Positions 1 to 64,000 of a stretch of 64,000 nt of DNA are shown piece after piece. A program made the translations under genes and the position numbers. Origin of the DNA: Leptolyngbyaceae cyanobacterium (GTDB lineage Bacteria > Cyanobacteriota > Cyanobacteriia > Phormidesmidales > Phormidesmidaceae); contig CBDHHL010000039.1 of the NCBI GenBank assembly GCA_965263355.1, positions 1 to 64,000 of the forward strand, read 5' to 3'. The notes under the pieces were generated by a model, which had not been told where the DNA came from, made no database searches, and saw nothing but the letters and a program-made list of their open reading frames with translations. Numbering within the stretch: the stretch's first letter is position 1; each line of letters opens with the position of its first letter.

Positions 1-2149
1 TGGCTATTCTGCTAACATTGGAGCCATTGAGAGAGAATCTGATCTCCGTTTCGTCAAACTCCAATATCAGATTAAACAAATTGTCTCCAGCTGTAGCTAG
101 ATCAAAAGAATTTTTTACAGTAAAACTATTGATAAAGCTAACAAATTCTACTGTCCCAGTCGCAGCATTTTTGACACGAATAGCTACAAACTCATTTGAC
201 GATTTTTTTCGGACCACTACTCCAACTGTTTCGGTGTTAGAGCTATTAAAAAGACTCACGTCTACTCTTGTGACAGGAGACGTGTCTAGCGCTGGAAAAT
301 CCAACAGCCAACCAGCTGCACCAGGGCTAGCCCCGGATGCAACAATGCCATTCCCACCTGCGCTAATTACAAAGCTACCAGCATCAGCGGTCGGAGGGTT
401 GCCAGTCGCAGGAGTTAAGCTACTAATAGCCCCACCAGGTGCGCCTGAAACGGTCAAATCGTAAATAACCCCAGTCGCGGCAGGCGGTGTGTATGTGAAG
501 CTAGCCTCACTTAGCGTTTTGTAGAACAGATTAGTATCAGCGAGCCCCCTGGCTCTCGCGTTCATTGTTTGATACTCAGCATCTAAATAATGCAAACCAT
601 CAAATGGCGTGAAATCGTCTATGTCAACGAGCGCAATATCGCTATTTTCAGCGGCTATCTCGTCTATGACCGCTCTAGCTTCTGTCGCCAATCCTAGATT
701 GCTGCCAACACTGAGCCTAAAAAATATCCAATTCAGCCGAGTTGCAGTTTTGCGCTCTACGTAGGACTTGAAAAACAAAAACTGGTCTTTGTAATTATCT
801 ACGTTACTCTGTATCGTAGAATCGGCTTCTATTTGCCACCAAAAGACAGGGGAAAATACCGTATTGCTATCTGCTGACACTTTAGCCCTATTTATAGCCG
901 CTATCAGACCTCTGGTTAAATCTTTCTTGGGTACCCATTCGCCTAGCAAATCGCCGTTTCTAAATCCGGTCCCTCCTTGCACCGATTCAAGCAAGATGAC
1001 TGTAGCAGGAGTCTGAGCTTGAGTTTCGGCTAATAACCCGTTAGTAATGCTGTTTTCAGCATTGCTTTGACCTGTCATTATGTAATTTAGCGTATTGCTC
1101 GCGGTCAAACTTGGGAATTGAATTGGATTGCGGACAATCATACTCCCTAGGTTTACTAAAGACCCTTGATTCCCAGCTGCATCCGCATAGCTATTCGCAG
1201 GAACTGTAACCGTGTAGGTGTCCGCTTCTGGAGCTATCACGTCGAAATCAACCCTCACGCCGTTATTGCTAATAGTTGTAGTGTTTGCGATCGCAATCGT
1301 CGCCACATTAGCACCATCAACAGCTGACAGTGAACCGATAGTCACAGAAGCTGGATTAAATGCTGTCTCATCGTCAAAGTCAACCGTGATAGTTGCAGGC
1401 GATCCGGTTGTTGCTGTGGGGAGAACCCCAACTAACACAGCTGTTGGTGCTGTAGTGTCTGTGACTCCAGCGATATTGTTAGTTACTGCAAAATTACTAA
1501 ATGCCCCAGCTGTGGCCGTGTTAGTGCCTGTGATCGGGTTGCCCCCCGGTGTGTGAGAAACTGTGATCGTATCAGAGTTTATATAAGCAGAATCTACGGT
1601 TAAAGTAATTGCCGATCCTGCAATAGCAACATTGTTTATAGTCTTTCCGCCTGATGCTGTAAAGTCAGTCGTCGCGGGAACACTGCCGCCATCCAAAGCG
1701 CTGCTGAAGGCAAGTACAATCTGATCGGGGTTAGCATCTTCTACACTCGCTGATACTAGAGATAAGATTGGCCCGCCTGTGATTGGTGAAATATCTCTTG
1801 TGTAGTAAGTCACATCTACTGTGATGTTCCCGCCTGCTGAGGCGACTAACGTAGGATTCGTAACAAGCCCTGTTATTAAGTCCTGTAGGGCTGACTCATT
1901 CCCAGGAACATATCCAAACCTGATCGCTTCTGTCCGACCTATAGGGATTGACCCATTAATTGATACTGTGGCATCGCTAGGGGTAGCAGCTGAGACCCTA
2001 AATAATACTCCGGTTACATCGTTAGGGACTGTCCCAACTGTTCTTAGTGAAACTTCCGTGTCAGTAATATTGGCAATCTGTTCGGCCCCACCTGAGACAG
2101 GCTGAGCAGATAATTTAAGCTGAGCAATGAAACTGTTGATTACGCCCAT
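1..2149 (-). CDS. Large virion surface/fibre protein (runs off left edge): SwmB-like repeat + Ig-like domain + SGNH/SASA-type carbohydrate esterase
   Basis: Absent from ORF track because no stop lies in the window. Manual translation from ATG 2149: MGVINSFIAQLK...DQIVLAFSSALDGGSVPATTDF...VTNN (SwmB-like), DTTAPTA...YADAAGN (Ig-like), GQSN...WWQIEAD...DGLHY (SGNH blocks). Follows the stop at 2152 in the same operon. Confidence 0.75.
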   Translation of the reverse strand, partial: MGVINSFIAQLKLSAQPVSGGAEQIANITDTEVSLRTVGTVPNDVTGVLFRVSAATPSDATVSINGSIPIGRTEAIRFGYVPGNESALQDLITGLVTNPTLVASAGGNITVDVTYYTRDISPITGGPILSLVSASVEDANPDQIVLAFSSALDGGSVPATTDFTASGGKTINNVAIAGSAITLTVDSAYINSDTITVSHTPGGNPITGTNTATAGAFSNFAVTNNIAGVTDTTAPTAVLVGVLPTATTGSPATITVDFDDETAFNPASVTIGSLSAVDGANVATIAIANTTTISNNGVRVDFDVIAPEADTYTVTVPANSYADAAGNQGSLVNLGSMIVRNPIQFPSLTASNTLNYIMTGQSNAENSITNGLLAETQAQTPATVILLESVQGGTGFRNGDLLGEWVPKKDLTRGLIAAINRAKVSADSNTVFSPVFWWQIEADSTIQSNVDNYKDQFLFFKSYVERKTATRLNWIFFRLSVGSNLGLATEARAVIDEIAAENSDIALVDIDDFTPFDGLHYLDAEYQTMNARARGLADTNLFYKTLSEASFTYTPPAATGVIYDLTVSGAPGGAISSLTPATGNPPTADAGSFVISAGGNGIVASGASPGAAGWLLDFPALDTSPVTRVDVSLFNSSNTETVGVVVRKKSSNEFVAIRVKNAATGTVEFVSFINSFTVKNSFDLATAGDNLFNLILEFDETEIRFSLNGSNVSRIA

Positions 2150-2151
2150 TG

Positions 2152-2751
2152 TTATCTAAGAGTAAGGATTAATCTACAATCAACTGTTGCGGTTATATCC
2201 GCTGTGTTATCCGCTCTACGCAACCTAACGGCGTAAGCCCCCTCTAATGCCCCTGAATCTGAACCCGTATGCCCGACCGTATCCCCCTGAGCTGGTGCTG
2301 ATGAATCAGATTCAATTAATTCAAACTCATCGGCTGCCGCTGTCTCAAAGAAAGAAACCTCTGGATAAAACGTGAGCACTCCATTAAGAGCAGAACTATA
2401 GTTAGTAACTTTGATTGCCGCTAGAACAGAAATAAGTTTTCTGCCCGTTGGGATTGCTGCCGGGGTTGATATTTCATTTTGAGCGCTTAACGTAAAGGTT
2501 GTTCTTAGTTGCTCAGTTGGTCGCTCACCAGAAAGGCCTTGTATACTATTAAGAACTGCATCAGTCGCCCCTGCACCGATAGGCACTGTGACCGCTCTAT
2601 CGATGTCGGCATATAGAATTTGATCGGTTTGATTGTACCAACCACGGTTAACAGTGCCGTCATTCAACTCGTATTGAACAGCATCGATTTCAGGGCTACT
2701 TGTACTCCCTGCTGCTGAAGTGTTTGGCAAAAAAGCGCCGACAGCTGGCAT
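2152..2751 (-). CDS. Putative virion structural protein
   Basis: 199-aa ORF translationally coupled in the post-capsid operon; Ala/Thr/Gly-rich. Confidence 0.6.
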   Translation of the reverse strand: MPAVGAFLPNTSAAGSTSSPEIDAVQYELNDGTVNRGWYNQTDQILYADIDRAVTVPIGAGATDAVLNSIQGLSGERPTEQLRTTFTLSAQNEISTPAAIPTGRKLISVLAAIKVTNYSSALNGVLTFYPEVSFFETAAADEFELIESDSSAPAQGDTVGHTGSDSGALEGAYAVRLRRADNTADITATVDCRLILTLR

Positions 2752-2948
2752 TATTCCTCTTCCTCCTCTACTGATTCAAGATAGGCCCCGGCGTAGTACA
2801 AATCGCTATCATCTTTATTAAAAACAACAAGCTGATTAGTCGCATTAAAAAACAGCTCAATCATGCTTTTATCAGCCAGCTCAATAGTCACTGATTGGCC
2901 AGCAGCCAACTTTCCAATAGGGATAGCCTTTAATACTTCGTTGCTCAT
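2751..2948 (-). CDS. Small hypothetical virion protein
   Basis: 65 aa; overlapping start/stop with both neighbours. Confidence 0.55.
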   Translation of the reverse strand: MSNEVLKAIPIGKLAAGQSVTIELADKSMIELFFNATNQLVVFNKDDSDLYYAGAYLESVEEEEE

Positions 2949-3598
2949 ACCATCACCTCATAAATGAACAAAGACATGTGCCACCAGGTCAACCCCTTGG
3001 TGCTATTCGATCCTCCATCAGCGTTATAAGCTCCCAGGCACAACTTTTTAGGGCTTGTTTCTCCTGACAAGTCCAGATAGAAGTCCCCAGCCAATAGTCG
3101 CAACGTACCCGTGTTGTCATTCTCCCCAGTGCCGTCCGCTTGATAATTCAATAGACCGGCTGCATGTGGTGGTGCGTCTGAAGCAATTACTTGAGCCTCA
3201 AACAGATCGGAGTCCATTAGCCCGATATCGATATACTCGCCGTTGCTCCAGTTCTGAAAGCCAAAGTGATAGTTGCCCTTATAGAAAAAGCCATGTTGCA
3301 ACTCAAAATCTTTGCCGACGGTATTGGACCCCTCAGGGATTTCAACCCCGCTAGAGTCCAGCAACTTAATTTTTGACCCTTTAATTCTGGCTTGCGAAAC
3401 CCTCGCGGCCCCGCCCGTACCAAATGTAAACGTTGTTCGGACTAATGGAACTTTTGCATCCTCTGGGTCGTTGCTGTTTGGCCTAAACGTGATATTCGTC
3501 GGCTGCCCAGCCCCAGGAACACCATTAGCAGGCATCGCAAGCCAAGCCATGCTATCAGGGAATCTGGATGAAACGAATTTTCCACCAATAGGGGCCAT
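2945..3598 (-). CDS. Putative virion structural protein (beta-rich)
   Basis: 217 aa; coupled to both neighbours. Confidence 0.6.
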   Translation of the reverse strand: MAPIGGKFVSSRFPDSMAWLAMPANGVPGAGQPTNITFRPNSNDPEDAKVPLVRTTFTFGTGGAARVSQARIKGSKIKLLDSSGVEIPEGSNTVGKDFELQHGFFYKGNYHFGFQNWSNGEYIDIGLMDSDLFEAQVIASDAPPHAAGLLNYQADGTGENDNTGTLRLLAGDFYLDLSGETSPKKLCLGAYNADGGSNSTKGLTWWHMSLFIYEVMV

Positions 3599-5163
3599 TA
3601 CTGCACAACCTCTCTTGCAACAATTTCACCAGTTGCCGCTGCTTCTGCGATTACTCGAATCTCCCCGTTAAAATCATCCGGTTCAAATCGACCAGCCGGA
3701 ATTGTATAGACATAATTCCCTCCGGTCGTCTGGGCAGCAGTAGAGCCGTACTGAATATAAATAGTCTGATTCGTGCTATTTCGGATGACTACGTTTACTC
3801 TACTTGGATTCGCGGGCACTAACTGTTGATCAACATCGAGATTAGTGTTAAGTACGACCGGAGCCGATGCACTTTGTTGAACAGCTGTGTTAGCCCCCGT
3901 AACCCCACCCGTCAAGAACCAAGATAAATCAGGCTTATTCCTAGCAATCCTAGGGCCAGGGAATGCGCCTTGATATTGACGGATCGTCATTCGAGATCGG
4001 CTAAATGCTGTAGCTGCACCCGCAATATCTTGGTTGCCGAATACTCGTAAGGCCTCCAATGCACTGCGGCTAATCGTTATCGTGGTCCCGTTGCTTGCCC
4101 ATTGCCCTAACTCTGATGCGATCGTGGGGTTCGGCGTAGTGCCATCGGTCGTGTAAATTAACAGCCATTCATTTTCTGTTGCGACTGCCGCCGTCTCACT
4201 TTCAGTGTTAATTTGAGCAAGCCTATCTTGAGCAATTTCAAACGTGATAGTCGCAAACGTCGTTACAGGGGCCACAGTAAATCCAGTTGCGCCTGTGACG
4301 AGCCCGCCTGCAATTGGCCTGTTTGCTGTGGCTGCTGCATCGCCAGTTGCTGGGATTTCGAGAACAGATTCAGAAACTAATAGTATCGGGTCGTTAGTGC
4401 TCGAAGCTCCAACTACTGCCGTAACGATCGCATTCCCATTAGCGGTCCCAATCGTAACTCCGTTCTCATCGGCAAACGCGTCATTCGCCGTTGGATAAAC
4501 AAGATCATCTCGACCAATGACCGCAAAGCCACTGTTCCCCGTGCTAGTAGTGCCACCAGCACCATCACTAATATCGTAAGTGACAGATTCAAGCGAGCCT
4601 AAACCGCCAGTGGAAGAGCTTGCTGTCAGCTGGGCTTCTGTCGGCCCAGTACCAATCGTTACAGTTGCCCCTGATGGGATATTGGCCAGGGTCGTTCCAT
4701 CGGCTGATAGGATGCCAAACAGAATAGGCCCAGTGCCATTAATTTGGTAAGGCGTTGCGGTTGGGATGGGGGCTAAAAGATTCCGATCCTCAGTTGCTAA
4801 GGTGAACCTAGGTGTGTTTGCATCAACAATGCCGGTATTCGTCGCGACAGTCGCAGGAAAATTTGTAACCTGAGTTGTCCCAGCTACACCGCCAACAGGT
4901 TCAACGTTTGTTGGGGCAGTCGCTAAAACTGTATTAGACGTTGTGTTAAACCATTCTGGTGGGTCTGTTCCAATTTGCCTAAGGACTAAAACGTCACCAG
5001 CGTTATAGCCAACTCCACCACCTGCGGCACCCTGAACAGTGGCGTAAATATTTGTAGATACACCACTGGTCCCAACAACTAAAAGATTGCCGCCTGCATC
5101 AACATTGACAGGGATTGCCCGATTAGTGACACGTTCCCAGCCATGAATGGTATTTTTTACCAC
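3598..5163 (-). CDS. Putative head decoration/fibre protein
   Basis: 521 aa, Thr/Gly/Ala/Asn-rich, directly downstream of the capsid genes. Confidence 0.55.
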   Translation of the reverse strand: MVKNTIHGWERVTNRAIPVNVDAGGNLLVVGTSGVSTNIYATVQGAAGGGVGYNAGDVLVLRQIGTDPPEWFNTTSNTVLATAPTNVEPVGGVAGTTQVTNFPATVATNTGIVDANTPRFTLATEDRNLLAPIPTATPYQINGTGPILFGILSADGTTLANIPSGATVTIGTGPTEAQLTASSSTGGLGSLESVTYDISDGAGGTTSTGNSGFAVIGRDDLVYPTANDAFADENGVTIGTANGNAIVTAVVGASSTNDPILLVSESVLEIPATGDAAATANRPIAGGLVTGATGFTVAPVTTFATITFEIAQDRLAQINTESETAAVATENEWLLIYTTDGTTPNPTIASELGQWASNGTTITISRSALEALRVFGNQDIAGAATAFSRSRMTIRQYQGAFPGPRIARNKPDLSWFLTGGVTGANTAVQQSASAPVVLNTNLDVDQQLVPANPSRVNVVIRNSTNQTIYIQYGSTAAQTTGGNYVYTIPAGRFEPDDFNGEIRVIAEAAATGEIVAREVVQ

Positions 5164-5447
5164 TAATCAAACTCCTGAGCCAGGATAAAAGGAATCACTT
5201 CATCCCAGCCGTTATCTGGTTTTTCAGTAATTGGAGGATCTAACGCTGCAGCTAACGCCTTGAGCGTTTGCCAAGATTCAGTTCTTAGCTCCTCTTCACG
5301 GCTAGCCCTGTCTGGCATATTCTTTTTGATAACTGGATTATCAGCATCTAAAAGAATATGCTTATCTGGGTCAAAGTCTCGTTTATTAATCCGTAGAAAC
5401 CCCTCGCCATTTTTGATTTCAACGGTTTCTAAGATTTGAAAAGACAT
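5163..5447 (-). CDS. Small post-capsid protein with HeH/Rho-N-like C-terminus
   Basis: INKRDFDPDKH motif plus SWQTLKALAAAL helix; position immediately after the major capsid gene. Confidence 0.55.
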   Translation of the reverse strand: MSFQILETVEIKNGEGFLRINKRDFDPDKHILLDADNPVIKKNMPDRASREEELRTESWQTLKALAAALDPPITEKPDNGWDEVIPFILAQEFD

Positions 5448-5450
5448 TTA

Positions 5451-6623
5451 TTAACCCAAAATACGACAGGCAAGCTGTGGACGAGCGCAAACAACGCCCC
5501 ACATAACAGAGACTTCACAACGAGTCTGGTGATATTCGTCGTAGAATTCAACGGTCATCGCAACACCAGTCTGAGGATCAGTAATCGTAGAACGAACTCG
5601 ATTAGACCGATACCCTGGCAGGACAGACAAATCAGCTTGCGCTTCAATCCGAGTCGCGATATGAAACGCACTACGGTGAAACGCTAAATTTGCCCGATGG
5701 TTTGCCGATGCTGCAGAAATAGTAATCGCATCAGCTGGGTTCACGTCAGCAACCAATCCAGGGCTAATAACAACCGTCGCATCAGTCGCGTTAGCCGTAT
5801 AACTAACCACTGAATATTGCTGAGTCGAACCAGCGATCGTGAATAAATCACCAGGGGCCATAGGCGTCGGTAACGCGCCAGCACCATTATCAACGGTAAT
5901 CGTGCGACTATTTACGCCTGCGGTTGCAGCTGCTGCAATAGCATAAGCACCGGCTGCCGTGGAAGTATGTTGAGCGACTTGCTGATCCATTCCCCAGTCA
6001 TAACCAACAGCCCTAGGGATCATCGCATCACGCAATGCTTGGCTGGTCCCAGACTCATTTACCCGTTGGAAAATACCCAACTGAGTAGCCTGGTTGTAGC
6101 TAAATGGGTCTAGCGTCAATCGACGCATCGACATGGGAGCTTTAGCAATATCAAGTAACGCGTTCGCATCACCTAAGACCTGAGTGTCAGCTACAAATGG
6201 AGTCGTACCAGGCGTCCCAACTGCGTTGTATACGTGGGTGTAAAGTCCGGTTAAAGACGCATTGACGCTATAGCAAACCGAACGAATCGCTTCGTCAAAC
6301 GTTTCAGACTCACCGGCAGAAATAGCCAGTAATTCTTGGTTCGTCAAAATGAAACTAGACTCTTCATGCTGGTCTAGTGTCAGTCGATCAACTTTAGGAT
6401 CAATCTCATTCTCGCCAGTTGCCGGGGGTGTAACACCGGGTACAACTTGACGGGTCGTAAATTCATTAATTTGATTGATATCCACAGTAGAACCCCGTCG
6501 AACGGGCACCTGAATATCATCTTTATTTACAGTAACTAAACGGGTCATTGCCATGCTCTCGCGTAGCACTTCTAAGACCCGGATCTCCGCTTCGGGAGTT
6601 AAACCAGCGACAGTATTAGGCAT
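5451..6623 (-). CDS. Major capsid protein, P22 gp5-like
   Basis: 390 aa; RGSTVDI, ANLAFHRSAF, VSVMWGVVCARPQLACRILG resemble P22-coat-family sequences; follows scaffold gene. Confidence 0.85.
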   Translation of the reverse strand: MPNTVAGLTPEAEIRVLEVLRESMAMTRLVTVNKDDIQVPVRRGSTVDINQINEFTTRQVVPGVTPPATGENEIDPKVDRLTLDQHEESSFILTNQELLAISAGESETFDEAIRSVCYSVNASLTGLYTHVYNAVGTPGTTPFVADTQVLGDANALLDIAKAPMSMRRLTLDPFSYNQATQLGIFQRVNESGTSQALRDAMIPRAVGYDWGMDQQVAQHTSTAAGAYAIAAAATAGVNSRTITVDNGAGALPTPMAPGDLFTIAGSTQQYSVVSYTANATDATVVISPGLVADVNPADAITISAASANHRANLAFHRSAFHIATRIEAQADLSVLPGYRSNRVRSTITDPQTGVAMTVEFYDEYHQTRCEVSVMWGVVCARPQLACRILG

Positions 6624-6799
6624 TGTTTCCTTGGAACCTTAAATTGATTAGGGTCGTTTGCCACAACAAAACCCCATAGCTTGCAAACTCTCGCTGTCTG
6701 GCAGGCATGGGGTTAAGTCTGGCTTAAGATCCCAAAGAGTTATTTTTTTAGATAGAGACTGGCTCTAATGCCCCACACATAGATGGGGTATATTCCCCG

Positions 6800-6828
6800 A
6801 AAATAACGCTAAAGTTCATTTTTGTCAA
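6800..6828 (-). promoter_or_regulatory. sigma70-type promoter upstream of capsid gene
   Basis: Minus strand TTGACA-17 nt-TATTTT. Confidence 0.55.
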
Positions 6829-6837
6829 TAGAATCCA

Positions 6838-7653
6838 TTATTGGATTACTCTGATTTCCCCTCGCTTTAATTTTTGTTTGACGGTTGCCAACTCGTCCGG
6901 CGGCAAACTTGCCAAGTCAGATTGTTTAATAGTAGCCGCTGTGCCTGTCGCTGGGTTAACTAACCCTCCACCCGTCGAGCTGCTGATAGGTCTCATCGCA
7001 TTAGCAAGGGTGAATCCATAATCGCCTTGAACAATTCCCGCGAACAGATCAGTTAATGTCGCTTCTTTTGTTTCATTGTTCACGGTGACGAATGCTTGAT
7101 CACCGTTGGGCTTTAAGATTTTAGCAATCTTATCTGTGCCCTCTTCAAACTCAACGTATTTACTAATTTGCTCCCAATACAAACCCCATTCTTGAGAAGC
7201 CCCTTCCTTAGCATTGGCCGCAAACAATGGGCGCACTTGGTCAGAACGCTTTCTATTTAGTAAGCTTTGCTCGGCTTGCGCTGCTCGTTTTTCAGCTGCA
7301 GTTAATGCCTGATGATGCTCGGTATCTTTAAGTTTTATCCGTGCTTCGTAGCGTTCGGTCAACTCTTTTTCCAGCGCTTCCTCTTTGGCCGATCTTGCTG
7401 TGATTTCTTTTAACTTCGATGGCAGTGTTGCAAGCTCAAATCCATCTTCTTGGAGGGCTGCGCTTAATGCCGTCAATTGTTGAGACGCTTCAACGGCTTT
7501 TTCTATTTCCTTTAAGTTTCCAAATTTTTGATACTTTTGAAGCGTTGATAATACTCCGTCTAAATTATTAACTTCTTTCTCGACGGGTAATGGTTCCCCA
7601 TTAACTTCCACTACTGGGGTATCTTGATTTTCAGTTTGTTGAACTTCAGACAT
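6838..7653 (-). CDS. Capsid scaffolding protein
   Basis: Acidic N-terminus, coiled coil, SSTGGG motif; lies between MuF-like and capsid genes. Confidence 0.75.
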   Translation of the reverse strand: MSEVQQTENQDTPVVEVNGEPLPVEKEVNNLDGVLSTLQKYQKFGNLKEIEKAVEASQQLTALSAALQEDGFELATLPSKLKEITARSAKEEALEKELTERYEARIKLKDTEHHQALTAAEKRAAQAEQSLLNRKRSDQVRPLFAANAKEGASQEWGLYWEQISKYVEFEEGTDKIAKILKPNGDQAFVTVNNETKEATLTDLFAGIVQGDYGFTLANAMRPISSSTGGGLVNPATGTAATIKQSDLASLPPDELATVKQKLKRGEIRVIQ

Positions 7654-7696
7654 TTCTGACTATTCCTAAAGAGTGTAATGTTGTGGCACCCTAATA

Positions 7697-8518
7697 TTAG
7701 CCTAATCGCCCAAAAACCGTACTATCAAACGCTGCAGCTCGATTAATCTTTTCTTCTAGAGTTTCATTCAATATCCGTTCTGGGTTGAATCTGTACTGAG
7801 TAGTACAACGGCATCGACCATTACACCTACACGCAACCCCCACAGGCACTATGTTTGCAATGTCTGTCCAATCGGTTTCATAAGCAGGGCAGTCAACACA
7901 ATGATTAGCTGCCGGGTCCATCCATCGGCGTCCTTCATTAAACCCGGTCACCATCAGCCCTAGTTTTCGAGCCTGGTTGTATGAACCAACAACAGACGAA
8001 GATTTATAATCCCCATACCAACGAACCCGATCAGGCGTATAGATACCATTCCCAATCCTGGCAGTAACGCGAGATAAGCCATCTATTTGTCTGCGCAATG
8101 CCCGATCTATCCCTAACCAAAATAATCGACTTTGCTGTCTGGATAAACTCCTAATAATCGCAAGCCCTCCAATCGCTAAAGCAGCTGCCACAATAGAATA
8201 ATTTTTAGTTTCTTCAGTAATAATCAATTGCCATTGAGCTAACGAGATATCACCACTCAGCAGTTGCTCAGTTGCTCTTAATGACCGTCTACTTAATGAT
8301 CGGCGCAACTGGTCTAACAGTTTCCGTATCTCAATGCTAGACACATCAGAAAACCGCTGCGTCTCTTGGTCAAACTGCCCTCCATTGATTAAATTACGAA
8401 TTTTGCTAGGAGCTCTATTTGTCGCCCTAGCTAGAATCGCTAACGTAATTAATAATGCTGTTTCAATATCTTCACTTGATGCGGGTTCAGCTATCTCAGG
8501 CTGAAATGATTCTATCAT
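7697..8518 (-). CDS. Minor head morphogenesis protein (MuF/SPP1 gp7-like)
   Basis: C-terminal HCVDC...CRCNGRCRC Cys cluster; head-module position. Confidence 0.7.
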   Translation of the reverse strand: MIESFQPEIAEPASSEDIETALLITLAILARATNRAPSKIRNLINGGQFDQETQRFSDVSSIEIRKLLDQLRRSLSRRSLRATEQLLSGDISLAQWQLIITEETKNYSIVAAALAIGGLAIIRSLSRQQSRLFWLGIDRALRRQIDGLSRVTARIGNGIYTPDRVRWYGDYKSSSVVGSYNQARKLGLMVTGFNEGRRWMDPAANHCVDCPAYETDWTDIANIVPVGVACRCNGRCRCTTQYRFNPERILNETLEEKINRAAAFDSTVFGRLG

Positions 8519-8955
8519 CGCAGATGCGAACGCCCATAGTGGCGATAGGCATACATCGGTCTAACGCCTAGCAGCCGTGATTTGCGTTTATTGAACATAT
8601 AATCATCAAGCTTTAATTTATCCCTGATGCCCTGAATCAAACCCTTAAGCTGTAACGCGGTGCCAAGGATTTGATTGGAGGCTTTATCAGAATACTCTCT
8701 TGTATAGTGATCAACTACGGTTTCAGTCGTTAGCCCGCTCGCTGTCTGTGCTGCCTCAACTTGCGGTTTCAGCTCAGTGATTTTAACGAGCGTTGTCTGT
8801 ATGCCTGCAACCAACCCATACTCAGGATATTCAGTGTCTTTATTTTCAAAATGCATGATAGCCTGCATAAACCCAGAGCCAGGATCTAAATCATCAGTAT
8901 CTCGGCTGAAAATATCCCACAATTGTGATTTCTGCGTAGTTGTAAACGGCATCAC
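8515..8955 (-). CDS. Hypothetical head protein
   Basis: 146 aa; coupled between portal and MuF-like genes. Confidence 0.55.
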   Translation of the reverse strand: MMPFTTTQKSQLWDIFSRDTDDLDPGSGFMQAIMHFENKDTEYPEYGLVAGIQTTLVKITELKPQVEAAQTASGLTTETVVDHYTREYSDKASNQILGTALQLKGLIQGIRDKLKLDDYMFNKRKSRLLGVRPMYAYRHYGRSHLR

Positions 8956-10304
8956 TCGATCACCAAGTTTTGATTATTGCTAAACGGCGTATTCACTAAT
9001 AATGACTCGTCAATCTCATAGCCCCGTGATTCCCATTGTTGCTTAGATATCTGTTGGGCCATCTCTAATTGCATGAACCCAGCGTTGAACGTATCTGATA
9101 GCAGCTTGATTTCTTCGTCCGTCACTTTATTGTAAGCAGTAGCCGACAAGATGATCTCGCCTGGGTTGTCAGCTGGGTCATAGGTGCGATCGCTCAACAA
9201 CATCACAAATCGAAATGCATCCTTAAACCCTTGCTGGATAACTTTAATATATAGCTCTAATCGTGATGTTTCTGCTTCGTCTGCCTTGCTAGCCTGATAA
9301 TCAGTCCTAACCCGCTCTTGCAGGTGCGCATTAACAAAATTGTCCATCAATGCTTGCCTGTCGAGATTGCGAACATGGAACCGCGATAAATCACTACTGA
9401 TAGTTGCCGCTGGTCTGATATCGCCACCAAAAGGTACCTCCTCAACAGATTCAGGATCCCAAATGATGTCATCGTATTTATCATTCGGATCGGCAGTCTC
9501 AGGCAATAGCCGCAATACTGGGGGCAACGCTTGTATATCTTCAGCCCTATCTAAGTTAGAAACCTTATGCATTTGTTGGATGCATAACTTAGCCAGTTGT
9601 AGCAATGGTGGGGATGTCGGCATCCAAGGCTTACTCCCAATAGTCCCAATCCAAAGAGCGTAAACTTCGCCTCTAGGCTCTTGAGCTGCATTGGTCAATG
9701 GAATAGGATCAACAGCCAATTTAAACTCGCCTTCGAAATCATGCCAAACTTTAAGCTCATCAGGCAAATACTCTTTATAGCGCTTTTCCTCTTTAACCCC
9801 ATAACCATCAGCCACATACTTTTTTTCAGTGATGACCAAACGAGTTAATTTGTCATCCTCCATAGCAATATTCTGGATTGAATCAACCGGAATCAACTGC
9901 AAAAAAGCAGGGGAACTTTCATCCGTTGTATCAACCAGAATCACACAGCAGCCTTTCTTCAAAATCTCAACAAATACTTCAAATACAAACAGGTCTAACG
10001 TTTTGCCTCTCCCGTTCGTATTTAGTTCCAAAGCTTCTATAGGAGGCAATGACTCTTCACTTACTTTTGCCTTCCCTAATCTGCCAGCTCCCGATTCTAT
10101 CGTGTCCTTAAACGTGCTTGGCAAAACCGTAGTTTGCAATCTCAGCTGATAGCTCTCAGGCGATTCATTATTACGAGCTGGTAAATATTGCCTAAGCTTT
10201 TCTTGCTCAGCTAGCAACGACCAAACATCATCTATCAGCTCATATTCAGCTGAGTATTTGTTGAAATGTTCTTGCTTAAATGATGCCTTATCAGTGCTCG
10301 GCAT
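8952..10304 (-). CDS. Portal protein (DUF4055-like)
   Basis: YLP...ESPESYQLRL, GCCVILVD, PPLLQLAKL motifs; follows terL. Confidence 0.8.
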   Translation of the reverse strand: MPSTDKASFKQEHFNKYSAEYELIDDVWSLLAEQEKLRQYLPARNNESPESYQLRLQTTVLPSTFKDTIESGAGRLGKAKVSEESLPPIEALELNTNGRGKTLDLFVFEVFVEILKKGCCVILVDTTDESSPAFLQLIPVDSIQNIAMEDDKLTRLVITEKKYVADGYGVKEEKRYKEYLPDELKVWHDFEGEFKLAVDPIPLTNAAQEPRGEVYALWIGTIGSKPWMPTSPPLLQLAKLCIQQMHKVSNLDRAEDIQALPPVLRLLPETADPNDKYDDIIWDPESVEEVPFGGDIRPAATISSDLSRFHVRNLDRQALMDNFVNAHLQERVRTDYQASKADEAETSRLELYIKVIQQGFKDAFRFVMLLSDRTYDPADNPGEIILSATAYNKVTDEEIKLLSDTFNAGFMQLEMAQQISKQQWESRGYEIDESLLVNTPFSNNQNLVIE

Positions 10305-11653
10305 TAAATCGCGCCCCTAGCTTTTCCTTTACCAAATTGTGTGTGTCTCTTTCTAATCAAGGGTTCTAGCCCATAGCGTACGGAGTCTAGAACATGATTA
10401 TCCTTATCCACGATTTGAGCTAAAACATCCCCACCCTTATTTTCTTTATAACGATATCGTTTAAGCTCCGTTTGAGTATTAACACAATTAGGATGCACTA
10501 AAATTTCAAAGCTTCTTAGCCAGTCGATCCCATCTTCCACACAGTTTGGCCATTTACTGCAAGGCCTCAAATTTGGGAATCCATGCCGTCTTAAATAGCT
10601 TATACTCTCAGGTCGCGCATTATCAGCCCTACAAATGGCTTTCTCCATACCAGGAATATCTTTAAGCCATCTATTAGCAATCTTGTCTGTCTCTAATCGA
10701 TAAGCATAGCTCTCGCGGCTAATGTATACTTGCTGGCCACTAACCCATATCTCAACAGCAGCAGTCGGGTCATTAGCAAAACCCCAGTCTGCTCCATAAT
10801 ATGGCCCATCCCAAGTGGCTGTGTCAGTCTCTGCAATACGCCAGCGGCCCGCAAACACAACTGCATCAGACTTAACATTGTAGCCTCCAAGCCAGATCCA
10901 TTCATGCTTTTCTGGGTCTGCTATTCGGTCCCGTTCTTCATCGTCTTTACTGGTCTGAGTTAAAAATGGATTGTCCTTAAAACTGATGCCTTTGATAATC
11001 GAATTCTTTGGTAAATTCGGCCCTCTAAAAAAATAATCAACTGGGTCTGTCGGTTGATCCGGGTTCCATGAAAACCAAGTCTCAGCACCTTCACTTCTCA
11101 AGGTCGGGATAAGAAGATCTAACGAAAACTGATCAATCTCTGACGCTTCATCAACCCACGCAATACCAAAATTTTCAAAACCTTTAATCGATGATGCGTT
11201 ATGGTCCTGCATCCCGACAAAAGTGATAAATCCCCTCCCACCCTTCCGCTTGATTTGCGTTTGTTGCACATCAAAATAGTCACCCCAGCCAAGGTCAGTG
11301 ACTTTATTTTTTAACAGCAGCTGAGTTGAGTTTGTAAGCGTTACTCGATATTTACGAATACAAACACATTGCAAGTCAGGATCGCAAATCATCCTAGCCA
11401 ACATCAGCTCTGCAAATGTATGACTTTTCCCACAAGCTCTGCCCCCATATGCAGCCTTAAACCGTGCAGGCTCAAAGAAATCCAAGGCCCATTCTGGCGT
11501 TTTTGGTAGCAATTCTTGAGGCGTTTTTGGCAAAGCATCAGTTACATTAATCTGCTGAACCTCACGCTGCTGCTCTACATGCCTAGCCAATGCCTGCATG
11601 ATCGGAGTATTCGCAACTGCCCGCGACATAATACTCTTACTTTTTCGGGGCAT
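10304..11653 (-). CDS. terL: Terminase large subunit, PBSX family
   Basis: YGGRACGKS Walker A, AWVDEA Walker B, FSWNP, YGADWGF and DKDNHVLDSVRY nuclease motifs. Confidence 0.95.
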   Translation of the reverse strand: MPRKSKSIMSRAVANTPIMQALARHVEQQREVQQINVTDALPKTPQELLPKTPEWALDFFEPARFKAAYGGRACGKSHTFAELMLARMICDPDLQCVCIRKYRVTLTNSTQLLLKNKVTDLGWGDYFDVQQTQIKRKGGRGFITFVGMQDHNASSIKGFENFGIAWVDEASEIDQFSLDLLIPTLRSEGAETWFSWNPDQPTDPVDYFFRGPNLPKNSIIKGISFKDNPFLTQTSKDDEERDRIADPEKHEWIWLGGYNVKSDAVVFAGRWRIAETDTATWDGPYYGADWGFANDPTAAVEIWVSGQQVYISRESYAYRLETDKIANRWLKDIPGMEKAICRADNARPESISYLRRHGFPNLRPCSKWPNCVEDGIDWLRSFEILVHPNCVNTQTELKRYRYKENKGGDVLAQIVDKDNHVLDSVRYGLEPLIRKRHTQFGKGKARGAI

Positions 11654-12218
11654 TAATCCCCTCCAACTGCTCCTGCAACTCAGGAATGCCTAACGCTTTA
11701 TCCCACCAATCACTACTAATTTTCGTATATTTATCCACCACAATAGACAGTGATTGCGCTTCGCTAGCTGTCTTTATCTCTCGCTTTGGTGCCAATTTTT
11801 GCCCATTTTCATCTAATAAAAACCGGCCCTTCTCATCCCTTGGATGGTCGTAATCAGAAATAAATCGCCTCAGAACATTGGTGCCAGTAATAATCAAATT
11901 AAAGCCTGACTTACCACCATCTTCGTGAGCCTTGCGATATTCCTCAAGCTTTTTATTAAATAATTCTGTATCAGCCTGCTGTTGCGCCGCTATCTCTTCA
12001 TCAATATTGAATTTATCAAACGCCTTAAAGCGATCATCCCATGCCCAATCCCTAATCCAAGTTTTCCAGCTACCCGGCAAGCATGACGCATTAGGCTTAT
12101 CCCTAAAGTCGCGATAAACTTCTAGTATCTTTCGACGCTCACCACGCTCTAAGGCTGCCCTAAACGCCTCATATGCATTTGCCGGTTCCCCCGGTTGTCT
12201 ATGCCACAATTGGCCCAT
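11637..12218 (-). CDS. terS: Terminase small subunit
   Basis: Overlaps terL start; WHRQPGEPANAYEAF...W..W..DWAWDDR..AFD pattern typical of terS. Confidence 0.75.
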   Translation of the reverse strand: MGQLWHRQPGEPANAYEAFRAALERGERRKILEVYRDFRDKPNASCLPGSWKTWIRDWAWDDRFKAFDKFNIDEEIAAQQQADTELFNKKLEEYRKAHEDGGKSGFNLIITGTNVLRRFISDYDHPRDEKGRFLLDENGQKLAPKREIKTASEAQSLSIVVDKYTKISSDWWDKALGIPELQEQLEGINAPKK

Positions 12219-12282
12219 CTACAGCCCATCCTTAGCCCAACTGAAGCCCAGAACCCTTGATATTAGGCCCATCCAAGGCCCA
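12213..12282. repeat. Helically phased GCCCA repeats (candidate pac/TerS-binding region)
   Basis: GCCCA at 12213, 12224, 12235, 12246, 12267 and 12278. Confidence 0.6.
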
Positions 12283-12298
12283 TCTTAACAACTTTGCT

Positions 12299-12964
12299 AT
12301 GGAAAATCTAGAAAATCGCCTTACAATTCTGGACCTTGATCAAATCTTACCTCAGGAAAATAACGCCAACCAACACACCGACCGGGGTATGACCATGCTT
12401 GACAACTCTATCTCGCGGGATGGTTGGTCGGGTGCTGGTGAAATGGCTGCTAACAATCAGATTTATCACGGTTCTGCTAGGCGAGAAACACTGCCAGACT
12501 CAGGTAAGGCACTGGTTTTAGATCATGATGGCAGTATGCCGATTTATCTTAGGCGCACTGATATTCCTACTGCTGACGATGCCAAAGCAGTGAGGCTCGG
12601 AGTCGCACACAACCGAATTGCTGAAGTGAATCTTAGCTGGGAACCTACAGTATTGCTTGAAGCTAATAACACGGGACTGCTTGATATTGATGATTTTTGG
12701 TTGCCTACTGAGCAAGCCGTTTTATTAGACACAGGTGAAGAACCCACCGACAGCGATCGCGAACCTCAACAAAACCCTGAACCTCAACAAAACCCTGAAC
12801 CTCAGCAAATGCCCCCATTAGGCGATAGCGATAAAGTGCCGTTAGCGATCGTATTGACTCAGGATGAAGCGTTTGAATGGAATCAAGACAAAGAGCGGTT
12901 GGGATACGCTACGGATAGCAAAGCATTTAAGGAGATGTGGCGGCAGTGGAAAGACAATCACTAA
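12299..12964 (+). CDS. ParB/Srx-like domain protein
   Basis: Likely ATG 12299; NNANQH...LDNSI..DGW...IYHGSARRE and HNRIAEVNLSWE ParB-like pattern; EPQQNP tandem repeat (18 bp, 12761-12810). Confidence 0.65.
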   Translation: MENLENRLTILDLDQILPQENNANQHTDRGMTMLDNSISRDGWSGAGEMAANNQIYHGSARRETLPDSGKALVLDHDGSMPIYLRRTDIPTADDAKAVRLGVAHNRIAEVNLSWEPTVLLEANNTGLLDIDDFWLPTEQAVLLDTGEEPTDSDREPQQNPEPQQNPEPQQMPPLGDSDKVPLAIVLTQDEAFEWNQDKERLGYATDSKAFKEMWRQWKDNH

Positions 12965-14220
12965 CCACATACTATGGAGGTTTTTTACTAAACGCCCCAT
13001 GCCCGCTAGAGCTAAGTCTAAATGTGTGCAGTCACCATTGCCCATTCTGCTTTGCCAACCTAAACAAACCCGATCGCGTCGCTAACACTAGCCAGATATT
13101 CGGTCTACTCAAAAATGCTTTTTCCCCTGGCAAACTAACCCTAGAAAAACATTTACTGAGGTCTGGATACCCGATCCAATTTAGTAATCACATAGACCCG
13201 TTTGCAGGCAATAACTATGAGCTAAGCCTACGAACCTTAGAGACATTATCAGAATTAGATGTCCCCTGTTCCCTTCAAACTAAAGGGGGCCATGGCCTGC
13301 TCAAAAAGCCAAGCAAATATCACTGCTCAGCGCTAGACCTGATTAAGCCCACGGTCTTTTATGTGAGCTTAGAGACGCTAGACGATGACATCGGCAAGAA
13401 AGTATCTGCCCCTGGTGCGCCTAGGCCATCGTTACGGCTAGAGATGATTAAAACACTAATCGCCCACGGCCATCGTGTTTGTGTTGGCGTTAATCCAGTC
13501 GTGCCTCAATGGTTGCCTGATCCTGAATTGATGGTCACAACATTGCATCGCATCGGTGTTGAGGGCATGTGGATTCAGCCCTTACACTTAAGCCACAAGC
13601 AAATTGCAAAAATGTCTGTAGCTGACAAAAAGCGGTTGGGCGAAGAGATCCTTGATATGGCGCTGCCAAGGAATCATAAAAATTATCCTGCGATCGCTGA
13701 GACGTTATCAGCACTTAGAGCCAAAGCCGACGAGATTGGATTGGCTGTTTACGATAATCAGCAGCCGCAACGAACAGAGTACTTTAAGCCTTATATAGAA
13801 ACTTATCCCACTCGATATCCAATGATGCAGGAGTTCGTTAATTGGTGCCATGATTTCCATGAACCTGGTGATCTTATTTATTTTGAGGCTTGGTTAGACC
13901 TGATGCTGCCTAGCCTTCCTGAGGGTGTATGGCCGATTGGGCAACATATTGGTGCCGTGGCTGGCCCTGGATTTTGGTCTAAGACTCGCGACTTGGGAAT
14001 CACTAATCAAATGACGTATCAAGAATTGTTAGGCTTAATATGGGATTGGTTAGATTCTGTCCTGTGCCCTGCTAATGTTGGCTGTTTCCAGTGGGCTGGC
14101 GATTATGAACGGCAGTCTGACGGGACTGTAGGCTGGTCTCGTTGGACGGATAAAGAAGGGCATCCTATATTAGTGTTTAATCCTGAGGCAAACGGATTAT
14201 GGAGCCAGCAATATTTATAA
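12937..14220 (+). CDS. Radical SAM protein, SPL-like
   Basis: CSHHCPFCFA (CxxxCxxC), SNHIDPF, LQTKGG, PGAPRPSLRL, VNPVVP motifs. Confidence 0.85.
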   Translation: MAAVERQSLTTYYGGFLLNAPCPLELSLNVCSHHCPFCFANLNKPDRVANTSQIFGLLKNAFSPGKLTLEKHLLRSGYPIQFSNHIDPFAGNNYELSLRTLETLSELDVPCSLQTKGGHGLLKKPSKYHCSALDLIKPTVFYVSLETLDDDIGKKVSAPGAPRPSLRLEMIKTLIAHGHRVCVGVNPVVPQWLPDPELMVTTLHRIGVEGMWIQPLHLSHKQIAKMSVADKKRLGEEILDMALPRNHKNYPAIAETLSALRAKADEIGLAVYDNQQPQRTEYFKPYIETYPTRYPMMQEFVNWCHDFHEPGDLIYFEAWLDLMLPSLPEGVWPIGQHIGAVAGPGFWSKTRDLGITNQMTYQELLGLIWDWLDSVLCPANVGCFQWAGDYERQSDGTVGWSRWTDKEGHPILVFNPEANGLWSQQYL

Positions 14221-14780
14221 TTCAAATTGGCAATGGCGGTTCTGCCGTAAAGGCCGGAAATCATAGCAGTCAGAAAGTTACTGGTAGTGGCTCCGGTAGT
14301 GGTGGCATTTCTGACTCAACTTTCTTAGCTGCTGAATCCGAAAAAAAACTAGAACCAATTGCCGCCAATGCAGAAATAACCCTAACCTCTGCTCTCCCCA
14401 ACGATGCAGCCGCAACAGCCATGAGTGAGATAGTCTCAGCTCAAAACTTGCGTGTATTTGACAACGACGGCACCATGGCCCGCATGGATTGGAACTCTAG
14501 CTATGCCAAGCCAACGCGATCGCAAATGGTCGATACATCCGGCGGTGGATTTTTGGCTACTCTGACCTTCGCTAACAACCTTAAAAATGATATTGCCCGT
14601 GGTCGTGGAGAAAGTATCGGATCTCTATCTGTAGCAACTGCTAAGCAAGCTTATGAGGTCGATAAGTACAAGTTAAATAAAATGTGGTCAGGAGCTAGCA
14701 ATGCTGACCGCGCAGCAGCGCTCAAGGCTAGTTCCAGCACACCTAAGCAGTTAAGAGAGCTAGGTCTCAATATCCGATGA
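14199..14780 (+). CDS. Hypothetical protein with IFxxQxGNG leader and Gly/Ser linker
   Basis: Overlaps radical SAM stop; starts MEPAIFIIQIGNGGS. Confidence 0.65.
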   Translation: MEPAIFIIQIGNGGSAVKAGNHSSQKVTGSGSGSGGISDSTFLAAESEKKLEPIAANAEITLTSALPNDAAATAMSEIVSAQNLRVFDNDGTMARMDWNSSYAKPTRSQMVDTSGGGFLATLTFANNLKNDIARGRGESIGSLSVATAKQAYEVDKYKLNKMWSGASNADRAAALKASSSTPKQLRELGLNIR

Positions 14781-15211
14781 ATTTAATATTTGTAAGTCAA
14801 GCTGGCAATGGCGCAGTTTACAAAGAGAAAAAAGCTGCTCAAGCTGCAGCTAGAGATAAAGTTGCTGGTGGTAGTGCAACCTCATTAGATTCTGTCAATT
14901 GGGCATCCCCTGACATTGGGGGGAATGCCTCAGAATTAGAAACCGTAAATGTAAATAAAGTGTGGCAAGATTTTCAACGCAACGGCTTGACCGACACATC
15001 AAAGGCTCGCGTTGAAACACAAAAACGCCTGATCCGCGAATCGCAAGAATCAGGAAAAGCATTTAGATCTCCAGATTTATCGTTTGTCTCTCAGTCTGTA
15101 GCTAAGTCAACAGGACTGAACCCTGGCTTTGATGTAATCGACGGCAGACATCGCCTAACCGCTTTCCGTGAACTCGGCTTTACTAAGATAAAGGCGCGAG
15201 TAGAAAGATGA
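14777..15211 (+). CDS. IFxxQxGNG-leader protein with C-terminal ParB/Srx domain
   Basis: Starts MNLIFVSQAGNG; ends VIDGRHRLTAFRELG. Confidence 0.7.
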   Translation: MNLIFVSQAGNGAVYKEKKAAQAAARDKVAGGSATSLDSVNWASPDIGGNASELETVNVNKVWQDFQRNGLTDTSKARVETQKRLIRESQESGKAFRSPDLSFVSQSVAKSTGLNPGFDVIDGRHRLTAFRELGFTKIKARVER

Positions 15212-15231
15212 AAAAAGGGGCCGAAGCCCCT
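15211..15231 (-). terminator. Intrinsic terminator
   Basis: AGGGGC-CGAA-GCCCCT with flanking A-run (U-run on minus strand), between convergent genes. Confidence 0.75.
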
Positions 15232-15240
15232 AGCGTTAGT

Positions 15241-15576
15241 TTATTGGAATGGGTCGTGAGCGACAGCCGCTGGTCTCATTATCTGTTCTACTTGGTTAGA
15301 GCTTAGCTTATAGTTCTCTAATTGCCAGTCGGCCAGGGCAGCTTGATATGTGTTGGTATCGTTGTCAGAGTCGCAAACCGTAGCCTGCAATTCCACTCTG
15401 ATTCGCTCAGGATTGAAAGTCAGTTGCTCCAGCATCGCCCAAAGATATTCGCGCTGGTCTGCGTCCAGGCTTGCGTTGCTGATGTGCTGAGCCATTAGAT
15501 GAATGCTTTCCTTTGTAGGTTGTGCGCCGGACTGAATTGCGTTGCTCAAGATGTTTAAGAGATTATCGAAGTTCAT
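15241..15576 (-). CDS. Hypothetical early protein
   Basis: ATG 15576 with GAGG RBS, downstream of a repeated promoter. Confidence 0.65.
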   Translation of the reverse strand: MNFDNLLNILSNAIQSGAQPTKESIHLMAQHISNASLDADQREYLWAMLEQLTFNPERIRVELQATVCDSDNDTNTYQAALADWQLENYKLSSNQVEQIMRPAAVAHDPFQ

Positions 15577-15595
15577 TTTTGCTTGCCTCAATCGG

Positions 15596-15649
15596 TGTTA
15601 CTAACAGTATTGCTTTTTTTTATTTCATCTGTCAAGTCTTTTCTTGACA
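15596..15649 (-). promoter_or_regulatory. Operator-promoter repeat copy 1 (TGTCAA-N8-TTGACA overlapping -35)
   Basis: 54-bp direct repeat of 15968-16020, differing only by one T in the T-tract. Confidence 0.75.
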
Positions 15650-15952
15650 AATTAAATCAAATTGCTGTTCAGTCAATTTCTTGTAGTCCTTCCGGACGGT
15701 GATGCAATAATCAATCACTTCAGCGTAGAACAACCAGGTCTCCTGACTCTCACCGTCAAAAGTGCCGTCTGGTTCTTCACCATCCAGGCTTACCCAGCAA
15801 TCGCGAGCATTGCCCTTGAACTCTGCCGACTCCTTACGGAGATTACCAAGAGTCCAGCACTGAGGGTCCATATACTCAACGACCCAATCAAGCGAAGCTT
15901 GGTAGTTGGTCAGTGCCGCCAGTTGTTCGTTAGTGATTGGTTGCTTTGCCAT
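15632..15952 (-). CDS. Hypothetical early protein
   Basis: Likely ATG 15952 (MAKQPIT) with AGGA RBS; bracketed by the 54-bp repeats. Confidence 0.65.
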   Translation of the reverse strand: MAKQPITNEQLAALTNYQASLDWVVEYMDPQCWTLGNLRKESAEFKGNARDCWVSLDGEEPDGTFDGESQETWLFYAEVIDYCITVRKDYKKLTEQQFDLICQEKT

Positions 15953-15967
15953 GGGTCTTTCCTGTTC

Positions 15968-16020
15968 TGTTACTAACAGTATTGCTTTTTTTATTTCATC
16001 TGTCAAGTCTTTTCTTGACA
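15968..16020 (-). promoter_or_regulatory. Operator-promoter repeat copy 2
   Basis: Near-identical to 15596-15649. Confidence 0.75.
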
Positions 16021-16131
16021 TTTTCTGAGGCAGCTTGATTATGGCTTAGAGTGCGATCTCACTCACTAGCCAAGGCATAACATCGCGAAAGCTACCGGCA
16101 AACCCAAGGCTAAACTCACGAACTGGCACAC

Positions 16132-16930
16132 TCTCCCCCTTCCCCCTTCACAAACAGAACGAGGGCTAAAAACGAACGTCCGTAATTGACTACCCCTAAT
16201 TCGAGTAATCAAGTTCAGTTTATTCACAAAAAAAATCAAGAAATACATTGTAAATGCACAAACTAGAATCGCTGTATCCCTTGATATATAAGGGATAGGC
16301 CGAAAAAGGGCTTTTTTGGGCTCTGAAAACTATTTTTTACTTTGAAAATCTGGCCTAAAAATCTTTATATGCACTGTGCCACTTTTTTTATAATCATCCC
16401 TTTTTACTCTCCATTTTTTTCTAAAACAGAAAGTTTGAAATTGAAAAATATAGAATATTAAGACATAGAAAACGCTGCAATGTATATATAGCAAGGGATA
16501 CAGCCGATAAAAAGCGCTTGAAATAACTATGAAATAACTGCTGAAAAGCAGGGGATTAGTAGGGGAAACCCAGTGATTTTTTGAATGACTTTTATTCACC
16601 ACTAACGAGTTTTCAGTACTTTCAGCGCTTTGCCTATTTTGTATCAGATTATACCGTTTGAAAAAAATAGTGTGCCAGCCCTATGTCCGTAAGTTGGATT
16701 CTGTAACACCCATGATACAAACGATATGTACATCAATGTACATGCCTGAGTCTAGGACTTATCAAAATAAGAATCCTTTATTGGCGGTACTTTTAGCGTT
16801 TTGCCCCCTTCATTCTGTAACAACCATGATACAGTTTGCTAAAATTTGACAGATAGGCGCTTATATGCATTGAAATAACTGGCACACACCGCCCTTGCTC
16901 GTCGTTCTAGAAAGGGGGAAGGGGGAATCG
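16132..16930. repeat. Non-coding origin-like element A; core 16418-16587 is an inverted copy of 57429-57598
   Basis: About 13 mismatches in 170 bp by manual alignment; AT-rich; internal direct repeats ATTCTGTAACAmCCATGATACA; inverted TCCCCCTTCCCCCTT ends. Confidence 0.8.
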
Positions 16931-16951
16931 GCCAAAAAAATGGCCACTAAA

Positions 16952-16981
16952 AAACCGCCAAGTTTTTAGACTTGACGGTTT
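16952..16981 (-). terminator. Intrinsic terminator (related copy at 17634-17663)
   Basis: AAACCGCCAAG-loop-CTTGACGGTTT hairpin. Confidence 0.6.
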
Positions 16982-17001
16982 GGGATTGATTCAGTTGGTT
17001 T

Positions 17002-17178
17002 TTAGGGAGACAGATAGGCCGAGAGCAAGTTATTTATGAGCTGACTAAGGCTTAATCCCAGCTCAGTAGCCTTATTGCTTGCCCTAGCCTTGATTCCAGG
17101 GTCTAACATGACGTTGGTCCGGACTCTGCGTTTGTCCCCTAGTGGCTTAGCGCCTGCGTTGCGTGGATTGCTTTTCAT
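17002..17178 (-). CDS. Ribbon-helix-helix (CopG/Arc-like) regulator, 58 aa
   Basis: Manual translation MKSNPRNAGAKPLGDKRRVRTNVMLDPGIKARASNKATELGLSLSQLINNLLSAYLSP; GGAGG RBS; below ORF-track cutoff. Confidence 0.7.
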   Translation of the reverse strand: MKSNPRNAGAKPLGDKRRVRTNVMLDPGIKARASNKATELGLSLSQLINNLLSAYLSP

Positions 17179-17181
17179 GCT

Positions 17182-17553
17182 TTACATACCTCCCTCAATT
17201 GCGTCCCAGTCATCAACCATCACCCATTGGCCTGTTGATGTCTGCATCATGCCAGCATGATCATTCTCAGTTGGCGCAAATTGACTGCAGAACGCCTCGA
17301 GTAACGCTAGCGACACTTTTACAGTTTTCTTTGTGCCACCGTACCAACCTTCGCTGGTTTCGATAACGTTACCACCAGCGTCTAATGCAAGCTGGCTGTG
17401 TCCTGTGTTGGAAAAGCGAGCAATAGCATGGCGAATATTCTCTGTGGTAAGAACCACTTGGCAATAATCGCCAGATTGGAATTCAATCCCATCCCTAGAG
17501 TATTCAACCCCTGTCGAGGTTTCTCTTATGTAAAAGCTTTTTTCAGTGTTCAT
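17182..17553 (-). CDS. Hypothetical protein co-transcribed with the RHH gene
   Basis: 123 aa; upstream palindrome ACACAC-N10-GTGTGT near 17588-17609. Confidence 0.6.
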   Translation of the reverse strand: MNTEKSFYIRETSTGVEYSRDGIEFQSGDYCQVVLTTENIRHAIARFSNTGHSQLALDAGGNVIETSEGWYGGTKKTVKVSLALLEAFCSQFAPTENDHAGMMQTSTGQWVMVDDWDAIEGGM

Positions 17554-17791
17554 GACCTTAGCCGCTCAACTACTTTTTTAATTTAGCACACACCTAATTA
17601 ATTGTGTGTGTATATATGTATGGATAAAAAGACAAACCGCCAAGCTTTTAGGCCCGACGGTTTTTGAGGTTTTTCATGATGAAAAGATTCCCTGGTTTGA
17701 CTTATACGGTCGACGGCGCTTACCTAGCTGGCTTTCGTGTTTTTTTGCCTTGCGATCGCGATACTAGCAGGGCATCTTTGGTTTATCCTCA

Positions 17792-19476
17792 TTACTCATA
17801 ACTCCATCCATGCTTTGGCGTTGAGCGATCGCGGCATTCCCATAGGGTAAACTCATGCCCTGCGTATCGCGTACCCAGTTGGTTGGCACTGAAATTAAGA
17901 TGCCAGCAACTAGGAATGCCGTGCTCGCTTACTGGATTGTTGAAAGTGCTATCGCCTGAAAATTTTACTCGTCTGTCAGAGTAGTTGGCTGGGTCGTCTA
18001 GGCTTGCCATTCGCAAGGTGATTATTTGCCCTTGGCGCAAGATACTAAGGTGTAGTTGTTTCATTGTTCATTTGTTCCATAACTATATGTGGTTGCCCAG
18101 CGGTCGCGATCGCTCTTTCAGGAATCTCAGGGTCGACCACAATGGGTATGCTCTCAAAGGATTGCAGCTCGATATCTTCGATAGTGCAATTAACCGAGCC
18201 AGCCACCTCCAATCTGAGGGCTGAATAAGTTCGATAGCCTAAGATTAGTTGCTTAGGATATTCATGCTGGGTAGATGCGTATGCTTGAATTGCCCTTGTG
18301 ATTTCGGGTGGGATCGCCATCAGTAGTTACAGCTTAAAAACTTTTCTTTCCCTGTAGTTGTCGTGTAGACCAGCTTAAAGAAACTGCCTGTGTTAACAAA
18401 CTCATCAATAACGCTACCAGGGATTTGCTCCACTTCTTTCCTTTGATCTTCAGTTAAATCAATGCCACCGATGGAGATGACTGAACCGCCATTAACGTAC
18501 AAAATGAGTGTTTGCTCGACAATAACCGCATCTATGATCATGACTCCTGTGCTTTTATCTTCCATGACTGAATCCATTGATGTAAATTTCTTCAATTAAC
18601 GGGAACGCCAGTAGACCGTCCCTAACAACAGCTTGCATGGCAACATTTAGCCATGCCTCTTGATCGATTGACTCATGCTTTTGCTCGTCCACCAGCGCTG
18701 TAAGCAGCCCAGTGAACTGATAAGCAAGAGCCTCAGGCATTTCAATCTGAAATTCTGCGGCCAGAGCCTTCACGTTCTCACCAGCCTCACTAGATGGGAA
18801 CTTGAAAGAATAAGTTATTTCATCCATGGTCCAAAAGCTCCTGAGTTTCCTTTTCTAAGCGAGCTACAAAATCTTCTGGGCTTAAACACGCTCCTCCTTC
18901 CCCGTATCGATTGCCCGAAATCATGTCCTCAAAGGAAGCATCCAGCATTGAAGATGTGCCTTTGAGATCGGCACGGTTGAGTCTATCCTGTAGACTCCAT
19001 ATGGCGTCTTTGCCGTACTCTTCAAGATAGAATTCTTTGAATTCTTCCAGGCTCATGAGTATAGTTGCAGGTGCGTCCGTAACTTCTGAATACTCAAAAT
19101 ATTTATCTTCTATTTTGCCAATATGTCGAGACATTTTCTCTCCTTAATGTTCTTCTTTCTTTTCTTGACTAGCTGCGATCTCCCATTTCAGTCATTTATT
19201 CCCGTCAGCATCTTTAACACCCAGCGACTGATCAATCCCATGCATATGAGTTTTTAGAAAATCAAGCAAAGCATCCATAGCAGTGGGACAGCAATCAGAC
19301 TCCTGTTCGAAACAGTGATACGTCCATGACCATCCAACCTCATGGCTAGGTTGTCGGATGTCTAAATCGGGAATAGCTTGAGAAATTCGTTTTACTAGCC
19401 ACTCGTTTTGATTAGCTAGTAATTTTTCTCTGTAAATCTCTTTTAACATTGTCAGCTCTTCTTCTTGAGTAGTCAC
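17792..19476 (-). CDS. Cluster of six small hypothetical early genes (17792-18064, 18045-18320, 18320-18595, 18555-18827, 18820-19134, 19192-19476)
   Basis: Co-oriented, mostly overlapping ORFs of 90-104 aa with RBS-like sites. Confidence 0.6.
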
Positions 19477-19526
19477 TTAAACCACCTCCAAATATTCTTT
19501 TTCTTGACTAGCTGCGTCCAGGGCAA

Positions 19527-19796
19527 CTAGTCAACGTCGCTAGAGCCCTTTTCTGTCAAGCTTTTTATTGGCAATATGATTACCCCTGGACTATTATTGG
19601 ACTCTTTTTCGAGCATTTTTACATACTCCAATATAGAGCCAAGTTGAGCGTTAGGGAGTTTCTTCTCCCTCTCGTCAATTCCTTGTCTGTTCTTTAGCCC
19701 CAGTGCTCTAGCGGCTTGCGCCTTAACAGGGACTTCTGCCTCCCTCCACTCAATCAAAAGGTCTGGCAGCGCTTCGATAAACTCGCTTAATTTCAT
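19527..19796 (-). CDS. Cro/CI-like HTH repressor candidate
   Basis: ATG 19796; LLIEWRE...KAQAARALGL...QGIDEREK...AQLGSILEY pattern; divergent from the operator-bearing rightward promoter. Confidence 0.55.
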   Translation of the reverse strand: MKLSEFIEALPDLLIEWREAEVPVKAQAARALGLKNRQGIDEREKKLPNAQLGSILEYVKMLEKESNNSPGVIILPIKSLTEKGSSDVD

Positions 19797-19905
19797 GTCA
19801 AGTCTAGTATTTACATCTGGACTATAGCAAAGCAAAATTAATTTTGCAAATAGTCAATAAATTACTTGACACCTGAAAACAAAAAAGGCATACTTGTTAG
19901 TAACA
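19796..19905. promoter_or_regulatory. Divergent promoter/operator switch
   Basis: Rightward TTGACA(19866)-17-CATACT with AGTCAA-N8-TTGACA; leftward TTGCAA-17-TATAGT; operator variant TGTCAA-N8-TTTACA at 19796-19815. Confidence 0.7.
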
Positions 19906-19927
19906 AAGCGAAACGGAGTTACTTAAG

Positions 19928-20203
19928 ATGGACATTAAGTTCTTAGGGCATGAGTCAAAAACAGGCAAAAATCAAGTTTTGATCAACGATTTCAGGTTTG
20001 AATTTAAGCTAACTCCCAAAGGGGCTGCATCCTTCAAGGATCTAGATGGAATGTTCCCTGAGAAGAAAGGAAAAGTTGTAGCCAGAACATACAGATCTTT
20101 TAGAACCTTGCTAGGCATTCAGCCTGGTTCCCCTTTGGCGAATAGCTTAGTTACGTGTACATCGTGCGCAAGAATTCACTACCCTTGGATGTTTAGCAAT
20201 TAA
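19928..20203 (+). CDS. Hypothetical early protein
   Basis: GGAG RBS; own promoter and terminator. Confidence 0.65.
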   Translation: MDIKFLGHESKTGKNQVLINDFRFEFKLTPKGAASFKDLDGMFPEKKGKVVARTYRSFRTLLGIQPGSPLANSLVTCTSCARIHYPWMFSN

Positions 20204-20216
20204 GCGACACCATCTA

Positions 20217-20301
20217 AACCCCGCTAACCACAACACCCCGGTTAGCGGGGTTCTTTTTTGTCAATAAATTACTTGACATTTGAAAATGGATCTCTTAGTA
20301 T
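20217..20301 (+). promoter_or_regulatory. Terminator + operator + promoter cassette
   Basis: 13-bp stem AACCCCGCTAACC/GGTTAGCGGGGTT + U-tract, then TGTCAA-N8-TTGACA-17-TAGTAT. Confidence 0.8.
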
Positions 20302-20352
20302 TAAGACATGTCGGGCAACCGATTTGTTTTTCCTTTCGGAGGTTTTGAGTTT

Positions 20353-20712
20353 ATGGCTGTTGTTACTCGTCGTTCCGCTGAAATTCTTGCTCAGGCTACA
20401 TTTGGCGACTTTTCCCGCTATTGCTTGGCTGTTGTACTAACTAGATTCGATAAAATCGAATTTCAAGTTAGTGATGCAGAACGTCCTGACGACGACGGAA
20501 TGCCTAGCGTTATTCGACAGACTGAAACTATCCAGTCCGCTTTAGAGGGGATGGAAGATGTCGAATGCTTTTCTCAGAGACCATGCACTGGGGATTTTAT
20601 TGTAACTCTGGGGAAAACTCCAGCAGTCTATCTTGAGGAAGGCCGTGCTCGATGCATTCGCACAGGCGAGGAATTCTTGGTTGGTAGCTTTCATGTCATC
20701 AAAGGGTTTTGA
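20353..20712 (+). CDS. Hypothetical early protein
   Basis: Likely ATG 20353 with GGAGG RBS. Confidence 0.65.
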   Translation: MAVVTRRSAEILAQATFGDFSRYCLAVVLTRFDKIEFQVSDAERPDDDGMPSVIRQTETIQSALEGMEDVECFSQRPCTGDFIVTLGKTPAVYLEEGRARCIRTGEEFLVGSFHVIKGF

Positions 20713-20729
20713 TGGCCTTACTCATTAGT

Positions 20730-20811
20730 AACCCCGCTAACCACACCCCGGTTAGCGGGGTTCTTTTTTGTCAATAAATTACTTGACACCTGAAAAGCTA
20801 TCGTTTAGCAT
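20730..20811 (+). promoter_or_regulatory. Terminator + operator + promoter cassette (repeat of 20217)
   Basis: Same stem and operator; TTGACA-17-TAGCAT. Confidence 0.8.
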
Positions 20812-20835
20812 TTGAAGTGTAATTGAGGTCGAGCA

Positions 20836-21330
20836 ATGGCAAAAGTATTTAAGGTCAAAACACAAATTCCGCCTAGGAAACTTGGTCTAGTGGGCGATAG
20901 ATCGTGGGAAGAATCCGAAAATCTTTTCTATGCGCAAGAGCTTATCCAAGCTAAAGACCAAAAAGAAGCCATGGCGATCGCGGCTAAGTATGGAGCAATA
21001 GTTTCAGTGGAGGAAACAACCATCAAGCCGAAGTCAAAAAGGCAGCAAGCCATAGAAAGCCTACTGTCTGTCAAGTCGGCACAAGAAAAAACATGGCACG
21101 AATTCGTATGCGAGTATGTATTCCTTATGACTGGGCTTAAGAAAAATAGAGATCTTGTAAGCGGCTACCAGCTGAAGAAAAATAAGAAAGGATATTCAAT
21201 TCGTTGGGACGGAAGAGACATCATGCTAAATGATATGGCTGCTGACGTTGCTTATTCTTTCTGTTTGCGCCATGGATTATCTTACTTTGTCAGGGAAGCC
21301 GAAGATTACAGGATGGATTTATTAGCCTGA
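20836..21330 (+). CDS. Hypothetical early protein
   Basis: GAGG RBS; 164 aa, basic. Confidence 0.65.
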   Translation: MAKVFKVKTQIPPRKLGLVGDRSWEESENLFYAQELIQAKDQKEAMAIAAKYGAIVSVEETTIKPKSKRQQAIESLLSVKSAQEKTWHEFVCEYVFLMTGLKKNRDLVSGYQLKKNKKGYSIRWDGRDIMLNDMAADVAYSFCLRHGLSYFVREAEDYRMDLLA

Positions 21331-21345
21331 TTTTGCCTGATTTTT

Positions 21346-21388
21346 TGTCAAGAAAATACTTGACACTTAAAAAGAGATTCGCTATATT
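21346..21388 (+). promoter_or_regulatory. Operator-promoter driving the structured RNA
   Basis: TGTCAA-GAAAATAC-TTGACA-17-TATATT. Confidence 0.75.
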
Positions 21389-21394
21389 AGAAAT

Positions 21395-21790
21395 GTGAGA
21401 GACGGGATGCAACCCCGCAGTCAAAGCCACTGGCGAGGGGAGATACGCATTTTAACTCTTGGGGTTAGTCAAGATAAACGACGGGTTTTTACCCTGATAT
21501 AGCGGAAGTAACCGCCTACTCATCGCGGTACCACACCAAACGACGGTGTCGGTCGTAAAGTTCGGAAGGAGCCGAAGGTGGGAGGACAAACAAAATGACT
21601 AACTAAAAGAACAGCAAGCCCGACTCATACCCGTTGAGCGCTTCGGTGCAATAGGCGACACATGTTAGGGCAAACTGGGAACCCATTAGCGGGCACACCG
21701 AGCTATATAATCGCGTGTCATCCTGGCGAGCTGAGATGCAATCAGTAAGGGCTTTAGCGGTGTTGAGCCTTATCAATGCCGCCTAGAATC
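21395..21790 (+). ncRNA. Unidentified ~400-nt highly structured RNA or leader
   Basis: No ORF in the track; nested helices (21457-71/21596-610; 21618-22/21690-94; 21757-66/21773-82) and repeated GATGCAA loops. Confidence 0.6.
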
Positions 21791-21804
21791 TTTGAGGAAA
21801 ACCA

Positions 21805-21870
21805 ATGAATAATCTTTATATCATTGGCTACCTTTTGCTTCTCTTCACAGCAAATGTAGCCTTAATGTGA
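21805..21870 (+). CDS. 21-aa hydrophobic peptide MNNLYIIGYLLLLFTANVALM
   Basis: GAGGA RBS; composition of a single TM helix. Confidence 0.45.
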   Translation: MNNLYIIGYLLLLFTANVALM

Positions 21871-21881
21871 GCCTTCAAATC

Positions 21882-21915
21882 GCCCCAGGCATGGCGTTAA
21901 ACTGCCTGTGATGTT
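21882..21915 (+). repeat. 34-nt repeat copy 1, predicted H-type pseudoknot
   Basis: GCCCCAGGCATGGCGTTAAACTGCCTGTGATGTT, identical at 22230-22263. Confidence 0.8.
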
Positions 21916-21935
21916 TTATTAACGGAGAAAAGACC

Positions 21936-22223
21936 ATGGGCCAGTATTTTAGACCTGTTCACGTGCCGACAAATACGGCAGTTACAAACTTTCCATTTGC
22001 GTGCAATGGAGGCCTCACTTGGATTCCAAAGGTATTTTATTTCACAGATGAAGAGTTACTTGAAGAAACCGAGATTGTGGCTAAAGCTTATGGATGGGAT
22101 GTCAATGACATTGTTTGGGTTGGCGATTATGGGCAAGTTGTGTCCTTGAAAAACGGTGTTCGTGATAATGGCGATGGAGAGAATCACGACAATCCATTAA
22201 AAACCTTGACTTGGGGAGATTAA
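21936..22223 (+). CDS. Hypothetical protein
   Basis: GGAG RBS; MGQYFRPV...IVWVGDY. Confidence 0.7.
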   Translation: MGQYFRPVHVPTNTAVTNFPFACNGGLTWIPKVFYFTDEELLEETEIVAKAYGWDVNDIVWVGDYGQVVSLKNGVRDNGDGENHDNPLKTLTWGD

Positions 22224-22229
22224 TTTGCT

Positions 22230-22263
22230 GCCCCAGGCATGGCGTTAAACTGCCTGTGATGTT
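22230..22263 (+). repeat. 34-nt repeat copy 2
   Basis: Identical to 21882-21915; precedes a GGAG RBS. Confidence 0.8.
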
Positions 22264-22279
22264 GATAACGGAGAATGAA

Positions 22280-22486
22280 ATGAATAGAAACGATGTGACC
22301 AGGGAGGAGTATCTGGCCCTCGCTGGTCAGGTTGCCAACGGATTGCATGCATGCACTGGGTTTCTCAATGAGCCTGAGGACATAGCCGAATCCGTTCTAG
22401 AACGGACTGATGCGTTGGTTCAAAAGCTCAATGAGCGGTTTGCTCAAGAAGATTTTGAACCAAGTAGTGGCTATTATCGGCTTTAG
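22280..22486 (+). CDS. Hypothetical protein
   Basis: Likely ATG 22280 (MNRNDVTREEY). Confidence 0.6.
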   Translation: MNRNDVTREEYLALAGQVANGLHACTGFLNEPEDIAESVLERTDALVQKLNERFAQEDFEPSSGYYRL

Positions 22487-22558
22487 GCTTTGATAGACTC
22501 CCCTGATTTCAGACGATTTCAACTGTAAAAATAACCGTCAAATAACCGTCAAATAAGA

Positions 22559-22996
22559 ATGAAAAAACTAATCACAGCGATCGCTTTCACCCTGTCCATG
22601 GCCACCACGGCCAACGCGTTACCTGTCTGCTACAGCATGACTGAAGACGGAGACATTACTGACCTGTCCCATATGTGTCCAGCATCTGAGCAGCCAGTAA
22701 CGATCGCGGCCAGACGATCACCTGAACTACCCGCAGTGGAAGTTGCCACAGAATCGCCTAAAGCCACCTTCCAAGTCCGTCGCATTAACAGAACCAATTG
22801 GACAGCTACTGGGACGGTTAATTTTTCAAGGGCTGCTGAACCAGGCGATCGCGTAGTTCCGTATTTACAGTATGAAGATGGGCGGGAAGCATCATTGCCC
22901 GCAGTAACATATGAGCGTGGGAACCGCAGAACGGAGATTACGTTTAATGTGGTTCCTGGCACTAGCACTAGTGAGGTAGACGGCGGTGTACGTTAA
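22559..22996 (+). CDS. Secreted protein (signal peptide; CY..T.DG...DLSHMC motif)
   Basis: MKKLITAIAFTLSMATTANA Sec signal with AxA site. Confidence 0.7.
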   Translation: MKKLITAIAFTLSMATTANALPVCYSMTEDGDITDLSHMCPASEQPVTIAARRSPELPAVEVATESPKATFQVRRINRTNWTATGTVNFSRAAEPGDRVVPYLQYEDGREASLPAVTYERGNRRTEITFNVVPGTSTSEVDGGVR

Positions 22997-23264
22997 ACAA
23001 AAGTTAATCACAGTAGTTGGATGCACTCCTGGTGAGGCCGATGATTTCATTCAAGAATTTGGTTTAAGCAAAACTGAGATTGCTTTAGATTTAATGCTTT
23101 GCGGAATGTCTATAGACGATGCTAAAGCAGCGGTAAACATAGATATTGACAATCACTTGTCTAACTCATTTATCAGGGCAATTATTTTGCAAAGTTACAA
23201 TCAAAAACAAGACCAAAAACTGGAATCTCTTAAAGATGCTTTGGCGAAACTAGAAGGTATTTAG
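22986..23264 (+). CDS. Hypothetical protein
   Basis: 92 aa; overlaps previous gene. Confidence 0.5.
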   Translation: MYVKQKLITVVGCTPGEADDFIQEFGLSKTEIALDLMLCGMSIDDAKAAVNIDIDNHLSNSFIRAIILQSYNQKQDQKLESLKDALAKLEGI

Positions 23265-23268
23265 TCGG

Positions 23269-23820
23269 ATGAAGACAGCATATTCTCAGTTAATGTTTAA
23301 GGAAATAAAGGAAATGAATAAGAATGCTTTAATCGCGATCGCTTGCACAGTCGGTGTCATTGGCTTAACTGTGGGTACCTTAGTCACACAAAAAGTCCAG
23401 GCAGACGCTAGACGAGAAAAAATCCATCAGGCTTGGTTAGAACGCCAAGCAAATCCTGAACAGTATCAAGCAGAGATAGCGGCTAAGGTTGAAGCTACTA
23501 AACAGGAACAGGACAAAAAAGGTTTTGACGCTGCTGAGATTCAATCCTTTAGGGAAACAGTTGCAGCTGTCGATCCGAATGGTCTTGTTATCAAGGATAT
23601 CCGGGTTGATACAGTGCGCCCAGTGGTTTCGATTACCGGCACTGCTGCATTGTTTGCCCAAAGCGACTTGCAGTTAAAAGAAATCGCTATGAATCTTCAG
23701 AGTATTTCTGATAAAACTTGCGGTTGCACATCGCTGGTAGTTTTCAAAACGCAAGCTGGTCAAACTGTGGCTAAGTCTGGCATGTTTGGAGGTGTTGATA
23801 TTGTCGCCAAGAATCGATAA
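23269..23820 (+). CDS. Membrane-anchored periplasmic protein (possible superinfection exclusion)
   Basis: N-terminal hydrophobic segment then soluble domain; start may be MNKNAL. Confidence 0.55.
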   Translation: MKTAYSQLMFKEIKEMNKNALIAIACTVGVIGLTVGTLVTQKVQADARREKIHQAWLERQANPEQYQAEIAAKVEATKQEQDKKGFDAAEIQSFRETVAAVDPNGLVIKDIRVDTVRPVVSITGTAALFAQSDLQLKEIAMNLQSISDKTCGCTSLVVFKTQAGQTVAKSGMFGGVDIVAKNR

Positions 23821-24224
23821 TGGCAATCACTAATTTCGGCTTGTACCCGACTTCTATAGTTTTCCAGCTACCCACTGGCATAACTGATGACTTTGAGGGT
23901 GGCTCCGCTGATGGCCTAACTGCTGTCACGGTGCCATGCCGGGTTAAAGTAGCGACTCAAAATAGAGCAAGCCAGTTCAACACTAGTGCGTTCGAAGGAC
24001 CCAATAATAATAGTGTGATGCTACTTGGTTGGTGTGGCACTGAAGCAGCACCAACTGAGTATTTATTCCCTAATAATCTTAGGGGATGGCCTGAACCACC
24101 GACTGGGACGATGGAATTAAACGGCATTAGCGGCAAAGTTGAAGTGCTTATTCAACCGTTCGCGATCGCTGATGCAGCCCCTGGCATTGGCGAACGGTTT
24201 ATTGCACGATGGACGGCTAATTGA
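23820..24224 (+). CDS. Putative head-tail joining protein
   Basis: Beta-rich, 134 aa; first gene of the tail-side structural run. Confidence 0.45.
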   Translation: MAITNFGLYPTSIVFQLPTGITDDFEGGSADGLTAVTVPCRVKVATQNRASQFNTSAFEGPNNNSVMLLGWCGTEAAPTEYLFPNNLRGWPEPPTGTMELNGISGKVEVLIQPFAIADAAPGIGERFIARWTAN

Positions 24225-24247
24225 GCATACAAATTTCTTGGCCTAAT

Positions 24248-24601
24248 TCAATCATTGAATCCCTGCTCCCAAACTTGTTCAGAGATTTTATACGGCTCGC
24301 CTTGATGCCTAGCCCATACGAGGACTAGGCCTTTTTGCATGGAAACTCGTTGCACTTCACTAGGCTGTAATTCCCGACTTAATCGCTCATTGGCACTGAC
24401 TAACTTGGCAGCTTTTCTAAACAACGCTAAACGACTGCTGCCTAATAAATGAAGATGCAAGATATTGACCATAAGATCCATGGTCCCGGTCTGAGTATTG
24501 ACCCCAAAGTAATCTTTTAACTCTGAAAACCGCTTCAAGGTTTTTCTAGACAAATGACCGGCTCTTATTTCGCCAGTTTTTTCAGGCAAGTTGCCAGCCA
24601 T
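24248..24601 (-). CDS. Small putative DNA-binding protein inserted antisense in the tail operon
   Basis: 117 aa; palindrome TTCCAAG-ATA-CTTGGAA (24610-24626) just upstream. Confidence 0.5.
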   Translation of the reverse strand: MAGNLPEKTGEIRAGHLSRKTLKRFSELKDYFGVNTQTGTMDLMVNILHLHLLGSSRLALFRKAAKLVSANERLSRELQPSEVQRVSMQKGLVLVWARHQGEPYKISEQVWEQGFND

Positions 24602-24665
24602 GAAAAAAATTCCAAGATACTTGGAAATTTTAACATATTGTCAAAAATGACTGTAGGCTGCAATT

Positions 24666-25058
24666 ATGGCAGTCCTAAATTTTGACAGAACAGCGTTTAA
24701 TCGTGGCCTTGATAGGGGGCTACGAGGTTTTGCTGTAGATATGGATAGGTTGCTAACTGAATCAATTGAGCAACCGTTGTATCCATGGCCAGGGTTCACT
24801 AAACGGAAGTCTGGTGAAGAAGTTTTTAGTCCTAGAAATATTGTGGACTTGGGAGAATTTAGGGACTCGCAGCAATATAGTTTCCCTTCCCAATTGACTA
24901 TTTTATTTGAATGGACTGCTCAACATTCAGTATTTGTATTTAACGGGTTCACGACTCGTAGCGGCTCAACGTATCCCGCTCGTAATCCAGTATTACAGAC
25001 AGTAGAACAATATGACTTGGCTGCTGTCCTGGCTCAGCAATTACGGGAGGTGTTCTGA
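24666..25058 (+). CDS. Tail completion protein (HK97 gp10-like)
   Basis: SPRNIVDLGEFRDS...VFNG...YPARNP pattern. Confidence 0.7.
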   Translation: MAVLNFDRTAFNRGLDRGLRGFAVDMDRLLTESIEQPLYPWPGFTKRKSGEEVFSPRNIVDLGEFRDSQQYSFPSQLTILFEWTAQHSVFVFNGFTTRSGSTYPARNPVLQTVEQYDLAAVLAQQLREVF

Positions 25059-25501
25059 TGCCTGTAATTAGCATTGCCCAGATTAGAGACCAAGTTCAGA
25101 CCCTAATGACTCCCTACCTGGGAACTCGTACGTATGTTACAGCTACGGGTACTCAGACATTGCCGTCGTTGGTGTTGGACTATGGCAAAACTCAAGATGT
25201 TGGTGGCATTCAATGGCAGAGACAGCCTAAGAGTCTAGAAGGCTTGGAGGTTGTTATTACGCCTCAGCAGCAAGCAACGCTTACACAGTTTTATTCTCAA
25301 CAGCTTGGCCTGGAATATACGACCACCATCACGCTGAAACAGTGGGACGAAGCGGGCACTGTAGCGGCTGCTGCTGCTGCGTTGATTAGTGGTATGGGTT
25401 ATCTGTTTCAAGCTGGAGTGTCGGTTAAGACGCCAAGGGATTCAAGGCTCGACACGATTGAGTCTGAAAGTTTTCGAATTGTTCATCAAATCAGGAGTTA
25501 A
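25058..25501 (+). CDS. Tail terminator-like protein
   Basis: Position between gp10-like and tail tube genes. Confidence 0.5.
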   Translation: MPVISIAQIRDQVQTLMTPYLGTRTYVTATGTQTLPSLVLDYGKTQDVGGIQWQRQPKSLEGLEVVITPQQQATLTQFYSQQLGLEYTTTITLKQWDEAGTVAAAAAALISGMGYLFQAGVSVKTPRDSRLDTIESESFRIVHQIRS

Positions 25502-25506
25502 TCACT

Positions 25507-26217
25507 ATGCCAGGTGCTGGTAACAATCCGCTATTAATGCCCGATTCGCGGGAAACGAAAATCTTTGCAGCCTTAGTAACAAATAATACGAGCGTGCCCA
25601 GTCGGATTGCGCCGATCACTTTAACACTGGGTGCTGCTTTTACGGCTACAACTACGGGAACCGCATCAACGATGACTGCGAGCGCTGCTCCTACAGTGCC
25701 GATTATCGCGGGAACAGTGTTGCGGTTTGTCGATGCAGCTGGATCTTATATGGCCATTGTCACAACTGACAGCAACGATGGCAGCAATATTGAGCTGACG
25801 GCTAATGAAGATATCCCCAACGGCGCAGTTGCCAATTGGCCCGGTGAGGTTGATTTGATTACGTCTCATAACCTGGGGGTCCAGACCACGCTGAATAATG
25901 TTTCGACATATCAGCACATTGGCTCTGGCGAATCTTCCCGTCAGGATACGACTAGAACTTTCACGATCGCGGCTAACTTATCTGAGTATTCCAGCGGCCA
26001 ACGGATTTTACGCTATGCCGTGAATGCTGAGAACGATGTTTACCTTGAAGTTCAAGACCCGAACCCTGATGCCGTGACGTTTAGTACTCCACCGTTATCG
26101 TTTGGCGTTGCTCGAATGTCGGATGGTTCTAAGGATGGCCAGAACGGCAACAAGTTGGCACTGTCTCTTAATGGCACGTTCTCCGGTGCTGTGACTGAAC
26201 TTGAGGCTGCTGCTTAG
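25507..26217 (+). CDS. Major tail tube protein
   Basis: 236 aa, beta-rich; precedes chaperones and tape measure. Confidence 0.65.
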   Translation: MPGAGNNPLLMPDSRETKIFAALVTNNTSVPSRIAPITLTLGAAFTATTTGTASTMTASAAPTVPIIAGTVLRFVDAAGSYMAIVTTDSNDGSNIELTANEDIPNGAVANWPGEVDLITSHNLGVQTTLNNVSTYQHIGSGESSRQDTTRTFTIAANLSEYSSGQRILRYAVNAENDVYLEVQDPNPDAVTFSTPPLSFGVARMSDGSKDGQNGNKLALSLNGTFSGAVTELEAAA

Positions 26218-26474
26218 TGAAGATTGAAGCCTTGCAAAACCAGCATATTTTTATGCTTGGCTGCACAGTTGAAGGGTCAAGGCTAAGGGCATTACTTAGC
26301 TTTACTAAGCCTAAAATGTGTGCTGGTTTTGCAGGGCAAGAGGCGTTACTGGTTGAACCGTATCGGCAGAACAATACTGAAATTGTTGTTGTGATGCCGA
26401 GTGACTTAGAAGCAATTTATACATACTTAGACTTGGAGGTTGTTCGTTGTGACTCAGACCTTATGGGAAATTAA
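26217..26474 (+). CDS. Hypothetical tail protein
   Basis: 85 aa; coupled to tail tube gene. Confidence 0.5.
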   Translation: MKIEALQNQHIFMLGCTVEGSRLRALLSFTKPKMCAGFAGQEALLVEPYRQNNTEIVVVMPSDLEAIYTYLDLEVVRCDSDLMGN

Positions 26475-26952
26475 ATCAGTCGATCGCGTGGTTCGGGTGC
26501 CTGGGATGGCCCCGGTTACTGTTCCGGTTTATCCGTCCTTATTAGTGCCAGAAGAAGAATATTTCCAGAGTCTTAGGGATAACGAAGAGATTAGCGATAA
26601 GCGATTGATGGACCTGTTAGTTGCGTTTTGCCTTAAACATCGTGGCGTACTTGGCGATGATGTCCCTACTGAAAAGATTATTGCAAATACTCCTAGACCA
26701 TTGGCTGAAGCTTTGTTTAGCTTATTTATCTATGGCTTACCAGGGAAGCGAGTAAATCCAACTGAGTATATTTACGATCCTGAAACTGAGTTGGGAAACG
26801 ACGAAACTCAGAGCCAATCGACTGGGGGAAACTCTGCTGGCAACTCCAGCGCTGGTATCCAGGCTGCGAATATTTCAGACCTACCCAGTTTAGAAACTGT
26901 CCGTCAAAACTCGCCTTGGATGCCGCCAGAGTCTGGCGCGATGACCGCATAG
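26440..26952 (+). CDS. Tail assembly chaperone G
   Basis: Before tape measure; in-frame G-GGA-AAC slippery sites at 26793 and 26826. Confidence 0.7.
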   Translation: MFVVTQTLWEIKSVDRVVRVPGMAPVTVPVYPSLLVPEEEYFQSLRDNEEISDKRLMDLLVAFCLKHRGVLGDDVPTEKIIANTPRPLAEALFSLFIYGLPGKRVNPTEYIYDPETELGNDETQSQSTGGNSAGNSSAGIQAANISDLPSLETVRQNSPWMPPESGAMTA

Positions 26953-27215
26953 CTGAGCTAGCCGAGGAAGCCACGGCGACTAGTGAGGTTGCGGCATTAA
27001 TCGCACGGGCGAATTTTAAGAACGCTGAAGACGCCAGCGCGACTGATTTTAATCGTTGGGGATTAACCCAACGCAGGAATGAGCTTGCTAAGACTATCCC
27101 CCCTGAAGCCGCAAAAATCTATGTGAAGTTGCTGAAGAAAAGCCGAGTGCCAGATTGGGTCAGGGCGATTATGTCTGAACGCGATATGACGTTATTAGCA
27201 GGAAAGGTTGAATAG
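26793..27215 (+). CDS. Tail assembly chaperone GT extension (-1 frameshift)
   Basis: -1 frame open from 26793 (GKRRNSEPIDWGKLCWQLQRWYPG...) into the 26916-27215 ORF. Confidence 0.75.
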   Translation, partial: GKRRNSEPIDWGKLCWQLQRWYPGCEYFRPTQFRNCPSKLALDAARVWRDDRIAELAEEATATSEVAALIARANFKNAEDASATDFNRWGLTQRRNELAKTIPPEAAKIYVKLLKKSRVPDWVRAIMSERDMTLLAGKVE

Positions 27216-30200
27216 TGGTTCAAGCTGGTTCGGTTGAATTCGCAGTTGAATTTTCGGAGTCGAGTATTACGGCTGCGATCGCTGACTTGCGGACACGATT
27301 CAACCGGGTTGATGACCTTGCTATTGATGTCAGGCTGAATGATGAGACTGTTATTCGTGGCATTAGCGACATTAGACAGCAGCTTAGTAATGCTGATAAT
27401 GTTCGGCTGGATGTCAACCTTGACGATTCAATTACGAGAGAGATAACCCAGCTTAGACAACAGCTAGAAGCTATCAACAGAACTCAGGCAAGTGTTGACT
27501 TTGGGCGCAGTGCTGCTCAAGCTGACGCGATCGCTCAGTCACTGACTCAGTTAAGAGCCCAATCAAATATTCCAGTAACTGTCAATACGAATGCTGCCCA
27601 GCGTAATGTTCAGGAGTTAAGGCGTGGGTTTGCAACGGTTCAACAGGCTGTTGATGGATTGAGTCGTGAGAGGATCAACCTAGAAGTTAATGCTCGAAAT
27701 ATTCAAAATCAGATTGCGGCGGTTGATGCCAGAATTCAACAACTGCGTGACAAAGAGATTCAGATTCGAGCAAATTCTAGAGCAGCTGAAGCAACAATTC
27801 GGAATTTAGACGCTCAAGTTACTGAACTTCAGCGCAATCGTTCTGATATCCAGCTAAAGATTGATGCTCGCACTGAAGAAATAAATACTATCGAGCAAAC
27901 GATAGAACGGCTTAGAAATACTCGAATAAATTTAGAGCTAAACCCATCCACCAGTAACCAAGCACTTAATTTGTTGGATCAGCGAATCCAGCAATTAAGC
28001 AACGAGCGAATTAAGCTAGAAACCGATAGCACGTTACAGAATCAAATTCTGCAGATAGAAGATAGGATCGGCAGAATTCAATCACGACGACTTCGGTTAG
28101 AGGCTGATACACGCCAAGCTGAACCACGCATTAGGCAGATTCAGACTCAGCTCGGTACGCTTGACGATAAGCGAGTTCGATTAAATGTCGATGCCGACAA
28201 CGCAACTGAACAGATCCGCACTCTTGATAGACGGTTAGAGGCATTAGGGGGCGGGAACGCTAGGCAGGCATTACGGCAAATTAACAGGGAATTAAGACAA
28301 TTAAGTTCTCCCACAATATCGCCCAATCTAGATCTTAGTGGCATCCGGAATAGTAGCGGAATTGTTCAAGGAATTTTCCAGGGGATTGGCCAAAGAGTTT
28401 TTGATACTCTAGCTAACGCTATTGGAGGGGGCATCAGAGCAGGGCTTTCAACTGTTCAAAATGCAGTTGGCTTTGAGCAGGCATTAGTTACGTTTAGCGC
28501 TCGTGCGGGTGGAGCTGAGGAAGCGATCGCGGCAGTTACTGAAGAGTCTAGACGATTAGGAATTGAAACCAGTAAAACGCCTGAAGAAGTGGCGCGCATC
28601 GCTACTCGAATGGTCGAATTAGGCGGTGAGGTGACTGAGGTTGGTGATAATGTTGCAGGCGTTGTAGCTGCACTAGAAGGAACTGGTTTTACTAATATTG
28701 ATGCGACCGCCAAAGCTATTCAGGCAGGAACAAATATTTTTAACGAGTCTGCCGATGCTTTGGCCGATAAAATCACGCTACTTGCCAATACAACAGCAGT
28801 TACATCGGCTGAAGGCATTTTGCAGGCATTTGGTAAAGCGGGCGGTTCGTTTGTCGATGCTGATGTTAGCGCATCGACATTACTGGCAACATTTGCTAAA
28901 TTCTCCGAGACAGCCACTCCTGAAGTGGCCGCGACTGCAACCAGGAATGCCCTGGATGGTTTAAGAGGTAGGACTGATGTAGCAAGAGAAGCATTAGACA
29001 GGCTAAACGTTTCATTCTTTGATAATCAAGGCCCGACCGCGTTTACGGACACATTAGTAGATCTTAGAGATGCACTTGAGCCGCTAAGTGAAGAAGATCG
29101 ATTTACAGCTTTACAAGATATTTTTGGCGGCAGAAGTGCTTCACAGATAGGATTGTTATTGCAAGGTTTAGACGATGTAATCGCAAAAACTGATGAACTT
29201 GAACAGGGTTTCGGCGCATCCGGTGAAGCTGCAGACAATCTAAATCAGGGTGTTGCTGCGGCGGTTAATCGACTGCAAGGAACCCTGACCACTGCCGGAA
29301 CCGATCTTGGTTTGGCACTGACACCAGGTATAGAGGCGGGCGTTAGAACATTAACCGCGTCAATTAATGCTGCCATTGAAGACGGTGATGCTTTTGGGGA
29401 CACAGCGGCCTCGGTTGAAGCATTATTGGCGGCTGTTGACGGGTCTGAAGTTGTCGACGTTTTATCAGCTAGCCTTCGTAGCTTATTTGATTCGGTTGAT
29501 GCGGGGGCAGCCAGCCTGATTGATTCGCTATCTAATATATTGAGTGATCCTGAAAATCTCGACAGATTTGGCCAATCAATTGAAAATCTTGGGACTGTCC
29601 TGGGTGGAACCTTAAGAATTGCGGGCGTTGCTGCTGAGGCGTTTACTGTACTATCAGCAGCATATTCTGACACGATAGGCGAAGGCCCAGCTGAGGCAAT
29701 TGGGCAATTTTCATTAATTCTTGAAGGGATTGTCCCGGTTGCAACTCAGGTTAGAGATTCGATATCCGGTTTAGTAAATCCGGTCACTGAATTTTTAGAT
29801 CGCTTTTCCTTGGTTGGTGATTTAATAAATCAGTTTGGCACCTTAGGCCCAGCTATTGGCGCGATAGGCCTAGCCTTTACCGGGGTCACTAATACAGTTC
29901 AGTCATTGCGGGAACAGTTAGGGTTTTTAACAGCTGAGGCAGTCCAGCCAGCTGTAATTACCGATGCTGGTGCTGAGGGTGTTCAAGCGTTAGCGAATGC
30001 CGGAAGTAGATTGTCTTCTGATGCTGGCCAAAATAGCAGAGAGGAACAGTTGGCAGCAGCACAAGCATTGGCTGGCCAGTTGGGAGATATTGAAGCCAAT
30101 GGCGTTGAATTATCTGAACGGAGAAAAGAACAGCTCAGGGAAGAATCGTTGCAGGCATTAGAGGATACTCAATCGGCTGCCCTGGCAAGATTAGCAGCTC

Positions 30201-31687
30201 AAGAAGCTGAACAGATTAATGATATTCGTCAGGCTCAATTGGCAGCTGGCCCTGAAGATCCAACAGCCGAAAGCAATGCAGATTCGGCTATTCGTGATAT
30301 TCAAGCTGACTTTGCCCAGCAACGAATCCAGATTGCTCAAGATGAAATCGATCAAATTAATCAACTAAGAGCCGATGGCATTATTACAGCTGAGGAAGCT
30401 GAGCAACGGTTGGTCACTGCTAAACAGGAGTCTGCCGAATTGTCAGTGCAGGCGATTGAGCAGCAGATCGCAGCTGAACAAGCCGCTGCTGATGCTGTTA
30501 GAGAACGGATTGAAGAGGAATTATCAGCCAGAGAGCGGTTAAATGCCCTGGCATCCGAACAAACAAATTTGCAGTTTGAGGTTGATAATTCTGGTTTAGA
30601 AAATCAATTATCAATATCCCAAGCGTTAGCTAATGTTGATGCTGCGAGAATTGATTCAGCGGCTCAATTAATTAGTGCTCAATTGGCTCAAGCAGAGGCA
30701 ACTGAAAACTTTGCAGCAGTTGAGGAAGCCAGAGATCGGCTATTGCTTAATCAGTTGCAATCAATTCGAGCAGGCACTCAAGCCCAACAGCAACAGATTG
30801 CTATCCAACGGCAAATAGTAACGCTTGATGGTCAGAGACAAATAACGTTAGCTCAGATTGCCCGTGATGAAGCCCAGATTGCAGTAGATAGAGCCCGTTC
30901 GAGCCAGGGAATATCGACAGAGGAGCTTAATGGGCTTCAGTCGATTGTTGAACTTAGGGCGCAAGGAATTGAATCTGCTAGGGCAAATTTAGATGTTCAA
31001 CTGAGTATTTTAGACGCTCAAGAAGAAGAACAAAGCATCTTAGCTGAAACCGCTGAAGCTGAGGCAATCAGAGAGCGGAGATTGGAGGGCATTGAATCAT
31101 TAATTGAACGCCAAACTGATTTACTAGACGAGCAAAAAGACTTAGAAAGTGATATTGCCGATGAGACAGAACGACGGCAGAGTGCTATTGATTCGATTGT
31201 TTCGTCATTAAGCGGCTTAGAAGATGTTGGTGCTGAGCAGGCATTAGAAGACTTGAACCAGCTTGAAGATAATTTACGTTCAGCCAGACGAGCAGGCGCA
31301 ATTGATAGTGAAACTGCGTCACAGTTGCAGTCAGGAATTAATCAGGCCCAGCGGCTAGCACGTTCCGGCGACGGATTCACAGTAGAGGAAGCTTTTAATT
31401 TTTCAGATAGCCAAAATCCATTTGCTCAAAGCATTTTGGATAGTTTAGGGCTTGGTGGAGTTAATGCATTTGCTGAAGCTCAGCAAGAAATTTTATTAGC
31501 CGATACTCAGATAGAACAGCTGACAACCAAGTTAGAGGAAGTTAGAGACGCTGTTGCTGCTTTGCCAGAGACCTTGCCCACTGGCATAGAAAATCTAACC
31601 GTATCGACTCCTGACCCGATCGCTGATGCTGCTCAAATTACAGCCGATCTAACCCGGCAACAACAGATTGCGGAGGGAGTTATCTAA
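27215..31687 (+). CDS. Tape measure protein
   Basis: 1490 aa, coiled-coil/Ala-rich, TP901-like core (LGIETSKTPEEVA...AATATRNAL...IFG). Confidence 0.9.
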   Translation: MVQAGSVEFAVEFSESSITAAIADLRTRFNRVDDLAIDVRLNDETVIRGISDIRQQLSNADNVRLDVNLDDSITREITQLRQQLEAINRTQASVDFGRSAAQADAIAQSLTQLRAQSNIPVTVNTNAAQRNVQELRRGFATVQQAVDGLSRERINLEVNARNIQNQIAAVDARIQQLRDKEIQIRANSRAAEATIRNLDAQVTELQRNRSDIQLKIDARTEEINTIEQTIERLRNTRINLELNPSTSNQALNLLDQRIQQLSNERIKLETDSTLQNQILQIEDRIGRIQSRRLRLEADTRQAEPRIRQIQTQLGTLDDKRVRLNVDADNATEQIRTLDRRLEALGGGNARQALRQINRELRQLSSPTISPNLDLSGIRNSSGIVQGIFQGIGQRVFDTLANAIGGGIRAGLSTVQNAVGFEQALVTFSARAGGAEEAIAAVTEESRRLGIETSKTPEEVARIATRMVELGGEVTEVGDNVAGVVAALEGTGFTNIDATAKAIQAGTNIFNESADALADKITLLANTTAVTSAEGILQAFGKAGGSFVDADVSASTLLATFAKFSETATPEVAATATRNALDGLRGRTDVAREALDRLNVSFFDNQGPTAFTDTLVDLRDALEPLSEEDRFTALQDIFGGRSASQIGLLLQGLDDVIAKTDELEQGFGASGEAADNLNQGVAAAVNRLQGTLTTAGTDLGLALTPGIEAGVRTLTASINAAIEDGDAFGDTAASVEALLAAVDGSEVVDVLSASLRSLFDSVDAGAASLIDSLSNILSDPENLDRFGQSIENLGTVLGGTLRIAGVAAEAFTVLSAAYSDTIGEGPAEAIGQFSLILEGIVPVATQVRDSISGLVNPVTEFLDRFSLVGDLINQFGTLGPAIGAIGLAFTGVTNTVQSLREQLGFLTAEAVQPAVITDAGAEGVQALANAGSRLSSDAGQNSREEQLAAAQALAGQLGDIEANGVELSERRKEQLREESLQALEDTQSAALARLAAQEAEQINDIRQAQLAAGPEDPTAESNADSAIRDIQADFAQQRIQIAQDEIDQINQLRADGIITAEEAEQRLVTAKQESAELSVQAIEQQIAAEQAAADAVRERIEEELSARERLNALASEQTNLQFEVDNSGLENQLSISQALANVDAARIDSAAQLISAQLAQAEATENFAAVEEARDRLLLNQLQSIRAGTQAQQQQIAIQRQIVTLDGQRQITLAQIARDEAQIAVDRARSSQGISTEELNGLQSIVELRAQGIESARANLDVQLSILDAQEEEQSILAETAEAEAIRERRLEGIESLIERQTDLLDEQKDLESDIADETERRQSAIDSIVSSLSGLEDVGAEQALEDLNQLEDNLRSARRAGAIDSETASQLQSGINQAQRLARSGDGFTVEEAFNFSDSQNPFAQSILDSLGLGGVNAFAEAQQEILLADTQIEQLTTKLEEVRDAVAALPETLPTGIENLTVSTPDPIADAAQITADLTRQQQIAEGVI

Positions 31688-32178
31688 TGGCCCTGCCTAC
31701 CACTACAGAACGGGGAATCGTTCTAAATCATGCCGATTACAGCCTAGCTATCACTTTGTTTGGCCGTTACCCTGGTCAATTCCCACGGGTTGATGGTCGT
31801 TATAAAGGGATTGTTCGTAGTAAACGGGGGGCAGCAGCTAGGACGGGGGCTTTAACTAGATTTGCTATTTGGAATTTTGTTGGTTGCCTAACCCTTGACC
31901 AGCAAGAGATTTTAATCCGAATGGAAGCTGCTTATTGGGGCAACCCTGGGCCATGGATTATTTATGACTATACAAATTATTGGTCTGAAAATGGGACGAC
32001 AAACACTAGAGCGATCGCGCCCAATAGCACAGTAGCAGCTGACGCTAATACAATTTGCTACTATCCCCAATGGCAAGCCGAGCCAACAAACCAACGAGGG
32101 TTTGAATACAGTGAGAAAGCTGATGGAGTTCGTGTAGCTCAGTTTCAGTTCACAGAATCGGGGGTTATCGTGGCATGA
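31687..32178 (+). CDS. Distal tail protein (putative)
   Basis: Immediately after tape measure. Confidence 0.55.
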   Translation: MALPTTTERGIVLNHADYSLAITLFGRYPGQFPRVDGRYKGIVRSKRGAAARTGALTRFAIWNFVGCLTLDQQEILIRMEAAYWGNPGPWIIYDYTNYWSENGTTNTRAIAPNSTVAADANTICYYPQWQAEPTNQRGFEYSEKADGVRVAQFQFTESGVIVA

Positions 32179-34178
32179 CCTCTTTCACTATTGATGCTCA
32201 AGATAGGGACTGGACAGCAAGCCTCGAAATTTTAGACGCTAATCGAGCCGTGATTAGTGGCCCGCATGATATTTCTGATGCGTTGATTAGCGTCGATATT
32301 GACTTTTCCGAACTGAGATCGGGGAACAGGCTAAACGGTTGGCTGGCATGGGAAGGCAGCATTGTATTAAGCCCAGAATTGTCCACAACAGTTAGTCTTG
32401 ATAATCGCGATACTGCCTCTAACCCGTCAGGTGCTGAAGTGCTGGCTATGGGAAACCGGATCACACTGAGCATGTGGACGGGGGCAAATTATGAAAGATT
32501 TTGGCCACCGTTTTATATCTTGAGGGAAGCATCCCCTAGGATAGAAATTCCTACAAGCGATTCTCAAGCTCAGATTACGATTGACTTAGGGGATCTTGGC
32601 AAATCACTAGACTTATTTACCCCAGAGAATAATTATTCAGGAATTACCCAGGGAACAACCACAACGCCCACAACGTTAATTCGTAATATCGCAACTCAGA
32701 TAGGCATCCCAACATCATCAGATACGATCTCGGGCGGTTATTCAGTCAATACAGCCGTCCAGAAAAAATCTACCCGGTCAACAGTGCGTGAGATTGGGGA
32801 AATAGCGGCAGCTCAAAAGTATGTTGTTTGGCTTGATGCTGCTGAAGAATTAAGGCTCACTCCAGCTGACTTTACACTCAAAACAGCACCAGATTTTAGC
32901 CTAACTATCGGCATTGGAGGAGACGAAGTTGGCGAGAACGGATGGGAACCCGTCAATCTTGAAGAACGACCGCCGGGAGAATTAACAGTAACGGGCGGTT
33001 CAGACCTCGCTCAAGAGATTGAAAATCCTAGCGTAATCGTTCGCACTGTTCCCGGTCCAGGCTATACGTCTCTGACCAGCACTGAGACTAAAACGATAAC
33101 GCCAGTTGGGGGCGCGCCTCAGACAGTAATTACGTATGAAGAACGCCAAGCTGAATTACAGATACAGCCCAGAGTTCTCACTATGGATAACTCTGGCGTT
33201 GTGCCGACGCTGCTGACAGACACCGACAATACGAGCAATGGTCTGCAAGATTCTGAAGATAGTTCGATTACCCATCGATATAACGGAATCACTAAACGAC
33301 TGACTGAAACAGTTGAGTTGATTCGTAAAGCACGGGGGCTTAGCGGTGGCGATGCGTTTAGAGAGGAAGAAAATAGCTCAGCACTGACACTACTTGACAA
33401 TAGTCAAACGACCACGACCTACACTTACGACAATATTTTAGGCGTAGTCAGTTCAAGAACTATCACAGAACGTCGGCCATGGTGCTTGTGGGAATGGGGC
33501 GAAGTTACACCTACCAACTATGATTTGAATCGCTTTTTAGAACGTGATTATCTAACCCAAACGACTACCTGGACTAGAGTGCTGGACGTTAGCGGAGATC
33601 CTACGATTGAGGCGTGGCGTGTTGAACAAGTTACTCAGCAGCCGAGGGGGGTGGTTTTTAAGAATTACACGGGGGCTAACCCTGAGACCCTGGTGAACAA
33701 TCCAGATCCTGATCTGACCTTCACACTGCAAGCCAGTGACGGTTCAACCCGACCGCCGGATATTGAATATCAGGAAAGTATTTATACAGAAGAACACCAA
33801 GAATTTACGGGGTCAGTTACGGTCCAGCCAATCTCTGGGAATGCCCATAAATGGAAGGAGGGGGCAATTCGGGTTAATGCTGATGTGATTGTGAGCGATA
33901 TTCAATGTAATGACTTAGCAGCATGGGCCGCAAAATGGCAACATGGATTGAGCCTGGGTCGTTCATTTATTGGAGCAATCCCAACAGAATTATTTACTGC
34001 CTTTGATCCGGTATCGAGGGTTGATGTGACTGTCGATGGGGCCGTTGATGCTTACTTTTTGAATGGTTTTAGTATCTCGTCAAATTTAACTGAGACTCTA
34101 TTTGGGTGTAACTTTGGGTTGATTGGTCAGGTTGGGGCAACGCCAGATATAATTACTTCGTCAATAAATATCCTATGA
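32175..34178 (+). CDS. Baseplate hub/tail-associated protein (putative)
   Basis: 667 aa, Thr-rich; Dit-Tal synteny. Confidence 0.55.
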   Translation: MTSFTIDAQDRDWTASLEILDANRAVISGPHDISDALISVDIDFSELRSGNRLNGWLAWEGSIVLSPELSTTVSLDNRDTASNPSGAEVLAMGNRITLSMWTGANYERFWPPFYILREASPRIEIPTSDSQAQITIDLGDLGKSLDLFTPENNYSGITQGTTTTPTTLIRNIATQIGIPTSSDTISGGYSVNTAVQKKSTRSTVREIGEIAAAQKYVVWLDAAEELRLTPADFTLKTAPDFSLTIGIGGDEVGENGWEPVNLEERPPGELTVTGGSDLAQEIENPSVIVRTVPGPGYTSLTSTETKTITPVGGAPQTVITYEERQAELQIQPRVLTMDNSGVVPTLLTDTDNTSNGLQDSEDSSITHRYNGITKRLTETVELIRKARGLSGGDAFREEENSSALTLLDNSQTTTTYTYDNILGVVSSRTITERRPWCLWEWGEVTPTNYDLNRFLERDYLTQTTTWTRVLDVSGDPTIEAWRVEQVTQQPRGVVFKNYTGANPETLVNNPDPDLTFTLQASDGSTRPPDIEYQESIYTEEHQEFTGSVTVQPISGNAHKWKEGAIRVNADVIVSDIQCNDLAAWAAKWQHGLSLGRSFIGAIPTELFTAFDPVSRVDVTVDGAVDAYFLNGFSISSNLTETLFGCNFGLIGQVGATPDIITSSINIL

Positions 34179-35173
34179 ACGCTCTAACCCAAAGGCTAGC
34201 CAGCCGGAATAAGCAACGCACGACTCAACGCCTTCAAGCACAAATGGCTGAGGCAAAAATCGGCGCTGCCACTATTACTGGCACGCTTACGGGCAGCAGT
34301 GCTGAAGGAATCACACTTAGAACAGAGTCGGGGGGTTTTCTCACAGTCCCTAGATCTACTGCTCAAAAACTTTCACGGCAACCAGCGATCGGGCAGTCTC
34401 GGCAGTTATCGACCGGGGGGCAGCTAGAGCTATTAGGAAGCAGCACAGAAACGATTAACCAGCCTGTCAGTCAAACACAACCGCAAGTCAGATATCCTCT
34501 TAGGCCGCCTACTCAGGGAGCAGACTTTGGGGCCAATGGCGATTTGTGGCTTGAGCAAACTGGCATTCAGGGCAACTTTAACGAAGCCAATGCTTATGTT
34601 TGGATACAAAAAATTGGCCAGTTTGTGAAGTTGGCTTCCGGCGGAGTAGTTGTTACATTCGAGCCCAACGACCCGATCACGTCAGGGACAGTAAACGGCC
34701 AGCTGCACTACAACACGACTAATTCGTCAGTATTTTTTTATGACCAAGCTGCTGATATATGGCGACCTGTTGGTGGGGGGGGTGGGGGCGCAACTATTAA
34801 CTATGTTGCAGGGCCGCCCCCTACGCCAGCTCCACCAGGTACCGTTGATGGGGAAGGCCATCACGATACTGTGGTTGATCGTTTGTGGACTTATGATCTA
34901 GCCAATACAACTTGGCGTGCTGCTGGTTCGAAGAATTTTTTCCAGGGGGTGCCTAGCGCAGCGGGGCCGACATCTTTTGTCAGGGGGGATCGGGTAACTC
35001 TGTATCAGACTAGCGGTAATACCGTTACTCCGTGCGATTACATTTGGTCCGACCAACAATCAGATTGGCTATTAGTCAGCTGTTGTCCTGGCTGTGCCGA
35101 AGACTTTTTTAATAGTCGTTGCGATGACGATGAAGGTTCTGACGGCGGCAGTTGCACACCACTTCCACCATAA
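34175..35173 (+). CDS. Tail fibre/receptor-binding protein (putative)
   Basis: Repeated P...GD/GQ-L[WH]...Y...W modules; Gly/Pro runs; Cys-rich tip. Confidence 0.6.
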   Translation: MNALTQRLASRNKQRTTQRLQAQMAEAKIGAATITGTLTGSSAEGITLRTESGGFLTVPRSTAQKLSRQPAIGQSRQLSTGGQLELLGSSTETINQPVSQTQPQVRYPLRPPTQGADFGANGDLWLEQTGIQGNFNEANAYVWIQKIGQFVKLASGGVVVTFEPNDPITSGTVNGQLHYNTTNSSVFFYDQAADIWRPVGGGGGGATINYVAGPPPTPAPPGTVDGEGHHDTVVDRLWTYDLANTTWRAAGSKNFFQGVPSAAGPTSFVRGDRVTLYQTSGNTVTPCDYIWSDQQSDWLLVSCCPGCAEDFFNSRCDDDEGSDGGSCTPLPP

Positions 35174-35177
35174 TCTT

Positions 35178-36077
35178 ATGCAAATTTATTCTCAATTCCC
35201 GCCTAATAAAACAACAACTCAAAATGTAATCAGAAACAACGGTATCAAGCCTGTGATCTCGGCTGATCTCAGAAAGGTTTATGGCCTTTCAGTTGTTGCT
35301 GATGTTGGCGCGTTTGGACGGCGGGCAGATTTAACTGAGCTTGACAAACAACTTGACCAGGCTACGGGCTTAGACGTTCATATTCACCCAATCGTCTGCC
35401 GTTATCCTGAGTTAAAAGGCCGCGATTCGTTAGCGCTGAAAGGTCATGTCAATAGCTTAGCCCGCCCAATCATTAATCACTGCGTCAGTCGAGGAATAAA
35501 AAAAATAACCTTGGCAGGAGAATTAACCCTATGTGGTGATATTGATCTTTGGGCAGAAATAGTTGATTTTTATAAATCTATCCATACTGAATATCCTGAA
35601 TTAGAACTCTGGATTTCATCGCATAGAATTCGCCAGCAAGGCGATCGCGATAGTATCCTAACTCGGCTCGAAGACCTACAGGGCATCGTATCAGGATTTA
35701 TCGGAGCTGATTATATTAGCCTGTATCGAACAAAGTCTGAAATTCCTAAGCAGGTTGGGCCGGTGCAATGGATGAAGATATCAGCCATGGGAACAGTTTC
35801 GCTAATGCGACTAAATTATCTCCCTCCATTCTGGAGAGAACTGCAAAGCGCTGGGCTTAAGGTCGCGTTTGAAACGTCAGCGCTGTCTACAGTTGACTTG
35901 CCTATTATCAGGAAAGCGCAAACACAGATATATAAAGAAATCAGCGCCAAATGCGAGCATCATGGCGCTGATTTATGGCTTTGGAATATTTGTGAACAAA
36001 GCTCCCGAGACCACCAGGGCAACCATAGCTACTCTGGCGTTTGGGATGATCGCGGGAACATGCGGTTAAGCATCTAA
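35178..36077 (+). CDS. Glycoside hydrolase-like TIM barrel (GH10-like, divergent)
   Basis: ATG 35178; GLDVHIHPIV, AGLKVAFE, AQTQIY...C, LWNICEQSS, GVWD occur in GH10 motif order. Confidence 0.45.
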   Translation: MQIYSQFPPNKTTTQNVIRNNGIKPVISADLRKVYGLSVVADVGAFGRRADLTELDKQLDQATGLDVHIHPIVCRYPELKGRDSLALKGHVNSLARPIINHCVSRGIKKITLAGELTLCGDIDLWAEIVDFYKSIHTEYPELELWISSHRIRQQGDRDSILTRLEDLQGIVSGFIGADYISLYRTKSEIPKQVGPVQWMKISAMGTVSLMRLNYLPPFWRELQSAGLKVAFETSALSTVDLPIIRKAQTQIYKEISAKCEHHGADLWLWNICEQSSRDHQGNHSYSGVWDDRGNMRLSI

Positions 36078-36099
36078 AAATCGTATCGCTGGATGCTTT

Positions 36100-36498
36100 T
36101 CATTCTAGATACTCCGGCCACTTAGCCTCTAGGTCTTGACCCCACTCCGCAGAAAATCTAGTTAGTTCTGCAAGTATGGTTTTATCCGTTGCTAGGGTGA
36201 CACTCGCCACTCCGCTATGTGTTCCCATGCGCGCAAGCTGGCATAGGCAGTCCAGGGCTGCTTTCCCCTGCTGATATGCAAAGGCAACATCCGGATCTTG
36301 GATGTTTTCAAAATATACTCCTCTTAGGATGTTTGATAGCGTATCTGTGTAGTTTCCATTCGAGTATCCCCTAAGATACCCTTTCCGAGTATTGTATTCA
36401 TCTTGAAACATACGAATTGTGTTGGCGGCACGGCTGTTGTCATCTGCACACAAAGCTTGAGTTATCGGGGTTAGGTCTATGGTGTTTGGGTAGTTCAT
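36100..36498 (-). CDS. Hypothetical protein
   Basis: 132 aa; coupled to the upstream gene. Confidence 0.6.
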   Translation of the reverse strand: MNYPNTIDLTPITQALCADDNSRAANTIRMFQDEYNTRKGYLRGYSNGNYTDTLSNILRGVYFENIQDPDVAFAYQQGKAALDCLCQLARMGTHSGVASVTLATDKTILAELTRFSAEWGQDLEAKWPEYLE

Positions 36499-36779
36499 CT
36501 TTTTGGCTCCTTCGCCTTAACTGGTTTAGTTATATCCAATATTGGATATAACTGACAACCCCCTTCTGAATCTTTTTTTGGGACTGTCCATTCTCCGTTA
36601 ATAATTTGGCTAAAAATAGCCCCAAGATATCCTTGCCAGTGGGGAGCTGTAACTCCCCTACGGTTAATGATGTAGCCTTTCGAGATCGCGTCATTTCTGA
36701 TAGTGTCTAGCATCATGCTGGGCATATTCGCCAGCAACGTTTTTGTGTTTTTCTTTGGTCGTGGCATGGCCCTATTCAA
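36495..36779 (-). CDS. Small basic protein, possible regulator
   Basis: MPRPKK N-terminal motif. Confidence 0.55.
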   Translation of the reverse strand: MNRAMPRPKKNTKTLLANMPSMMLDTIRNDAISKGYIINRRGVTAPHWQGYLGAIFSQIINGEWTVPKKDSEGGCQLYPILDITKPVKAKEPKR

Positions 36780-36840
36780 TATTGATTAGACCCCACCCTA
36801 GCACAGTTTAACTTGCGTTGTTGAAGACCCCTCTTCCAAC

Positions 36841-36872
36841 AAAAAAACCGCTACTCGTAAAAGCAGCGGTTT
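36841..36872 (-). terminator. Intrinsic terminator
   Basis: A7-CCGCT...AGCGGTTT hairpin. Confidence 0.65.
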
Positions 36873-36890
36873 CGTGGTTTGTATTGTCAA

Positions 36891-37097
36891 TCAAGTCAAA
36901 ACTCTAAGATGCTTTCCCGTTGGCTTTCCGCTTTTCAGTGCTGCTTCAGGGAATTCTGGCAATGATACCTCATCAGGGGACTGAAACATGCCATTACGAC
37001 GCCTGCCGAGATATTCTCCTGTTTTAGGATCAAACTGATAGCCCAGCTTACGAGCTAATTCGTGCCGTTCGTTTGGAACGTCTGAAAGATTCGCCAT
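36891..37097 (-). CDS. Hypothetical protein
   Basis: 68 aa; ends just before the terminator. Confidence 0.5.
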   Translation of the reverse strand: MANLSDVPNERHELARKLGYQFDPKTGEYLGRRRNGMFQSPDEVSLPEFPEAALKSGKPTGKHLRVLT

Positions 37098-37998
37098 TGC
37101 TAAAAATCCAAAATATTATCCAACTAAATGCGGCTGCGTCGTACCAAAAAATAGACCACAGCAAAAAAATAGACCACACCAAAAGCACCCTACCGCGAAT
37201 AGTCCAGAGCAACCAAGCCCATAGCCAGCCATAAGCTAGCAAGCCTAGGAAGCCTGTTTCTATTAGCCTGTCGAGCCAAATATTATACGAATGCTTAGTA
37301 TCTTCATCAGGGAAAGCGCCGTCCGAGCATTGATACGACCACCGCGAATATTGAAGTATGCCCACTTCGCGGCATTGACGAAACGCTTTTTGAAGATTCA
37401 AGCCATTGAACCCGTAGCCAATCAAAGGCGATCGCTGAGCATATCTGAATGCCCTAGCCCAATAGTAGGTTCGATTTGAACTGATCCGTCTGATCTGCGC
37501 CATCACTGGAGTATGGGGCGATGCTGTCTCCCCAACTTGCTTATTGTTTGTCACAAGTCCAATAAAGACTAGTGCCGATAGCACGACGGGGATACTTCGC
37601 TTCCAGCCAATAGCTACCAAGTTGCAAATAACGGCCCCCAGCATGGCTATCCTTACGCCAGTATTCAGTGTGGCAATCGTATAAAGAACCAATAGCCATT
37701 TATTGGCTTTGTACTGAGCAGCAACGGCGCAGCACATCAGCATAAACCCTGCATATGCGCCAAAGTTTCCGAACAGCCCATGCATGGGATACTGTTCAAA
37801 GCCAATGCCAAAAAAGTGAAGTACCCATTGAGTGAGGCCAGCGGCTGCATTAATTACCCCTCCAATATGGAAGCCCGTTAGTTGGGCTTGGAATAGTTCG
37901 GGTCGTTCTTTAAGGATTAGTCTGTTAAACAAAAAAAACACAGCCACGGTTATCCACCAAAGAAGCCCGCAAGCTTTTCCGTAGTAACCAAGGACACT
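37048..37998 (-). pseudogene. O-antigen ligase/Wzy_C-like membrane protein, apparently 5'-truncated at the IS end
   Basis: GLFGN, NTGVRIAML, SSNRTYYW, PLIGYGF, HSYNIWL..LIETGFLG motifs; the track's start (GTG 38013) lies inside the IS right-end hairpin. Confidence 0.6.
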
Positions 37999-38038
37999 TT
38001 GACAAACTCCCACGGATAAATCACGTGGGATTCCCCGG

Positions 38039-39163
38039 TCAAGCAGCGATAGCAGGCTGAGCCCGTCTTACATCGCCTTCCGGTTGAGCGGTCATTGCCC
38101 CGACCGCTTTAATGTTCTTGCTGGCGTTATCATCCCGGTCGTGAATGGTCAAGCACTCTGGACACTGCCATTCACGCACCTTGAGATCTAGGCTATCGAG
38201 GACATGACCACACTCTGAGCAGGTTTTAGAGCTGGGATACCACTGGTCAATGTAGACCACTTGCTTACCCTTCTTAGCTGCAACACATTCCAGAATGCCG
38301 AGGAATTCAGCAAAAGCTAAATCGTTAACCTTGCGTCCCCATAGCCGTTGCATCCCCTTGAGGTTCAACGTCTCAAAATAGAGAATATCGAACTCATCGG
38401 TTAATCTGTGGGCCAACTTCCAAAACCAATCTTTACGACGGTTAGCGATAGTCTCATGCTTGCGAGCAAGGTTTAATCGTGCCCGTTCCCGATTAGCCGA
38501 TCCCTTTTTCTTTCGGGATAACTGGCGGGATGCCTTTTTGATCTCCTTAATAGACTGCTTAAAGAACAATGGCGACTGAATCTTGAAGCCTTCAGAGCAG
38601 GTGAGAAAGTCTTTCAGGCCAAAGTCAAAACCAGCGGTTTTACCCGTCTCGGCAGTGACCCGAACGTCTACAGAATCAACGACAACGGCAATAAATAACT
38701 CACCTAACGGTGTCCGCTTAATGGTGAGCGTTTTTACCTTGCCATCAATCTCTCTACTATTCCAGAACTGATAGACCTTATTCCCTATCTTCAGACGATT
38801 GCCGCCAAGGAACTTATAGCCAGCTTGCTTAAGTGTGAATGATTTATACTTTTTAACCTTCTTAAATGACGGTGGCTTAACCCCCTTGTCATGGTGCTTA
38901 AAGAACAACTGATATGCCCGCTCAATCCGTTGACAGATATCCTGCACAGCTTGAGACCCCACCAACTGCCAAAACGGGTTACGCTTTCTAAGCTTGGCGA
39001 TATGCTTCTGAAGCTTGGCACAGTTCAAGTGCTTGCCAAACATGCGGTAATACCGCTTATGCAAAGCAATGCAGTGGTTATAGATAACGCCAGCAGCATT
39101 GATAGACCGCTTTAGATACCTATTCCGTTTGTGACTGTATAACTTAAACTTCAGTGTTCTCAT
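38039..39163 (-). CDS. tnpB: TnpB RNA-guided nuclease
   Basis: ATG 39163; RuvC D (GFDFG), E (FETL), D (DRDDNA); CSEC/CPEC zinc finger all intact. Confidence 0.95.
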   Translation of the reverse strand: MRTLKFKLYSHKRNRYLKRSINAAGVIYNHCIALHKRYYRMFGKHLNCAKLQKHIAKLRKRNPFWQLVGSQAVQDICQRIERAYQLFFKHHDKGVKPPSFKKVKKYKSFTLKQAGYKFLGGNRLKIGNKVYQFWNSREIDGKVKTLTIKRTPLGELFIAVVVDSVDVRVTAETGKTAGFDFGLKDFLTCSEGFKIQSPLFFKQSIKEIKKASRQLSRKKKGSANRERARLNLARKHETIANRRKDWFWKLAHRLTDEFDILYFETLNLKGMQRLWGRKVNDLAFAEFLGILECVAAKKGKQVVYIDQWYPSSKTCSECGHVLDSLDLKVREWQCPECLTIHDRDDNASKNIKAVGAMTAQPEGDVRRAQPAIAA

Positions 39164-39204
39164 ATGTCTATGATAACATGATATAGACATATAGCAATAG
39201 ACAA

Positions 39205-39603
39205 ATGGCGCAAAAATATCGACATGATAATACGTCGGTCTCACTCATCAACTATCACTTTGTTTGGATAGTGAGACGACGCAAAAAGATATTGAAGGGG
39301 GATCTAGATAATCGCCTGAAAGAACTGATACGTCAGGCAGTTACAGAAATTGACTGCCAGCTGATAGCACTAGAAACCGATTTAGATCACGTTCATCTAT
39401 TTCTGAATGCTCACCCACGGTTAGCGCCCTATCAAATCATGCATAAGGTTAAGGGGTTAAGCTCCAACGTTCTGAGAAAGGAGCAACCCTGGTTAAAACA
39501 AAAACTCCCGTCACTATGGACAAGGAGCTATTTTGTGAGCACTATGGGCAATGTCTCAGGGGATACGATTAAGCGCTATGTTGAGGAACAGAAAACTAAA
39601 TGA
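39205..39603 (+). CDS. tnpA: Y1 HUH transposase
   Basis: YHFVW, DHVHLF (HUH), LWTRSYF, IKRYVEEQ (catalytic Tyr). Confidence 0.95.
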   Translation: MAQKYRHDNTSVSLINYHFVWIVRRRKKILKGDLDNRLKELIRQAVTEIDCQLIALETDLDHVHLFLNAHPRLAPYQIMHKVKGLSSNVLRKEQPWLKQKLPSLWTRSYFVSTMGNVSGDTIKRYVEEQKTK

Positions 39604-39669
39604 TTGTTCGTTTTATATCCCACGGTTGAAACCAGTGGGCTTTACGGTGTTTGCTGTAGCTAATAATGT

Positions 39670-39744
39670 ACGACTACACGAGCGCTTCAGGTCACCAAAC
39701 CTGAAGCGCTCGTGTAGTCGTCTGTTTCGATGTTTGTAGTTTAG
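39670..39744. repeat. 23-bp perfect inverted repeat; shares ~46 bp with 58012-58057
   Basis: ACGACTACACGAGCGCTTCAGGT-CACCAA-ACCTGAAGCGCTCGTGTAGTCGT. Confidence 0.85.
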
Positions 39745-39751
39745 GTAAAAC

Positions 39752-41011
39752 TTAGGAAAGCTCTTCTTTTAGTCCTGAGATTTCGACATTACGCGGTTCC
39801 TCAGCCATTCCTGAGCCTGCGTTTTCATCGTTCCCAGCTGTTCGACTACGATCGCTGTTACTGCCATAAACACCAAGCCCAGTAGTCCATTCAACAACAG
39901 CAGCAGTCGCATCTCCTGCGGTTTCGGCTGCATAGTTTGGCGGGTCTGGTTGGTCTGAGTCTGCATGGTTAATAATCCCTAAACGACCTAGGCCATATTG
40001 AACGTACTTACTTCCTGTGATTAAAACGAACAATCCAGCTAATAGAAAAACCGTAAAACCTAAAATGCTGGCAACTGTGCGGCCTAGTTCAAGTGCTGTA
40101 ACGACGATAGACTGGATAATTTTAATCGTTGCGCCAAAAGCAGCTTGAACATATAGCCAAGCCAACAATGGTAACTCTTTCCAATCAAATCCTGGCTCAC
40201 TCTTTTGCTCACTTGGTTTTTGCTTAAAGTCTTCAAGAATATCTCGAAGCTCACCGAACATATTTTCAAGGTTGCCAATACGCTGGTTGGTGGAGTAACC
40301 ACCACCATAATTTTTAGTTTTGCCCATGTTCTTACCTTCTAGTTTGAACTCAATCCATCGATGATCCGATGGATTTTCGGCCTTGTTACACGGGATATCG
40401 CTGGTTTGTGCAGTCCCCTGCAACCCACGCACAAAAACTAGATCCAATAATGATCTATGCCGGGAACAATGCGTGGGTTGCTCTCTATTTTGGGGACGGA
40501 TCCAATCAATATCCCCTCCAACAAGCTTGTAAAAAGCAGGATCACGACTGCCGCCTTCCCTGCTCTCAATATCTAAATTAAAGTCGCCAATTGCAATCAC
40601 TCGCGGCTTAGTCAGCATCCAGTTTCTAAGCCTGACCGCTTCACAAGCCCTTGCCATTCGATTGCGACGACGCAAGTGAACAACAACTATCCAGAAGTTG
40701 TCTCCAACTTCAGGCTTTAAGTGCAGTGCAATACTGGCTCTGCCTTTTCCGTCACAGTTAACGTTATTAAGTTCTCTATGCTCTAAAACGGCAATTGTGT
40801 CGGCAACATATATCGACAGTGTTTGGCCACCACACGGCTGGGTAAATGCTTCATAGTGCCTGCCGGAAAGCTTATAGAGTTCTTCGAGCCAACTTATATC
40901 TTCGCCTGCTTGGACTTCGGCAAAAGCGTAAATATCTTTGCCGGGTGGGAGATGGGGCACGATCTCACTCGCACCCTTCATAAACCCATTCCAGAAAACT
41001 ACTGATTGCAT
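39752..41011 (-). CDS. EEP-family (endonuclease/exonuclease/phosphatase) domain fused to a membrane protein
   Basis: FAEV, VVHL, GDFN, LDLVF, SDH motifs, then hydrophobic C-terminal half. Confidence 0.75.
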   Translation of the reverse strand: MQSVVFWNGFMKGASEIVPHLPPGKDIYAFAEVQAGEDISWLEELYKLSGRHYEAFTQPCGGQTLSIYVADTIAVLEHRELNNVNCDGKGRASIALHLKPEVGDNFWIVVVHLRRRNRMARACEAVRLRNWMLTKPRVIAIGDFNLDIESREGGSRDPAFYKLVGGDIDWIRPQNREQPTHCSRHRSLLDLVFVRGLQGTAQTSDIPCNKAENPSDHRWIEFKLEGKNMGKTKNYGGGYSTNQRIGNLENMFGELRDILEDFKQKPSEQKSEPGFDWKELPLLAWLYVQAAFGATIKIIQSIVVTALELGRTVASILGFTVFLLAGLFVLITGSKYVQYGLGRLGIINHADSDQPDPPNYAAETAGDATAAVVEWTTGLGVYGSNSDRSRTAGNDENAGSGMAEEPRNVEISGLKEELS

Positions 41012-41154
41012 CCAAATAGTAATTGACGGCGTTGCTTGGATATTAGCCTAGTTTTTTGATTTTGGCACTGGTAATAATTGTCATGCAAAATACAAATCCG
41101 GATGTTGCGGTCAAAATTGTGAATGCTTTAACAGTCGTGCATTAATAACTACCG

Positions 41155-41421
41155 ATGTTTCAAAAAATTGCGAAAACGATCGCGCTGAGCAAGGTCGACG
41201 AAGTTCTTAGCCGGGATCGGCGTATCAGTATTCCAGCTCAAAAGTCTATCAACCTATGGGCTTTGGCTGAACTAGGCAAGCCTGCTTATTCAGATGATGG
41301 GATTTTACAGGACGGGTTTGCTATCGGAGGCTGGGATTTGTTCAGCCGATATTTTTGGATTAACCACTCCACTGGCAAAAAAGCAAAATTTTCTAATGCC
41401 ACAGGTAATCGTAAAAAGTAA
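41155..41421 (+). CDS. Hypothetical protein
   Basis: 88-aa ATG ORF. Confidence 0.45.
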   Translation: MFQKIAKTIALSKVDEVLSRDRRISIPAQKSINLWALAELGKPAYSDDGILQDGFAIGGWDLFSRYFWINHSTGKKAKFSNATGNRKK

Positions 41422-41727
41422 CCTGCATCGCCACAGGATAGTCAGGCAATGCAGGTTTCTTAAAAAAGACTTATTTTGGTTTGTCGGCAGTGGTGGCGAC
41501 TGGCTTTGTATTCGGTCGGACGGCGCGATCGTAGGTGGTCGCTGTGAATTATTTGTTGATGTGCGCGTTGAATAAAGCAAGCATCACTTCATGAACCTGT
41601 TGATCTTTTTCTTTGATGCGATTTGCGATGTCGCATTCATCCAGTCTGTAGACGATTCTTTCAGCAGCATCACGGCATTCAGCCATGAGCTTAATTGAAT
41701 TCGAATTCAAGAAAATAGGTGTCATAA

Positions 41728-42279
41728 TTATTTTCCAATCCTTAGCACTAATGAACGAACGTTAAGCCGGATTTCATCCAACGATTTTAGTATTTGTTCT
41801 TTTCTGGATACACCAGTTAATTCTTTTTGCCAGCCTGTTTTATTAATGCCCGTCTTTTCTTCTAACACTTGACCAAACGTCGTGCTATCAAAACCACGAT
41901 CCCTCGCCTCTTCTACACAGTAAAAATACTCGTTAGGAATAGGTAATCTAACGCCTGACTTAATTAGGCAAGCTGTCCCAATCCCTGTCATTATCCCAAT
42001 AAATGGTAAATCTTCTGCAGTCTTTTTGTCCCAATTAATATCTAAAGCACTTTCAATTGAGATGATAATATCTGTTTCTTGAACTAAATCTTTTTCTATT
42101 AAATAATGAGCCCTTTCAAAACAAAGGTCTGTTCCCTGTGGAATGCCCACAGGTTGCTCAATCGTGGTCGGGGTTTTATAGCCTATGACTTCAATTTCTT
42201 TCCCCCATTCAAAGGAATGAACCCATTCTTCAACTACTGGTAATTTGTGTTGACTTTGACTGGTTACAACTATTTTCAT
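41728..42279 (-). CDS. Inosine/xanthosine triphosphatase-like (YjjX/DUF84 fold)
   Basis: MKIVVTS...K, EQPVG, ISIES, LTGVSR motifs. Confidence 0.7.
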   Translation of the reverse strand: MKIVVTSQSQHKLPVVEEWVHSFEWGKEIEVIGYKTPTTIEQPVGIPQGTDLCFERAHYLIEKDLVQETDIIISIESALDINWDKKTAEDLPFIGIMTGIGTACLIKSGVRLPIPNEYFYCVEEARDRGFDSTTFGQVLEEKTGINKTGWQKELTGVSRKEQILKSLDEIRLNVRSLVLRIGK

Positions 42280-42322
42280 TTTTGTTTCCCAAATAACATT
42301 TCTTGAGGCCAGTATCCATCTA

Positions 42323-42358
42323 TGAACTACCCCACCGTGTAGACGGATAGGGAATTCC
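42323..42358 (-). mobile_element. Orphan IS200/IS605-type end hairpin
   Basis: Minus strand GGAATTCCCTATCCGTCTACACGGTGGGGTAGTTCA (GAAT-hairpin-TTCA). Confidence 0.45.
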
Positions 42359-42367
42359 GCTTATTTG

Positions 42368-44387
42368 TTAAATATTTTCACGATTAACCACAATCTCTTC
42401 TAGAGTTTCTAGCCGTTGGGTGTGATTTTTCAGGATGTTCACTTGTTTGTTTAGTTCGTCAATTTCTTCTTGCAAGAAAGCAATTTTCTTACTTTGTTTT
42501 CTGCTAACGCCAGAAGTGGCGATGTTTTCTATTGCCATGATAGCCATGGCTATTAAGCCAAATAACAAAAAATCCATTTTAATCATCGCCTCGCATACGT
42601 CGCATCATTTCAATTTGATCTCGTCGATCCATTCCCTCAAACACCCCTGCCAAAATGAATTCCTAAAAAAATCGAACAAACAAACAAAATAACGCCTACT
42701 ACAATCCCAAATCCCCAAGCGCCAACTAACCCACAGGGGACGCCTAACAATAAAACAGTCCTAAAAACTTTGATTGCGAACTGCCTTTGAGCTTCAAGTT
42801 TTAACGCGGCTAGCTCTTCACCGCCTTCTTCTGACATATATACTTGAGTCTGCCAAAAATTAGTTATGCCTTGTTCATACCGTTGATGATACGAATCTTT
42901 GAGGATGGTTAATTGTTGCTCTGCCAAGGCAGTTCCCAACTGTCGTGTTGCATCAACAAGACGATTAGTAGATGGGGATTTGACTTGTATTTCTGTGCTT
43001 GCCATCCCGACCATCCTCCAAATGCATACATACCCATCATGCAGGCTAAAAACAAAAATCTTTTCACTGCCGCTTTCTCCAAACCACTACGCCTGACACG
43101 ATCGCGCCTACTCCGCTAGCCATTGACGCTGTATCAATGCTGCGAGCCCGATAGCTCTTTAGGTCACCGGATGCGATCGCTAGTAATAACTGAGCTAAAA
43201 ACAATACTCCGAAACAAGCCCCCACCCCGCAAGCTAATGAAAAATATTTAGGTTGCTTGGCAATGGATTGAGCAGTGATATTAATAGTTTTTTCAGCAGT
43301 AGTAGCAGTCCAACCTGGGAGATTGCCATAGTTAAACGGATCAACTGACATGGCCCACCTCCAACCGAGAGTAAGGCTGTGGTTGCTGTTGCCTTGGTGC
43401 TCTAACCGTCCAAAGTAAAAGCCACATAGACAGCAGTGCAAAAATAGCCGCTATAAACAATGACTGATACTCTTTTAACCTATTGGACAATAAAGACTTT
43501 TTTTGCACCTGACTGAGGATAAGTGAAGCCTCGGTTGCATCCCCTTCGTACTCAAAGCAAGTGCCGTCAGGGCTGGTAATTTTGATTGTCGTAATAGGCT
43601 GCTGTTCAGCCCTGACGATATTTGACATCTTCCTAGCCTTCCTCAACCACTAATAGATCTTCGGCAATAGGCGCATATGCATCCTGAACGGAGGCAATAA
43701 GCATGTTTGCTACTTGCGCATTCACATCTTCCATAAAGTGCACAACGTCTTGTGCAGCTATATTCATCTCTTTTAAGTAGGCATTAGCTGTAGCCGCTTT
43801 CCATGCAGTTGCGTTAGAAATAGCAATTTGCTCTGGCGTAACCGGAGCAGACACTTCAGTCTTGATATTCTTTGCGGCCTGATCACCGTTCAACTTGGCA
43901 GTACTACGCTTTTTAGTGCGCCGTTCAATTTTATTGTTTTGAACGGCGTTAGCAGTAGCTAGCGCGCCATCTTTAGGTTTTGCCTGAAATTCACTCATCA
44001 TCATTCTCCCAATAATCGTTTTCTTTTTTCAACTAATGCTTGCTCGAAGCGACTTTCAAGATCATCGCGTGACCCACCGACTAGATCCACATATCCCAGC
44101 TTTGTCTCATCAGTAGGGCAATCAATCGCGTAGTCTTTGCGATCACCTCGCCAGCATGGATTACAACTTGACTTCCAAAGCTTCCAACAAAGGAATGCAT
44201 ACAAAATCCAAGCATCATGACGATCAATGCAACCGCTAGAGCAGTTCACCCTAGAAACATCAATCTTCAAATACTTGCAATCCTGAGCCAAGGCAGAATG
44301 CGAACGACCAAAAAGCTGCCCCGCTTCTCTTAGCGTTAGTAAGTTAGAAGGCGATTCAACTTTTTGAACACTCAACCAAGGCAACAT
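42368..44387 (-). CDS. Operon of six small proteins, four with TM segments (44001-44387, 43633-44004, 43341-43646, 43064-43351, 42637-43014, 42368-42586)
   Basis: Mostly coupled ORFs; hydrophobic stretches; first gene has an HTH-like N-terminus (LTLREAGQLFGRSHSAL). Confidence 0.6.
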
Positions 44388-44632
44388 CTTACTGCTTTTT
44401 GACTTTCTGTCAGTATCTTAGCAGTAAAAACTAGCCTGTCAACGGTTTATTTCTGGTGCGTGCGGTATGCACTCGATGTCTTTGCCTTGTTCTGTATAAT
44501 TCGCTACCGTTTTAGTTGTATAATATGCTTCACAGAATTATTCTGACTTAGGGTGAATTCTTTGACTGGAAAGGGTTCTAGGCTGTAAAGGGTCCTCGTA
44601 AGGGGTTAAGGACAAAAAATCAGATTTGCAGC

Positions 44633-44664
44633 AAAAAGCCCATCTTTTTGGGTAAAGATGGGCT
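44633..44664 (-). terminator. Intrinsic terminator
   Basis: AGCCCATCTTT-TTGGGT-AAAGATGGGCT with A-run. Confidence 0.7.
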
Positions 44665-44692
44665 GAAAAAAATATTTAGTTGTGTCACGCGG

Positions 44693-45904
44693 TTAGACCT
44701 TTTGGGCGCTGTACTTAGCTAATGTGTGCTGATCGACGCCCACCGGCATCCAAGCCCCATCGATAAAGCAGATGCGAGAATGGCCCGCTAAATCTGCGGA
44801 GACGGGCGGCATTGTAATTCCCTTGAAGTTTCTGGCAACTTGTTCATAAAGTCCCTTGTCAAACGTAAAGGTTTGCCCTTTCCATTCGATAGAATCTGTA
44901 GGCGATACGGAGACGTAACAAAGATTCAATTTTTTCACTGCCTTAGCATCATCTACCAGGGTCGTTGCTGTGAACTCTGGTGCAAGCGTCCAAATAGCCC
45001 GTTGTCTTTTTGCGCCTGCACTGGTTAAAGTTGCAATTTTATCAGCGACAACATGCATCAACTGATCTAGTGTGTCTGAATAAATATTACTAACTGAACC
45101 CGTGTAAGCCAGTTCGTCAAATATTAATAAGCTGTTCGGTTCCTGAAACCATTCCAGCACTAACGCGATCGCATCCTGAATTTTATTGACGGCAGTATTG
45201 GCATCGACAGAGGATAAATCGCAGCGGACAGATTTTGCGTGTTGCCAGTATACGCCGTCTTCTTCTTCGCCATAGCTGCATAGATTTATGTGAAATACTT
45301 TAGTTTGCTGCAGCCGATGTAACGCGAGTGAAGCACAAGCTGCCAGGTAACTTTTGCCCGTTCTCTGTCCTCCAAAGATAGCTCTAGAGATGAATGGCGA
45401 TTTTAATAATGTTAAAAATGCGGTTGGCTTCGTCCTTTCAGTCGGTTTAGCTGCGGGTTCGGCTTGAACCTTAGGCAGTGCCATAGCTCCTTTGACTGAT
45501 AATTCAGCTAATTTAGCTTCAGCTTTTGTCGCGGCTGCTGACTCGGCAACAGGCTTCATCGCCTCTAATTCACTCGCAGTAATTAATTGTTGCTGTTGGA
45601 CTTCTGCGTCTAAAATTACAGCCTGAGTTGCCAGCCTGGTTTCTTCAAACTCCTCAGCTTTGCCAACTAAAAAAAATGCCCATGTCGCCATACTAAACCC
45701 AGCGGCAGAGGCAATAATCTTTAGCCAGCCATAGCTAGGGCTAACGTCAATAACTTGTTTATTAGTCGATTGAGCAACAGCCCATGAATTGACTTGCTGT
45801 CCATCCTGCAAGGTATACGTGGGTTCTAACCGCCCTACACCTGCTAAAAGAGTAAGGCTAACCGACGCGGCCCCAACGATTGCAGCTTTAATCCTTCCGT
45901 CCAT
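44693..45904 (-). CDS. Membrane-anchored P-loop ATPase (FtsK/HerA/VirD4-like)
   Basis: Two N-terminal hydrophobic segments, coiled coil, GGQRTGKS Walker A, LLIFDE Walker B. Confidence 0.7.
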   Translation of the reverse strand: MDGRIKAAIVGAASVSLTLLAGVGRLEPTYTLQDGQQVNSWAVAQSTNKQVIDVSPSYGWLKIIASAAGFSMATWAFFLVGKAEEFEETRLATQAVILDAEVQQQQLITASELEAMKPVAESAAATKAEAKLAELSVKGAMALPKVQAEPAAKPTERTKPTAFLTLLKSPFISRAIFGGQRTGKSYLAACASLALHRLQQTKVFHINLCSYGEEEDGVYWQHAKSVRCDLSSVDANTAVNKIQDAIALVLEWFQEPNSLLIFDELAYTGSVSNIYSDTLDQLMHVVADKIATLTSAGAKRQRAIWTLAPEFTATTLVDDAKAVKKLNLCYVSVSPTDSIEWKGQTFTFDKGLYEQVARNFKGITMPPVSADLAGHSRICFIDGAWMPVGVDQHTLAKYSAQKV

Positions 45905-46298
45905 TGCTCTGGCCCTCGCTCAAAAATACAAATGCTCCAATAATTCCGATAACTACAATTGCTACCCAGTGCTTAAGCCCGACTAACTGCAATATTTCAG
46001 CAGCATCCCAAGACCCTAATGCAATCCCTGACAATTTAGCCAAGCCCGCCAAAGTAATAGACAATCGCTGATCACCTGGCGTTAGTGCCGCCCATGCCAA
46101 TAACGCGATCGCGCTAGCTCCCATAACGATACCAATCACAGGGGCAATAGGCGGCATAGTCCTAGCCAGCTGCGTCAAAAAGCAGCTAAGCGATGCCATC
46201 CCTACATAAAGGCATGCACGACGGGAACGGCCCCATACGGTTAACTGCGGTGCCTGTAATGGCGGTTGCGCGTTGAATAATTGTTGTTGTAAATCCAT
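45888..46298 (-). CDS. Multi-pass membrane protein
   Basis: About four hydrophobic segments. Confidence 0.65.
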   Translation of the reverse strand: MDLQQQLFNAQPPLQAPQLTVWGRSRRACLYVGMASLSCFLTQLARTMPPIAPVIGIVMGASAIALLAWAALTPGDQRLSITLAGLAKLSGIALGSWDAAEILQLVGLKHWVAIVVIGIIGAFVFLSEGQSNGRKD

Positions 46299-46750
46299 TA
46301 GCTAAATAATCTCCTCAGTCCTTTTTGTTTCCCGCCCTGCAACCGCTTATGATGTTTTCTGCCTAGCTCAATTAAGAGTCGCTGACGCTTTGTCTGCTCA
46401 ACTTCAACATCACTAGCCGCTTTAGCTTGGGATAGCTGCTTAACAGTTTCTGCCTTAGCCTCCATAGTGGTCATATGCCCTTGATGGCCTAGGACAGACT
46501 TCAGCATTTGCAATTTTTGTTTGTCAATTTCTCTAAGTTGCTCGTCAGCTGCCTTATATAAATCAGCCTGGGTTTTAACCGTTTTAGAGATAGACCTGAG
46601 CTTAGATTTAACAGCCCTAGCGTAAACGATGGCATACTGAGCCTGTACTTTTGCTAGCTCAGCAGACTGAGCCATTGCCGTTACATCTTCGGGCTTTACG
46701 TTAGTTATGTCCGTAATGACGCCAAGTTGCTGAAGTCTCTGGTCTAGCAT
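46298..46750 (-). CDS. Coiled-coil protein
   Basis: 150 aa, helical; first gene of the ATPase operon. Confidence 0.65.
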   Translation of the reverse strand: MLDQRLQQLGVITDITNVKPEDVTAMAQSAELAKVQAQYAIVYARAVKSKLRSISKTVKTQADLYKAADEQLREIDKQKLQMLKSVLGHQGHMTTMEAKAETVKQLSQAKAASDVEVEQTKRQRLLIELGRKHHKRLQGGKQKGLRRLFS

Positions 46751-46800
46751 ACACTTAATTGATACTGAATTCAGCTTAGTTTAACTCAATCTATACTAAT

Positions 46801-48097
46801 ATGGGAACGAATGAATCGGACAAGACTTTGCGCATCCAGGGAATAATCGATCCAGGGATGGCAGCCGCTATTCGTTCATATATGACTTTGGCTGGAGTCG
46901 ACTCGCCAACGTCAGCAGCGATCACGTTGCTCAGAAATTATCTGTATAGTTCCGAGTATCAAAGATATTTAGATAATGTAGCGTCACATCCAAGAGAAAA
47001 AAATAACTATGAATAACCTAGAAGAATTGTACCAAGACCTAACCGCTGCCACCATGGCCCAGCTAACAAATGCGTTGGGAGTGTATGCGTTCGCCGTTTC
47101 TACTTTCGATTGGCCGGAAGAAATCACAATTGGCATGGCGCTGAAGATGCTAGACGAGTTATTCGAGAACTCAAATCGGTTCTCTAGGGTGGAAAAAGAT
47201 TTTGTTGATGAGGCTAAGAGGCGCACTGAAGCCGCTATCATAGATGCGCTAAAAACTCAAAGACAAATTATTGGCCAGATCAAGCAGTCTTTACCGAGTG
47301 AAAATGATAAAAAATAAACCGTTGGTTCGCTCAAGAAAACTAAAACCGTGCAAAAAGACGATGAGTCTGGTTAAGCTGCAAGAGATCGCAAAAATAAATA
47401 AACAGGCTGAACAGATATTAAATTCAAGTTTTTAAGCCATGACTTATATATTGAAAGAATTAAAAACAGAATCTACCGAATACTCAATCAAACTAGAAAT
47501 CGTTTTACGAAAATCAAACAATTTGTTGATTATCACTGCTGAATCAACGCAAAGAGGGAATGCCTGGGCATTCGCTTCTTGTTTAAGCGAACTGATTGGG
47601 ACTGACGTAGAGGCACATGTCACTAAAAACAATGTTTTGATTGACAAGTGCCTGTTAAATGGGGATGTGCTTAGTGAGCTATCAACGTTTGAGCAGACTA
47701 AGACAATAGACGCATTGTTTGAAAAAATCTGGCGTGTTTCAAAAACACTTATACCAGAAGAAAGCGAGTGCGAAGAGGTTATTGTGTCGATGGTTGATAA
47801 AAATGATTAAAAAAATATTGTGCGCCATTGGCTGGCATAAATGGACTTGACTGCTGTCTGAAGTCAGGCATGTGGAAAATGAGTAAACAGCAAATCAATC
47901 AAGAAATACAAGACCTATGGTTCAAAGCGTTCCTGAGGGATCTGGATGAATTATTTGAGGGCAACGGGCTATCTTTGGTGCTAGAGGCCCAAGGTAGCTC
48001 GCTGATGATTCGCCTTATTAACGCAGAAGATGCTGATTTTGACCCAAGTGATTGGGTAAATCTGGTGGATTTGCCGTTAGCCAATTCAGACAAATAG
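46801..48097 (+). CDS. Four small rightward genes (46801-47016 possible RHH regulator, 47009-47317, 47439-47810, 47828-48097)
   Basis: Divergent from the ATPase operon. Confidence 0.55.
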
Positions 48098-48135
48098 GCT
48101 GCGAATCGCGAGATCGAGTGGCTGAATGTAGATCT

Positions 48136-50016
48136 TTAGCTTTCATCCATTACTGTAGGGCAATTTTCAGGAATAACAAATGCTTCAAACCGTTGGCCTG
48201 GCCCTCTCGCTGGCCTATTTTTGAGTGCCTTAACGAAGCTTTCATTATTTAATCCCAACGGGATAGCGTCACCACCAATAACAGCGTTTAGTCCATCGCG
48301 TCGATAATGACCCCAAGAGCTGGCACAGGAGCAATAGCGAAGCCCATAGGCCAAAGCTCTGATATCTTCGCATTTTGGGCAAAATATAAGCTTCATCACA
48401 AACTTCAATAAGCCGCTGCCAACCTAGGCATCTTATATCGTGAAAGCAGCGGGCACACACACATTATAAAGGCTCAGGACTTAATAAAATCCTGAGCCTT
48501 TTAGCATTAAACCTTAGTCACCGTTGCCCCTGGATTATCGGCCCTTGCCTCTCTCAAGGCTTGAGCATAATCTTGGTAAACGTATTCAACCGTTGGACCA
48601 TTATTTATCTTGAACTTGAACGTCTGTAACTTCTGCTTCATATTCTTGACTTTTTCCGAATATTTCCAATAGCAATTTTTGTGATACACCTGATTGTTTT
48701 TGAGCTTTTTTAGCAGCTTCTGCAAGTGCCAGCTCAATACTTCTATCTGAAAGTAGACTGCTTAGTATTTCCATGAATTCCTTCTTTGCCTAAATTGTGT
48801 TTTATGGAATCCTCCATCATGAGCTTTAGAGTCCCCAAACGATGTTTTCCGATGACTTCCTGACGGCTTCGCGATCGACTGTTGCACATAGCCGAGCGCC
48901 TTTAATGCCGCCACACTAAGCCAACCAACACGCGGCAGAAATGCATCTCCTGTAACAGTATCAAAAGACAAATTAATGTCTTGTCCTTTATGCTTGAAAG
49001 GCCACTGAATGACCCGTTGACTATTACAACTTTTCAAGATATTCCCCCATTGCTTTTGAAATAACGATTTCACGTTGTTTCTGAGTTTTAACCGGCATTC
49101 CTGTTATGGCTGCATACTGACGGATTGCCAGGTTTAGCGCCGTTGGTTCTGTGGCTGTAGCGATCGTTTTAGCTACAAATTGTCGCCATTCTTTAGAACT
49201 AAGGACTTTAGCCATGGTTATTTAACGCTTGCAAGATTTTCATTTTTGTTTCGTTATCAACGCCTTGAAGTTGATTAACCAAGTCAGGCATCAACAAATT
49301 AATTTTTTCTTGCTTGCTTAACCCTGTCGGCAGAGTCGGCCTAGTAGCTGTCAAAAGCTTTTTATTAATTGGCCTTCTTTCTTCCCGTTGCCATGCCTGA
49401 ATCGCCATAATCTTTCTCGTAATAAACATCAATCCTTGGCCAAAGAACAACATACAAAGCAGTTAATACAAGGGATGCCGCCAAGATTACGATCCCTACC
49501 TGCAAGAAAAGACTTACCATTTTACTGAAACCTGCGTACACAACGCCTTTTGTTGTTGATAATCGTAGATCGCTTCCTCGTGAGTCGCGAAACATCGGTC
49601 AGACACTAGAATATTTGTTTTCCATGTCCAAAAACCATCTGAAGACTGGAAATATGTAACTTGATCCACTACTGCAACTCCTATTCGTTTTACTGATCAG
49701 AAAAAGCTAAATGTATTTTCAGTAAATCTGAAAGATGTTGTTTTTCAATTTCGAGAAGAGCTTTTTCGTTATTTTTTTGACACAATTCAGCGTCGAGATT
49801 GATATACTCTTCGTTCGTGCTTGTTAGATGGCTTAATGCAGCTTTGCGAGCGTCTGCATTTTTTAACGTTTTATCACTATTAACTTCCTGGCTTAATTCA
49901 GTAAGCTTTAGTGACATCGCTTTATTAATGCCAGCAATTAAATTAGATGTCGCTAATATATCTAACTTAATCTGATGCAACTTATCAGCTAGATCAATGC
50001 ATTCGTTTTTCATCAC
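48136..50016 (-). CDS. Run of small leftward early genes (48136-48408 Cys-rich, 48762-49073, 49024-49215, 49208-49453, 49690-50016 coiled coil)
   Basis: Co-oriented short ORFs; hairpin terminator AAAGGCTCAGGA/TCCTGAGCCTTT at 48468-48501. Confidence 0.55.
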
Positions 50017-50273
50017 AATTCTTCTGCTAGTTGTTTAATAAACTCTCTAACACCCTGTTCATTCCTGGTGTAATCGACGAAACTTGCCCGTTTTACACCA
50101 GTCACAAGACCCGCAGCTTCTAACTGCCTCAAATGCCTAGAAGCCGTAGGATGATGCACCCCTAAGGCGATAGCAACCTGGCCACTAGTGAGCACGCTTT
50201 CTCTTTTCAGCACTTGCATAACCTCCAGTCGGCCAGGGTTAGCAAGCGCTGAAAGACAATCATGTACGCTCAT
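50013..50273 (-). CDS. ArsR/SmtB-family HTH regulator
   Basis: ALANPGRLEV...VHHPTASRHLRQLEAAGLV...Y. Confidence 0.85.
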   Translation of the reverse strand: MSVHDCLSALANPGRLEVMQVLKRESVLTSGQVAIALGVHHPTASRHLRQLEAAGLVTGVKRASFVDYTRNEQGVREFIKQLAEEL

Positions 50274-50601
50274 TTTCCGTTTTTAGGCAAGTAACAGAGA
50301 GTTTCCCAACATATAAACCGCTGTGTTTTCGACGCTTTGACGGCTCGATAAAGACTTCAGCGATATCCCCAGACTGATAACCGTTAATAGGTCTTAACGG
50401 ATAGTTTGGATGCTGTTTATTCTCGGCAATGGCTGCAGCTTTGCAATCCTCCAGGGAGCCTGTTGCTGCAACTGGCTGGCCATATGGCGAATACTCCCAG
50501 CGCATAGCTGTGAGATTGAATCCGATGTGGCCCAGTTTCTCTGCCTCGTTCAGGACAATCCATTGAGTGCTGTGAGTTTGGCGAAATGTTATGGTGGTCA
50601 T
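50260..50601 (-). CDS. Hypothetical protein ending in an IscB C-terminal-like segment
   Basis: ATG 50601; GYQSGDIAEV...SGLYVGKLSV resembles IscB GFQTGDxV...GxYxGRV. Confidence 0.55.
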   Translation of the reverse strand: MTTITFRQTHSTQWIVLNEAEKLGHIGFNLTAMRWEYSPYGQPVAATGSLEDCKAAAIAENKQHPNYPLRPINGYQSGDIAEVFIEPSKRRKHSGLYVGKLSVTCLKTENERT

Positions 50602-50631
50602 AAGGCTAAATAATTGTGGGATCTTCTCCCA

Positions 50632-50885
50632 AGCATTGCTGTAAAGTTTGCCTCGAAACTGTTGGGAAAGGTTGATAGACAAGAGACACAGGCTTATAAA
50701 CCGTTCGTCTATACTGTTTAATCTCAAGTCCTCAGAGCTACAAACTGGCGGTCATTCGCAGGTGAGTCGCATTAAAGCGTCACTTTCTCAACGTAGATAC
50801 TTAAACCCTTGCTTTCGCAACTTCAGTCATTTCTGAAGATTCTGCACGTTACTTCCCTGCTAAGCAGGTTTGACTACATCTGTAC
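50632..50885 (-). ncRNA. HEARO/IscB omega-RNA-like structured RNA without iscB
   Basis: Ordered landmarks CTACGTT, ACC..TG..GCCAGT...GCTCTG, TTAAACAG, CGAGGCAAACTTTAC with helices preserved. Confidence 0.75.
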
Positions 50886-50901
50886 GGATTTGTCTAGGTT
50901 T

Positions 50902-50997
50902 TTAGTAACGGTTCCAGTTAAGTTCTATGTGCCCCTGGTAGCCTTTCTCTGGCAGAAAAATAGACCAGGAGTCACTGCCTTTTTCTTTTAGTGTCAT
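50902..50997 (-). CDS. 31-aa leader ORF MTLKEKGSDSWSIFLPEKGYQGHIELNWNRY
   Basis: AAGGA RBS right after the promoter. Confidence 0.4.
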   Translation of the reverse strand: MTLKEKGSDSWSIFLPEKGYQGHIELNWNRY

Positions 50998-51026
50998 TTT
51001 CCTTTTTTGGAAAGTGTTCAATTCCA

Positions 51027-51055
51027 ATTATGGATGTTATTTCCAAATCTGTCAA
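51027..51055 (-). promoter_or_regulatory. Near-consensus sigma70-type promoter
   Basis: TTGACA-17-CATAAT. Confidence 0.75.
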
Positions 51056-51057
51056 TA

Positions 51058-51411
51058 CTAAATTGCCGCAAACTGTTGAATTGACAGATTAATCTGCTCT
51101 CGCTTCTGCCAAAGGCTGCCTAGCTTTTTAGATTGTTTTTTCTCTAGCCAAACACCATGTTCAAGATAGTAGCTAATCTCATGTGCCTTTAGCCCTCTAT
51201 GGGCCAAAATCTTTTCTAATGCCTGAAAAGAAAAGTCGTCTAGTTGCTTAACATAATTGCCAGAACGCCAAGCCGCAATTGTTTGATGACTTGCTAGTCC
51301 ATCGCAGCGATCGCTTAGGTCTCGAACCGTTGCATCAATTCCAGCTGCTTTAAGTATCTTTTTCGATAGCAGCTCTGATAATCTTTGTTTATATTGCGTT
51401 GATGCTCTCAT
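51058..51411 (-). CDS. Putative HTH regulator
   Basis: TVRDLSDR...SHQTIAAWRSG XRE-like pattern. Confidence 0.5.
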   Translation of the reverse strand: MRASTQYKQRLSELLSKKILKAAGIDATVRDLSDRCDGLASHQTIAAWRSGNYVKQLDDFSFQALEKILAHRGLKAHEISYYLEHGVWLEKKQSKKLGSLWQKREQINLSIQQFAAI

Positions 51412-51421
51412 GGCCGTTAAA

Positions 51422-52273
51422 CTATGAAACTAAAACTTTCAGGCTAATTATTTCGATGGGGGGAAGTGCCCCTAGTGACAACATGCCCTGCTTACATTCA
51501 TGAGCAAGGCTCAAATCAGGCTTGCTTGCTAAATTTACTCCTCTGTAAATAGTATTTACAGATTCCTTTGATTCTAGGATATCAAATTGTTTGGGCGGTC
51601 GCAGTAAATCAATTAAGTATTTTGCTGAACCATCGCTTAAGTTATCGGCTTTATCGCCGACTGCTATCTTCCATCGCCAAACATCATCACATCTAAATGA
51701 TTGATAGCTAGGCAATGCCCACCATTTTTGACGTTTCTTAGATTGCTGGTTCCATTTGCTGCAAAGCCAATTAAATATCTCTTCTCGACTTCGAACCCGT
51801 GGTGGATGGTTGCGAGTATTTAGCCAAAAAATATCAGGGTCTTGGACTAACCCATGCCAGTCACTATCAACGGTGGCCAAATAAATCTGATCGATTAATC
51901 CTGAGCTGCCATCTAGCCATAGCCGAACAATAGCAGCGGCTACGTCGTCGGCTTCTTGTGATTTTATGTCAATCAAAGAAGCACTACTGCTTAATATGCC
52001 CTCCATCGCAGTATGAAATGATGCGGGTTTAGGTTTTCGGCCTGCTTTGTAGTCGGGGAATAACTGATTACGCCAGTAGGGCTTAGAGTCAATTGCCCAG
52101 ACGCATCTACCAGTTGATTGCAACGCGGGAATCCAGCCTAGTGAATTAACCCATTCTGCCGCCATGTAAGCGTAAGCTTTAGCATTAGTTTCGGTTAGGC
52201 CTGCCTTGTCAATCTGTGCCGACATTTGGAAGGCGATCACAGACGTATCAACAACAATTAAATTATTCATCAT
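51422..52273 (-). CDS. 5'-3' exonuclease/flap endonuclease (T5 D15/T4 RNase H-like)
   Basis: VDTS, WAID, WR..FPDYKAGR, EADD, DSD, GDKADN. Confidence 0.9.
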   Translation of the reverse strand: MMNNLIVVDTSVIAFQMSAQIDKAGLTETNAKAYAYMAAEWVNSLGWIPALQSTGRCVWAIDSKPYWRNQLFPDYKAGRKPKPASFHTAMEGILSSSASLIDIKSQEADDVAAAIVRLWLDGSSGLIDQIYLATVDSDWHGLVQDPDIFWLNTRNHPPRVRSREEIFNWLCSKWNQQSKKRQKWWALPSYQSFRCDDVWRWKIAVGDKADNLSDGSAKYLIDLLRPPKQFDILESKESVNTIYRGVNLASKPDLSLAHECKQGMLSLGALPPIEIISLKVLVS

Positions 52274-52551
52274 TAAAAAAATATTTTTGGACTATTTTGA
52301 TCCAGCTTCCAAGTACTTGGGATTAATGCAGGACCGCCATCGCTCCAACCGACAGGGATGACAGGAAAAGAACACTCAGAAGCTTTGCAGCTATTACTTA
52401 ACGGGTTACCCTGCATCAAAGCTGACGGTCTATAACCAGGAAATACGGCCCAGATAAACCCATCAGCGCGAGAAAATACAAGGTAGTAGTGACCGAGAAT
52501 ATTGACGTAATCACCAATATTGCCGTGTAGATTGAATTTCATTTTGAGCAA
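52273..52551 (-). CDS. Hypothetical protein
   Basis: Coupled to the exonuclease gene. Confidence 0.5.
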   Translation of the reverse strand: MLKMKFNLHGNIGDYVNILGHYYLVFSRADGFIWAVFPGYRPSALMQGNPLSNSCKASECSFPVIPVGWSDGGPALIPSTWKLDQNSPKIFF

Positions 52552-52658
52552 AAGTTTCCTCTATTTCTTCTGGTGTAGCTTGACGTTTTCGACCATAATC
52601 ATCAATCCAATATTTGCCATCGTCGTAATACATGGCCTGACCTATTTTGTTTTCACGA

Positions 52659-54200
52659 TCAATCTCTCATTAATTTGTAAATTAAACTTTGAGCTTTAGC
52701 GATGCATTCTTGAAACTCTTTTTCCTGAGCAGAGTCGACGGCGTACCACAATGTTTCTAGCCCTGGGATTGCAAGAAACCCGTCAATTTCGTACTCTTCA
52801 CAAAAGCAGTCAATCAGGCAGATCATGACGTGCATAGCATCGGTTAATGGTCTTAATTGCAGCCAGTCAGCCTTAGCTTTTTTGTTTGCTTTCACTGGCT
52901 CAGGCGGTTTAGCAAAATGCGTTTTAATGTTCGGCTGGCTGGCTAGTGTTTTAGCTAATGCATTCCCTGGAACCGTTGGCATCGGAACCCTAGCTTCAAA
53001 CAGCATGTAACTAGTGGTCGGCTGATCACTAACTCCAGTAATTAAAAATTGCCGAATCATCCAATGATGACTCCAAATAGTGCTTTTGGGCATCCCTGAT
53101 ACATCGTGAGCAGGGTTAAAGCCCATATTGACCATGCCGTTAACGCTATATCCATCGCGAAATGTACGCAAATGTGATTTGCCCCAATTAACTAGAGCAA
53201 TATCATTAGAATCTCGTTTGCTAAGCTTGATTTTTTTGGCTTTTTCGTATTCAGTTTCTATATAAGAAACAAGTTCTTGCCAATCACCAACCGGATATCT
53301 AAGCCCAGTCGTTGCCGCCATGCCATAAAGAATCACTGGGCTTGGGCAATAGATGTTAGAAACCAGTGGCCATAGTTCTTGAAACAATCGAAGGGTTACC
53401 CAGACATCTTGAGCGCAATACTCAAACAGTGTCTGTGGCCCTTCTCCACCAACTGTTTTCAGAATCTCAATTCCCAGCACATCACTAGCTAAACTGGCCA
53501 GATCCATGTCGGACGCCTGAGTTACCCAATCAGGAGCAGGCTTACCATTAGCGATCGCAACCTTGTGCTTCTCATACTGCGATCGTTGTTCTTTGTGAAT
53601 GCCTCTGACAAGCATTGCCAGGGCCATCACATCTATAAATAGACAACGTTCTGGGCCATACTCTGCATAAGAGCTACTAAGAAATTGCGAGTCATGGGCA
53701 GCCCCGTTCTGAGTGATTATGATGCAACCAGTTGGGAACGGAATAGTACGCTGCGCAGTTTCCGTCCAGCGATACATTGGATTTTGCTCTTGCCATGCAT
53801 ACCAGTAACCATCGGCCCCATAGCAAATGCATAGGCAGGGCAACCATGCGTCTATATCAGCGTTGGCTGTGAATGCTTGCAGCTCGATGGATTCAACATC
53901 GAGCACCATGGTTGTAGGCAGATCATCAGGATCTATAAAATCCCAAGTCCAGCCTCCATCAAAGCGAGCCCAACCATTCCCACCTAACTGGTCCAATGTT
54001 GGGATAAATTCAACCGGGAATCGCTCAACTTGCACATTATTTAATAGGGGGGTTAATTCAACTGCAATGTCATACCAAAGATCCCCAACCATTCCTTCTA
54101 GCCAAGCTCGCCATTCGGCACCTGTGGCCCCCTCCTTAGGATATGGATAAGAGCTGAACTTTGGTTCTGTTACTGGTCTAGTAATTGTTGTTGCTGACAT
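52659..54200 (-). CDS. DNA polymerase gamma-like protein: 3'-5' exonuclease intact, polymerase domain reduced
   Basis: VLDVE, QNGAAHD, FIDVMAL, YCAQDVW...CPSPVILYGM; motif-C region reads LAIPGLETLWY. Confidence 0.75.
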   Translation of the reverse strand: MSATTITRPVTEPKFSSYPYPKEGATGAEWRAWLEGMVGDLWYDIAVELTPLLNNVQVERFPVEFIPTLDQLGGNGWARFDGGWTWDFIDPDDLPTTMVLDVESIELQAFTANADIDAWLPCLCICYGADGYWYAWQEQNPMYRWTETAQRTIPFPTGCIIITQNGAAHDSQFLSSSYAEYGPERCLFIDVMALAMLVRGIHKEQRSQYEKHKVAIANGKPAPDWVTQASDMDLASLASDVLGIEILKTVGGEGPQTLFEYCAQDVWVTLRLFQELWPLVSNIYCPSPVILYGMAATTGLRYPVGDWQELVSYIETEYEKAKKIKLSKRDSNDIALVNWGKSHLRTFRDGYSVNGMVNMGFNPAHDVSGMPKSTIWSHHWMIRQFLITGVSDQPTTSYMLFEARVPMPTVPGNALAKTLASQPNIKTHFAKPPEPVKANKKAKADWLQLRPLTDAMHVMICLIDCFCEEYEIDGFLAIPGLETLWYAVDSAQEKEFQECIAKAQSLIYKLMRD

Positions 54201-54529
54201 GATTTATTAGTTTGTTTGAACTTTTGACCGGCCCATTGTGCGTGCTTACGTTTCGCATTTTGAGCTTCTGTTTCTTTTGTATCGTCGTCATGGGCCACAC
54301 CAACAGCTTGGCGACGGTATACCTCAATTAAGTAAGGGATTTTATGCTTTTTCTTATTGAGGCAATCAAGCCGTTGGTCAACATCTACCCACCAAATGCC
54401 ATCAGAACGAGTTAGGCAATAATCACAGCGACATAGGCTAGCGTCTAAGCCTGGGATGATGGCATCCGATGGGGCAGTGCATTTGGTTTTAGAACGACGG
54501 GTTAAGGGTAGTTCTAATTGGTGAGGCAT
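54170..54529 (-). CDS. Hypothetical Cys-rich protein
   Basis: CRCDYC motif; 119 aa. Confidence 0.5.
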   Translation of the reverse strand: MPHQLELPLTRRSKTKCTAPSDAIIPGLDASLCRCDYCLTRSDGIWWVDVDQRLDCLNKKKHKIPYLIEVYRRQAVGVAHDDDTKETEAQNAKRKHAQWAGQKFKQTNKSCQQQQLLDQ

Positions 54530-54531
54530 GG

Positions 54532-55371
54532 TTATACAGGAAAGATTTCTAGTGGGATACCTGCGCCTGTTTTTTTCAGGACTTGAGCGAATTCATTGTC
54601 AATCAAATAAGCTTTCCACTTGTACATGGCCAATGGAACCATGTCGAATTCTTGCAAGCACCATTCTTTATAGCTTTGATACCATTTAGAAATTGGTTTT
54701 TGTTGGTTTCTAATCAAAGCTAAGCTAGCCAACCAGTTCTCAACACTGCGGGCCTGTAATTCACGCTTTCGTTTGATAAGGTACTTTTTGCGATTATCTT
54801 CTGCAATCAATTGAGCGCATGCATACTCTGGATAACAAATTAGTGCAGCTCGGTGCTTAAGGTCTCGGGATTGAGCGCAGTCCTTTGGAAACACATCTTC
54901 GATTTGCTCAACCATTTTAATGAACTTAAGCTCATGGGCTGGGATTGACTCTTCAGCCTCCAATCGGCCTTCAGTCATATAAGTACGAACCCATTTGCTA
55001 ACTTGCAGGGCAAATGCTGGGCTGCACCACATTGCAAATTGAATAGCAATATCAGGGTGTGCCCATGTCCCACCATTACGGCCTTGGATGGTTCTAATAG
55101 GTGGCTCAATATCCTTGCTATCACTAGCATTTTCTGAAAACTCCCCCTCTGAGGGGGTAGATAAGTACGGACACTTTTGATGTCTTAAAAACTCATCAAA
55201 CAATTCTTTCGTGGGCTCGGTTTTTAGCCAATGATCAATTCGCTTGCCGGTAGCATTAGCCATCTGATTGAGATTGATATAGCCATCTTCTCGCTTTTGC
55301 CAGATATCAACTTGATTAAAGCTGCGAACGATATTGGAATCGTTATTGTCGTTGGAAGTGTTTATGGTCAT
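54532..55371 (-). CDS. KilA-N domain protein with primase-like C-terminal domain
   Basis: DGYINLNQMA..GKRIDHW, GTWAHPDIAIQFAMWCSPAFALQV. Confidence 0.85.
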   Translation of the reverse strand: MTINTSNDNNDSNIVRSFNQVDIWQKREDGYINLNQMANATGKRIDHWLKTEPTKELFDEFLRHQKCPYLSTPSEGEFSENASDSKDIEPPIRTIQGRNGGTWAHPDIAIQFAMWCSPAFALQVSKWVRTYMTEGRLEAEESIPAHELKFIKMVEQIEDVFPKDCAQSRDLKHRAALICYPEYACAQLIAEDNRKKYLIKRKRELQARSVENWLASLALIRNQQKPISKWYQSYKEWCLQEFDMVPLAMYKWKAYLIDNEFAQVLKKTGAGIPLEIFPV

Positions 55372-55442
55372 AGTTTTTAGCCTTTTCTTGTTTGATTTGA
55401 ATTACTTGAATTGATGCACCGTGAATTGACGAACTTGACTAG

Positions 55443-57170
55443 TTAGCACATAAAAATCAACTGTTTACGTGCCCTAGTAGCTGCGGTGTACAGCAGCTTT
55501 CGAGGATCCCAAGTTTCGTCAAATTTTGCTTGTGCGTTCGACATAAGAGTCTTCATGTCAAGCACGACAATATCTACTGTTACGCCTTGCAGCCGATGGC
55601 AAGTGCTCACATAGCTGTAACTGGCCTTATCAGCAAAGTTGGCCAAGTCAAAGTAGTCTATCCACAATCTCGTTTTAAGCTTTTGATATTCATACTGCTG
55701 TAAAGGTTTGCCGTTCTTCTTTTCCCACCAATTTTTTAAACCAAACTCTTCCCAAACAGCCTTAGCCTGCTCCCCTTCCTGTCCTCTAATACCTGTAGAT
55801 TTACGACTGCGGGTCTGAGTAACTTTTGCTCGGCTAGCTAGCTGCTTACATTCAAGCTGCCATTGGTCGTACTGAGCTGGGTTGAGCAAACATATTGCTT
55901 TTCGTTCCGAGAACGGTAGCCCTGACTCATAACGCCGATACCGAAAAATCATCCGGCTAAATTTAGTACCAAGCTTTGATGTCATCTCAAATGACTGGTC
56001 TGTAAGAATTGTTCCAGAAGTGCCAAGACTTACATATGCACCCGGTCCGCATAGGTCGCCAAGTTCTAAAAGTGTGCTGGTGTGTTCTTCCAGCTTCGAT
56101 TTTTTCCCACCGCAAGCAACGTCATAAGCATATGAACTGCTACGGCTAACAGCATTCAACGTCAACACAACATCCCCTGGATCGTAAAATAGTCCAGACA
56201 AATCCCCATCTTTGAGAATGCCGCGAATCTGATAATTAAGGGCCATCACCCTAGCGTTAGTCGCTGCAGCAAATCGGATAGACTCCCCAGCTGCGTACAG
56301 TTCTTTAAGTTGAGGCATGACTTCCCACTCTTGCAGAACCATTAAAGTGTCATCTTCCTCCACTCGCTGATGCAGCCAGTTGTAATCTCGTTCAGTACGA
56401 ACCTTATTGCAGTATTCAAGAATTGCGCCCTTATAGCGAACAACCTCTGTTAACTCTTGGAATGACGGCAAAGACTCAACCTTGCTAATTGTTTCGCCAA
56501 TAGGTGGCAGCTGAGCAGGATCCCCCAAGAAAATAATTTGAAAGTCAGGGTGCATCACTGGGTCATTCGCTAGTTCGCAAAAAAGCCCATATAGAAGCTT
56601 GTCGATCATTGACCATTCATCAACTAACAAAAACCTGACTTTTTCTATTCCTTCCTTGAGCTTTCCGCTAGGCACAAACGATTGAACTTCAGCGTCTGAA
56701 GCGTTGCGACGTATCAACAAAGCATCAATTAACGCCGATTCATCCGTACTTCTAAGCTCTTCTTTAATGCCTAAAAGGACATCTAATTTATCTTGGTCCT
56801 TTCGTTTGAACTCAACTGTCTTAGGCCGCAAACCAAGCAATGAATGAGCGGTGGTCACCTCAGTGACAGCACTTCCCCTCAACGAGTTCTCAATCACCCC
56901 TTTAGCTTGATGAGTAGGAGCGCAAGCCCAGACAGGACCATTAATAAGCCCCTCTTCAATAGCAGCCTGCACAACATATTTAATCACGGTGGTCTTTCCC
57001 GTCCCAGCAAAGCCAGTCACACGAGCAAGCTTAGAAGGCTTAAGCCTTAGCCATTCCAGTACCTCAGCTTTAAGAACCTCTTGCTGGCCTGTCAACGTTA
57101 TTTTTGGCGATTCGTCATCGCCAGTAGCCATCAATAATGACGACTGAATCGCCTCAACCATACAAATCAC
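55443..57170 (-). CDS. SF1B helicase (RecD/Dda-like)
   Basis: GFAGTGKT, APTHQA, VDEWSM, GDPAQLPP, HRLQG, YTAATRAR. Confidence 0.9.
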   Translation of the reverse strand: MICMVEAIQSSLLMATGDDESPKITLTGQQEVLKAEVLEWLRLKPSKLARVTGFAGTGKTTVIKYVVQAAIEEGLINGPVWACAPTHQAKGVIENSLRGSAVTEVTTAHSLLGLRPKTVEFKRKDQDKLDVLLGIKEELRSTDESALIDALLIRRNASDAEVQSFVPSGKLKEGIEKVRFLLVDEWSMIDKLLYGLFCELANDPVMHPDFQIIFLGDPAQLPPIGETISKVESLPSFQELTEVVRYKGAILEYCNKVRTERDYNWLHQRVEEDDTLMVLQEWEVMPQLKELYAAGESIRFAAATNARVMALNYQIRGILKDGDLSGLFYDPGDVVLTLNAVSRSSSYAYDVACGGKKSKLEEHTSTLLELGDLCGPGAYVSLGTSGTILTDQSFEMTSKLGTKFSRMIFRYRRYESGLPFSERKAICLLNPAQYDQWQLECKQLASRAKVTQTRSRKSTGIRGQEGEQAKAVWEEFGLKNWWEKKNGKPLQQYEYQKLKTRLWIDYFDLANFADKASYSYVSTCHRLQGVTVDIVVLDMKTLMSNAQAKFDETWDPRKLLYTAATRARKQLIFMC

Positions 57171-57378
57171 CCAAAATCTCTACAACCACAATAGTAGCAA
57201 CCACAACCATACCTGTAAAGACACTTGACAAAAAATAAACGCCACTGACAGGCCAGCAAGCGAGTCCTTCAAAAGCAAAAATCAGAGCAACTGGCACACT
57301 AAAAAGCAAATTTAACGACAGAATGCGGGTTTCAGCGCTTTTCAGCTTTAGTGCATCAGTACTATAGTTTTTGGGCAA
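57154..57378 (-). CDS. Small two-TM membrane protein
   Basis: Hydrophobic 74-aa ORF upstream of the helicase; TTG start. Confidence 0.35.
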   Translation of the reverse strand: MPKNYSTDALKLKSAETRILSLNLLFSVPVALIFAFEGLACWPVSGVYFLSSVFTGMVVVATIVVVEILGDLYG

Positions 57379-57428
57379 AACTTAGATTCTATTTAACAGA
57401 CATTACCCCCCTGGATTCTGCAAAAAAG

Positions 57429-57930
57429 CATTCAAAAAATCACTGGGTTTCACCTATTAATCCACTGCTTTTCAGTAGTTATTTCATAGTTATTTCAAGC
57501 GCTTTTTATCGGCTGCATCCCTTGCTATATATACGTTTCAGCTATTTCTATGCTTTAATATTTTATATATTTCAATTTCAAACTTTCTGTTTTAGAAATA
57601 GATAGAGGCTAATAGGGCATAGATAGGGAGCACTCCCATAGAAAACAGAAAGTTTGAGCCAAAAAATGGCCATTTCGATAAAAAAATCGCTGAAACCATT
57701 GATATAAAAGGATTTCAAAATTCAAGTTTTAGTGAAATTCCTAGGAATTTACTAATGATTTTTGTGAAAAAACTGATCACTTTTTGGGTTCAACTACCAC
57801 TAGTCCTACAAATCACTATCAACTGGCACACTCAACCAGGGTTTTATGAAGACAGCCTACTTGGTGTCATTTGATACATCGCTAAGCTTTTCTTAGGCCC
57901 CCTCGTTCTAGGAAAGGGTGAGGGGGGGAG
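57429..57930. repeat. Non-coding origin-like element B (inverted homolog of 16132-16587)
   Basis: 170-bp core at ~92% identity, weaker homology extending to the G-rich GGGTGAGGGGGGG end; directly downstream of the primase-helicase gene. Confidence 0.8.
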
Positions 57931-57989
57931 CGGCGGCAGTTTTGTTTTGCTGGCTCTAGGGCTGGTTGCAGCGGTCGATATTGGCAAAG

Positions 57990-58057
57990 TAAAAGCGCCT
58001 CAGGTTTGGTGACCTGAAGCGCTCGTGTAGTTGTCTGTTTCGATGTTTGTAGTTTAG
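57990..58057 (-). terminator. Primase gene terminator; homolog of the 39670 palindrome with inverted loop
   Basis: AGCGCCTCAGGT-TTGGTG-ACCTGAAGCGCT with A-run on the left. Confidence 0.7.
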
Positions 58058-60303
58058 TTGAATAGTCCTAGCATTTTTCTAATGTCAACGTCTTTTAGGG
58101 GAGGCAGTGTTAGCGGTATGCCTTCTCCTGTCTTCCTCTGAGTTTCGGCCCCGGCGGCAAGGATGTATTTTTTCCAATTTCGCATTTTTAATGGTTTGCA
58201 GCCCGTGTCGATCACCCACTCTTTATAGCGGTTGTACCAGACACTAATTATTTGAGTTTGAGCAACGGATAGTTCTAAATGCTCCATCCATTCATAGACA
58301 GTATTTGACTCTGCCAAGTGACGTTGCTGTAATGCTATGTTCTCCTCAGACTTGAGGTGGGTTTTTAGTACCTCCACTGCTTCATCTAGGGAGATAGCCC
58401 AGGCCCAATTAAATATTCCTGGTAGCTCAGCTTTTAACTTGTTGGCCAGCTCTGTATCAATCTCGGTAGGTTTGCGGCTAAATGGGATATATAGTACTCG
58501 CCTACTAAGGCCTTCTTGGTCAGCTGCCCTGGACTTGATCGGTTGGTTCATGGCTGCCCATAAGACAGTTTTGAATTCTTCGGTTCTTTTATCTTTATAT
58601 TTAGCTTCTACGTCCAGGGGTTCGTTGACACAGATTGAGTTGATATTTCCAACCGCCTGACTGCTCAATTCGCCTTTGAGATCCATTGCAAAACAAGCCC
58701 GTTTGCCGGACATCCCGTTCATGCCGCGAGCATCATTTACATTGTGATAATTCCAGGCGGCATAACTGCCCTCGCCTATCAGCTGCGTTAACACACTTAA
58801 AAATGTCCCTTTACCGAGGCCAGCGGGGCCAATTAGAACAGGCCAGATATGGATAGGGTAGGGGCCTTGTTTTTTAGGCGTGATCGTCCAACGAATAAGG
58901 GCTTGAATAATCTCTGGCCACTTTTCATCATCTTCAAACAGCCAATTCAGCCAGGTTAGCCATTGGATGCACTGCGCCTCAGGGTCATACGAAAACCCTA
59001 ATGTCTGAGTAATATAATTTTTAGGAGAGTGTGGAATAAGCTTTTTTTTATTAAGCTCCAGCACTCCATTAATAAATCCTAGTAGATGCGGTTGATCGAA
59101 TTGATCTTTGCTTAATCGGGTCTTGTTCTCCACAAACCTCAGTTCTTGCGCCGCGATCGCACGCTTCCTATTTAGCCAGTATTGAGCGTCGGCTATTTGT
59201 TCGGAAAGTAGTTTCCAGGCTTCCTCGCCTACGTCTTTCCAGATGCCCTCTGGACAATATTGACGTTTTGAATAATCAGGGATATTGGCATAAATCCCAT
59301 GCAAGGATAGCCAGCTGATTAACCCCCTAACATGATGCTGTTTATTAATAGGAGTATCTTTGTGGGCATCGTCTCCCAGTGGTTCAGCCGCAAACAGGCA
59401 CTCAGTATCTAATGACTTGTCTTCCCATTTGCATTTTACTAATGGCAATGCATGTCTTAACAATTCCTTTACTGGTGACTCGCCTAATAACACAATTGCG
59501 TCATCTAAGCCTAGTTTTTTGGTCTTTTTTTCATTAGCAAGTTTTAATCGGGTTGGGAGCAGCGCATACTTTAATTTTTTAGCTAATGCTAGTGTTCGGG
59601 TAGGCACTCGCTCATTAGAACATGTCTCGTCTATTTCGAGCTGATGATAAGCCTCTATTAAGTTTCCAGCCAATGCTTTGATAGCTCTAGCAACCTGATA
59701 TTTGTGGGTGATGTCGCTGTCAAAAACTATGGTTAAATTTTGCGCGGCTCTGACATCAATTTCATCAACCAGGCATCCTAAAGCACGGTTACCCCATTCG
59801 TCCTTATCGCCAGTCTTGTAACTGTAAACCCCTCCAATCCCTATGCATGGAATATTACAGAGTGTTGCCAGTAGGCTTTTTTTCTCGCCTTCTGTTAAGG
59901 CTAGATTAATGCCTGAAAGCTTAGTAAAATCGACTTTGTTAGCCACTCTCGGAAAATAAATCCGTGGGGGCGCCCCTTTTGGGGACAGATATGTGCATTT
60001 TGGGCTTGGCGGGTTGTCTGGCCTGAGTCTAAAAAATGGCCTGTTATCATCCCCCCATCGATATACGTCCTTGCCGTCAATCGTGAAATAAGTGAATATC
60101 AGACCGGCTCTACCGTGGCCTGTGAGCGTTCTAGCTAAGGCAGCATCAGCGCTAAATATGCCAGCTACCAGGGCAGCACTGGGACTTATACCGCTTTCTG
60201 CCAAATGACTAATGTGATGGGCTTCTAGATAGTGCTGCTCGGGCAGCTCGGGAATAAACTTGCGTATTGATTTCCATCCAAAATTAGCTCTTAATCCACT
60301 CAT
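58054..60303 (-). CDS. Primase-helicase (DUF3854 TOPRIM + D5_N + SF3 helicase, P4-type)
   Basis: TEGEKK, FDSD, GLDD, FINGVL, GPAGLGKGT, WAAMN, RR.LYIPF. Confidence 0.9.
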   Translation of the reverse strand: MSGLRANFGWKSIRKFIPELPEQHYLEAHHISHLAESGISPSAALVAGIFSADAALARTLTGHGRAGLIFTYFTIDGKDVYRWGDDNRPFFRLRPDNPPSPKCTYLSPKGAPPRIYFPRVANKVDFTKLSGINLALTEGEKKSLLATLCNIPCIGIGGVYSYKTGDKDEWGNRALGCLVDEIDVRAAQNLTIVFDSDITHKYQVARAIKALAGNLIEAYHQLEIDETCSNERVPTRTLALAKKLKYALLPTRLKLANEKKTKKLGLDDAIVLLGESPVKELLRHALPLVKCKWEDKSLDTECLFAAEPLGDDAHKDTPINKQHHVRGLISWLSLHGIYANIPDYSKRQYCPEGIWKDVGEEAWKLLSEQIADAQYWLNRKRAIAAQELRFVENKTRLSKDQFDQPHLLGFINGVLELNKKKLIPHSPKNYITQTLGFSYDPEAQCIQWLTWLNWLFEDDEKWPEIIQALIRWTITPKKQGPYPIHIWPVLIGPAGLGKGTFLSVLTQLIGEGSYAAWNYHNVNDARGMNGMSGKRACFAMDLKGELSSQAVGNINSICVNEPLDVEAKYKDKRTEEFKTVLWAAMNQPIKSRAADQEGLSRRVLYIPFSRKPTEIDTELANKLKAELPGIFNWAWAISLDEAVEVLKTHLKSEENIALQQRHLAESNTVYEWMEHLELSVAQTQIISVWYNRYKEWVIDTGCKPLKMRNWKKYILAAGAETQRKTGEGIPLTLPPLKDVDIRKMLGLFN

Positions 60304-60390
60304 ATTTATTAAATTCCAGGAAGCCCATTATATTTGCTGCGTTTTATATAATGGCATTGCTTTACAAGCATGGCTGTATTTTTTCTTTTT

Positions 60391-60430
60391 TGTCAAGCCC
60401 CTTGACAAACTTGATTGTATTTTTTAGGCT
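60391..60430. promoter_or_regulatory. Divergent promoter with TGTCAA-N5-TTGACA palindrome
   Basis: Rightward TTGACA-17-TAGGCT; back-to-back -35 boxes. Confidence 0.55.
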
Positions 60431-60507
60431 TGTACTTGTAAGGCGTTTAGGGCGGTTCGATACCACGTTTGCCCTAACTCGATGTTCAAAAATTGGAATT
60501 TATTATT

Positions 60508-61689
60508 ATGGCAAGATTTCAAAAGAAAGCCTCTAGTGCTCAAACTGTTGAAAATACTGCAACTGTGACTGCACCAAGCATCAATCTTACTCAAAGGTTA
60601 ATAGATCTAGAGACAGAGTTATTGAGTGCTGGGATTAACGAAGATAAGATTGACATCCCAGATCAGAGCTTACCGGAAGATATTCGTGGGGCGTTTAACC
60701 AGCTTGCCGCGAAACTTGGCTTTACTGAGTACAATCCAGATGGCTGTACTTGCGTTTTTGTAAAAAATGACAATGGCGGTTATTTAGCTACACCTGCTGT
60801 TTATGCCTATGAAGACGGGATTTGCATCAGATGGGGACAGCAGCGATTTGTTATCCCTAATGAAACTGTATTTCCTAGCGATTTGTATGCGCTTAATTTA
60901 GGCGATGACACGCTGATTTTAGATCCATCTGGATATGCGTTGGTTTGCCCTGTTCGCTTACAGTATGAGTATCGCTCTGAAGATGGGCGAAAACTCGTTA
61001 GCGCTCGTTTATCTATGGCAAATACGCCTGAAAAACTTACTGAGTTTTTGCTGCGAGGAGAGGAAAGGGTTGAGTGGGGGGATGTAGAAGACGGTTCAGA
61101 TATTGAGTTTGCCCATATTAAATGGGTTCCCAAGAGAGACAAAGAAGGTGAATTTTACGGATCTATCTTAGGTGTTGTCGGTGAAAAACCGGTGCTTTTT
61201 TACGCACCAGGCAATAAAGAAGATTGGGTAAATTTTTCTATTGATGAAAACGGCTGGTTCACTGAAGAATTAACCGTTTCCAAGGAAGGCAAAAAACTTA
61301 GTGTTAATGGGCATGAGTTTGAGCTGACGGGAGGCAATTACATGAAGCTTTCCGAGCTTAGCCCTGAGGCTGAATATAAGGTAGTTGGTTACAAAAAGAC
61401 TCAGGGCAAGTTTGGTGATGGGGTTGAAATTTATGTCATTGTTGATGGCTCTGAGAAGACGATTAATGGCAATACTTATATTAAACGGGTGCTTTCGGGC
61501 TCTACTACTCAATTAAGCATTGATGCCCCTGCAATCCTTTCTATTGATAGGATTGAAGAGATGAAGAACAAGAACAAGCGAGTTATTTGTCGTTTACGTT
61601 TGCCTGAATCTTCTCAAAGTTCTTTTGTTGCGGGCATCAAGGCTCGTATTGCTGAGAACTCTAAGGCTCCTCAGCCAGCCGCTATTTAA
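60508..61689 (+). CDS. Hypothetical replication-module protein
   Basis: Likely ATG 60508 (MARFQKK); ~393 aa. Confidence 0.65.
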   Translation: MARFQKKASSAQTVENTATVTAPSINLTQRLIDLETELLSAGINEDKIDIPDQSLPEDIRGAFNQLAAKLGFTEYNPDGCTCVFVKNDNGGYLATPAVYAYEDGICIRWGQQRFVIPNETVFPSDLYALNLGDDTLILDPSGYALVCPVRLQYEYRSEDGRKLVSARLSMANTPEKLTEFLLRGEERVEWGDVEDGSDIEFAHIKWVPKRDKEGEFYGSILGVVGEKPVLFYAPGNKEDWVNFSIDENGWFTEELTVSKEGKKLSVNGHEFELTGGNYMKLSELSPEAEYKVVGYKKTQGKFGDGVEIYVIVDGSEKTINGNTYIKRVLSGSTTQLSIDAPAILSIDRIEEMKNKNKRVICRLRLPESSQSSFVAGIKARIAENSKAPQPAAI

Positions 61690-61728
61690 TAGTTAGTTTC
61701 ATGCAGGGGTCATCTGGCCTCTGCTGTC

Positions 61729-62781
61729 TTGCTTTTTGAAATGGTCATGAAAACAGGTTTATTCCCTACCCCTGGTAGCAAAAAAGATCGCGTCAAGTAT
61801 CCTGTATGGGATAGGCGTTATGTTTATGATGCCAGCATTGAGCCTTTTGCCTGTGCTGGCCACTTCAGTCATTGGATGCTCGGCAACGGAATTGTTAAGC
61901 GGGCTTTTTTGGCTGATATAGATCCTGTTGTTCAGGTAATTTATCAATGCTGGCAAGATAACAGTCTAAGGCAGCAAGTAGAGAAGACTATTAATAATTG
62001 GTCTAAAGAAGTGCTCTCGAAGGGGCCAAAGGTTGTTTACGAAAACCTTAAAGTCATTGTTGATACTAAGGATACAAGCGACTGTGTAACACTTGCTGCC
62101 GCGTCATTGTTGATTCGCGAGTTCACGTTTATGAGCTGCCTCAGGGCGAATACTAAGGGGCGATTAAACGTAAAAGAGAGTCGTGATAAGGTAGCCAGTC
62201 TCAAAAAAAAGTCTGGGTTTGTGAAAAATGAGCCTCAACTGTCGCCAGAGTTACTTGAAACACTGAATGATGGCTGGGGTTATAAGATGCCCTGGTTTAG
62301 CCCTAATTGGAAGCTTCATTTTTCTAATGACGCTCATGCTTGCATTGATAGTTTTGAACTGTCTACTACTGGCAAAACGATCGCTTTGCATGATGCGCCT
62401 TATTGGGTGCCGAAAGGCTCTAGGCCGGGACGACGGGGGACAGGTGCATTAACACCGTCGTATATCTGCCATGGTGATCCGCAAGGGAGCGATTTGTTTG
62501 ATTTGATTGTTAGCACGTTAGAAAGGCTGTTGGCTAACCCTCGAATTGAACGGGTTGTGATGACTAATTATATTTCAGACCCATTGTGTGACGCGATTGA
62601 ACGGATGGATAAGCTTGGCCGTGATTGGCGGCTAACATCTCTTAGTGTTTTGACTGGGGGCAACAACGGGATTAACGGCAATAGTCGAGACGATCAGTTT
62701 GTCGAGGGTTTTTGGGAATTCGGGGGCGATTTTACGCTGGGCAAATATGAACAAAAAAGTTTATTGGAGTTGGCGGTTTGA
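61729..62781 (+). CDS. Dam-like (D12 class) N6-adenine DNA methyltransferase
   Basis: PGSKK, IEPFACAG, LADID, HDAPY (DPPY variant). Confidence 0.75.
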   Translation: MLFEMVMKTGLFPTPGSKKDRVKYPVWDRRYVYDASIEPFACAGHFSHWMLGNGIVKRAFLADIDPVVQVIYQCWQDNSLRQQVEKTINNWSKEVLSKGPKVVYENLKVIVDTKDTSDCVTLAAASLLIREFTFMSCLRANTKGRLNVKESRDKVASLKKKSGFVKNEPQLSPELLETLNDGWGYKMPWFSPNWKLHFSNDAHACIDSFELSTTGKTIALHDAPYWVPKGSRPGRRGTGALTPSYICHGDPQGSDLFDLIVSTLERLLANPRIERVVMTNYISDPLCDAIERMDKLGRDWRLTSLSVLTGGNNGINGNSRDDQFVEGFWEFGGDFTLGKYEQKSLLELAV

Positions 62782-63452
62782 TGGCTGAATGGACATTAGA
62801 ACAAATTAAGAACGAAGTTGAAAAATACGAACAGTCCAGAAAGATTAGAACCAAGATCTTAAATATGATTTGCCAGGGTGGGGGCCATGTTCTGCCACCG
62901 TCTCGATCAGGTGCTGTTTTAAGCGCGTTCCGTCGGGCTGGATTGCTCATAGAAGACAATGAGCTTGCCCCTGGAGTCCGTGAAATATGGATGAAGTACA
63001 AAAATCTTGAACCATTTACTGAGGTTGAATTAATCGAAGCAGCGTTTGAGTTATTGACTGACATTCAGGCTAGGCAGTTTGAAGATTTTTTAACTAAGAA
63101 TTTGCCTATGAACCAGCGGGTTCGTGATGCACTTCTAAGGTTAAAGTTAATACAGCGTGGCTCAGGTTGTTATGATTTTTATGCGACTGAGTTGGTCAGA
63201 AAGCTATGGTTCAGGAGCAATAGGCAACGGATAATTCAAACAGAGATATATTCTAGACCAAGAATTTTTAGGCAAGACCCAATCCGCGAAGTTTCCCCGT
63301 TTGATGGCTTGAAATATGCCGATATCTTGGAATATCAAGTGTTAAGGGAAAGTCAGAAAGACTATGTTTTTGCCCTGCTGCGTGATGGGGAAATCAATAA
63401 AGCCAAACAACATTTGAGAGGGAACAAGCGTGAACTGTCCAGAAGAAATTAA
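62778..63452 (+). CDS. Hypothetical protein
   Basis: 224 aa; coupled to the MTase gene. Confidence 0.6.
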   Translation: MMAEWTLEQIKNEVEKYEQSRKIRTKILNMICQGGGHVLPPSRSGAVLSAFRRAGLLIEDNELAPGVREIWMKYKNLEPFTEVELIEAAFELLTDIQARQFEDFLTKNLPMNQRVRDALLRLKLIQRGSGCYDFYATELVRKLWFRSNRQRIIQTEIYSRPRIFRQDPIREVSPFDGLKYADILEYQVLRESQKDYVFALLRDGEINKAKQHLRGNKRELSRRN

Positions 63453-63621
63453 AATAATTGCTCGCCAAAATGAAATCAATAAAAAGTGGCGAGTGTATGC
63501 AGGCGATAAAGCTTTATTTCACCTTGTATGGGCATGGATGTTTGCTGAGGAGCAAAGACGATGACAACCGCTAAAGAGATCTTCAGGCGACGAGCCAAAC
63601 AGTATTACGAGAAAAAATATT

Positions 63622-64000
63622 CTAACGGTAAAACTCAACTCTCACCCGCTCTTGCAGTGAAAGTTGTTTCCCATGAACAACAACCTGCTTAATCAGTGAG
63701 TCAAGGATAATCCTTAGCTCACTGGGTGCTAACTCTTCCCAGAATTCAGGGTCAGCAGCAACTGTCTCGTAAATGTCAACGTCATTCGGGTCTATGTCTT
63801 GTCCAGTGGCTTGCTCCAGCTTTGATAGTTGCTGCTGTTTAGTCTGAATCACTCCACTCAGTTCTGGATCAGCCATTGCCTGTAGCTGCTGTATCTGGTT
63901 TCTGAGTTTTATTATTTCTGGACTCACTTCAGTGTTCGGTTCAGCAAATTCTTGAGCAATGTCGATCGCTCTAGCGCAAACCTGTGAAATCACTTCCTTA
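63622..64000 (-). CDS. C-terminal part of a large serine recombinase/integrase (XisF-like), starting beyond the window
   Basis: Frame open to the window edge; coiled coil then ELRIILDSLIKQVVVHG...VEF. Confidence 0.6.
   Translation of the reverse strand, partial: KEVISQVCARAIDIAQEFAEPNTEVSPEIIKLRNQIQQLQAMADPELSGVIQTKQQQLSKLEQATGQDIDPNDVDIYETVAADPEFWEELAPSELRIILDSLIKQVVVHGKQLSLQERVRVEFYR

Follow-up and report, generated by a model that had tools for sequence, protein, structure and literature searches.

The stretch 21346..21870 of a contig from a Leptolyngbyaceae cyanobacterium probably encodes an uncatalogued early non-coding RNA of a cyanophage, whose function we can only infer. The RNA would occupy positions 21395..21790 of the window, by which we mean the whole 64,000-nt stretch of DNA that we analyzed. 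The non-coding reading is supported by the stable-RNA type of its promoter, its position in an array of promoter cassettes, its G+C content, and the way in which its close relatives vary. Evidence for RNA structure, which comes from predicted folds, is weak to moderate. Three readings had been offered from the sequence alone: a new phage ncRNA, an antitermination RNA, and the leader of a type I toxin. The first fits best, although the folding energy of the stretch is ordinary. As to function, we tentatively favor, at just short of an even chance, a stand-alone folded early RNA of ~400 nt that would be transcribed abundantly from an rRNA-type promoter and bind proteins in trans, as a decoy or scaffold.

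A candidate non-coding RNA in a phage genome

The window comes from the genome of a tailed phage. It carries genes for a terminase, a P22-like coat protein, a primase, and a polymerase exonuclease, and an IS605-type element with TnpA and TnpB is inserted in the phage at 38039-39603. The host is likely a cyanobacterium, since the palindrome GCGATCGC, which we take to be the cyanobacterial HIP1 element, occurs 25 times in the window (0.6 copies expected) and the best relatives of a transposase in the window sit in cyanobacterial genomes. Close relatives of the phage exist as ENA/NCBI contigs, several of them 35-165 kb long, in which the tail protein is 68-98% identical; with neighboring proteins as bait, none were found in viral or genome collections. 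At 12257-15211, a ParB-like gene, a radical SAM gene, and a second ParB-like gene adjoin the terminase gene and may form a DNA-modification cluster.

Between 21331 and 21935 there is no ORF of at least 60 aa in any frame, in agreement with the sequence-only reading, which had described ~400 nt free of ORFs. This is the second-longest gap of its kind in the window; the longest, at 465-1217, spans 753 nt and is 45% G+C. Within the gap we place a candidate RNA of about 396 nt on the + strand (21395..21790). Its presumed start is a GTG that follows the -10 box by 7 nt, the arrangement of the rRNA leaders, and its 3′ end is putative. The RNA is 52% G+C, compared with 41% for other non-coding DNA, and the genome is also lower. 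Folding energies are -125 kcal/mol for the + strand and -114 kcal/mol for the - strand. A search with a 57-aa ORF on the reverse strand found no homolog. A frame of 35 codons opens at the presumed first base (GTG, 21395-21502); its length is within chance, and a leaderless peptide is possible.

The promoter resembles those of cyanobacterial stable RNAs

The best sigma-70 match in 19000-23500 is TTGACA(21360)-17-TATATT(21388) on the + strand (11/12 consensus), which places a promoter ahead of the stretch, as had been claimed. Lying over its -35 box is an inverted repeat, TGTCAA-N8-TTGACA (21346..21365). In the window, this repeat is present five times exactly, where about 0.01 copies would be expected, and twice in degenerate form, bearing out the suggestion that the promoter carries an operator-like repeat. 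The repeat is likely the operator of a phage repressor, which, we infer, binds it. Operator control of the promoter at 21360-21388 is plausible because a gene for a Cro/C1-type HTH protein (19527..19796, - strand) adjoins the sister promoters. This gene likely encodes the repressor for the operator: its ESM Atlas feature matches of 0.92 to HTH_3 clusters are a lead only, and it had no match in Pfam or PHROGs.

The inverted repeat is common to cassettes on both sides of the HTH gene, in an array of promoter cassettes at 15596-21388. Two cassettes of this array have the same terminator hairpin in front, and relatives reshuffle genes among the cassettes. The candidate RNA takes the first-gene slot of one such repressor-type cassette. 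Each of the sister promoters (19866, 20273, and 20783) is followed by an ORF within about 60 nt; unlike these, the RNA promoter is followed by about 410 nt before the first RBS.

BLAST of 21340-21880 against 401 cyanobacterial genomes gave four short matches. Two were to the promoter, and both of these sit just upstream of 16S rRNA genes. The signature TTGACA-N13-TCGCTATATT, a pattern defined after 2 of its 17 genomes had been seen, occurs at 33 places in 17 of 301 cyanobacterial genomes, compared with 2 places for a reversed-pattern control. All 30 signature loci that we read are stable-RNA promoters (27 rRNA and 3 tRNA-Glu). At 19 loci, the 16S gene starts 171-179 nt downstream; at 8, a contig border lies within 38-86 nt and the sequence reads as the same rRNA leader; at the remaining 3, tRNA-Glu is downstream. 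The phage sequence shares with these host rRNA operons (L356-L382) the -35 box, a 17-nt spacer ending in TCGC, the TATATT box, a GTG 7 nt past the -10 box (at 21395 in the phage), and a hairpin. It differs in having an inverted repeat over the -35 box, which the host promoters lack, and in containing neither a boxA after the hairpin nor rRNA sequence. The three sister promoters do not have the signature, and its exact 10-mer occurs once in the window. Sequence comparison therefore makes it well supported that the phage promoter is of the cyanobacterial stable-RNA (rRNA/tRNA) type.

Since the signature is found at stable-RNA promoters, the cassette appears to be built for heavy RNA output, and this argument is independent of the folding evidence. 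In one contig from a relative, the same promoter is followed by other sequence with an RBS and an ATG; thus, this RNA is not what the promoter drives in every case. Promoter type supports RNA output and is not proof of a non-coding product.

The promoter also bears on a reading in which the nascent RNA alters RNA polymerase so that it reads through terminators, as HK022 put or boxB-boxA RNAs do. The candidate RNA lies directly behind a likely repressor-controlled early promoter of the rRNA type, and the genes from 21936 to 36077 are nearly all on the same strand. put RNAs are likewise located directly downstream of early phage promoters, as described in part of PMC9378689. However, the put RNAs in that account are about 70 nt with two stems, in contrast to ~400 nt here, and an rRNA-leader profile (boxA about 50 nt past the -10 box) found no match in the RNA. 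Terminator-like sites in 21300-37000 numbered 17, compared with 14.9 in shuffled sequence; those downstream on the + strand are weak, with none before 23720, and we identified no strong one. With no boxA after the 5′ hairpin and no clear target terminator, antitermination has become a weaker proposal than it was in the sequence-only reading, and we regard it as highly unlikely.

Searches for known families and homologs

Rfam includes ROOL, GOLLD, OLE, raiA, LOOT, HEARO, 6S, SRP, RNase P, tmRNA, and introns. At the gathering threshold, Rfam 15 had no match in the window, and at E values up to 10 it had none within 21395-21790; a sub-stretch of the RNA searched against Rfam gave one microRNA match (E 6.7). 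The RNA had not been recognized as tRNA, tmRNA, RNase P, or an intron, and this Infernal-type check agrees. ARAGORN detected no tRNA or tmRNA in the 64-kb window, which seems to belong to a contig of about 83 kb. Apparent resemblances to RNase P, HEARO, SRP, group I introns, hammerhead, 6S, and the ZTP riboswitch were set aside, as none had Rfam support.

We found no distant homolog of the RNA, and the fold described below is a prediction. blastn of phage and plasmid records (E 1) gave no homolog, and searches of phage records with neighboring proteins as bait reached no true one. Motif scans of viral contigs (3, at least 120, and 11 loci) and of metagenome contigs (4 loci) also yielded no true homolog; loci from these scans were checked by blastn/nhmmer (127 loci) and with the single-sequence covariance models R2 (100 of at least 120) and R1 (18). 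BLAST of 5, 401, 17, and 401 cyanobacterial genomes, which are overlapping samples, was negative, as were R1 on 90 + 10 genomes, R2 on 151 genomes, and both models on 80 of at least 120 pseudoknot loci and 40 kb of G139. These null results come from searches without a positive control outside the window.

Several candidates were rejected. The locus L018 (E 0.13) apparently falls inside a gene of the opposite strand, with no alignment over the remainder; L349 is coding sequence. At 19531-19550, a 17/20 match is no more than chance would give, and in relatives the corresponding end of the protein varies. The 164-aa protein encoded upstream had no usable ESM Atlas match. Literature searches by motif and by topic found no published description of the RNA. 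PMC10690425, a catalogue of 10,000 candidate viral RNAs, may list this one.

These searches weigh against the RNA being a HEARO/omega guide scaffold or a catalytic RNA in rearranged form, such as an RNase P-like RNA or a permuted group I or II intron, a reading to which we give very little credence. There is a TnpB element elsewhere in the window, and short motifs in the RNA seem to resemble those of catalytic or guide RNAs. However, Rfam offered only the microRNA match, the order of elements is wrong for a group I core, and a natural variant alters three bases (21622-25) of what would be the P4 strand. The neighboring ORFs that we scanned include no IscB, HNH, or reverse transcriptase, and the RNA has no similarity to the end of TnpB.

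Predicted fold of the RNA

The predicted fold consists, in order, of a 5′ hairpin, an outer helix, domain A, an irregular hairpin capped by UUCG, a GAUGCAA hairpin, and a 10-bp final stem. The 5′ hairpin (21403..21417, + strand) has a 7-nt loop containing the palindrome UGCA and a pair probability of about 0.97. The 5′ strand of the outer helix (21430..21448), which consists of CUGGCGAG and the 7-bp GAUACGC, is predicted to pair with 21713-21730. The pair probability is 0.99-1.0 for the 7-bp part and 0.43-0.98 for the motif-on-motif part, which includes two G.G mismatches. Enclosed by this helix is domain A (21457..21610), a multibranch structure with A-rich junctions and four hairpins. Its closing stem has 9 bp, or up to 15 positions when two G.A mismatches, which are GG opposite AA, are included. 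The sequence-only reading had drawn this stem as 21457-71/21596-610; the inner 9 bp are retained in our predictions (p 0.73-0.90), while the outer 4 bp reach only about 0.3.

The second enclosed element, domain B (21612..21677), is predicted to be an irregular hairpin with a UUCG cap. A multiloop closed by GCCCG/CGGGC, which had been proposed for this region, is a minor fold (p 0.15) and is 1.6 kcal/mol worse. Instead, the GCCC is predicted to pair with GGGC at 21668-71 (p 0.83), giving the long irregular hairpin. The 3′ hairpin (21731..21745) has a pair probability of about 0.94. Of the two GATGCAA loops that had been proposed, its GAUGCAA loop is recovered, and the 5′ loop is predicted to be AUGCAAC. 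Also recovered is the 10-bp final stem (21757..21782; pair probability 0.82-1.0), which has no U-tract and was not called as a terminator by our scan. It is possibly a stem that would protect the 3′ end.

Folding statistics do not set the RNA apart. Energy better than that of shuffled sequence was one expectation for a structured RNA; for the 396-nt whole stretch, z was only -1.0 to -1.3. In one set z was -0.98, with 17 of 100 shuffles folding equally well, and in a second set it was -1.29. When energy, ensemble diversity, or confident pairs were compared, 13-15% of 60 shuffles matched the RNA. More negative values came from sub-regions picked afterward: -2.4 for domain A (21450-21615), -2.0 for the first 66 nt, and -4.1 for the final stem. 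For 21610-21720, which contains domain B, z was +0.4. Since z for the whole stretch is about -1, folding energy alone does not support the RNA claim.

Repeated motifs are similarly unremarkable. Two copies of CTGGCGAG are present, as had been noted, and in the predicted fold they form a helix together that includes two G.G mismatches; individually, they do not exceed chance. The sequence AAACGACGG also occurs twice in the RNA, a third repeat that is equal in rank to those pointed out before. Overall, there is no excess of repeated 7-, 8-, or 9-mers (p 0.13-0.22).

The z value of about -1 and the chance level of the repeats are what would be seen if the stretch were a non-functional or decaying spacer, such as what is left of a gene or mobile insert, whose transcription is due only to the strong promoter in front and which folds by chance because it is rich in G+C. 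In that case, the finding would be ordinary. The stretch has no homologs beyond one phage population, and one variant lacks 276 nt. Against this reading, which we consider unlikely, stand the stable-RNA-type promoter with its matching start and a G+C content above that of the genome and of other non-coding DNA, and there was no residual similarity to protein in the one ORF tested. The variants in close relatives, described next, also bear on it.

Natural variants in close relatives

Close relatives were found in three DNA sequencing runs (2 samples, 1 study); among the runs listed, none was of RNA. The analysis covers 40 of the 155 substitution sites, 12 of the 20 indels, 18 of the 86 loose ends, and 24 of the 401 pieces. 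In the upstream ORF, 24 of 442 and 28 of 508 positions differ, a rate at which about 12 substitutions would be expected in 21395-21620. Among the matches listed, pieces covering 21358-21542 and 21465-21620 have none, and these are the best pieces, picked from those listed. Fewer changes than in the adjacent gene would not be expected of a spacer. However, in 21341-21494, which is partly promoter, a second allele carries 9 substitutions and 5 gaps, and one 164-nt coding piece also has no differences. Thus, mosaic exchange can mimic conservation, which weakens the argument. Cassettes are exchanged among these relatives.

Within domain A, the pieces listed have no substitutions and one 3-nt deletion in a loop. 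The listed changes in the RNA are this deletion at 21540, a T>C substitution at 21708, and three substitutions in 21622-25. All three changes fall at positions predicted to be unpaired (21622-25 only marginally so), which also speaks against a spacer; the chance of this is about 0.09, given that 44% of positions are unpaired.

In one contig, 21407-21682 (276 nt) is replaced by 24 letters that join 21406 to 21683. Judged by eye, the replacement could form a 5-bp hairpin with a UUCG loop and a 7-bp pairing with the retained 5′ end. A short form of the RNA without domains A and B therefore exists, and it is predicted to rebuild the 5′ hairpin. The existence of this variant means that the two domains may be dispensable. 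A spacer would not be expected to rebuild a hairpin.

The 21-aa peptide gene

An RBS (GAGGA) and a gene for a 21-aa hydrophobic peptide (21794..21870, + strand) abut the RNA, as reported earlier; the ORF runs from the ATG at 21805 to 21870. The mean hydropathy of the peptide is 1.52, second among 26 short RBS-led ORFs, and it had no match in Pfam or PHROGs. Variants keep the frame and the position of the stop codon: several contigs have N2D, one loose end has a synonymous and a Y-to-F change, and where the downstream sequence differs, the stop changes from TGA to TAG in the same place. Judged by these changes, the peptide is probably a real small membrane protein.

We considered whether the RNA serves in cis as a long 5′ leader, silencing the peptide until processing or refolding occurs, as in a type I toxin system. 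Like the toxin of such a system, the peptide is short and hydrophobic. The arrangement of operator, structured leader, and hydrophobic peptide matches that of tisB, which is under LexA control and has an inhibitory 5′ UTR according to the relevant part of PMC8309996. There is no terminator between RNA and peptide gene, and predicted pairing covers the start codon as well as part of the RBS. PMC12390103 reports a candidate type I system from a cyanobacterium.

Other observations count against such a leader. The AUG lies in a predicted 7-bp stem (p 0.92-0.98; local z -2.0) that it forms with the peptide's own coding sequence, so that the occluding stem is within the ORF itself. Long-range pairing of the leader with the end of the ORF was rejected as a candidate, since 20% of random 23-mers did equally well. 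In two contigs, the peptide gene follows unrelated sequence. We found no minus-strand promoter that faces the locus within 21300-23100 and could produce an antisense RNA or antitoxin, and perfect complementarity to other parts of the window extends over at most 13 nt (E 0.3). The peptide lacks charged residues; in most membrane type I toxins, the C terminus is basic, and exceptions named in the same part of PMC8309996 are IbsC, ShoB, and DinQ. Because the predicted start stem is self-made, the upstream sequence can be unrelated, no antitoxin was found in the window, and the fold-back is ordinary, the RNA and the peptide gene look like neighboring exchangeable cassettes rather than one device. 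The leader proposal is accordingly weakened, and we judge its probability to be low, on a par with that of a spacer. Compared with tisB/IstR-1, the locus is alike in its operator-bearing promoter, predicted structured leader, short hydrophobic peptide, and predicted hidden start, and it differs in the lack of an antitoxin in the window, the separable peptide cassette, and the uncharged peptide.

Part of the peptide gene (21818-21879) matches DNA of L351, the translation of which we take to be psbC (CP43), in 1 of 401 genomes. The match is in frame, is 76% identical over 62 nt (E 2e-4 per genome), and shares IIGY; the histidine is missing. It is probably due to chance, with a photosystem-helix mimic as the alternative.

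A model for RNA function and comparison with known RNAs

In the model that we favor, a stand-alone RNA that acts in trans, host RNA polymerase would start at 21395 in the infected or induced cell, with the HTH repressor off. The transcript would fold so that the outer helix encloses domains A and B, would continue into the peptide gene because there is no terminator, and would then be shortened as far as the 10-bp final stem. For contact with a partner, either a protein or another copy of itself, the RNA would offer its A-rich junctions, the symmetric G.G helix, and the two UGCA loops. The peptide gene would be a separate passenger.

We know of no function for the large phage orphan RNAs ROOL and GOLLD, the structures of which have been solved. 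In excerpts of PMC5737381 and PMC12286853, these are described as large multibranched RNAs often found in prophages, and RNA-only homo-multimers are described as using kissing loops, together with A-minor contacts; in OLE the kissing loops are 4-nt palindromes. The candidate RNA shares with ROOL and GOLLD a phage context and, in the predicted fold, has the palindrome UGCA in both small loops, as OLE has its own; this likeness is a lead only. It differs in size (about 396 nt, compared with an average of 581 nt for ROOL and more for GOLLD, according to the same excerpts), in having no match to their Rfam models, and in genomic context: those RNAs are described there as lying near tRNA genes, and this 64-kb window has no tRNA gene. 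Thus, although it would work like ROOL and GOLLD, it differs from them in model match and context and is not a member of either family.

The staphylococcal phages K and vB_SauM-515A1 also produce highly expressed long non-coding RNAs for which part of PMC10383478 gives no function. According to that part, those RNAs have tRNA genes close by and are similar in sequence to GOLLD/ROOL; in this window, the present RNA has neither trait. They are also known to be expressed, whereas the cyanophage RNA is known here through its DNA.

A more specific version of the model is that a temperate cyanophage took over an rRNA-type promoter from its host, brought it under the control of the phage repressor, and uses it upon induction to fill the cell with the compact ~400-nt RNA. 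UGCA kissing loops and the self-complementary CUGGCGAG helix would then hold together a multimer that soaks up a host RNA-binding protein of defense or regulation. We regard this as a long shot; if true, it would define a small new class of phage RNAs that form multimers, in which the 276-nt insert is optional. For the stand-alone RNA in general, the candidate is smaller than ROOL and GOLLD and has a defined on-switch, namely an rRNA-type promoter with a likely phage operator. This on-switch and the natural short variant without two domains make expression, folding, and function directly testable as soon as a host or lysogen is available. The promoter signature also provides a homology-free route to further non-coding RNA genes in cyanophage genomes.

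An intercistronic element with a predicted pseudoknot

Downstream of the peptide gene, on the + strand, is an intercistronic hairpin (21881..21908) that is predicted to form an H-type pseudoknot and that has a copy at 22229-22256, as part of a 34-nt exact repeat. It forms the 3′ border of the peptide cassette and is a junction at which genes are swapped in relatives. The element is widespread in phage contigs and occurs in one cyanobacterial genome, usually between small genes and with the loop UGGCGUUAAAC; further copies are at L225 1501-1519 and in many of L227-L346. It is not in Rfam. Among at least 94 distinct contexts of the 15-nt core, 55 have YGCC 3-7 nt upstream (about 4 expected). In these 55, 126 of 165 outer-stem cells are paired, compared with at most 100 in 2000 shuffles, a test that ignores kinship. 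Judged by these sequences, the outer stem covaries. The element as modeled fits an H-type pseudoknot, the second helix of which is fixed on one side by the search pattern.

Further downstream, a 68-aa ORF contains a 22-bp inverted repeat at 22415-22463, where local folding gives z -3.8; in relatives, a fused form of 142 aa diverges just past the repeat. Coding sequence at 22307-22329 is complementary to positions 21429-21449 of the RNA (-28 kcal/mol), the second-best such pairing in 21790-22600, and this may be chance.

Follow-up and report, generated by a model that had tools for sequence, protein, structure and literature searches.

A HEARO RNA, the omega-RNA of IscB, lies on the minus strand of the DNA analysed here, between the cut-off start of a phage early gene and a 113-aa ORF whose end overlaps an ArsR-type gene. 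The whole stretch that was analysed, referred to below as the window, comprises 64,000 nucleotides of a contig from a Leptolyngbyaceae cyanobacterium assembly and is a tailed phage, with PHROGs matches to major head, portal, large terminase, tape measure, primase and Dda-like helicase genes. The locus is held by a long minus-strand cluster of replication-type genes that includes a protein with a polymerase-like exonuclease domain and a 5'-3' exonuclease. A sequence-only reading of this DNA had placed an omega-RNA in the replication or early gene cluster of a phage, and the RNA indeed shares the orientation of the cluster and lies downstream of a promoter-like site. This minus-strand site, TTGACA-17-CATAAT, had also been pointed out in that reading and is present as a consensus match; it is the sole one in 49500-52000, where shuffling gives an expectation of 4.5. 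A search of the INPHARED phage collection returned nothing resembling the region or the polymerase-like protein. The features of the locus are:

51055-51027, minus strand: promoter-like site TTGACA-17-CATAAT, a consensus match at 11/12 positions, upstream of the interrupted early gene
50997-50905 (stop 50904-50902), minus strand: 31-aa ORF, about 28-29 codons of the early gene followed by 2 codons and a stop from the element
50927-50912, minus strand: flank at the guide position beside the omega-RNA end, by the rule given in Meers et al. (bioRxiv 10.1101/2023.03.14.532601)
50875-50911, minus strand: transposon end and subfamily-specific 5' extension (CCGTT...AAAACCTAGACA and a small hairpin), aligning with the first 37 nt of elements elsewhere
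50874-50641, minus strand: HEARO / IscB omega-RNA scaffold (RF02033, model positions 1-211)
50838-50809, minus strand: extra hairpins CTTCAG/CTGAAG and TTGC-GAAA-GCAA, absent from 11/11 relatives (A6) and from 3/3 (A7)
50631-50617, minus strand: terminator-like 3' hairpin followed by a T-rich run, with 5/5 pairs and 2 compensatory changes relative to the relatives
50404-50601, minus strand: N-domain, residues 1-66 of the 113-aa ORF, of a small cyanobacterial prophage-protein family and in place of IscB codons 1 to about 358
50290-50397, minus strand: scrap of the IscB C-terminal (TAM-interacting) domain, residues 69-104 of the 113-aa ORF, detected by BLASTP, hhalign and tblastn
50260-50273, minus strand: right junction of the block (50272/50273) with the last codons and stop of the chimeric ORF, where contigs have loose ends at 50272 in 3/3 runs
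50013-50273: ArsR-type gene (ArsR/HTH_20, E 1.9e-12), its start overlapped by the end of the chimeric ORF

The HEARO RNA and its structure

The identification of the RNA as HEARO in the sequence-only reading is borne out by a full-length match to Rfam model RF02033 in a 1.2-kb search of 50100-51300 (64.3 bits, E 2.1e-12), though the score is below Rfam's gathering score of 83 bits, with which no RNA is reported in the whole 64 kb. The helices named in that reading (GTTGAGAAAG/CTTTCCCAAC, CTGCGAA/TTTGTAG and GAC..GAGA..TTAAACAG/CTGT..TCTC..GTC) are all present in the covariance-model alignment. Against the same model, IscB-linked relatives score 68 (L036), 93.5 (L045) and 100 bits (L048), and 64.3 bits is therefore near the lower end of the range for working-looking copies. 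Because L036, which is linked to an IscB gene, itself scores below 83 bits, the HEARO cut-off of Rfam misses part of the cyanobacterial subfamily that has an extra 5' stem. With other HEARO RNAs (RF02033) the window's RNA has in common its core helices, conserved loop and 3' tail, and also its place at a transposon end, the guide position falling in the adjoining flank. It differs in its lower score (64.3 bits against the 83-bit threshold), in a 37-nt 5' extension outside the model, in two extra hairpins and in that no iscB gene comes after it.

We derived a consensus structure with RNAalifold from 11 relatives aligned with MAFFT, leaving the window out. The relatives form 49-58 of 51-58 consensus pairs. 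In the window's RNA 42 of 58 are standard pairs, 23 of them unchanged, 14 changed on both sides and 5 changed on one side. Compared helix by helix with the 11 relatives, the window keeps 7/7 pairs of the closing stem, 8/8 of the central hairpin, 4/4 of the flanking stem, 5/5 of the long-range helix and 5/5 of the 3' hairpin. The earlier claim that the core helices are intact is therefore upheld, many of them having been kept through compensatory changes relative to the relatives. The 16 pairs scored as broken fall mostly at the window's own indels, where MAFFT misaligned a helix that the covariance model aligns well, and decay since the loss of IscB is therefore not visible. These comparisons show that structural constraint shaped the RNA, though not necessarily within the phage, and all of the compensatory changes could have arisen while the element was still an active transposon. 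Minimum-free-energy folding of the RNA is not exceptional (z -1.49).

It had also been proposed that a multi-hairpin domain replaces the usual IS-end hairpin at the 5' side of the RNA. This was not confirmed: some of the domain belongs to the normal architecture of the subfamily, and two hairpin insertions are without counterpart in the 11 relatives, one being the pair of hairpins at 50838-50809 and the second lying at about 50781-50769 (absent from 11/11 aligned relatives). At the other side of the RNA, the terminator-like 3' hairpin is directly followed by the start codon of IscB in intact relatives, and by the chimeric ORF in the window.

The element end and the position of the guide

Among 401 sampled cyanobacterial genomes there is no close relative of the window's RNA, the best match (in G267) having 72% identity over 112 nt. 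HEARO is present in 12 of 151 sampled cyanobacterial genomes, and 0 of those copies are close to the window's. When the element end and omega-RNA of G267 (L033) were used as the query, 18 of 301 genomes of one order, its own, gave matches. With the window's element as the nhmmer query, L045 was the best match (E 1e-18) and L033 and L036 followed at E 6e-15. By these alignments the closest relatives of the window's element are IscB-linked elements in cyanobacterial genomes, and the window's RNA is a member of a divergent cyanobacterial IscB/HEARO subfamily. Viral and JGI metagenome contigs gave 0 matches either to a 22-nt core stretch or to a degenerate pattern for the subfamily end.

The start of the element can be read from copies elsewhere. 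Two copies in G267, 99.6% alike, begin at CCGTTCGTGAAAACCTAGACA, 37 nt upstream of GTCAA, the bases with which the Rfam model begins, and the same start occurs with unrelated flanks in L037-L040, L042, L048, L056 and L057; the corresponding position in the window is 50911. The 37-nt extension is part of the RNA, as judged from pairing. Bases 50910-50904 pair 7/7 with 50853-50847, and 2 of these pairs differ on both sides from those of the relatives, among which the stem also covaries; through this covarying 7-bp stem the extension closes a three-way junction (L036, L038-L040, L045, L048 and the window at 50875-50911). Ahead of GTCAA lie 14-16 variable bases, which fold into a small hairpin that differs in sequence from copy to copy.

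Since the element of this subfamily begins 37 nt upstream of the Rfam model, at 50911, positions 50880-50910 are scaffold and not guide. The sequence-only reading had taken them for the guide; they are conserved transposon-end scaffold and align with the first bases of other elements. According to Meers et al. (bioRxiv 10.1101/2023.03.14.532601), the guide of an omega-RNA is taken from the flank that adjoins the element end, which in the window would be 50927-50912. Use of these bases as a guide may be supposed from their position. They fall inside the 31-aa ORF, and 50912-50927 has no second match in the window at <=3 mismatches. A TAM was not readable from the five far-end flanks of subfamily elements.

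The far transposon end itself is missing: the omega-RNA end is present at 50911, and the end of about 75 nt that follows the IscB stop in relatives is without match in the window. Sequence after 50607 is unlike the far ends of relatives, and the left deletion junction, 50607/50606, lies just past the last hairpin of the RNA. Because the far end is lacking, the remnant is not a mobile mini-transposon. A further candidate, an ORF-less mini-transposon ending before the ATGA start codon (a lead from Kapitonov et al., PMC4810608), was rejected because the bases before the start of the 113-aa ORF are unlike the relatives' far ends and the IscB scrap lies beyond the foreign domain. We also noted that CTGTTACTTGCC (50286-50297, within the IscB scrap) is alike at about 10/12 positions to the last bases of the relatives' far end; the block boundary is a further 13 nt away, and the likeness is taken as chance.

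The chimeric reading frame and its variants

The 113-aa ORF is intact and in frame on the minus strand and belongs to no Pfam or NCBIfam family. By sequence comparison it is a chimera of an N-domain from a prophage-protein family and a scrap of IscB. Its final part had been described as resembling the IscB C-terminal domain, and the comparisons agree: the ORF matches the G267 IscB, which belongs to the subfamily, by BLASTP at E 1e-7, and hhalign places residues 69-104 on columns 359-391 of an IscB profile (E 5.9e-6, probability 85%). In a tblastn search of IscB against the whole window the scrap appears at E 1.3e-4, and with a cyanobacterial IscB HMM it is the top match among 2508 six-frame segments of the window, but only at E 1. 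Together the HMM and tblastn recover only IscB residues of about 339-405 in the window, and no iscB ORF lies downstream of the RNA. As the earlier reading held, the ORF lacks RuvC and HNH motifs (PLMP, RuvC, bridge helix and HNH are all missing, and only the start of the C-terminal domain aligns) and the omega-RNA stands without its nuclease, IscB being reduced to the scrap with no other piece in the window. The possibility that the scrap is a generic SH3-like motif (ribosomal protein L19, E 0.33) was set aside after the IscB match at E 1e-7 was obtained.

The N-domain has relatives of its own. Among 1.8 billion representatives, phmmer with the 113-aa protein gave 17 matches at E<=0.001, none of them recognised as IscB. 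The sole close relative of the protein is P0001, which is 98% identical. Twelve family members (P0002-P0005, P0007, P0008, P0010 and P0013-P0017; 82-758 aa, 11 of them <=213 aa) match residues 4 to about 67 at E 4e-15 to 6e-4. The other matches are P0006, P0009 and P0012, long proteins that match in several stretches (P0006 and P0012 are repeat proteins), and P0011, which is also long (1756 aa). A family HMM built without the window's own sequence matches residues 4-66 of the ORF at E 1.1e-26. Two genomic members of the family (L001, 3977-4459, in Adonisia turfae; L002, 3995-4459, in a cyanobacterial MAG) lie in prophage-like regions, and divergent Cro/CI-like repressor genes adjoin the family genes in these two cyanobacterial genomes; HEARO was found neither near these two members nor elsewhere in their genomes. 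Within the family, one conserved N-domain is joined to several unrelated C-terminal halves. IMG/VR contained 0 relatives of the 113-aa protein, the exonuclease or the family alignment. AlphaFold models residues 1-60 of the ORF at a pLDDT of about 95, and confidently to 63, as a beta-sheet-plus-helix fold; residues 73-113 are modelled poorly and the IscB scrap has a pLDDT <50. A fold search of the model against the PDB gave 0 matches at E<=0.001. Derivation of the N-domain from IscB was rejected, as hhalign of the family against the IscB profile gave a probability of 0.2%.

The 31-aa ORF, which had been seen between the promoter-like site and the RNA and is there at 50997-50905, represents the beginning of an early gene, truncated in the window and reading on in variants that lack the insert. 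A resemblance of the ORF to the N-terminus of the 113-aa ORF was not supported: BLASTP found none, 22 of 2000 shuffles scored at least as high as its 35 in Smith-Waterman alignment, and the HMM of the N-domain family gave no match to the 31-aa segment at E<=10.

Variants of the locus were found in contigs from three public runs of one study, a source that consists of contigs only and cannot show absence. Contigs over 50227-50912 have 2 differences in 686 nt relative to the window, and in contigs still carrying the block about 20 of 122 positions differ in the adjoining 50912-51033. Other contigs match the window only outside 50273-50911 and have loose ends at 50272 and 50912 in 3/3 runs; one joint, 50272->50910, was recovered in run X1 at a depth of 6.9. 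The left boundary of the block is precise relative to insert-free contigs, and the right one is a deletion junction, the insert-free sequence consisting of 30-letter ends only. Read by hand from such a loose end, the insert-free form carries the 31-aa frame on without a stop, and it ends in frame with the last codons and stop of the 113-aa ORF, in two versions with synonymous differences only. The start codon of the ArsR-type gene (50271-50273), read in the same way, is GTG in the insert-free variants and ATG in the window.

The block is found in at least two left-flank haplotypes, which diverge right at the end of the element. Block-bearing and insert-free alleles are found side by side in these runs, the former outnumbering the latter. 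A further contig in 3/3 runs shares 50858-50607 and continues with an IscB-like start, MSNYVFLI (as in L045 and L048), and has a different 5' part. High-depth contigs in 3/3 runs also join HEARO motifs at 50658 and 50838 across an interior, with sides of 21 letters; these contigs probably come from other HEARO copies in those samples.

Origin and possible roles of the remnant

The alignments and contigs described above establish the identity, boundaries and chimeric make-up of the block and its polymorphism in phage populations. We consider it probable that the block is an immobilised remnant of an ISC/IscB transposon (IS200/IS605 superfamily) of a divergent cyanobacterial subfamily that is read through by the operon. 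On this reading, an early gene of the tailed cyanophage would have been interrupted after about codon 28 by the element, which went in omega-RNA end first and in the orientation of the operon; it is in this orientation that IscB omega-RNAs obtain their read-through transcript. Rearrangements that came later would have deleted the far end and left about 36 codons of IscB, all from the C-terminal domain. By such rearrangements, too, about 66 codons from an unrelated prophage early-protein family would have taken the place of the first 358 or so of IscB, the replacement beginning 5 nt upstream of the start codon. This could have come about through several deletions that followed two insertions, or through patch recombination with another phage. 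What resulted would be a single in-frame chimeric ORF of 113 aa, its end still overlapping the next gene's start. Transcription of the omega-RNA gene and the element end presumably occurs only as part of the operon RNA made from the promoter-like site (51055-51027); the element could no longer transpose, and the block may spread among related phages by recombination. The events would have followed in this order, with transcription as outlined, and the RNA would have no selected function in the phage.

IscB-less copies make up 11 of the 22 assessable subfamily loci in cyanobacterial genomes (25 loci less 3 that were cut by contig ends and dropped), the other 11 having IscB, and an IscB piece at E<=1e-3 was found in 0 of the 11 orphan loci. 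Non-autonomous, ORF-less relatives have been described in Meers et al. (bioRxiv 10.1101/2023.03.14.532601) and Kapitonov et al. (PMC4810608). As IscB-less copies are thus common in the subfamily and ORF-less relatives are described, we rate the block as a real, well-bounded and fairly ordinary remnant. Like the PATE-like ORF-less IS200/IS605/ISC derivatives treated in these sources, it would be a guide-RNA gene needing a nuclease in trans; it differs from them in that its IscB scrap is fused to a foreign domain and in that it resides in a phage and not in a chromosome. It is a well-resolved example of the decay of an RNA-guided transposon inside a phage, in which the RNA is whole, the nuclease has been replaced and the far end lost.

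The sequence-only reading had proposed that the omega-RNA is domesticated. The orphan frequency of 11/22 weakens this proposal, as does the fact that the compensatory changes could predate the phage. No diverged homologous phage loci in which selection might be seen were found, the 113-aa protein having one close relative that is 98% identical, and domestication is therefore not supported. Nor is constraint visible within the phage, where the block is nearly invariant among variants while 50912-51033 differs. Several features nevertheless speak against a mere passenger. The whole omega-RNA and its end are intact, and of the remaining element about 90% has been lost; an intact RNA with a junction just past its last hairpin would also be expected under selection. 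Plain recombination does not predict so sharp a haplotype boundary at the end of the element, and no single simple event explains the position of the foreign N-domain between the omega-RNA and the IscB scrap.

A first alternative is that the RNA acts as a guide in trans, which we regard as unlikely but as the foremost of the alternatives. The read-through RNA would carry the roughly 16 bases of 50927-50912 as a putative guide, with which a host IscB of the subfamily would cut the uninterrupted allele. Such cutting, in an extension of the same idea that is no more probable, would kill a competitor or copy the block by repair, making it a nuclease-free homing element. The scaffold is complete with its core helices kept, and the orientation and the upstream promoter-like site fit the read-through rule given in Meers et al. 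(10.1101/2023.03.14.532601), where omega-RNA-only elements served in trans are also discussed; homing of transposons between co-infecting phages is discussed in a 2026 review (PMC13565253). The contigs, too, are consistent with such a role, as both alleles occur together in these runs, the block is almost the same in flank haplotypes whose divergence sets in sharply at its end, and a related copy (50858-50607, then MSNYVFLI) is present in 3/3 runs. However, that related copy differs in its 5' hairpin region, binding might suffer from the two extra hairpins of the window's RNA, a TAM is not derivable from the far-end flanks, and the contigs of one study are weak population evidence.

In its most specific form, which we hold to be distinctly unlikely, the phage would keep only the guide-RNA gene, borrow IscB from the host and cut the same gene in rival insert-free phages. 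This would explain why the RNA alone survives, why a near-identical block is found in divergent backbones and why the block-bearing allele exceeds the insert-free one. If the RNA does recruit host IscB against insert-free phages, this would be a new mode of phage competition, and the guide RNA and its nuclease would, in a natural system, be encoded on different genomes. Provided that a trans guide operates, the block would spread, or keep rivals out, by cutting the block-free allele in co-infecting phages, just as the free-standing homing-endonuclease genes of phages do, or as in the 'transposon non-restorative homing' of the same review (PMC13565253); unlike phage homing-endonuclease genes, the phage here would carry only the RNA, with the nuclease coming from the host. 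In a limited search of the literature on IscB in cyanophages and on standalone omega-RNA in phages we found no omega-RNA-only phage element described.

Alternatively, the RNA might act in cis as a structured leader, a role that seems to us very doubtful. The RNA body and the 3' hairpin with its T-run (50631-50617) would attenuate or stabilise the operon transcript and, in a part of this proposal that is just as doubtful, set the translation of the chimeric ORF and of the ArsR-type regulator behind it. The terminator-like hairpin does lie 16 nt before the start of the ORF, and the chimeric ORF has taken over the IscB start position exactly. The same hairpin covaries and precedes the IscB start codon in intact relatives, but it was then inherited from the transposon and is not new in the phage, and insert-free variants run the same operon without it.

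That the 113-aa chimera is the RNA's working partner, a nuclease-free mini-RNP in which the IscB scrap binds the RNA or the TAM, can hardly be credited: the ORF is intact, in frame and kept in variants (P0001 being 98% identical), and no stretch of the IscB C-terminal domain is more conserved than the scrap, but only about 36 of roughly 430 IscB residues are left with the RNA-holding parts absent, the scrap is modelled as disordered (pLDDT <50), and no second protein of such make-up occurs among the 1.8 billion representatives.

A complete IS605-type element is also present in the phage, at 38039-39603. Its TnpA (Y1 transposase) is encoded at 39205-39603 on the plus strand (Y1_Tnp, E 5e-38) and its TnpB at 38039-39244 on the minus strand (OrfB_IS605 and a Cas12f1-like TNB domain). 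Together with the IscB remnant, this element therefore brings the insertions of the IS200/IS605 superfamily in the phage to two. The element is adjoined by a 321-aa ORF (37048-38013) with a Wzy_C / O-antigen-ligase-like domain (E 1e-13), a membrane-protein gene that is unusual for a phage.
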